Assembly (NCBI GenBank): GCA_019057865.1
Contig: JAHLWP010000049.1
Coordinates: 1 to 24,630 of the forward strand
DNA: 24,630 nt
Direction of reading: 5' to 3'
Source: Promethearchaeota archaeon
GTDB taxonomy: Archaea; Asgardarchaeota; Lokiarchaeia; Sigyniarchaeales; SOKP01
Under the pieces are notes generated by a model. That model made no database searches. It had not been told where the DNA came from and saw nothing but the letters and a program-made list of their open reading frames with translations. Below, one piece after another: positions 1 to 24,630 of this stretch (positions are counted from its first letter, which is position 1; every line of letters begins with the position of its first letter). The position numbers and the translations under genes were made by a program.

Positions 1-212
1 TAAAGTTGATTGCAGAGAAAGTTATAATTAATGTCTCCTATTCTAATAATACTACGATATTTTTCCTTATTCTTGTCAACAAATGTTTTGGCAAATGATT
101 GAATTGCTGAAAAAAACCCACTTTTTATCTCTGCATTCAAGTCTTCATCAGGAGAGAACTTGAAAAGAGTTAATCCCTCTGAATTAATTATTAAAAACTC
201 ACTAATATACAT
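1..212 (-). CDS. Longin-like domain protein, partial (runs off the left edge; absent from the ORF track)
   Basis: ATG at 212 reads MYISEFLIINSEGLTLFKFSPDEDLNAEIKSGFFSAIQSFAKTFVDKNKEKYRSIIRIGDINYNFLCNQL with no stop. The beta-hairpin IINSEG followed by helix SGFFSAIQSFA is the typical Asgard longin pattern. Confidence 0.7.
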   Translation of the reverse strand, partial: MYISEFLIINSEGLTLFKFSPDEDLNAEIKSGFFSAIQSFAKTFVDKNKEKYRSIIRIGDINYNFLCNQL

Positions 213-492
213 CTTCTAATTCAAATTTCTCCTTTACTCTTGTAATGAATTATATCATTACTTAATTGTAAATTACTCAACTAGCCTACATTTTTATATT
301 TAAACTTTTTTTATTAGACATTTTTTTCAATCAAAAGAACGAACATGGATTACGTAATATTGTTTTTAAAAAATTACATCTTAAGCTCTTTTTAAAAGAA
401 TTAGCAATTGCTCTGAATTATTTAAAATTGAGAGAACATTAAAAAAATTTTTAATTTAGGAAAAATTAAGATATTTAATAACGATATTTGAA

Positions 493-595
493 GCCTCTGT
501 TGCTTAGCCGGTAGAGCGTTGCCTTGGTAAGGCAAAAGATCGGAGCACATCACTTCGAACTGCTAGGGTCGCGGGTTCAATTCCCGCCGGGGGCT
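493..595 (+). tRNA. tRNA-Thr(GGT) with a 30-nt intron at about position 44/45 (537-566)
   Basis: Acceptor stem GCCTCTG/CGGGGGC, D stem GCTT/GAGC, anticodon arm TTGCC-TTGGTAA-GGCAA, T arm GCGGG-TTCAATT-CCCGC, discriminator T, no encoded CCA. Removing 537-566 restores the variable loop AGGTC. Confidence 0.9.
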
Positions 596-611
596 TAAAA
601 TTCATTGGATT

Positions 612-745
612 GCCGGTGTGGCTTAGCTGGTTATAAAGCCTTGGTGATTATGCTTGATCACAGCGCCAGACTCATAATCCTTCTGAAAAATTGGGTCAGA
701 CTGGATGTACTCTGGAGGTCGTGGGCTCGAATCCCACCACCGGCA
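612..745 (+). tRNA. tRNA-Met(CAT), probably elongator, with two introns (about 635-661 in the D arm; about 678-710 in the anticodon loop)
   Basis: Acceptor stem GCCGGTG/CACCGGC, anticodon arm CCAGA-CTCATAA-TCTGG after intron removal, variable loop AGGTC, T arm GTGGG-CTCGAAT-CCCAC. The GCC start fits an elongator Met better than the initiator (A1-U72). Confidence 0.85.
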
Positions 746-764
746 TTCTTATTCTTTAATTTTA

Positions 765-787
765 TCTAAATCCTCTAAGGATTTAGA
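765..787. terminator. Perfect 10-bp inverted repeat between tRNA-Met and the convergent DUF169 gene; possible terminator or processing hairpin
   Basis: TCTAAATCCT-CTA-AGGATTTAGA lies between two convergent 3' ends. The function is inferred from position only. Confidence 0.4.
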
Positions 788-827
788 CTAAATATTATAT
801 TTAAAAAAAATAATTTGGATAACTGAG

Positions 828-1640
828 CTATTTTTCTTTAACGAGAGTACTTCCCTCTCTCTTTTCTGCTCTTTTTTTGAAGGAAGTTTGGAATCCTGGT
901 TTATAATTCATATATTTAGGAATAGGGTACCTCAATCCTGCTTTATGAGTTGCTGCTAAACCTTCTATAATCATTTCCAATTTACTTTTAGGAATAGAGA
1001 ACATCACTTCATAATCTTCTGCGCCTCCCCATACTCTATCTCCATTTCCTAAAATTATTAATTGAGGTTTATCAGTTTGATAGGTTTTAATCACTCCAAG
1101 GTGACAAGAGCCAAACCTACCTGCATCAGTAAACTCTAGTACTCCACCTTCCATATAAAGATATGCTTGGGTTAATCGCATTGCTTGAGCAGGTAGACAG
1201 TAGATTTGAACCACATCTGGTTCAACTTTAGTTCGCGTTAAGGGTGAAATTACAAGCCCCATATATTCATTATTTAGGAAGAATAGATGATTTTGAATTT
1301 TTGCGGATGTTGCTAAATCTTTTGCGTATAACCCTAAATTGAATTTTTGACCCCACTCAGTCATCTCTTCCGTGAATAAATCCCACCCATAAACTGCTCT
1401 AGCTAGCTTACAGACACAATCTTTTTTCGTAACCACCATTGTCCAACCGTAAGTACGTACAATTTTAAAATTTTGACAGAGAAAATTCTGCAATTTCAAT
1501 GTTGAACTAGGTTGTTTACAATCTGGAGGAATTTCTTCTTTGCTTTTAATCAATTTGATAGCAATTGGAAATGTAAGAGGTCTTAAATATTCTTCAAATT
1601 TTTTTCCAAAGTCGTGATATAATTTCAAATTCTCACTCAT
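828..1640 (-). CDS. DUF169 family protein
   Basis: LRPLTFPIAIKL, LCQ...R..G, CVC...YGW, PDVVQIYCLPAQAMRL and GNGDRVWGG..DYEVMFSIP match the DUF169 pattern. Confidence 0.75.
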   Translation of the reverse strand: MSENLKLYHDFGKKFEEYLRPLTFPIAIKLIKSKEEIPPDCKQPSSTLKLQNFLCQNFKIVRTYGWTMVVTKKDCVCKLARAVYGWDLFTEEMTEWGQKFNLGLYAKDLATSAKIQNHLFFLNNEYMGLVISPLTRTKVEPDVVQIYCLPAQAMRLTQAYLYMEGGVLEFTDAGRFGSCHLGVIKTYQTDKPQLIILGNGDRVWGGAEDYEVMFSIPKSKLEMIIEGLAATHKAGLRYPIPKYMNYKPGFQTSFKKRAEKREGSTLVKEK

Positions 1641-1770
1641 TTTTTAAACCAGTTGGCTAAATTATTATTACTTATTATTATTAAGAAATGAATTATGAAC
1701 AATTATTTTTAATTAATATTTAGTTTTAACCTAAAAGGTTTTTTATTTCAAAATCTTAAATTAAATTGTT

Positions 1771-3342
1771 ATGAAATCATTTAATTCTGAAAAAATCACT
1801 TCTGAAGAGATGGCAATTTTAGATAATAACTCGGAATGGTTGGGCATTCCAAAAAGTTATTTAATGGAATGTGCAGGCTATTCTTTCGCAAGTGAAGTTA
1901 TCAATCGAGGTTACATAGGAAATAGTTCGAAAGTAGTTATTTTTTGCGGAACTGGTAATAATGGAGGGGATGGTTTTGTTATAGCAAGGCATTTATCTTC
2001 CTATGGAGTTAGATCTATAGTTATTTTAATAGGAGCTCCTGATAACATTAGGACCAATGAGGCGCAATTGAATTGGAATATAATTTTTAATAGTCTTAAT
2101 TATTCAATAGATATAGAAATTATTAGGGATACAAAAGATTTAAGCCATATTAAAAATATTATTGAAAAAGATAAAGAATATCAGATAATTGTAGATGGAA
2201 TATTAGGAACAGGGATTAAGGGTAAAATTAGGGAACCAATAGCTTCTACGATAGATTTAATTAATGATCTTAAAAAAGAAGAACCGGAAAGATTTAAAGT
2301 TGTTTCTATCGATCTTCCTTCTGGCTTAGATCCAAATACCGGAAAAGTTACCGATAAAGCTGTAAAGGCAGATTTAGTTATAACATTTCATAGGGCTAAA
2401 ATCGGAATGTCTAGAACTAATGAATACATGAAAGAAATATTAGAAAAATCAATAGGCATTCCACAAGAAGCTAGGTTATTTGTTGGAAGAGGTGATCTAA
2501 TCCCTACATTAAAATTAAGAAAAATAGATGCTTATAAAGGCCAATTTGGAAAAATTCTAATAATAGGTGGTTCAAAAAAATATTCTGGAGCACCTGCTTA
2601 TGCTTCTCTAACAGGAATTCATTTTGGATGCGATTTAGTAATAACCTATGTACCAGAAGTTATCGGCAATGTTATTAGAAGTTATTCACCGAATATGATT
2701 GTTAGAACTAATCCTGGAAATTGGTTAAACATAAAAGCCTTAGAAGAAATAAAAGAGTTGATAGATTGGTCTAATGCAATAGTAATTGGTCCAGGTTTAG
2801 GTATAGAAAAAGAAACAGAAGAATTAATAGTAAAGCTTCTAGGGTATTTAAAAGAGAAAAGGAAATCCTATGTTCTTGATGCCGATGCATTAAAATTAGT
2901 TAAGAATCATCTTGATTTGATTAAAGGTGAGAGAGCTGTCTTAACACCTCATCAAGGGGAATTAAAAATAATGGCTAATTTAGATTTACCTTCTTATGAT
3001 AAAATAGAAGAAAGAGCAAATATGATTTTTGATCTGGCAAAAAAGCTTAATACTACTCTTTTAGTAAAAGGTCCATATGATTATATCACAAATGGTAAAA
3101 AACTAAAAATTAATAGAACAGGTTGCCCTGAAATGTCGATTGGAGGAACTGGCGATGTTTTAGCAGGATTATGTGCCACTTTTCTAGCAACAAATAACGA
3201 TCCTTTTGAATCTGCGTGTTCATCAGCATTTCTTAATGGTTATATAGGAGAATATTGCAAAAAAAATTTAGGAGATCGCTTTACAACAACAGATATGATA
3301 GCTAACATTAATGATGCAATTGATAGCATAATCAGTTCATAA
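1771..3342 (+). CDS. nnr: Bifunctional NAD(P)H-hydrate repair enzyme (YjeF_N epimerase + ADP-dependent dehydratase)
   Basis: Epimerase motifs LMECAG, CGTGNNGGDG, VDGILGTG, SIDLPSG; dehydratase motifs KGQFG..LIIGGS..YSGAP, GPGLG, VLDADAL, LTPHQGE, GGTGDVLAG. Confidence 0.95.
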   Translation: MKSFNSEKITSEEMAILDNNSEWLGIPKSYLMECAGYSFASEVINRGYIGNSSKVVIFCGTGNNGGDGFVIARHLSSYGVRSIVILIGAPDNIRTNEAQLNWNIIFNSLNYSIDIEIIRDTKDLSHIKNIIEKDKEYQIIVDGILGTGIKGKIREPIASTIDLINDLKKEEPERFKVVSIDLPSGLDPNTGKVTDKAVKADLVITFHRAKIGMSRTNEYMKEILEKSIGIPQEARLFVGRGDLIPTLKLRKIDAYKGQFGKILIIGGSKKYSGAPAYASLTGIHFGCDLVITYVPEVIGNVIRSYSPNMIVRTNPGNWLNIKALEEIKELIDWSNAIVIGPGLGIEKETEELIVKLLGYLKEKRKSYVLDADALKLVKNHLDLIKGERAVLTPHQGELKIMANLDLPSYDKIEERANMIFDLAKKLNTTLLVKGPYDYITNGKKLKINRTGCPEMSIGGTGDVLAGLCATFLATNNDPFESACSSAFLNGYIGEYCKKNLGDRFTTTDMIANINDAIDSIISS

Positions 3343-3480
3343 TATTTTTGAAAAAAATTAAAAGCAATTAAAAAAATATAAGATTGTTAGGGAGTGCATT
3401 TTTGTTAAAATAAAAGTTTATTAACTCCTAATATTATTATATACTTAATTAATTATAATGAATCTTTGAGTTGAGGTAAA

Positions 3481-4323
3481 GTGGTTGGACTTCAAGTTTT
3501 CAAAATTCTACCCGATGGTACGACTACTGAAATTACTACCGATAAACCGATAAAAGACGTTTTAGAAACTAATGAGTGCTACGTTATTGTTGCTGATGAA
3601 GTTAGAAAAGTATATCTCTGGAAAGGAATCACAAGTAACGTTAGATCCAAATTCATTGGAGCTAAACTAAGCCAAGAAATCAGAGGACAAGTTGGTTTAC
3701 ATTATGCTGTACTTCCACTTGATGAGGGTGAAGAAGAACCAGAATTTATACAGTTGATTGGCGGAAAGACAGAAGCAGGTCATGCAAAAGAGATTAAAGC
3801 ACCAGTTACTCAAGCATCAGCTCCAGCGGTGCATCCTTTAAAGGGAAAAAATATTTTTGGTACTCCAAGACCAGCTGAAGGGATGAATATAGCAGGAAGC
3901 AAAGAACGTGCTGCTTTAAATAGAGGACCTTTATATACTGGAGAAGGTTCCATGGCAGCTCTTATGCGAGATGAAAGCCAAGTAGATTTTCAAGGTGTTA
4001 TGAAAAAATTAGAAAAAATTCAGATACCTGCTGGTTTTGAAAGAGAACTTATCATTATTGGAAATCAAGCGTATTCTGTTGTTGAAAAGGTTCAGCAATT
4101 TTTAGGTAAGAAAGAAGTTACAAAAGAGATATCAAAAGTAGGGTCCATTCCAGAAGGGATCTTTTTTGCTGAGGACTACTCACCTCGCATTTTGTCAGAA
4201 AATGGAAAAATTATTGCTATTGAATTTTTAAAACGCGCTGGTGTACCAATAAAACCAGTACAATCAAAAAATAAAAGAGAAATCTTAAAAGAACAAATTA
4301 AAGAGCAACTTGGGGGAAATTAG
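3481..4323 (+). CDS. Asgard gelsolin-domain protein (one gelsolin domain, linker, C-terminal extra domain; 1DGelX-like)
   Basis: N-terminal LETNECYVIV...KVYLWKGITSN...KFIG...LDEGEEEPEF is a gelsolin repeat. GTG start preceded by GAGGT. Confidence 0.85.
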   Translation: MVGLQVFKILPDGTTTEITTDKPIKDVLETNECYVIVADEVRKVYLWKGITSNVRSKFIGAKLSQEIRGQVGLHYAVLPLDEGEEEPEFIQLIGGKTEAGHAKEIKAPVTQASAPAVHPLKGKNIFGTPRPAEGMNIAGSKERAALNRGPLYTGEGSMAALMRDESQVDFQGVMKKLEKIQIPAGFERELIIIGNQAYSVVEKVQQFLGKKEVTKEISKVGSIPEGIFFAEDYSPRILSENGKIIAIEFLKRAGVPIKPVQSKNKREILKEQIKEQLGGN

Positions 4324-4548
4324 AAATAATATTCCTTCCAGCTTCTATTTTCTTATTAAATAATTCTAAAATAAATGATTATTAAAAGCTAATTCTTAAA
4401 CTTACTTTCTTTTGATTGATTTAATTAATTACTTCAATTAAATTGAGAAAACTATAACTAAACTTTAAAGTATAACTAGGATTTAAAATTTGAGATATAA
4501 ATTTTTAAACATAAAACACTTTATAATTATTAATTGAATTAAAAATAA

Positions 4549-4953
4549 TTGTTGCAGCCAAAATTGTCCGATTTATCACCACAAGAAGCTCAAAGTTTAA
4601 GTAAGTTTTTAGGTAGTATAACTGAATACACAGAGTTAGAAGCCCTAGCTTTGGTGACTCGTGAAGGCTTACGCTTAGCATTTTCATGTGTTCCTGGGTA
4701 TAACATAGATCCTGATTTATTTTCAAGCCTTAGTGCTGTAGTTATGCAATCTGGCTATGACGCAGTTAATTCTCTTGGATATACTCATATGCTTGAAGTA
4801 GTATTGAGAGGAGAAAATGGATTTATAATTCTCTCAGCAGCCGGAAGATTCTTTCTCATGGGTGCTTCAAGACAAACTGCAGATTTGGGTAAAGTAGTCA
4901 CGGTATTCAGATATTACGCAGGAGAGATCTCTAAACGATACCCAATGTCATAA
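4549..4953 (+). CDS. Roadblock/LC7 (MglB-like) domain protein
   Basis: EALALVTREGLRLA, DPDLFSSLSA, EVVLRGENGFIILSAAG and a terminal helix LGKV...FRYYA; 134 aa; TTG start. Confidence 0.85.
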   Translation: MLQPKLSDLSPQEAQSLSKFLGSITEYTELEALALVTREGLRLAFSCVPGYNIDPDLFSSLSAVVMQSGYDAVNSLGYTHMLEVVLRGENGFIILSAAGRFFLMGASRQTADLGKVVTVFRYYAGEISKRYPMS

Positions 4954-5143
4954 TTTTTTAACCTTTATTAAAAAAATCATTAAAAAAAATTTTAGTAGAA
5001 TATCTGTTAGGAATTAAAATTTTAGAATCAATTATGATTTTCAAGTTAAATCCCCATTATTGTGTTATTATAAAAACACTTATTTTAAAAAAGATAAATA
5101 TATTAATTTATAGATAGTGTAAAAATAAATTTGAGATTTTATC

Positions 5144-7306
5144 ATGCCAGAAATTAAAATTTTTGTCGATGTGAATGACGAAATTACAAATAAAGTTGTA
5201 ATCTGTCAATCAAATGCCGATAAATTAGGAGTTAAAAATGGGGGGTCAATAGAAGTTGTAAATCCTGATAATAACTTAAAGAAAACTGCAACTTTAGAGA
5301 TATCTGATATGGTGCTAGATTTTGCAGGGCAAGTTGCCAAAAATGTACTTGATGATTTACAATTTAGCGGAGTTGAATTAGCTATTCGCCCAGTAAGTGC
5401 AGCATCATCCCTTACACCTATGTTAAAAATTCCAAAAGTTCCAGCACCAAAACCAACTCCAACACCTCAACCATCCCAACCATCTACTTTATCTCCATTA
5501 CCTACACCACCACCTAGTGTAACTCCATCCCCTCAACCTACACCTGAACCAACTTTTACACCAGCTCCCGTTCCCCAGCCCATATCAACTCCACAACCGG
5601 CACCAGTACCTCAGTTTAAGCCACCTCCTCAACCCACCCCCACCCCTCAACCATCATTATCCCCTTTGCCTACTCCCCCTCCTCAGCCAACTCCTGCTCA
5701 ATTCACTCAACCATCTATGGGACAGCCTTCAATAGAACCCGTAGCTCCAGCAGAACCATATCCAAATAGAATAGATCTAAATATGTTACAAAGTCAGAAA
5801 AATGGAATAATTTTAACATCAGTTATTGATAATTCTATAGAAGGAGGGCGAATACAACTGAGTAATTCCATTATTCAACGATTAGGTCTAGGACAAGGAA
5901 TGCTTATAGCATGGGAAGATCCATTAACACGAGCTATGGGCTCAGCAAGAATAGATGCAGCAAATATTTTAGATACTCAAATTAAAATGAGTTATGATAC
6001 TAAAGAAGATACAAACATTCACTCACAACAAATTGTTGTTTATTCCACAGAACCTCCAATACAAAAAGCTTCGGAAATAATGCTAGAGGTTCAATCACAA
6101 CCTAATTTGATGGGACATGCTTTAGTTAGCCCAAGAACTCAATATACACTTTCAATAATGCAAGATGATATACTTGCATTTGAAGATGAATTAACAGGAG
6201 CGATCGGAGCTGGTAAAGTTGAAATCTTAGAATCAGTGGCAGATAATACAATTATTATCGATAGTGAAATTCTTGAAGCCTCAGGTATCGGGAGCTTTGA
6301 GGTTAAAGTTTCAAAAAATCAAAGAGCTATTATCCCTCTACAAAATATTTCGCTAGGAATTTCCCCTATTTCGGGTGAAAATATGTGGGAAATTATAAGT
6401 ACTGCTCGACAAAATGTAGCATCCTTAAAAGGCTGGATCTCGAATTATATTATTTTCAAGGGTATTAAACTTAGATGGTCAGCAGTCAATATTGCTTGTT
6501 CAATTCTTAATACTGTTCCTGATCTTACCGGAGATATTTTCGCTAAGGTCACAGAAAATACAGCATTAAGTTTAAGTCCAACTGGGTTGGTCCCTTTTAA
6601 CGCTATTTTGATAATTGATATCAGCCGTTCGATGATGGCGAGGGATGTGCTCTGCATAAACATTGCTCCCGCCATTGAGGGGATAAAAGCCGCAATGGAA
6701 TCTAGAGAAGTCCAAGAATTTTTAAAACATTTCAAAGATGGCATTTACATACCCCGTAGAATATCAGCAGCATTCGCAGCTGTACTCTTCTTGAGCGAGA
6801 AAGTAGGGAGAGGTTTTGGAGAAAAGGTCTCAATAATACGCTTTGCGGACGAAGCACAAATACTCCCCTTTGGAAATTTATTTTATATGGATTCTGCAAG
6901 TGGTAAAAAAGGAGTTCTTGAAGATGCAGCAAGGTTGATCGTCGATAGAATCGGCAATGCCTATGGGCAAGCTACAGCAATGGGTGCTGGAATGATGAAG
7001 GCTAACCAGGTGCTAGGAGAGTTCCAAAAAATGAGCCCAGACCAGCCGACGATGATCGTGCTTTTGACAGACGGTATAGCTACGGACGGGACGCTGTTTC
7101 TTGATGAAATCAAAAAACTGGCAGATAATGTACACGTCGTTATGTACATTGTTGGCCTAGGAAACCCAGATCGGGAACTGATGCAGCGTGCAGCGTCTTT
7201 ATGCGGCGGCGAATATTTTGAGCCGGAAGATGCTGGAGAACTGTTAATATGGTATTCAAAGCGAGCAAGAGATCTAACAGTTAAGCTTAAAGCGCATAAA
7301 GGTTAG
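5144..7306 (+). CDS. vWA-domain protein with CDC48-N-like (double-psi barrel-like) repeats and a proline-rich linker
   Basis: C-terminal vWA with intact MIDAS (DISRS at aa 492; T in QATAM; LLTDG; YIVGLG; GGEYF). Three N-terminal repeats of the type VVICQSNADKLGVKNGGSIEV. The vWA call is strong; the CDC48-N call is moderate. Confidence 0.75.
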   Translation: MPEIKIFVDVNDEITNKVVICQSNADKLGVKNGGSIEVVNPDNNLKKTATLEISDMVLDFAGQVAKNVLDDLQFSGVELAIRPVSAASSLTPMLKIPKVPAPKPTPTPQPSQPSTLSPLPTPPPSVTPSPQPTPEPTFTPAPVPQPISTPQPAPVPQFKPPPQPTPTPQPSLSPLPTPPPQPTPAQFTQPSMGQPSIEPVAPAEPYPNRIDLNMLQSQKNGIILTSVIDNSIEGGRIQLSNSIIQRLGLGQGMLIAWEDPLTRAMGSARIDAANILDTQIKMSYDTKEDTNIHSQQIVVYSTEPPIQKASEIMLEVQSQPNLMGHALVSPRTQYTLSIMQDDILAFEDELTGAIGAGKVEILESVADNTIIIDSEILEASGIGSFEVKVSKNQRAIIPLQNISLGISPISGENMWEIISTARQNVASLKGWISNYIIFKGIKLRWSAVNIACSILNTVPDLTGDIFAKVTENTALSLSPTGLVPFNAILIIDISRSMMARDVLCINIAPAIEGIKAAMESREVQEFLKHFKDGIYIPRRISAAFAAVLFLSEKVGRGFGEKVSIIRFADEAQILPFGNLFYMDSASGKKGVLEDAARLIVDRIGNAYGQATAMGAGMMKANQVLGEFQKMSPDQPTMIVLLTDGIATDGTLFLDEIKKLADNVHVVMYIVGLGNPDRELMQRAASLCGGEYFEPEDAGELLIWYSKRARDLTVKLKAHKG
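5432..5764 (+). repeat. Low-complexity Pro/Thr/Gln coding linker with a duplicated PTPTPQPS..LSPLPTPPP motif
   Basis: About 110 aa of P-rich sequence on a C-rich + strand; the motif occurs twice. Confidence 0.85.
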
Positions 7307-7531
7307 TTTTTTCTTTTACCAAAATAACTTTAAATTTCTTTTTAAATATTGTACTAAGAGTTATAAATTCAAATTTTAGATTATTTTGAGTTTTTACTTA
7401 TTAATTGATTTTTCGCAAATATGAATTACATTAAAATTATTAATAATAATTTTAATAATTATTATAACAAAATTAGATCCATAACTTATTGTATTAAATT
7501 TGTAATAATCATTAAATAACAATAAAAGAGG

Positions 7532-7948
7532 TTGTTGATAATCAAAGACGTTAAAATTATAACCATAGACAATCGTGGCAGAATTGTGATTCCTTTGGTT
7601 ACTCGCAAAAGTTTAGGTCTTACAACTAATACTCAATTAATGTTAGTGAGTGATTCAGAAACTAAAGAGATAAAAATAACACCAGTAGGTATTTCAGAGG
7701 AAGAGAAGCCAATAAAATTCAGGATCACTATGGAGGATATCCCAGGAGCTTTAGCTAAAATTGCTACAACTTTTGGAGATATGGGGATTTCTTTAATATA
7801 TGGTGAGTCTGCAATTGTAGAGAAGGATAAAATAGCGATTTGGACTGTGATTAGTCCCACTCCAAAAGGAATTACTTTGAAGGAATTAAGAGAGAAGTTA
7901 ATAGAAAACGGAGAAGCGCTTAATGTTGAGGTTCTTCCATTAGATTAA
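7532..7948 (+). CDS. AbrB/MazE-type DNA-binding domain fused to an ACT domain; putative regulator
   Basis: TIDNRGRIVIP..TRKSLGL (AbrB swapped hairpin) then FRITMEDIPGALAKIA..FGDMGISL (ACT). GAGG upstream. Confidence 0.8.
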   Translation: MLIIKDVKIITIDNRGRIVIPLVTRKSLGLTTNTQLMLVSDSETKEIKITPVGISEEEKPIKFRITMEDIPGALAKIATTFGDMGISLIYGESAIVEKDKIAIWTVISPTPKGITLKELREKLIENGEALNVEVLPLD

Positions 7949-7995
7949 ATTGAAAATAATTAAAAAGCCTGTATTAAACATAGAGGTTAGTATAA

Positions 7996-8742
7996 ATGGG
8001 TAAAAAGAAAAAAAAAGCACAAAAGAAAGCAAAAGTACAAGAAAAACCCGAACAAGATACAGAGGTTGCAGGTTATTCATTAGGTAATGCTTTACAATCA
8101 GCAAAAAAAACGGAAACAACCTTACAAACTTTATTAAAGGGAGTATCTGAAGGAGATGGATTTGTATATCCGAAAAAAGAAACACAAAAGATTAAACCGC
8201 AGTTATCACATGAGAGTAAAAGAATAATAGCTGAAACTTATGTACTGGAAGATGTTCCTATAACTGAACAACTATTAGTTAAAAAAGGTGCAAGAACTCC
8301 AATAATGATGAAAGATAAACCAACTCAACCTCCTATTACATCAACAAAAGTAGAACCTTCTTTTATTAAAAAGGAAAATATCTATGAAAGATTAACTGAA
8401 TTTTTCGAGGGATTATTAAATGGATATACTGAGAGGTATAATATATGGGAAAATTCAATATCTGGTATTTTAGGTATAATACGTAAAATGCGTAAAATTA
8501 CAAAGAAAAATACAGAAGATCTAGTCGAATCCATCAAGAATTTGTATGAAAAAATTCAGGTAAATTTGGAACAGTTCAAGATAAAACGTAAAGAGGTTGA
8601 GAAAGTGGCAGGAGTAGATATTGAATCGATGTCAAATGAATTTAAAAGAGTTTTAGGAATGCTTGAATTACAAATAAAAGAATACCAATTAAAGAAGGTA
8701 GTAGATGACTATATACATAAAGAAAAACAAATTACTTATTAA
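7996..8742 (+). CDS. Hypothetical protein: Lys-rich disordered N-terminus, long amphipathic/coiled-coil C-terminal half
   Basis: 248-aa ORF, GAGGT upstream, closely spaced and co-oriented with its neighbours. Confidence 0.75.
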   Translation: MGKKKKKAQKKAKVQEKPEQDTEVAGYSLGNALQSAKKTETTLQTLLKGVSEGDGFVYPKKETQKIKPQLSHESKRIIAETYVLEDVPITEQLLVKKGARTPIMMKDKPTQPPITSTKVEPSFIKKENIYERLTEFFEGLLNGYTERYNIWENSISGILGIIRKMRKITKKNTEDLVESIKNLYEKIQVNLEQFKIKRKEVEKVAGVDIESMSNEFKRVLGMLELQIKEYQLKKVVDDYIHKEKQITY

Positions 8743-8788
8743 CTATATTACTTGTACTTTTATAAAATAAAATATTTTAGGATTTCAA

Positions 8789-9988
8789 ATGAATATGTCA
8801 TCTAAGAGCAATGACCAATTACGTCCATTGATTATTGACATTGGAAGTAATACATTTCGCCTTGGATGGGCTGGTGATGACTTTCCTGATATTATTGCTC
8901 CTAGTGTATATGTCGATATTAATGATTATTTATTTACATCTAATGTTATTGATGGATTAGAAGACATTTTTATTGATAAGGAAAATGTTGAGAATCATTT
9001 ATTCGGAAGTGATGCCTTAAAATATCAAAATATTTTAAAAATCCATGAGTTCAAGAAGGAAAATAATTTTACTATACTTACGAAATTCTTTTATTCCTAT
9101 TATCAACAATTAAAAATATCTGAAGAATATCAATTCAAACAACCAATTATTATTATTACTCCGTTTTTTATGCCTGAATTGACACAAAACAAACTAAGGG
9201 AAATTTTTTTTGATATTTTTGGGTTCCCATCTATTTTGTTTTTATCTGAAACTCAAGCTATTCTTTCCACCTTACAAAAAACAAGTGGGTTAGTTTTAAA
9301 TATGGGGGAATCAAATACGTATATTTCAACAATTTTTCATGGATTTACAAATGTAATGGCGAGGGATATTTTTCCAATTTCAGGCAATGATTTAACAAAT
9401 CATCTTCTTAACATGATTTTAACAAAAAAGAGTTCTGAGACTGCCATTTATCTTGATTATATGACAGCTAAAGAGATTAAAGAAAGATTATCATTATGTG
9501 TTCTTGATCCGATTGGAGAGATGAAGCGAGTAAAAGGAGGATTGACAATGTATAATAGAAATGTTAATTTACCAGATGGTTCCAATTTAGAAATAAATTT
9601 AGAAAGGTTTATGCTTATTGAGCCCATATTTGATCCAACATTAATTCATATAGATTATATTGGTTTAGGAGAAACAGTAGCAAAAGTTATAAAAACATGG
9701 GATCGGGAGAATTGGGAAGAACTAATACCAAATATTATTCTCTCTGGAGGAGGAAGTCTAGTCCCAGGATTAGATAAAAGACTAGAATTAGACCTGTCAA
9801 ATTACTTTTCAACTAAGATAAAAGACAAGATTAAAGTAACAGCGGCTTCTGGTAGAGAAAATATGGGCTGGATCGGGGGCAGTATTTTATCTTCTCAAGG
9901 GAAATTAAAAAAGGGATGGGAGGATAATCCAACCTTTAAAACATTAAAAGGACAAAATTTAGAAAATAATAATCAAAATCCAAATTAG
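8789..9988 (+). CDS. Divergent actin-related protein (actin family)
   Basis: PLIIDIGSNTFRLGWAGDDFP (phosphate 1), ISGNDLT, AKEIKERL, LPDG..LEINLERF..IEPIFDP, NIILSGGGSLVPGLDKRLE (adenosine motif), WIGGSILSS. Confidence 0.93.
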   Translation: MNMSSKSNDQLRPLIIDIGSNTFRLGWAGDDFPDIIAPSVYVDINDYLFTSNVIDGLEDIFIDKENVENHLFGSDALKYQNILKIHEFKKENNFTILTKFFYSYYQQLKISEEYQFKQPIIIITPFFMPELTQNKLREIFFDIFGFPSILFLSETQAILSTLQKTSGLVLNMGESNTYISTIFHGFTNVMARDIFPISGNDLTNHLLNMILTKKSSETAIYLDYMTAKEIKERLSLCVLDPIGEMKRVKGGLTMYNRNVNLPDGSNLEINLERFMLIEPIFDPTLIHIDYIGLGETVAKVIKTWDRENWEELIPNIILSGGGSLVPGLDKRLELDLSNYFSTKIKDKIKVTAASGRENMGWIGGSILSSQGKLKKGWEDNPTFKTLKGQNLENNNQNPN

Positions 9989-10013
9989 AAATATAAAACT
10001 GAAAATTATATAT

Positions 10014-12599
10014 ATGTCTGTTAGTTTAATTGTCAAAAAAGAATTTTTAGAGAATTTTCAAAAGAATATTATCCAAGGACGCAGGTTACTTCAATCAGCG
10101 AATCATGTGTGGGCTGATCGTTTATTAACTGATTTATATTTTGAAATCGAAAAGACAAAATGGTTAGATATTCAAAAAAAGCATCAGTTGATAATGGTAA
10201 TATCAAATTCATGGTGGATATACTTAAACTCACTTATAAAGAGAGATGAGGAACAGGTTGATATTGATTTAATAAGATATATTGATGCTTATAAAAGATT
10301 TTTCTCATTTTTATCTAAACTGAATGATTTTTACTTGTTTGATAGCTTCTGTACAAACTTACTTAAGACATTTATCAATTTGGAGGAAGTATCTCAAGTA
10401 GGAATAACAAAATTCATTAATTCTTTTTCAATAAAGCTAAAAGAAAGAGAAGAATATCTCAAATTAATAGAATTACAGATTTTATTGATGTTTTTAAGAA
10501 AATCTGTTATCCCTTCTGAATATTTCCACTTAAGCATGGAAATTTTAGGTCGAACAATATTTAAACTAGAACCAGCAAAAAGACCTTTATTTTTATATTT
10601 CTTTTTAGAAAATATCTGTTTAAAATATCAACTTATGGAGGATTCAGCTGAATTTGTAAAAATTATAAACAAAATTTTAGTTAATCGCCTTCCTGGATAT
10701 TTGAAAAATGAATTTAGTAATATAAGTAGGATTTCAATTAATGAAAGAAGCTTTAATACTATTTTAGTTGACCTTGAAGAGCTTATATATTATTTAAACG
10801 ATATTGGTGAATATCTGTGGATCATGATAATTATAAGAAATATATTTTACAAAATGCAAGAATATCAGTCATTTGGAGATGCTGTCACTTATATTCGAAA
10901 ATATATTGATTTTTCAATAAATAGAAATCGGTTTGAAATTGCTTATGAAATATATGATTTTTTAGAAGATTTATTTATGTTTCAAACAGATCTTTCTTAT
11001 GATAACATATTAATTGAGCTTTGGGTTGAAGCTTGTAAAAAATTCGTTGATATGAAAGAAAAAAGATATTTGCTTCAGTCTTTAGAAAAATTGAATACTC
11101 ATTTAAAGATGCCTCAAACAAGTGCTCAAATTTTTCATTATTTCTATACATGTAATCTACTTTGGAAATTTAAATCAATGTTCTTTTCTTTAGAACAACG
11201 CGATTTCTGGAGAATGATGTTCTATCGAGCATTATTTGAAGAAAAAAATTATAATCTTGCTCAAAAAATTCTCCTTCATTTAGATGAAAAATTTATTAAA
11301 ATTATCACCAATTTAATTACATTGTATAATGAATCTGAACCTTTAAAAAATCAGATCTATTCATTTGTAGATGAAATTACTCCAATATACCTACAAGATT
11401 TTGTTATAAAACAGATAATCATAAGAATAAACTCTAAAGGTATTATTAGTTATCGAATGATATCATTAGATAATCAAATTGTTGAGGGATCAATAGTTAC
11501 CGAATTTTGGAATGATACTCAAATTCTCGAAATATTTAATGAACTGTTTTCTGAATCAGAACATAAGAAATATTTTTTTAATTTCACAGAATACGGTCAG
11601 CTGTTTTATATTTTTTTACCTGAATTAGTTAGAGATTTTTTTAAATCGTTTAAATTTGAAAGTTTGAATTTAGTACCTCAGATATACTTTATATTAGATA
11701 ATATGACTATTCCTTTTGATTTAATATATGATAATAATTTTTTCTTGTTAAAATATTCAACAGGTTATAAAATTGGCGAAGCACCTTTAGGTGGTATTGC
11801 TTTTGAACAAATTAGTCAAGAAGAGCCAGAATCCGAACCCTCTCAAAATATTTGTAATGCATTAATTATTGAAGCTATAAATTCAACGGGTCCAAAAAGA
11901 TGGAATGAAGATATTAAAAATAAGGAATTGATTTTTCCTTTTCCAGCCGGAGCCAATGAGCTAAACTATATAATAAATTTTCTTAATGAGAGAGATGAAG
12001 TAAATCAAATAACTCATTTAATTGGAGCAGCTTCAACTCGGGAAACAATTCTCTCGCATATATCTGATGGAGCATATCATATCATAATTTTTGTTGGAAA
12101 CATATTTTATTCTAAATGGAGCCCAAATGATAGTTTTTTCATAAGTAATGATGGAAATATTATAACAATAAACGAGATTAATAAACTTATAAACCAAAAT
12201 AAAGCAAATTTACAACCTTTTTTATTTTTTAATGCTCAAATCTATAATGTTGAGGGAAAAAAATTAAGAAATGTTTTAAGGAAATTAGGTGAAATTGTAG
12301 CTCAATTTGATTATGATAGGATTACAGGTATTATATCTCGTAATTACCCTATTTTTAATGATGAAGCAAATGAGATTATAGCAAATTTTTTCACTTATTT
12401 ATTTCAAGGGGATAGTCAAGGAATAGCCCTTCTTACAGCACGGCAACAATGTATCTCTGAAAAAATGATTAAACTAGTTGAAAAACAGTTTAAAGATCTA
12501 ACAACAGATGATGGAAGTAAACATATTGATTTAGAAAGTAGTTTAGCTTTATCCAGTTACATCTTGTTTGGAAAGCCATGGAAAAAATTAGTATTTTAA
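10014..12599 (+). CDS. Helical-solenoid protein with a C-terminal CHAT (caspase-like) domain lacking the catalytic His/Cys
   Basis: CHAT-like motifs in the expected order: YGQLFY.FLP, IPFDLI, FPAGANE, LIGAASTRE, IIIFVGN, FFNAQ, YPIFND.A...F, ALLTARQ, YILFGKP. Confidence 0.75.
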   Translation: MSVSLIVKKEFLENFQKNIIQGRRLLQSANHVWADRLLTDLYFEIEKTKWLDIQKKHQLIMVISNSWWIYLNSLIKRDEEQVDIDLIRYIDAYKRFFSFLSKLNDFYLFDSFCTNLLKTFINLEEVSQVGITKFINSFSIKLKEREEYLKLIELQILLMFLRKSVIPSEYFHLSMEILGRTIFKLEPAKRPLFLYFFLENICLKYQLMEDSAEFVKIINKILVNRLPGYLKNEFSNISRISINERSFNTILVDLEELIYYLNDIGEYLWIMIIIRNIFYKMQEYQSFGDAVTYIRKYIDFSINRNRFEIAYEIYDFLEDLFMFQTDLSYDNILIELWVEACKKFVDMKEKRYLLQSLEKLNTHLKMPQTSAQIFHYFYTCNLLWKFKSMFFSLEQRDFWRMMFYRALFEEKNYNLAQKILLHLDEKFIKIITNLITLYNESEPLKNQIYSFVDEITPIYLQDFVIKQIIIRINSKGIISYRMISLDNQIVEGSIVTEFWNDTQILEIFNELFSESEHKKYFFNFTEYGQLFYIFLPELVRDFFKSFKFESLNLVPQIYFILDNMTIPFDLIYDNNFFLLKYSTGYKIGEAPLGGIAFEQISQEEPESEPSQNICNALIIEAINSTGPKRWNEDIKNKELIFPFPAGANELNYIINFLNERDEVNQITHLIGAASTRETILSHISDGAYHIIIFVGNIFYSKWSPNDSFFISNDGNIITINEINKLINQNKANLQPFLFFNAQIYNVEGKKLRNVLRKLGEIVAQFDYDRITGIISRNYPIFNDEANEIIANFFTYLFQGDSQGIALLTARQQCISEKMIKLVEKQFKDLTTDDGSKHIDLESSLALSSYILFGKPWKKLVF

Positions 12600-12665
12600 T
12601 CATTTATTTTCCTTAAATTTATATAAATTTAATTTAGATTATTTATTTATAACAATAAGTGGATG

Positions 12666-12710
12666 TATATTGAGTTGCCCCGACAATTAAACTCCGGCAC
12701 ACTCAGTATA
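12666..12710 (+). promoter_or_regulatory. Stem-loop (14 bp, one bulged C, 16-nt loop) upstream of the PLD-like gene
   Basis: TATATTGAGT-TGCC pairs with GGCA-(C)-ACTCAGTATA and includes one U-G pair. Confidence 0.45.
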
Positions 12711-12743
12711 AAAACATTAACCAAGTTTACCAAAGCGAGAAAA

Positions 12744-13283
12744 ATGTCGGATAGATTAATAGAACTTAGAGTTAAAAATAAAAGACTTAAAGACCAAGTG
12801 TTAAGTTTGGAAGAGAAAGTTTTATCATTAGTAGGAATGATTAGCTTAGAAACGTCAGGAGGATTAACTAAGAAAAATGTGTTAAACGATCAACTAATTA
12901 ATTTAATTCAGGAAACAAAAGAACAACTAAATATTGTGTCTCCTAAAATTGATAGATTTTATGCAACAGAGTTAAAGAAAGTTGTGCAAAGAGGAATGCC
13001 TGTATTAATAATAACTAATGATAGAGGAGGAATTCCACAAGAATATCATGAATACTATGATGAGCTTAAAGCTACACCCGGAATAAACATAATAAATAAT
13101 CCAAATGTGAAATACTTATTAGTTTTTAATACAGAATTGGCTATTTATGCAGGAGGGTCCTTGGATAAAGAAGAGTTAGAAAGATCAATTTTAATTGTCA
13201 CAATGGTAAAGGAAACATCAAAGTTAAGACAAATTGCTGAAATTTTTAGTTTAATGCTCCCTTCATTCATGAGAGGCAAATAA
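12744..13283 (+). CDS. Coiled-coil + PLD-like (PLD/TrmB-middle fold) protein lacking the HKD motif
   Basis: LINLIQETKEQLNIVSP, L...VQRG..VLIITN and AIYAGGSL follow the PLD-fold pattern; the HxK(x)4D site reads NVKYLLVFNT. The start at 12744 (MSDRL) is preferred over 12663 because the upstream part forms a hairpin. Confidence 0.65.
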   Translation: MSDRLIELRVKNKRLKDQVLSLEEKVLSLVGMISLETSGGLTKKNVLNDQLINLIQETKEQLNIVSPKIDRFYATELKKVVQRGMPVLIITNDRGGIPQEYHEYYDELKATPGINIINNPNVKYLLVFNTELAIYAGGSLDKEELERSILIVTMVKETSKLRQIAEIFSLMLPSFMRGK

Positions 13284-13344
13284 TTCTAACTTTTTTTAAT
13301 ATGATATTTCCTTTTAATTTTAATTAAAGAAAAGGTCAACTTTT

Positions 13345-13506
13345 ATGAATAAAGCTTTGAATGAAAAATCTCAAGAGGGTTTGAAAGATATCAGGATAAA
13401 AGAAAATAAGATCAAATCAAAAAGAGTAAAAATTATTGTTGATGAAAATTCTGAATTCGATTGGGATTGGATTTTTGATAGAGAATGGTTGAGGACAAAA
13501 AAATAA
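13345..13506 (+). CDS. Small hypothetical protein, 53 aa (below the ORF-track cutoff)
   Basis: MNKALNEKSQEGLKDIRIKENKIKSKRVKIIVDENSEFDWDWIFDREWLRTKK*. It fills the gap, has AAGGT upstream and overlaps the methyltransferase start by 22 nt. Confidence 0.5.
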   Translation: MNKALNEKSQEGLKDIRIKENKIKSKRVKIIVDENSEFDWDWIFDREWLRTKK

Positions 13507-15677
13507 TTAACTCTAAAGTCATTTTAAACGCTTTTGGATTAAATTCTAGTATTTTCAAAGATTCTTTGAATTTCCTTGAAAAAGAAGCAGAAATCAATGA
13601 GGAAAAATTCCAAAAAAAATTAAAGGTATGGGAATCACTCTTCAGGAGCTTTTATGGAAAAGAAACAGATTCTAAATTATTTATAAAACATTCCTATTTT
13701 GCCTTAATTTTAAAAGTTTTAATTTTGAGTAAATTATGTATCATTCAGAATAAGAATACAGAAGAGATTTACCAATTTATAAAATCTAATAACTTTGATG
13801 CCTTAAATATTTTTGAGTTTGAATATTTCAACTGGACTCATTTTGATCGATTAATATTTAAAAAAATCTATCATATAATTGAAAAAACCAGTTTTGCACA
13901 ACAGGATTTGTTTCAAAGTCTCTATCAACAAATTTTTTTAACGCTAACAAGGCATAAAATAGGAGAATTCTATACGTTTCCTAACCTTGTTAAGAAAATG
14001 GTCGATGATTTTTATGAATTTGGGCTAAAAATATTGGATCCATCCTGTGGTTCAGGGAGTTTTCTGATAGATATTGTAATTAGTATTATTAATTCAAATA
14101 ATCCAGATTCCTCAAAAATTGAGGCTATCAATAAAGTCTATGGCTTTGATATAAACCCTTTAGCAACATTAACTGCTAAAGTTAACCTTTATTTATTATT
14201 TTTAGAATATTTTGACCTAAAGAATAATAAATTACCTAAAATTAATATATTTTTATTAGATTCTCTATTTCCTGACCAGTATGAAAAAAAAATTAATGCA
14301 GATATTCAGAAATTATATAGTACTTTTGACTTAATTATTGGCAACCCTCCTTGGTTAACTTATAAAGACATATATAGCAAAACCTATCAAAATAAAATAA
14401 GGAGTTTATCAAATAATCTGGGAATTAAACCCCGTAGTCAATATATTACACATATAGAATTAGCAGCTATATTCTTCTATGCTATTCCTTTGAAATTCTT
14501 AAAAATTAACGGAAAAATATTTTTCGTCATTACTAAAAGTGTTTTAAATGGTGACCATTGCTTTAAATTTAGAGGTTTTTCAATTTTTAACAATTTAGAA
14601 ATCTGGGATTTTCCCAAAGGTTATTTCTTTAATGTGAACCATGTCTGCTTGAAAGCAAGATATATTGGTAAGAATAGTAATATCTCACTTTCTGAAAAGT
14701 ATCCTATTAGAACCAAAATTTTTAACAATAATCTAGAAAATCTAGAAGAAACTTATTATTCAAGCTTAAAAATCGAAAATAATGGCGCAAAATTATTACT
14801 CCCTGAAAAACAACTAAAAATTATTAGTGAACTATCAAATAGTAAATATAAGAATATGTTTTTCCAAGGAGCTACTTTAGTTCCTCGGACATTAGTCTTT
14901 TTTCAGGTCGATGAAAAAAAGAATGGCCTTCTTGTAATATCTTCAGACCTAGATACTTTATCAAGGGCAAAAAGTAGATGGAAATTTACTTTTAAAAATA
15001 AAGAAATTGAGAAAATTTTTAGATATAGGACCTTTTTAAATAGAGACCTTGTACCTTTTTGCATAAAACAATTGAAAAATGTGTTTCTTCCTATCAATGA
15101 GAGTTTTGATTTTGATCAAAAATATCTTCAGAAATATCCTAAAGCTATGAGTTTCTATAAGGAAATGAACACTCTTTATCAAACGCATAAAAAAGAAACT
15201 AGTAGCATAAATACTTTATATGAAAATCTAAATTACTGGAATAAATTAAAAAAGCAAGTCAAAATTAAAAGTTATATTGTTATATACAATGCGAGTGGTT
15301 CCAATGTTAAAGCAGCTGTTATAAACAAGAATAAACAAAGAATTATAATTGGTTCAGAAAATTATTACTATTCAACTGAATCTGAAAATGAAGCCTATTA
15401 TTTATCAGCTATATTAAATGCTCCTAATTTATCAAAATATATAAAATTAATAAAAAGTTCCAGACATATTCATAAACGACCGTTTATGTTTCCAATCCCT
15501 ATATATGATGATAAAAATGAAAACCATAGGTTACTAGCGAAATTAGGGAAAAAATATCATGCTTTTGTTGAAGATTTGGTTAAAAATAATCCCAACATCA
15601 CTTCAGAAAAAGTGAGAATATTCATTAATCGGAAGTTAATGAAATTAGAACAATTAACTCAAGTTACTGTTTTTTAA
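13485..15677 (+). CDS. Gamma-class N6-adenine DNA methyltransferase with C-terminal target-recognition region (type IIG/Eco57I-like, no evident nuclease domain)
   Basis: GEFYT (motif X), ILDPSCGSGSFL (motif I), YGFDINP (motif II), FDLIIGNPPW (motif IV); EAYYLSAILNAP in the C-terminal region. Confidence 0.9.
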   Translation: MVEDKKIINSKVILNAFGLNSSIFKDSLNFLEKEAEINEEKFQKKLKVWESLFRSFYGKETDSKLFIKHSYFALILKVLILSKLCIIQNKNTEEIYQFIKSNNFDALNIFEFEYFNWTHFDRLIFKKIYHIIEKTSFAQQDLFQSLYQQIFLTLTRHKIGEFYTFPNLVKKMVDDFYEFGLKILDPSCGSGSFLIDIVISIINSNNPDSSKIEAINKVYGFDINPLATLTAKVNLYLLFLEYFDLKNNKLPKINIFLLDSLFPDQYEKKINADIQKLYSTFDLIIGNPPWLTYKDIYSKTYQNKIRSLSNNLGIKPRSQYITHIELAAIFFYAIPLKFLKINGKIFFVITKSVLNGDHCFKFRGFSIFNNLEIWDFPKGYFFNVNHVCLKARYIGKNSNISLSEKYPIRTKIFNNNLENLEETYYSSLKIENNGAKLLLPEKQLKIISELSNSKYKNMFFQGATLVPRTLVFFQVDEKKNGLLVISSDLDTLSRAKSRWKFTFKNKEIEKIFRYRTFLNRDLVPFCIKQLKNVFLPINESFDFDQKYLQKYPKAMSFYKEMNTLYQTHKKETSSINTLYENLNYWNKLKKQVKIKSYIVIYNASGSNVKAAVINKNKQRIIIGSENYYYSTESENEAYYLSAILNAPNLSKYIKLIKSSRHIHKRPFMFPIPIYDDKNENHRLLAKLGKKYHAFVEDLVKNNPNITSEKVRIFINRKLMKLEQLTQVTVF

Positions 15678-15796
15678 TAATAAATAATTAAAAAATACAA
15701 TAAACAACGAAATTTTATTAGAAAGGTTTTTCTTTAAAGAAATATTTTCTTTATTGAAAAAGTGTGATAAAACGATAAATGTAATTGTGAAATAAA

Positions 15797-16942
15797 CTGA
15801 AATTTGAAGATTTAGGTATAAATAAAAAAAATATTAGCGCTTTAAAAAGTCTAAATATAAACTTACCCACCCCTGTCCAGAAAAAAGCAATTCCTTTAAT
15901 TCTGAAGGGCCAAAATATTATGGCTCAGGCAAAGACGGGAAGTGGTAAGACTTTAGCATTTGTTCTTCCAATTTTTGAGCGTTTAGAAGGTATTAGAAAT
16001 GAGGCACTTATTTTAACTCCTACAAGAGAACTTGCGAAACAAGTCAACCAAGTAATTAAAGATTTAGGGAATTCAGTTAAATCTATGACTATATATGGGG
16101 GTGTTTCAATTAATAATCAGATAAGAAAATTGGATCAGGGAGTTCACATAATAGTTGGTACACCTGGTCGAATCATCGATCTCTATAAAAGGAAGAACTT
16201 AAAATTAAATAATATAAGATTTGTTGTTGTTGATGAAGCAGATCGATTATTTGATATGGGATTTGCTCCTGATGTTAAATATATTTTAAATCAAATCAAA
16301 ACCAACTACCAATTTCTGCTATTTTCTGCTACGCTTCATAATAATATTAGAGAATTAGTGAAGAAGTATTCTAAAAATAAATTTCAATTTATTAATTTAA
16401 GTAGAGATAATTTAACTGTAAGTAGCACTAAACAATTTTATTATTTGATTGATCGATTTGAAGAAAAATTTAAAACTTTCCTGAAGATATTAAGAAGAGA
16501 AAAACCAAAGCATACTTTAGTATTCGTTAATACAAAAAAAACTGCAGAGTGGCTAAATAGACGGTTAAAATCAACTCATAATTTTTATTATAAAGTGGGT
16601 ATTATTTCAGGAAATTTATCTCAACATCAACGAGAAAAAATCTTAAATTCCTTTAGAACTTATAAAATTAATATGCTCATAGCTACAGATGTTGCCTCAA
16701 GAGGTTTGGATATTGAAAATATCTCACATGTAATAAATTATGATGTTCCTAAATATCCAAACATTTATGTTCATCGAATTGGGCGAACTTCCCGAATGAA
16801 TAAACATGGTGTTGCTATTACACTATGTTTAAAAGATGAGTATGAATATCTATGTCATATTGAAGGTTTAATTGATAAAGAAATTAGGCTAAAAACATTA
16901 CAATACCAGGAACAAGAAAGATACCATAATCCTTTTTATTAA
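15797..16942 (+). CDS. DEAD-box RNA helicase (probable CTG start at 15797)
   Basis: The Q motif FEDLG...PTPVQKKAIP lies upstream of the track's ATG. Other motifs: AKTGSGKT, PTRELA, YGG, TPGR, DEAD, SAT, ATDVASRGLD, HRIGRT. Confidence 0.93.
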   Translation: MKFEDLGINKKNISALKSLNINLPTPVQKKAIPLILKGQNIMAQAKTGSGKTLAFVLPIFERLEGIRNEALILTPTRELAKQVNQVIKDLGNSVKSMTIYGGVSINNQIRKLDQGVHIIVGTPGRIIDLYKRKNLKLNNIRFVVVDEADRLFDMGFAPDVKYILNQIKTNYQFLLFSATLHNNIRELVKKYSKNKFQFINLSRDNLTVSSTKQFYYLIDRFEEKFKTFLKILRREKPKHTLVFVNTKKTAEWLNRRLKSTHNFYYKVGIISGNLSQHQREKILNSFRTYKINMLIATDVASRGLDIENISHVINYDVPKYPNIYVHRIGRTSRMNKHGVAITLCLKDEYEYLCHIEGLIDKEIRLKTLQYQEQERYHNPFY

Positions 16943-16987
16943 AATAGATAGATATCTCTTGCCAAAAATAATTTCTTACCCATCTTG

Positions 16988-17708
16988 TTAATAAAAGGAA
17001 TTTATATATGTCTGCTTCTTTCCGCTAAATTCTTCGACTTCAATAATCTTGTTAATTAGAAAATCTACTGCATTAACCAAGTGAGTATCATCAATATATT
17101 TATTCTCAAAAGTGATAAAATTTTGCGTATTATTATTTATTCGCAATTCTATACCCAGCTCATCAAAAGGTACCTTTAAATGAGTCCAATTCCCCCTTGA
17201 TTGTTCTTTAGCAATTTCTAAATATTTTTTAGTTTCGGTTATTTTTTTTGGATTCTTGATAATAACTTTATTATCACGATCCCAACAAGAGACCGCAGTA
17301 AAATCTTTTATACCTAAAGCATTAACAAGAGCATTTAACTGATCCCTTTTATATTGAAATAAAATGGGTTGATATCTAAAAACAAAGTGATATTTCTCTT
17401 TTAGTTTGGCAAGAAGATCATCGCTTAATTTATTTGAAATTTTAGCTCTTGTATAAAAACATAATACTCTTTTTCTTTTGGATTATCTCATCAGAAACTT
17501 TTTTTAATGCTTTAAATTTTATTGAGAGATTCTCGTTAAGATTATTTTTTATGGTTTTTTGTAATTTGTTTACTTTTTTGAATAATATTTCTCTTTGGTT
17601 ATCTAATTTATATATTTTATACAGTAAATCTAACTGTCTAAAGCCTTCTTCTTCAGGAAAGTGCTCATTTTGGTCAAAATTGCGAGTTTCTAACATTGTC
17701 TTTTTCAC
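16988..17708 (-). pseudogene. Hypothetical gene split by a +1 frameshift near 17442-17482 (pseudogene, sequence error or recoding)
   Basis: The 88-aa ORF 17708-17442 overlaps a start-less 164-codon open frame 17482-16988 (SKRKRVLCFYTRAKISNKL...QTYINSFY*). Confidence 0.6.
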
Positions 17709-17747
17709 GCTTCTTTTCTTCCTTTTTTATATAAAAAAATCTAATAA

Positions 17748-20700
17748 TTATACATCTTCATTACGCAATATATCATCGAATACATCTGTCATTTTTTTAC
17801 CATTCTTTATTTCTAATTCTAATTTTAACGGGGTGGACTGTTTTTTCTTTCTACACTTTTTTCGAAAAATCCATTTTGTAATTTTAACTGAGAAATATAA
17901 AGAAACTCCACAAATACCTACAAAGATGAATAAAGATACAAATGACCAGAGAATTGAGGATATTGGAGATTGCCCTCCACCAGGGTTAATGGGTTCTGAG
18001 GGATTTATTTCATATTCATATAAAATCATCCCATCAGGATGAAATCCATCATAAATTAAAAATCGAATAGAATACTCAATATTTTCCCGATTTTCATAAT
18101 ACATAGTAAATTTAGATAAATCTGAATAATCCTCTCTCTCAAGTTCAATAGATTCTACCATTAAGAAATTTCTATAAATGTTCCCTACTACCATTGAATT
18201 GGATGCTGGATTTTGTCCTGATGAAAATTCGTAAGAGATGTTCATCTCAAAGATGAGTTCTTGACGTTTGTCGATTATTTTCAAGCCAGAATCATGAAAC
18301 ACATAAAATGTCCTAATATTGATTGGGATTTGCCCTAATTGCTCAAAACCTTTATAGATCGCCACAATACCTTCTACTTTTGGATAATAACTGGGATTTT
18401 CAGGTATTTTAAAATCTTTATAATAAGTATTGTCAACTTGTTTCTCAAGATTTATTATCCCAAGCTGTAAACTTTCAAAAACAACTGAAATATCATCCCC
18501 AAAATCATCAATAATCAAATTTTGAAATGATACTGTAAGACTATTAACACCCCCTAAAATAATTTGTTCCATATATTCACATACAATTTCTAAATCACTG
18601 TTTAGTACCATTTCGCAAATCCAAAGGAAAATCTCTTGATTAACCATTTGATGGTTTGAACTTAAATAAAACTCATTTAAATCTTCTGAATAAAGCATTT
18701 CAGCTAAATTTATTATTAAATCATGATTGAATTCAAGATTAATGTCCAAAATTTCTGAGATTTTGTATGAGTAATAGATATTGTTTATGTTATTGTAATT
18801 TATGTTTTGGAGCACAAATTCTTTGATTTTTTGATTATTTAAATCATAAAGGTCAAGTTCTTTCAACACATAAATCATGTAATAAGTGTTTTGTAAGATT
18901 ACTTCGATATTAGATGTGTATTGAGGATCAAAATATAGTATGGAGGAGGTTTCAATGATATTTCTTTGAATGTGTTCATATAAAGCTGCTTTATTGAAAG
19001 CCAAATCAACTATATTTCCTAAATTCAGATGATCTACTAGCAATTCTAATGATTTTATCGCATAATATGAATATTCAAAAAAAATTTTCTGTAATTGACT
19101 TTCAAGAGAAAAAAAGGTATGTCCCCGCATAGGTAAAAAAGCCCCATAAGCTTCAGGAATAGAGTTATTTAAAAATTGTGATTGTGTGATATCGTCAATT
19201 AAATTAGTTAAATCAACCTCTTCTCCAAAATCATCCAATTTAAATAAATTATTCATTGAATTTAAGGCAAAGTACATGGATTTATATGATGTAAAATAGT
19301 CAATTCTTGTAATGTAATTATGAAATCCTCTATTATTATATTCAAGGGGGTATGAGCGAAACTCAGACTGCATTGGATCTAAATTTATAAGAGGTACAAA
19401 AACATACCAATCTTCTGGATAAGCAAAATATTTGAAACAATCCTTTATTTCATTATATATGTCTCGTATATTTAAATCTGAAACCCTATCGAATAATTGA
19501 AATGAAGAGATAATAGTATTAAACAGATTAAGGGATGTATATTCTTGAGAGATAAGGGAAAATCCTTTAAGTTGATGATAGTTATTAAGTGCCGTTAAAA
19601 TTTCAGATTTATCTAGTGAAGTAAGGTTAGAAGTCGCACCACTATTGTTTAAGGCTCGAATAACTTGGAAAAGATCCATTAACTCATGCATTTTAACTGT
19701 TGTAGAGGAATCCCACGTACCTTGAGAATTTCTATTATTTAGAATGTAATGGATTACCGAGTATTCATTTATTCCTAAAAATCCCGTCATTTTAGAAAGG
19801 TCTAACCCAATTGCACTTGCGATAATATTGGTTATGTTATGTTCAGAAATTGACATTTGAAAATAATGGTCATCAATATATAACTCATTGAGAAATTGAT
19901 GAAAGCTGTTAGTGTTAATCGACTCTTCCATTCCAAAGATTTCTAATGTCTTGATACAGTAATATGACGAAAGAAGGTTAGGCTCATGAAGTGGTTTAAT
20001 GCTATAAAATGAACTATTCTTATCATTATAAAATCCTCCATATCTCCAATCAGTATGTATTGAATCTTGTAAGTCATTTATATATTGTATTATCTCATTT
20101 TTTTGCACTGTATAACTAATCCAATCATCTATTAGCAAATTTAATGCCATAACTGCAAAATATGTATTGTCCATTGTAGAAATTTTAAAAGATTCGTGTA
20201 AATCCACACTATATGGTTGGCCGATAAATCCACTTGTGTCGGGATTATAACAACTCCCGATGAAATCGATAAAATTTTGTCTGTCGATTAAGTCCAGTTT
20301 ATTTAAGATATTTAAGGATAAAATAGCATAACAATTGACTTCAAGGAGAGATGTCAAAGGATAATATGCTTGCGAGAAATCTGTGTCCAAGTATCGATAA
20401 GAATAATCATCGAAAAATAAATTAGATTCCTGATTATAAGTAGAGATTATATAATTCGTTATTGTAGTTTTATTAATTTCAGCTATATTACCAAGAATAT
20501 CTAGAATATATAGCCCATAATAGGTAGCTTGCAACGAAGGTTCGTAAATCTGAGGAAAATACCCATATAATTCATAATCACTAAGTTTTCTGTCAAAAAT
20601 AGCTTCAATATTGTCTATATTTCTACATGTTGAAATTTTTGGTTGATTTTTGGTTCTAGATTCAACTCTCTCATCATAATATTGTTGATCATAATCTGAA

Positions 20701-20795
20701 TCTACTCTATATTTAACTTTATTAATTTGAAATGTGAAGATAATTTGACAAACCACAATCATTAATACCAATACAATAATTTTAGTTTTTTTCAT
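17748..20795 (-). CDS. Membrane-anchored extracellular protein with prenyltransferase/squalene-cyclase-like alpha/alpha-barrel repeats
   Basis: N-terminal signal or TM segment; repeats such as SLQATYYGLYILDILG, TMDNTYFAVMALNLL, NLLSSYYCIKTLEIFG, LQNTYYMIYVLKEL; beta-rich region; P/G linker; C-terminal TM followed by a basic tail. Confidence 0.75.
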   Translation of the reverse strand: MKKTKIIVLVLMIVVCQIIFTFQINKVKYRVDSDYDQQYYDERVESRTKNQPKISTCRNIDNIEAIFDRKLSDYELYGYFPQIYEPSLQATYYGLYILDILGNIAEINKTTITNYIISTYNQESNLFFDDYSYRYLDTDFSQAYYPLTSLLEVNCYAILSLNILNKLDLIDRQNFIDFIGSCYNPDTSGFIGQPYSVDLHESFKISTMDNTYFAVMALNLLIDDWISYTVQKNEIIQYINDLQDSIHTDWRYGGFYNDKNSSFYSIKPLHEPNLLSSYYCIKTLEIFGMEESINTNSFHQFLNELYIDDHYFQMSISEHNITNIIASAIGLDLSKMTGFLGINEYSVIHYILNNRNSQGTWDSSTTVKMHELMDLFQVIRALNNSGATSNLTSLDKSEILTALNNYHQLKGFSLISQEYTSLNLFNTIISSFQLFDRVSDLNIRDIYNEIKDCFKYFAYPEDWYVFVPLINLDPMQSEFRSYPLEYNNRGFHNYITRIDYFTSYKSMYFALNSMNNLFKLDDFGEEVDLTNLIDDITQSQFLNNSIPEAYGAFLPMRGHTFFSLESQLQKIFFEYSYYAIKSLELLVDHLNLGNIVDLAFNKAALYEHIQRNIIETSSILYFDPQYTSNIEVILQNTYYMIYVLKELDLYDLNNQKIKEFVLQNINYNNINNIYYSYKISEILDINLEFNHDLIINLAEMLYSEDLNEFYLSSNHQMVNQEIFLWICEMVLNSDLEIVCEYMEQIILGGVNSLTVSFQNLIIDDFGDDISVVFESLQLGIINLEKQVDNTYYKDFKIPENPSYYPKVEGIVAIYKGFEQLGQIPINIRTFYVFHDSGLKIIDKRQELIFEMNISYEFSSGQNPASNSMVVGNIYRNFLMVESIELEREDYSDLSKFTMYYENRENIEYSIRFLIYDGFHPDGMILYEYEINPSEPINPGGGQSPISSILWSFVSLFIFVGICGVSLYFSVKITKWIFRKKCRKKKQSTPLKLELEIKNGKKMTDVFDDILRNEDV

Positions 20796-20966
20796 GCTGC
20801 TTTTTTCTCTGTTTAAAAATTTTAGACTTGAATCCCTATCTTACATTTATATTTAAAGAAAAAAGAAAAATTGACTTTTTTGTAGATTTTTAATTTTTTT
20901 ATTTATAAATAAATAACAGAATTAATGTGAAACTAACTAAAAATTAATTTCTACAACAGGAATAAA

Positions 20967-23936
20967 ATGATTAAAAATCCCTCTGAGACCAAATCTGATT
21001 TGACTTGTGAAGAATGTGGTGAACCTATAAAACAAAATCAAACTGGCAATAAGCCTATATATTGTGAATTTTGCGGTGCTCTAAATAATACTGTATATAC
21101 GCAAAAACAAGAAACTCTTGTTAAAAGGAGAAGACAAGGACCAAAATCCCAACTAGAACAGAAGGAAATAAGATTTTCTTATACTACTGAAGAATTACGA
21201 CAAGAAATTAGAAATCTTACCTATCAGAAAATTTATGAATTAGTGAAAACAACTTTTTCAGTCATGAGACAACTAAAGCACCAAGAAGATCTTAAACAAT
21301 CGCAGATATTGAAACTTGCTAAAAAACTACGAAAGGCATTATTATCTCTTTCTCTTCCTTCCGATAGTGCTGAATTATTGACCAAAACCTCAAAGAAAAA
21401 GATTGAAAATTATTTTGAGAAATTCCAGTCAGGCTTAAAAAAGAAAAAAAAATCTCAATCCAATTATATGCCTTATTTTATAAAAAATATCAAATTTGTT
21501 TTTAGATTAATCAATGGAGATTATGAATTCTCAAATCTCACCAAATATAATCAAAAAGCGGTGAAAAAATTAAAAGAAAAATATGGGTTTAAAATCAATG
21601 CTAAAACTAAAAACTCATTCTCCTACTCTTTATCAATACTCATGTGTAGAAAAACATATAGAATTATCACAGCTCCGGGGCACGTCTTAGATTTAAAGCA
21701 CAGCAAAAATGAATTGACTAAGCAATATACCTTAAACACCGCTAAAGATATAACAGTGTTAGTTTTAAATAATTATTTCAAGAGAAATTTCTCTAAATCA
21801 TATAAAAAACTAAAAAAGGACCTGGAAATTGACTGGGTTTACCGTGAAAGCTTTATTGAATATGTCTGCTCATTAATAAAACTTGTCTATAAATTAGCAT
21901 ATAATAACGGTTATTCCTCTAGACTCAGAGGATTTCAAAAATTAATTGCTGAAGATTTAAAAGAAAGTGCGTTTTTTGAAAATGATACTAATTATTCACC
22001 TTATTTAAGGCTCAATTTAACTTTGATTCTAAGTAGAATTATTCACTATGTTCTTGATTCATCCCTAAATTTAACTCCATTACAATCTGATCCCAGAAAG
22101 TTGAATCCAACTGATAACCTTAGATTTGCAAATGAGATTGTAGATGAAATTCTAGCAGATAAAAAAATTAAATCGGAATTTTTAAAGAAGTTTTATAATC
22201 TCTCTCTAGAAGAATTTCAAAAGAAATATGAAAAATTACAAGCCAAATTGAAATCTGACATGCTCTATAAAGAAAACTTTTTATCGTTTCTACAAAAGCT
22301 TATAAATTCTGTTTACAAAATTACTCACACCAGAAGTAAAAAATCGAATCATTCGAAAATAGAATTGGGAATTATTAAAGATCTCGCAAATTATAACTTT
22401 AACTGGGAGTTAATCAAAAAAGAAAAATCATGCTTCTACTCAGAAGAAAAAGATAAAAGAAATGATATATTTACGACGGAGATTCCAGAAAATAGTCTTT
22501 TGTGGCGAGTTAGGGCTTATGTTATTGGATTCCTATTAGCTGATGGTTTTATGAAAACAAAAAGAAGCTACGTTATTTCTATTTCCCAGCATTTTCAAGA
22601 TATTGATATCTTAAAGAATGTTAAAAAAACTATAGGAGGAAAAATTTCTGGACCTTATGATGATATTTATTATTTGAATGCTTATGGCAAAAAACTTATA
22701 GGAAAAATTAGAGAATTAGGAATGGTTGAATGTCATACAAAAAAGGATATTGCAAACAAAATTTTACCTCCCAATTTTATTTCACGGAAAATTGACAACA
22801 TAACTTTAATTAGAGATTTTGTAAGAGGATTCTTTGATGGTGATGGTACTTTTTCAGGCTCATTTAAAGATCGTTCTGTTAGATTTGGTTTATCAGGTCC
22901 AGAAAAGTTTTTAAGAGCAATTCAAAATTTGATAACAAATGAAATTTCTGATATTACTACTTTTATTACAAAAGAAACTATTAGATATTTTATTATTGAT
23001 GATAAGAAATATCTTTTATACTCAAAGTTAAGAATCTATAAAAAAGGTGAAGGTTTTTATAAGTTAAAACCTAAAGATTTGGAAAAAGGAATCATAATAA
23101 AAGCCAAACATCCATGGTTAAAAAGACTTCATATTTCTGGTTCTCTTAATTGTATTAAATTTTTTAATTGGCTCTACGAAGATAATGATCACTTTCATGA
23201 TTTAGAAATAAATGGTATAAAGATTTGTGGTAAAAGGAAATTTCTTAAATGCCTAGAAACACTTGGAAATAAAAAATCAAGAAAAGAGAGATTAGCACCA
23301 AATTGGAGTGATATTATTCCTGATATCATAATTGATTTAGATAATAAATATTATAAATCAGATGAATTAATGAAAATTTTAAATGACGAACTGTTGAAAA
23401 AATTAACTAATCTTAGACTGGGTTATTTATACAATCAAAAAAAAGCTAAAAATTTAGATGTTTTCAGAAATAGATTAAAATATTTTGAATATCAGGATGA
23501 TTTATTAGGAAGTTTTCAGAAAAGAATTGGATCTTCGAATACTAATTTTTATTACAGTAAATTGAATCCCCCAAGAGAAAAAATATATAAATCTCAAAGA
23601 AAAATAGAATTAATTGATAGAAAAGGGAGTTTAAAAAAAAATTTAAAGAATTTAATTATTTATTTTCTTCTTGTAAATGATAATAATTTCTTAAATTTCG
23701 AAGATTTAAGACTAAATCTAATAAAATCTAATGTTTTTTCTAAATCTACTTTAAGGACAAATAGAATAAAATTAGATTTACTTGAATTGGCATCATTTGA
23801 TATTATAATTATTGATGAAAATGAAATTGGTGATAATTTATTTTTAGTTAATACATTAATTTTGCCTAAATTTTACAATGTTAGACTTAAAGAGTTGAAA
23901 GATTTATTATTTAATTTATTTAATTCTGATAAATAA
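20967..23936 (+). CDS. Zn-ribbon + three helical repeats + two-motif LAGLIDADG endonuclease domain + C-terminal helical (wHTH-like) region
   Basis: CEECG...CEFCG; AYVIGFLLADG (22515-22547) and DFVRGFFDGDG (22815-22847); KFFNWLY...RK downstream. Confidence 0.8.
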   Translation: MIKNPSETKSDLTCEECGEPIKQNQTGNKPIYCEFCGALNNTVYTQKQETLVKRRRQGPKSQLEQKEIRFSYTTEELRQEIRNLTYQKIYELVKTTFSVMRQLKHQEDLKQSQILKLAKKLRKALLSLSLPSDSAELLTKTSKKKIENYFEKFQSGLKKKKKSQSNYMPYFIKNIKFVFRLINGDYEFSNLTKYNQKAVKKLKEKYGFKINAKTKNSFSYSLSILMCRKTYRIITAPGHVLDLKHSKNELTKQYTLNTAKDITVLVLNNYFKRNFSKSYKKLKKDLEIDWVYRESFIEYVCSLIKLVYKLAYNNGYSSRLRGFQKLIAEDLKESAFFENDTNYSPYLRLNLTLILSRIIHYVLDSSLNLTPLQSDPRKLNPTDNLRFANEIVDEILADKKIKSEFLKKFYNLSLEEFQKKYEKLQAKLKSDMLYKENFLSFLQKLINSVYKITHTRSKKSNHSKIELGIIKDLANYNFNWELIKKEKSCFYSEEKDKRNDIFTTEIPENSLLWRVRAYVIGFLLADGFMKTKRSYVISISQHFQDIDILKNVKKTIGGKISGPYDDIYYLNAYGKKLIGKIRELGMVECHTKKDIANKILPPNFISRKIDNITLIRDFVRGFFDGDGTFSGSFKDRSVRFGLSGPEKFLRAIQNLITNEISDITTFITKETIRYFIIDDKKYLLYSKLRIYKKGEGFYKLKPKDLEKGIIIKAKHPWLKRLHISGSLNCIKFFNWLYEDNDHFHDLEINGIKICGKRKFLKCLETLGNKKSRKERLAPNWSDIIPDIIIDLDNKYYKSDELMKILNDELLKKLTNLRLGYLYNQKKAKNLDVFRNRLKYFEYQDDLLGSFQKRIGSSNTNFYYSKLNPPREKIYKSQRKIELIDRKGSLKKNLKNLIIYFLLVNDNNFLNFEDLRLNLIKSNVFSKSTLRTNRIKLDLLELASFDIIIIDENEIGDNLFLVNTLILPKFYNVRLKELKDLLFNLFNSDK

Positions 23937-23956
23937 AAAAAAAAGAAAAATAATTA

Positions 23957-24630
23957 TTAAGGAATTTCAATATCCATCTTTTTCCGTTCTTCAAGCAAAG
24001 CATCTACTACAGAAGGATCGGCTAATGTGGTTACATTCCCTATTTCTGTACCGGCAGCAATTGCCTTCAGGATTCTACGCATAATTTTGCCACTTCTTGT
24101 CTTTGGTAATGCATCCGCAAATTGAATGACATCGGGTTGGAATACAGGACCTATTTCTTTTCTAACATGCATCCGTATCTCTTTAGATAATTTAGCTGAC
24201 TTTTCTATTCCTTGCATTAAAGTCACGTAAGCCCAAATGGCTTGGCCTTTAATCTTGTGGGGGAATGGAGCGACAGCGGCTTCAGCAACCTTTGGATGGC
24301 TTACAAGAGCAGATTCTACTTCCATAGTTCCAATTCGATGACCTGAGACTTTAATGACATCATCTAATCGCCCAAGAATCCAATAATAACCATCTTCATC
24401 ACGTCGTGCTCCATCACCAGTATAATAGTATCCTGGATACTTTTCAAAATATGTTGATTTAAATCGCTCTGTGTCGCCCCAAACATCTCTTAACATTCCG
24501 GCCCAGGGTTTAGCTATCACAAAATACCCACCTTCATCAGGTTCTGTAATTTCATCACCTTCTAAATCAAAAATGACTGGTTTAATCCCGAAAAAGGGAA
24601 GGCAACATGATCCTGGTTTTGTGGGTGTTG
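23957..24630 (-). CDS. acs: Acetyl-CoA synthetase (AMP-forming), 3' part; continues beyond the right edge
   Basis: The frame is open to the window end ([15 protein letters not shown]...). Motifs [41 protein letters not shown] and [12 protein letters not shown]. Confidence 0.97.

Follow-up and report, generated by a model that had tools for sequence, protein, structure and literature searches.

An ATPase-less protein of Lokiarchaeia with Cdc48/NSF-type N-domain folds and a von Willebrand factor A domain: a candidate docking partner of a GCS2-type ligase and an amidohydrolase

The Cdc48/NSF-type N domain is usually viewed as the substrate- or adaptor-receiving head of AAA+ unfoldases. What purpose does such a head serve in a protein without the unfoldase? 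This question is raised by a single gene on contig JAHLWP010000049.1 of a Promethearchaeota archaeon, a member of the Lokiarchaeia, which belong to the cultured lineages most closely related to the eukaryotes. The stretch of DNA analysed, referred to as the window, has a length of 24,630 nucleotides. The encoded protein, P0001, contains in this order a first barrel, a Pro-rich linker of 119 residues, a second barrel, a p97-type N domain and a von Willebrand factor A (vWA) domain (Table 1). The initial annotation had taken it to be a substrate adaptor serving either the proteasome or an unfoldase of the CDC48 type. We tentatively read P0001 as a cytoplasmic, non-enzymatic, multivalent docking protein that would present a target to a ligase and a hydrolase, and give this reading a little less than an even chance.

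Table 1 Features of the P0001 gene and its two conserved upstream neighbours; positions refer to the window
Feature	Position	Strand	Basis
Whole gene, 720 aa, ATPase-less Cdc48N x3 - vWA protein (P0001)	5144..7306	+	single ORF
Double-psi β-barrel 1, residues 1-85	5144..5398	+	AF2 pLDDT 82; Foldseek p97 Nn; hhalign vs barrel 3
Pro/Thr/Ser/Gln-rich linker, residues 86-204	5399..5755	+	composition, conserved motifs
Double-psi β-barrel 2, residues ~219-301	5798..6046	+	AF2 pLDDT 91; hhalign vs barrels 3 and 1
Double-psi β-barrel 3, Nn lobe of complete p97-type N domain, residues ~309-391	6068..6316	+	model, fold matches, hhalign
Nc β-clam lobe of N domain, residues ~396-483	6329..6592	+	VIA alignment to p97; sub-threshold CDC48_2 match in a relative
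vWA domain, residues ~484-720	6593..7303	+	Pfam VWA, MIDAS residues
MIDAS D492/S494/S496	6617-6631	+	conserved in family
MIDAS T611	6974-6976	+	conserved in family
MIDAS D643	7070-7072	+	conserved in family
vWA insert, ~40 aa, residues ~498-537, between strand 1 and helix 1	6635..6754	+	near-invariant in family
Gelsolin-domain neighbour (Gel)	3481..4323	+	one gelsolin domain (residues 9-96) and conserved ~90-aa C-terminal domain
Roadblock/LC7 neighbour (Robl)	4549..4953	+	conserved neighbour

Three similar segments, which the initial annotation had likened to double-psi barrels (residues 17-38, 236-257 and 325-346), each formed the strand-helix-strand core of a barrel of their own in the predicted models. 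In both models the order of secondary structure elements, β-β-α-β twice, is that of the double-psi β-barrel (DPBB), and all three repeats were modelled in this fold, which confirms the structural reading of the initial annotation. The AlphaFold model of residues 1-92 had a pLDDT of 82, that of residues 200-490 a pLDDT of 91 and a pTM of 0.77; the latter comprised a barrel at about 219-301 and then residues 309-483. The expected per-domain matches to the p97 N domain were obtained. Foldseek matched residues 1-92 best to the Nn barrel of p97 (TMq 0.80, rmsd 1.4 Å, 83 columns), and isolated DPBBs of archaeal VCP-like ATPases were also at the top. Residues 309-483 aligned to both lobes, Nn and Nc, of the p97 N domain (residues 21-190) with Z 16.6 and rmsd 2.4 Å over 161-165 residues (VIA alignment). 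The β-clam second lobe accompanies barrel 3 only, not barrels 1 and 2. The segment previously compared to the Nc subdomain, residues 454-477, lies inside this lobe as aligned to p97. The three barrels are homologous to one another: profile-profile comparisons with hhalign yielded E-values of 2.5e-16 for barrels 1 and 3, 2.6e-15 for barrels 2 and 3 and 3e-8 for barrels 1 and 2. By the same type of comparison residues 309-483 were related to the N domains of the Cdc48 proteins of the own genome (E 1.1e-8, 143 columns), and the family profile retrieved true Cdc48 ATPases in other genomes. The Pfam families CDC48_N (PF02359) and CDC48_2 (PF02933) had no match in P0001 or its pieces; relatives of P0001 matched them with E-values of 7e-4 to 7e-3, under the Pfam gathering cutoff.

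The same double-psi barrel and β-clam constitute the N domains of Cdc48/p97/VAT, NSF/Sec18 and PEX1/PEX6 (Z 13-16.6, rmsd 2.4-3.8 Å, about 150-165 residues). Tandem N-type domains are shared with PEX1/PEX6, whereas the two extra solitary barrels set P0001 apart from the N domains of Cdc48, NSF and PEX proteins. In these proteins the AAA+ domains D1/D2 follow the N domain; in P0001 the vWA domain is found there instead. A motif scan of the 720 residues revealed no Walker A motif, in agreement with the initial annotation, and no GK[ST] or Walker B-like motif either; VWA was the sole Pfam match (31.1 bits, cutoff 23.8), with nothing of the AAA+ type. The MIDAS residues D492-x-S494-x-S496, T611 and D643 are conserved across the relatives. 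An insert of about 40 residues after vWA strand 1 is nearly invariant in the family; the intact MIDAS and an insert, estimated at about 35 residues, had been recognised before. As in the vWA partners of MoxR-type AAA+ proteins and in BchD/ChlD, the MIDAS vWA of P0001 would be a docking module. BchD/ChlD carry an acidic or Pro-rich linker and then a C-terminal vWA domain, as does P0001, but their N-terminal part is an AAA+ module and not a set of barrels. Neither a MoxR-type nor any other AAA+ gene was among the 17 ORFs of the window.

To our knowledge, the only described proteins in which an NSF/Cdc48-type N domain is directly followed by a vWA or Sec23-trunk-like domain, again ATPase-less, are the eukaryotic DEPDC5/Iml1 proteins (Sea1, GATOR1/SEACIT). 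The likeness lies in the domain order and in the fold of the NTD. In one alternative reading P0001 would correspond in archaea to the NTD-SABA half of DEPDC5 in GATOR1 and act with Robl on a small GTPase, which we consider very unlikely. The DEPDC5 NTD resembles the NSF N domain, SABA resembles Sec23, and their order is the same as in P0001 (PMC8534245). The NTD aligned to residues 310-480 (9o5a_B, Z 10.6, rmsd 4.0 Å, 157 aa; 9xzy_H, Z 9.5), and a roadblock gene immediately adjoins the P0001 gene. However, AAA-type N domains matched far better (Z 14.5-15.8). Searched against the PDB up to E 10, the vWA profile found classical MIDAS vWA domains only, and none of DEPDC5, Sec23/24, Rpn10 or Ku. 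The Pfam family IML1 (PF12257) had no match in the own genome at E<=10, and a sequence-level link to DEPDC5 was lacking. P0001 ends with the vWA domain and has no SHEN, DEP or CTD parts, and the window contains no longin or GTPase gene. Its intact MIDAS, extra barrels and Pro-rich tether are further differences, and its candidate partners are a ligase and a hydrolase, whereas DEPDC5 associates with NPRL2/3. One may speculate, with little expectation of being right, that the Asgard Cdc48N-vWA proteins are the prokaryotic stock of the DEPDC5/Iml1 NTD-SABA of GATOR1/SEACIT, and that the Lokiarchaeial long form would already act on a roadblock-based GTPase platform under the control of a reversible amide tag set and removed by the ligase and hydrolase.

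An adaptor in the manner of Ufd1 or Rpn10 would bring proteins, perhaps with a ubiquitin-like tag, to Cdc48 or the proteasome. The fold is common to Ufd1 (2yuj, Z 12.4, 159 residues), which binds ubiquitin as an adaptor and has no ATPase; its UT3 domain represents the N-domain fold as a binding module outside an ATPase, as P0001 would. Four Cdc48 genes are present in the own genome, and some shorter relatives begin with a YukD-like β-grasp domain that directly precedes the N domain (P0154, E 1.2e-6 for Pfam YukD; P0144 and P0151 similar). Ufd1, however, lacks a vWA domain, and it carries SHP boxes and an Npl4-binding region, motifs that are absent from P0001. A regex scan of P0001 detected no SHP, VIM, VBM, UIM or HbYX motif, and Pfam gave no UBX, PUB or UIM. 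The 24.6-kb window is free of AAA+, proteasome and ubiquitin-system genes. The N domain of p97 receives adaptors and does not itself dock onto the ATPase. Relatives with an ATPase fusion were searched among the longer sequences and none was found, which is weak evidence. Cdc48 occurs also in Asgard families that lack the P0001 family, while the patchy distribution of the latter tracks a GCS2-type ligase and an amidohydrolase instead. With the docking motifs and neighbouring genes missing and the distributions in disagreement, the role at Cdc48 or the proteasome put forward in the initial annotation was not supported, and we judge it quite improbable. The word adaptor may be right, but for another machine.

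Clustered at 50 % identity, the family had only 40 representatives in a search of 1.84 billion proteins. It is Asgard-specific: the source names were nearly all Asgard, with one row labelled Korarchaeota and one partial sequence labelled Thermodesulfobacteriota. The family profile matched 195 of 301 Asgard genomes. The long form was present only in the class of the window, the Lokiarchaeia, and a short form of 430-510 aa, consisting of N domain and vWA domain, in other classes. Judged by sequence, P0001 is the enlarged Lokiarchaeial orthologue of this short protein: both are homologous over N domain and vWA domain with 23-40 % identity, while barrel 1, the Pro-rich linker and barrel 2 are additions of the long form. 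The long form is single-copy and far more conserved than the short forms, with >80 % identity over 520 residues among the 120 best-scoring cluster representatives, which places P0001 among the most conserved lineage-specific proteins of Lokiarchaeia. A full-text literature search, including recent Asgard structure surveys, found no description of the family. In Asgard archaea the Cdc48/NSF-type N domain appears to have served also as a docking module in its own right, joined to a MIDAS vWA domain. Weak profile matches in ligase-less Asgard families were considered as extra members and rejected, as these were ORFs of Cdc48 length with a barrel-only match; five genomes in families f4, f7, f16 and f17 were checked, and the two scanned with Pfam contained true Cdc48 ATPases.

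The short protein is inherited together with two enzymes, an ATP-dependent carboxylate-amine ligase of the GCS2 type and a metal hydrolase of the Amidohydro_2 type, and in most lineages the genes also lie together. The families with strong N-vWA matches (f1, f2, f3, f8, f9, f10, f21, f24, f28 and f29) were exactly those carrying the ligase; this co-occurrence, seen in 10 of the 30 Asgard families, reflects few independent gain or loss events, since related genomes are not independent. In several classes the short form adjoins the amidohydrolase and a giant GCS2 ligase. Within the class of the window, adjacency was observed in basal Loki lineages: the genes for scaffold, ligase and amidohydrolase were neighbours in L042, had the order vWA-ligase-amidohydrolase in L045 and formed the same-strand array Gel-Robl-DPBB/vWA-unk575-ligase-amidohydrolase in L052. 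In family f1 the long form has moved from the enzymes, which the short forms adjoin, to a place beside Gel and Robl; scaffold and ligase-amidohydrolase loci were 11-106 kb apart on one contig. The ligase-amidohydrolase pair of the window's own genome (L079, ligase at 7120-8865 and amidohydrolase at 8900-10441) is located on contig C53, separate from that of the window, and nothing within the window itself ties the pair to P0001. Proteins of 575 and 352 aa are encoded at its flanks. From the gene distribution, P0001 may serve an Asgard ligase-hydrolase gene set, so far undescribed, as its docking component, rather than Cdc48 or the proteasome as an adaptor. Its tight co-inheritance with these enzymes, an amide ligase that depends on ATP and a metal hydrolase, hints that a system of reversible modification, previously unstudied, might exist. 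Partner candidates are the two enzymes together with Gel and Robl.

Within the docking reading, the cleft of the N domain would hold a protein or peptide partner, by analogy to p97, NSF, PEX1 and Ufd1, and the MIDAS may grip a carboxylate of the partner through Mg2+ or Mn2+. Together they would present the target to the two enzymes, of which the ligase may write and the hydrolase erase an amide-linked modification. In Lokiarchaeia the scaffold could gain reach and valency from two additional barrels carried by the long tether, and the conserved neighbours Gel and Robl may mark the site or the object of the scaffold's action.

The Pro-rich stretch between barrel 1 and the others, estimated at about 110 residues in the initial annotation, contains 46 prolines in the 125 residues counted (80-204). 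Noteworthy DNA tandem repeats were absent beneath it. Its length varied from 67 to 187 aa across 98 relatives. The motif IPKVP (residues ~95-100) and two copies of LSPLPTPPP (residues 116-124 and 172-180; LSPLPxPPP in the relatives) were kept though the rest of the linker varies. This conservation would fit a scaffold on an actin or GTPase platform, in which P0001 acts with Gel and Robl and its linker recruits profilin-, SH3- or WW-like partners and so ties cytoskeletal regulators together. The P0001 gene adjoins the Gel and Robl genes in the window's family. Of 16 long-form loci, 14 had kept the order Gel-Robl-DPBB/vWA, even where identity had dropped to 40 % for Gel and 24 % for DPBB/vWA. 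In one genus of another class the short-form module has a Gel orthologue at a distance of about 3 kb, and an actin-related operon lies downstream in part of family f1. However, Gel occurred in 269 of 301 genomes and the P0001 family in 195, thus the two are not co-distributed. The housekeeping gene YjeF, a member of this block, is equally conserved; the synteny may therefore reflect inheritance and not function. The intergenic gaps measure 190-225 bp and are AT-rich. Loki profilins reportedly do not bind polyproline. The predicted complex of Gel, Robl and residues 205-720 (ipSAE 0.01, mark 0.32) spoke neither for nor against binding, and the C-terminal domain of Gel had no meaningful match among PDB sequences. 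On balance we regard the actin or GTPase platform as unlikely.

Genus g10 bears on both the docking reading and this alternative. Neither ligase nor amidohydrolase was found in its three genomes, one of them a single 4.4-Mb contig, with the queries used, yet the order Gel-Robl-DPBB/vWA persists. Retention of the DPBB-vWA gene where neither enzyme was found implies a ligase-independent role too. In favour of the docking reading, the protein has diverged to 24-25 % identity, compared with 49-52 % in the ligase-keeping sister genera, and its MIDAS is altered to DxTxS/T with the threonine replaced by serine or methionine. The neighbours are less diverged, with 40 % identity for Gel, 59-60 % for Robl and 42-45 % for YjeF.

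The short form has nothing that corresponds to the N-terminal barrel, the conserved linker motifs or the adjacency to Gel and Robl, and a ligase-hydrolase module leaves these unexplained. By comparison with its orthologues, the true start of Robl is probably the TTG codon at position 4564.

The DPBB/vWA protein P0001 is encoded by a single ORF in a window of 26-38 % G+C that also codes for gelsolin-, roadblock- and actin-family proteins. Its homologues were named as proteins of Promethearchaeota/Lokiarchaeia and other Asgard MAGs. Pfam recognised the C-terminal vWA domain alone (31.1 bits versus a cutoff of 23.8); residues 1-480 matched no Pfam family, with a faint trace of Molydop_binding, a double-psi barrel family, over residues 16-50 (E 0.09). 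A motif scan detected no Walker A or B motif, and the protein has neither an N-terminal signal-like stretch nor a strongly hydrophobic segment except the first vWA strand. Relatives were gathered from 437 word-index matches, the best 120 of which were each at least 80 % identical across residues 200-720, and from an exhaustive search that yielded just 40 representatives; the alignments A1-A3 were built from both.

Positions of the genes and ORFs discussed in the text
Feature	Location	Coordinates	Strand	Size
DPBB/vWA ORF	window	5144..7306	+	720 aa
Gelsolin-domain gene	window	3481-4323		
Roadblock/LC7 ORF	window	4549-4953		
Roadblock/LC7 gene, probable extent	window	4564-4953		129 aa
Stand-alone N-domain ORF	L003	1486-1998	+	
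Stand-alone N-domain ORF	L006	1261-1779	-	
Stand-alone N-domain ORF	L007	1441-1998	+	
Gelsolin orthologue, family f21	L058	4544-5425		
Ligase-amidohydrolase genes of the host, contig C53	L079	5364-11704		
Short form with YukD-like domain	L074	7001-8614		
Long ORF facing an amidohydrolase/N-vWA pair, family f9	L070	10634-13270		

AlphaFold2 modelled residues 200-490 (pLDDT 91.2, pTM 0.77) as two beta-beta-alpha-beta x2 units and, after them, one beta-alpha-alpha-beta-beta-beta unit, and residues 1-92 (pLDDT 82.3) as a single beta-beta-alpha-beta x2 unit. The best 50 PDB matches of the larger model in Foldseek were N domains of p97/Cdc48, NSF and Pex1/Pex6 (E ~1e-9, ~180 columns; TM 0.73 versus the isolated p97 N domain). 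VIA-align placed residues 309-483 (model 110-284) on p97 21-190 across both lobes (Z 16.6, rmsd 2.4 Å, 161-165 residues). An exhaustive search of representatives agreed, matching CDC48A (Z 15.8), PEX1 (15.6), NSF (14.7), Sec18 (14.5), Pex6 (13.2), VAT-N (13.0) and Ufd1 (12.4). For the 1-92 model, Foldseek matched the Nn barrel of p97 (TMq 0.80, rmsd 1.4 Å) and isolated DPBB domains from VCP-like ATPases of archaea. At the profile level, the PDB matches of the A2 alignment (E 1e-3 to 1) were Cdc48, TER94, NSF and also DPBB constructs made from VCP-like ATPases, and the family profile picks up true Cdc48 ATPases in other genomes. With hhalign, residues 309-483 aligned with the seven Cdc48-type N domains of the host genome (95.6 % probability, E 1.1e-8, 143 columns), and the three barrels proved mutually homologous (E 3e-8, 2.6e-15 and 2.5e-16). 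The three segments taken for double-psi barrels in the initial annotation all model as such in AlphaFold2 and Foldseek, with the profiles in agreement, and its description of a barrel protein with an intact MIDAS vWA domain and no ATPase motif is confirmed. AAA-type N domains are the nearest folds, but P0001 falls outside their families because it lacks the defining ATPase and stays below the Pfam cutoffs.

The Pro-rich linker, residues 86-204, measures 67-187 aa (median ~117 aa) in 98 relatives, contains 35 % proline, is rich in P/T/S/Q and nearly free of charge. An IPKVP motif is conserved and L[ST]P[LM]P usually occurs twice; P0001 carries LSPLPTPPP at 116 and 172. No DNA tandem repeat was found beneath the linker, whose strong negative GC skew is as expected from CCN codons; the gene region (window 5001-7000) has a G+C fraction of 0.37-0.38 versus 0.26-0.33 around it. 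The MIDAS residues of the vWA domain, D492, S494, S496, T611 and D643, are each fully or almost fully conserved, and strand 1 is followed by an insert of ~40 residues that hardly varies.

The family profile matched in 195 of 301 genomes of the phylum. The three-barrel form of 650-770 aa is confined to families f1-f3 of the window's class, while the short form (N domain plus vWA, 430-510 aa, often in 2-4 copies) occurs in families f8, f9, f10, f21, f24, f28 and f29, with source names including Jordarchaeales and Freyarchaeota. Short-form genes lie beside those for an Amidohydro_2 protein of ~500 aa, a GCS2 carboxylate-amine ligase-domain protein of ~1150-1240 aa and further N-domain/vWA paralogues. 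Across 30 families and 301 genomes, the ligase is present in f1, f2, f3 and the seven short-form families and in none of the others, a distribution identical to that of true N-vWA proteins; vWA protein and enzymes are co-inherited. Weak profile matches also turned up in f4, f7, f16, f17, f22 and f27; those in the five genomes re-examined (f4, f7, f16, f17) were not accepted as members, since they lie in Cdc48-length ORFs in which the barrel alone matched, and both ORFs scanned with Pfam were Cdc48 ATPases. On the host contig C53 the ligase is directly followed by the amidohydrolase; the former shows 41 % identity with the giant ligase's N-terminal part, the latter 39 % with its counterpart. 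The C53 genes, all on one strand, encode a 575-aa unknown protein, the GCS2-like ligase of 582 aa, half as long as that of other Asgard classes, the amidohydrolase homologue of 514 aa and a 352-aa unknown protein. Adjacency of the DPBB/vWA gene with the enzyme genes is probably ancestral. Among basal lineages of the window's class, L052 unites gelsolin, Roadblock, DPBB/vWA, 575-aa-type, ligase, amidohydrolase and 352-aa-type genes in one same-strand array, L045 has DPBB/vWA, ligase and amidohydrolase, and L042 carries the enzyme genes immediately upstream in opposite orientation; in f1 both loci share one contig, at a distance of 11-106 kb. We identify the Loki long form as the relocated, enlarged orthologue of the vWA subunit of this gene set. 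Our literature search found no paper on the Cdc48N-vWA family or its ligase-amidohydrolase gene set.

Neither ligase nor amidohydrolase was found in the three genomes of genus g10, one of which is a single 4.4-Mb contig. Their DPBB/vWA proteins (P0135, P0136; loci L043, L044, L009) have dropped to 24-25 % identity, whereas the neighbours retain 40 % (gelsolin), 59-60 % (Roadblock) and 42-45 % (YjeF), and the DPBB/vWA proteins of the sister genera g12 and g13, which kept the ligase, stand at 49-52 %. The g10 MIDAS is changed as well (DxTxS/T, with Thr replaced by Ser or Met). This pattern would be expected if the enzymes place constraints on the MIDAS and on a large part of the surface. N domains and barrels of this kind hold partners in p97, NSF, PEX1 and Ufd1. 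We tentatively propose, at somewhat short of an even chance, that P0001 is a docking subunit: the N-domain cleft and the solitary barrels would hold protein or peptide partners, the MIDAS would bind a carboxylate of the partner, and the target would thereby be presented to an ATP-dependent amide ligase and an opposing hydrolase. The initial annotation had proposed an adaptor for Cdc48 or the proteasome, in keeping with the N-domain fold; shared families, gene adjacency and the g10 pattern favour ligase-hydrolase docking in its place, and we regard the adaptor function as quite improbable.

Fourteen of the 16 long-form loci, which come from different genera, share the order gelsolin, Roadblock, DPBB/vWA, most of them with YjeF ahead; the order is kept even where DPBB/vWA identity is just 24-25 %. 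In g10, the gene retained behind this pair where no enzymes were found suggests a second, ligase-independent role. The gelsolin domain of the first neighbour is genuine, matching Loki 2DGel (E 3e-6), the Thor gelsolin-like protein 7c2f and CapG, and the other neighbour matches solved Roadblock/LC7 proteins. A scaffold tied mainly to these two proteins is unlikely: the block preserves the housekeeping repair enzyme YjeF just as well, and AT-rich gaps of 190-225 bp lie between the genes, so that synteny by itself says little about function. A downstream actin-related operon is adjacent in just part of f1. The Loki-specific features, namely the long tether, the additional barrels and the gelsolin-Roadblock neighbourhood, may direct the docking system to cytoskeletal or GTPase-platform components. 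The Roadblock ORF lacks an ATG; its orthologues start MSDL, corresponding to a TTG at 4564, the probable start codon. A conserved ~90-aa domain at the C-terminus of the gelsolin protein (residues 166-254) occurs in 269 of the 301 Asgard genomes but had no PDB sequence match; HPLREK and GPLYTG motifs are conserved in the inter-domain linker. A full-length gelsolin orthologue of 32 % identity lies ~3 kb from a short-form amidohydrolase/N-vWA/ligase cluster in three f21 genomes of one genus, in another class.

The nearest described architecture to N domain plus vWA is the NTD-SABA half of DEPDC5/Iml1, in which, according to a review, the NTD resembles the Sec18/NSF N domain and SABA resembles Sec23 (PMC8534245; PMC9646525). 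The DEPDC5 NTD aligned with our N domain at Z 9.5-10.6, clearly under the AAA N domains. The IML1 model gave no sequence-level link on the host genome, and in the PDB the vWA profile was nearest to ordinary MIDAS vWA domains, including the archaeal 5a8j, with no Sec23/24, Rpn10, Ku or DEPDC5 among its matches. A DEPDC5-like GTPase regulator is a very improbable reading, and the structural relationship remains a lead. Ligase-hydrolase docking and the three alternatives are not mutually exclusive.

Further N-domain arrangements were observed. The short forms P0144, P0151 and P0154 bear a YukD-like ubiquitin-fold (beta-grasp) domain directly N-terminal to the N domain, a possible hint that the cleft binds beta-grasp domains. 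ORFs of ~870-890 aa in f9 (L063-L073), which matched no Pfam family, face an amidohydrolase/N-vWA gene pair and match the N-domain profile at E 1e-10 to 1e-16. Beside four full Cdc48 genes, the host genome has three free-standing ORFs (171-186 aa), almost identical to one another, that encode a Cdc48-type N domain (Nn+Nc) alone, without an ATPase.

Follow-up and report, generated by a model that had tools for sequence, protein, structure and literature searches.

A conserved Lokiarchaeia gene cluster pairing a divergent actin relative with genes for a CHAT domain and a PLD fold that lack their catalytic residues

Described relatives of the clustered proteins

Divergent actin-related proteins (Arps) of eukaryotes are subunits of complexes rather than filament formers, as with Arp11 in dynactin and the nuclear Arps, and Arp-containing complexes such as dynactin and Arp2/3 act on actin filaments. 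Filament regulators also accompany other actin homologues, arcadin-2 serving crenactin and ParR serving ParM. The crenactin arcade of the Thermoproteales (crenactin with arcadins 1-4) and bacterial ParMRC combine an actin homologue with lineage-specific partners; in the arcade cluster, one partner is rich in coiled coil and neighbours turned out to bind directly (Izore et al., 2016, PMC5173319). The locus described here, in a 24,630-nt stretch of DNA (the window; contig JAHLWP010000049.1 of the Promethearchaeota archaeon assembly GCA_019057865.1), likewise surrounds an actin homologue with lineage-specific genes. In contrast to the arcade, this locus combines the actin homologue with a pseudo-protease and a pseudo-PLD, and Pfam and NCBIfam recognized no arcadin-like domain in genes B, D and E. 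Furthermore, the actin-family protein C is fast-evolving and has a degenerate hydrolysis loop, unlike crenactin, which genuinely forms filaments.

Asgard archaea encode several actin-related proteins, and a literature search found no report of a function or partner for them. Lokiarchaeum ossiferum has three actin homologues besides lokiactin, one of which, UYP47647.1, is the orthologue of C, as the published qPCR primers for UYP47647.1 are an exact match to the C gene of L. ossiferum. UYP47647.1 is placed among the ARPs in the published tree, and RT-qPCR in L. ossiferum put its transcript several-fold below that of lokiactin (Rodrigues-Oliveira et al., 2022, PMC9834061). The parts of that paper dealing with the ARPs treat them singly, with no partners, operon or function; here, however, C is locked to a pseudo-CHAT gene, between B and E. 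A sequence-only reading of this DNA had taken the gene combination to be undescribed, and the literature search indeed found no paper on the cluster or the combination.

Gene D shares its layout, a solenoid followed by a CHAT domain, with the TPR-CHAT proteins (Csx29 of the type III-E CRISPR ‘Craspase’, and DdvA) and with separase. It differs from them in lacking the catalytic dyad, and its locus holds no sigma factor, no securin and none of the Cas7-11/gRAMP and Csx30 association that marks Craspase; the neighbour is instead an actin fold. The C-terminal part of TrmB and TrmBL2 has the same layout as E, a coiled-coil helix and then an HKD-less PLD-like domain, but E has no winged-helix DNA-binding domain, is only 179 aa long and carries a C-terminal tail of its own. 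The DUF1669 domain of FAM83, like E, is an HKD-less PLD fold, and it is used as a scaffold.

Layout and domains of the five genes

Reading the open frames of positions 7532-13283 gives five plus-strand genes, A to E, all five uninterrupted (Table 1). The gaps of 47, 46, 25 and 144 nt listed by the sequence-only reading agree with these frames once E starts at 12744, the Met28 codon at which its orthologues place the start of a frame open from 12663. The runs of T on either side of the cluster could be terminators that set the 5′ and 3′ limits of an A-E unit, and none of the four internal gaps has a run of five or more. Against the nearest genome, dN/dS is 0.14 for A, 0.35 for B, 0.16 for C, 0.15 for D and 0.22 for E, comparable to the flanking genes (0.18-0.25). 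Purifying selection acts on all five genes, as had been anticipated in spite of the motif loss.

Table 1. Features of the cluster and its borders, in window positions
Feature	Position	Strand	Evidence
T6 run directly 3′ of the upstream vWA gene, candidate terminator	7307..7312	+	sequence
A, small AbrB-like + ACT protein	7532..7948	+	Pfam ACT
B, polybasic helical orphan	7996..8742	+	ORF, alignment
C, divergent actin-family protein	8789..9988	+	PF00022
C phosphate-2 loop, NMGES against actin DxGDG	9299..9313	+	alignment with the genome's lokiactin and orthologues
D, solenoid + CHAT	10014-12599	+	AlphaFold2 model, Foldseek, CHAT matches of orthologues
D residues 1-447, all-helical TPR-like solenoid, about 24 helices	10014..11354	+	AlphaFold2 model
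D residues 465-861, small beta domain + CHAT (caspase fold) without dyad	11406..12599	+	model, profile, alignment
D Asn696 codon, CHAT catalytic His position	12099..12101	+	alignment with 10 bona fide CHAT domains
D Gln742 codon, CHAT catalytic Cys position	12237..12239	+	alignment with 10 bona fide CHAT domains
E, leucine zipper + PLD fold, 179 aa	12744..13283	+	start from orthologue set, model, Foldseek
E Asn121 codon, HxK histidine position	13104..13106	+	alignment
E C-terminal tail LPSFMR, family hallmark	13257..13274	+	alignment
T7 run, 8 nt past the E stop codon, candidate terminator	13291..13297	+	sequence

The product of A matches the Pfam ACT model at 32 bits, above the cut-off of 27, and stays just short of the cut-offs of AbrB-type models (MazE_antitoxin, 17 against 24.7; TIGR01439, 26 against 28.3). 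Its match to NF006352, the model of PRK08577-like AbrB-ACT regulators, reaches 83 bits and is below the cut-off of 140. A has no paralogue elsewhere in the genome of the window and is probably a ligand-sensing regulator.

In the alignment, B starts with a polybasic tip (MGKKKKK), which a variable linker joins to a conserved helical domain (about 125 aa) at the C terminus. The window's copy matches nothing in Pfam above cut-off, and protein-cluster look-ups with the whole protein and with the C-terminal domain returned its own cluster or nothing. The best 120 of 464 relatives are proteins from Asgard MAGs; among these 120, every name given by the source is ‘hypothetical protein’ and one has a precomputed Pfam domain. 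B is an orphan family.

The actin model PF00022 covers the whole fold of C (residues 9-377) at 166 bits against a cut-off of 27, the weakest score among the four actin-family genes of the genome. Against the PDB, the C family profile reaches about 200 bits with actins, its best matches being conventional actins and not Arps. Besides the altered phosphate-2 loop, alignment with lokiactin and orthologues shows Tyr at H161 and a longer lineage-specific insert in place of the D-loop; an intact set of actin ATPase motifs is not present. The window's copy retains the phosphate-1 loop DIGS (D11, G13, S14), the GGGS adenosine loop and Q137, and in family f2 the protein is more degenerate, with Q137, S14 and K18 also affected. 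Because D11, G13, S14, GGGS and, in this genome, Q137 are kept, C may have retained ATP binding and even hydrolysis, as well as the ability to polymerize. Across the same genome pairs, C is 27-50% identical and lokiactin 88-96%, C evolving about ten times faster, a rate more in keeping with an accessory subunit than with a main filament. The sequence-only reading had described all three enzyme folds as altered in their catalytic motifs with full-length frames, which holds for C, D and E. For C, the alignment establishes altered nucleotide-site motifs but not a dead site, and the protein is more aptly called a fast-evolving actin paralogue whose phosphate-2 loop is degenerate than a proven pseudo-enzyme.

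D was modelled by AlphaFold2 with a pLDDT of 85 and a pTM of 0.76. In Foldseek, the full-length model matches Csx29 (3e-10), DdvA (3e-8) and separase (1e-6), and the fold also matches SAVED-CHAT, gingipain and MALT1; a search of PDB sequences with D gave nothing. The window's copy reaches Pfam CHAT (PF12770) at an E-value of 0.009, below the cut-off, and the same model matches 17 of 21 orthologues, at best with 6.8e-11. The family profile in turn pulls out bona fide CHAT proteins. D is thus assigned a CHAT domain by homology and by its predicted fold. In D, the CHAT sequence ‘IIHFAGH’ has become ‘IIIFVGN’ (N696) and ‘LNAC’ has become ‘FNAQ’ (Q742). Asn696 is near-invariant across the family, and position 742 is occupied by Q, K, V, R or H, never by Cys, so that the His-Cys dyad is replaced in all orthologues aligned. 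As read from this alignment, the dyad was lost ancestrally, before the order diversified. A search of the window's genome turned up no active CHAT paralogue.

In the model of E (pLDDT 85), residues 2-29 form an N-terminal leucine-zipper helix, which is followed by a single PLD-fold domain. Pfam PLDc_2 scores 21 bits against a cut-off of 27, and a search of PDB sequences gave chance-level matches only. Foldseek matches the model to NucT (2e-8) and also to Nuc, Zucchini and PLD1-4; to TrmBL2 chains at 8e-7 to 5e-6 over 170-189 columns, enough to span the helix; and to the FAM83 pseudo-PLD at about 2e-6. The model and these matches give E a predicted PLD fold. No winged helix or HTH was found in E by Pfam or in the model, where the zipper helix starts at residue 2, and the Pfam TrmB regulator model gave no match at an E-value limit of 0.1. 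E lacks the PLD catalytic motif HxK(x)4D: Asn occupies the place of the HxK histidine in at least 90% of 21 aligned orthologues and the Lys is variable. Since the HKD histidine is replaced in every orthologue aligned, its loss, too, is read as ancestral. The tail LPSFMR is kept in genomes without C and D and in the majority of distant E-like proteins. Docking of this tail in a groove of C or in the dead site of D was considered and rejected, as the tail is equally conserved without them.

Conservation of the order and pairing of C with D

The order B-C-D-E is common to three families (f1, f2 and f3) of one Asgard order, with unrelated flanks and only 22-44% identity. The gene order is therefore conserved far beyond the genus, a check that the sequence-only reading had named, and the cluster is present in the cultured species Promethearchaeum syntrophicum MK-D1 and L. 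ossiferum. D is present in 117 of 134 genomes of f1, 7 of 14 of f2 and the single genome of f3. Elsewhere among the 400 genomes of the phylum searched it is absent, apart from two weak matches to the CHAT region only in family f5, and full-length D forms only about 20 clusters at 50% identity among 1.8 billion representatives. The genes are single-copy, and their similarity drops with taxonomic distance as in vertical descent. The proposed five-gene set stands for B-C-D-E and not for A: A lies 5′ of B in f1, f3 and genus g5, and is replaced or absent in most of f2. In f2, an ORF of 381-405 aa follows E; Pfam finds no domain in it and the genome of the window encodes no relative, so it was not counted as a further member. 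Within f1, synteny extends over the entire region g02 to g12.

C and D are the most closely spaced genes of the cluster, with a median gap of 22 nt and 4-nt overlaps in f3 and genus g11; these start/stop overlaps indicate coupled translation. In about 40 loci inspected, from three families with differing flanks, C-D is never found apart from B and E. Conversely, genera g2 and g5 have B adjoining E with both C and D missing, g2 including the closed single-contig genome of Harpocratesius repetitus. In a tree of E, g2 is placed within a set of C-D carriers (support 98/95), making a joint loss of C and D the parsimonious reading; this is a tree of one 175-aa protein, and it does not settle the position of g5. 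C and D are thus a tight pair that is co-inherited, co-lost and translationally coupled. Five f1 genomes without D had also been read as co-loss, a reading rejected since E and the vWA gene are missing there as well. A clear g03 orthologue is found in only one of the five (G221), at a contig end, and these absences are uninformative because the whole region is missing or unassembled in the five genomes. The sequence-only reading had the module built around the Arp, which does not hold: g2 and g5 keep B-E without C-D, and the E family reaches other families of the class, beyond the carriers of B-C-D-E.

Explanations for the cluster

The explanation preferred here, which we consider about evenly balanced between right and wrong, is that of a nested Arp/pseudo-protease pair, C-D, set within an older pair, B-E, and vertically inherited in one Lokiarchaeia-type order. 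For the products of A to E, we infer the following physical contacts and cellular role. C and D would form an obligate, non-proteolytic heteromer in which the solenoid and pseudo-protease of D offer a binding platform, a role that Csx29 plays for Cas7-11 and separase for securin. With its pocket partly kept and its hydrolysis loop degenerate, C may be a structural or switch subunit that depends on nucleotide, and not a protein that forms filaments in bulk. B and E, the outer pair, which can exist alone, may be a coiled-coil oligomeric adaptor into which C-D plugs, and A, in front in most lineages, may add a small-molecule-responsive regulator. Genomes with B-E but no C-D show that the Arp can be dispensed with, and hence the four proteins do not have to belong to a single complex. 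A complex prediction for full-length C with D residues 265-861, leaving out the N-terminal 264 residues of D, was made from separate alignments and with no controls; its score of 0.00 speaks neither for nor against contact.

An arcade- or ParMRC-type filament system, in which C polymerizes and B, D and E are nucleators, adaptors or depolymerizers, would follow the known archaeal and bacterial pattern of actin homologues encoded with their own regulators (PMC5173319). Most of the nucleotide-binding scaffold is retained by C in f1, and the disordered linker and conserved terminal domain of B are a typical adaptor layout. However, C combines its roughly tenfold faster evolution than lokiactin with a replaced D-loop and a degenerate phosphate-2 loop, to which f2 adds changes at Q137, S14 and K18, and the tail of E is kept where C is absent and is thus not a C-specific groove binder. 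A filament system is therefore considered unlikely. The genes may instead form a conserved neighbourhood without a stable complex, linked by shared regulation or a shared pathway (for example through A), with B-E and C-D independent and nested by chance. Regulation by itself can be enough to preserve synteny in a block passed on vertically; B-E occurs without C-D, the synteny in f1 is so extended that it carries little information there, and E-like genes elsewhere adjoin unrelated genes, for instance for giant surface proteins, coiled-coil wHTH proteins or an Arf-like GTPase. Such independence is at odds with the constant company of C-D with B and E across three families with different flanks and with the overlaps that point to coupled translation, and we give this explanation a low probability.

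TPR-CHAT (Csx29), SAVED-CHAT and PLD nucleases (DrmC) are components of defence, and in f1 a type IIG/PglX-like methyltransferase lies 3′ of E, which could suggest a degenerate or non-canonical anti-virus island of TPR-CHAT, PLD nuclease, downstream N6-methyltransferase and helicase. The methyltransferase is, however, unlinked to the cluster in f2 and f3. PADLOC gave nothing for D and an E-value of only 0.005 for gene E, and no cas domain occurs in the neighbouring ORFs scanned in the window and in the f2 loci. With the catalytic sites missing from all orthologues of D and E, and with single-copy genes whose similarity declines as in vertical descent and whose distribution is not patchy, the defence reading was rejected as highly improbable. 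Finally, the enzyme-like genes might be pseudogenes in the window's genome only; the D gene of one relative, G003, carries two in-frame TAA codons. Local decay is refuted, with hardly any likelihood left, by the same substitutions in every orthologue of three families, by frames intact in nearly all genomes and by dN/dS values of 0.15-0.22; the sequence-only reading had itself named such decay as the alternative to family-wide loss.

The nested-pair explanation supplies conserved, co-inherited partner candidates for one Asgard ARP, the clearest being the separase/Csx29-like pseudo-protease D. If C and D do form a complex, the use of Arps in non-filament assemblies would not be limited to eukaryotes, and two pseudo-enzymes, of caspase fold and PLD fold, would have been recruited as archaeal scaffolds. 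By analogy with eukaryotic Arp complexes, C-D could even be a nucleotide-gated Arp/pseudo-separase heterodimer that caps, nucleates or anchors lokiactin, with B-E tethering it to membrane or DNA through the polybasic tip of B. This extension is speculative and we rate it as quite improbable; if true, it would give the first example beyond eukaryotes of a machine containing an Arp, testable in two cultured Asgard species. The cluster itself is testable now in MK-D1 and L. ossiferum, and Harpocratesius, a natural ‘C-D deletion’ with B-E intact, provides a built-in comparison.

Layout and conservation of the five-gene cluster

The cluster comprises five co-oriented genes encoding an AbrB-ACT protein (A), a polybasic helical orphan (B), a divergent actin (C), a solenoid-CHAT protein (D) and a zipper-PLD protein (E). 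The sequence-only reading had placed them 47, 46, 25 and 144 nt apart, and these gaps are matched exactly once E starts at Met28, the residue equivalent to the start in all orthologues. For B, neither Pfam nor further family-model searches with the window's own protein found a family. There is a T6 run after the upstream vWA gene and a T7 run after E, with none of five or more T in the four internal gaps, a pattern compatible with one transcription unit that carries little weight in DNA of 14-26% G+C.

Coordinates of the cluster genes, their neighbours and related loci (those of L loci, from relatives, count within each locus)
Feature	Position	Strand	Description
A	7532-7948	+	ORF; Pfam ACT above cut-off, AbrB/MazE weak
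B	7996-8742	+	ORF; no family assigned
C	8789-9988	+	ORF; Pfam Actin at 166 bits
D	10014-12599	+	ORF; Pfam CHAT at E-value 0.009
E	open frame 12663-13283, start Met28 at 12744	+	Pfam PLDc_2 at 21 bits
Upstream genes	3481-7306		Three genes
Methyltransferase	13485-15677		3' of E
Helicase	15920-16942		DEAD-box ORF
Ca. Harpocratesius repetitus (JAIZWK010000001.1), L061	7297-8580		B-E about 110 nt apart; no trace of C, D
G030, L063	7122-8872		A-B-E, B-E about 20 nt apart; no trace of C, D
L038	10436-11650		ORF after E
L039	3246-4388		ORF after E
L061	6047-7261		ORF after E
L066 (f7)	5816-12501		E-like and giant ORF
L070 (f6)	1-6281		E-like and giant ORF
G003, L028	4878-7469	-	D orthologue

Throughout the window's genus and family (f1) the entire neighbourhood is syntenic, so synteny there says little about the module itself. 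Two further families of the same Asgard order, f3 (A-B-C-D-E) and f2 (B-C-D-E), are informative because their orthologues are only 22-50% identical and their flanks differ; the anticipated conservation of gene order is borne out by B-C-D-E in both. The upstream genes in f2, which includes Promethearchaeum syntrophicum MK-D1 and Ca. Lokiarchaeum ossiferum Loki-B35, encode Hef and a PHP protein, and in L. ossiferum two HTH regulators precede B in place of A. Among 400 genomes sampled from the phylum, D is present in 117 of 134 from f1, the single f3 genome and 7 of 14 from f2; elsewhere in the sample it was not found, save for two weak matches to the CHAT domain alone. The cluster is real and conserved and, as far as could be found, undescribed, as had been suspected: full-text literature searches recovered work on the L. 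ossiferum ARPs, on the crenactin arcade cluster and on TPR-CHAT proteins, and nothing describing A-E.

In the three f2 loci examined, E is followed by an ORF of 381-405 aa with no Pfam domain; the spacing is 146 nt in L. ossiferum and 28-33 nt in the other two, MK-D1 and Harpocratesius. This ORF, for which no relative was found in the window's genome, may be an f2-specific extra member.

Altered motifs in D, E and C

The CHAT and PLDc_2 matches are weak in the window's own proteins, and both calls were therefore established independently. Pfam CHAT is matched by 17 of 21 D orthologues (best E-value 6.8e-11). A D family profile searched against 1.84 billion representatives retrieved full-length D in only about 20 clusters; further matches (E-values 1e-15 to 1e-6) cover the C-terminal part only, and all ten of these that were scanned are bona fide CHAT proteins. 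Aligned with these ten, D reads 'IIIFVGN' for 'IIHFAGH' and 'FFNAQI' for 'FLNACxS'. The CHAT His position is Asn in all D orthologues but one, and at the Cys position the orthologues have Q, K, V, R or H and in no case Cys. In the AlphaFold2 model (pLDDT 85, pTM 0.76), about 24 helices span residues 5-447 and are joined by a small beta unit and an alpha/beta domain. Foldseek matches to this model include the TPR-CHAT protein Csx29 (3e-10), DdvA, which is a CHAT anti-sigma factor (3e-8), and separases (1e-6). On sequence and model, D is a predicted solenoid joined to a pseudo-CHAT domain. The window's genome yielded no other CHAT gene. In one congeneric genome, G003, the D orthologue carries two in-frame TAA codons (residues 490 and 623), the first where the window's D has Gln; its frame is otherwise intact and 71% identical, and the codons could reflect recent pseudogenisation or assembly error.

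In the E model (pLDDT 85), residues 2-29 form a single long helix that leads into an alpha/beta domain. In structure it comes closest to the single-HKD nucleases NucT, Nuc and Zucchini; the FAM83 DUF1669 pseudo-PLD also matches, as do TrmBL2 and TrmB over alignments long enough to include the helix. Across 21 aligned orthologues, the HxK histidine is replaced by Asn in at least 90% and the C-terminal tail LPSFMR is invariant. The same kinds of evidence identify E as a putative zipper with a pseudo-PLD fold.

The genome's four actin-family genes score 444, 291, 219 and 162 bits against PF00022, C being the weakest, and the C family profile scores about 200 bits against conventional actins in the PDB. 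Aligned to the genome's lokiactin, C keeps Q137, the phosphate-1 loop (DIGS) and the adenosine loop (GGGS), while its phosphate-2 loop reads NMGES instead of DxGDG, Tyr replaces H161 and a longer conserved insert takes the place of the D-loop. The sequence-only reading held all three enzyme-fold members to be altered, which is so, with catalytic residues lost in D and E; given this mixture of kept and changed motifs, however, C is altered rather than proven dead. The f2 pocket is more degenerate, having lost Q137, S14 and K18. C is 27-50% identical over genome pairs in which lokiactin has 88-96% identity, a rate of change in C that would better fit an accessory subunit than a load-bearing filament. 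In L. ossiferum the C orthologue is matched exactly by the qPCR primers published for the ARP UYP47647.1, so it belongs to the three ARPs that the study describes, and its transcription lies below the lokiactin level (PMC9834061).

Local decay of the catalytic motifs was considered and rejected. Against the closest genome, G012, dN/dS is 0.14 for A, 0.35 for B, 0.16 for C, 0.15 for D and 0.22 for E (0.25 and 0.18 for two downstream genes), so the expected purifying selection despite motif loss is found, and the values indicate that the losses are ancestral and the genes maintained.

Two nested gene pairs

The tightest junction is C-D, with a median gap of 22 nt; the two genes overlap by 4 nt in f3 and genus g11 and are 1-5 nt apart in two genomes from the genus of MK-D1. 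E has a wider distribution than D, occurring in 12 of 14 f2 genomes and, as distant E-like genes, in three other families (f5-f7). In genera g2 (three genomes) and g5, B and E are directly adjacent, and one g5 genome, G030, has A-B-E. Profile searches found neither C nor D anywhere in the g2 and g5 genomes, among them the single-contig Ca. Harpocratesius repetitus genome (g2), and their only actin paralogues are the three others. Harpocratesius and G030 represent natural deletions of the Arp/pseudo-CHAT pair. The non-catalytic scaffold complex proposed earlier was to be built around the Arp, a view contradicted by a B-E pair that stands without C and D in both genera.

In an E tree rooted with distant E-like proteins, f3 is the first branch and g2 falls among g11, g8 and g9, all C-D-bearing (support 98/95); g5 is not firmly placed. 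Because g2 is nested among C-D-bearing genera, joint loss of C and D is the parsimonious reading. The safest statement is that an Arp/pseudo-protease gene pair is nested in an older B-E pair. Co-inheritance and gene spacing suggest all the contacts in the proposed model, and the complex and its role are put forward as hypotheses.

The LPSFMR tail was considered as a C- or D-specific docking motif and rejected, since genomes lacking C and D retain it, as do most of the distant E-likes. The distant E-likes of f7 and f6 share the zipper, the PLD fold and an LPSFMR-type tail, and each overlaps a giant ORF (1900-2000 aa) at that ORF's 3' end; the giant ORFs encode FG-GAP, Ig-like and ribophorin-II-like domains. 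Elsewhere, E-like genes follow long coiled-coil proteins ending in a MarR-type winged helix or lie near an Arf-like GTPase.

Neighbours of the cluster

The product of the gene 3' of E is an N6-adenine methyltransferase (730 aa, type IIG/PglX-like), with no nuclease partner seen. In most of f1 this gene follows E, with 43-62% identity and, for the nearest genome, 94%; f2 and f3 lack it at this position. The three upstream genes, on the same strand, encode a 280-aa protein, a Roadblock/LC7 protein (27 bits) and a 720-aa protein with a Pro-rich region and a vWA domain, and are syntenic with the cluster through f1 only; the first, earlier labelled 'gelsolin-like', has no Pfam match. After a 242-nt gap, the helicase ORF opens at DEAD profile position 18, just before Walker A, and its N-terminal Q-motif region seems to be missing or another start to be used. 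Its orthologues align from residue 1, indicating that the short N-terminus is conserved.
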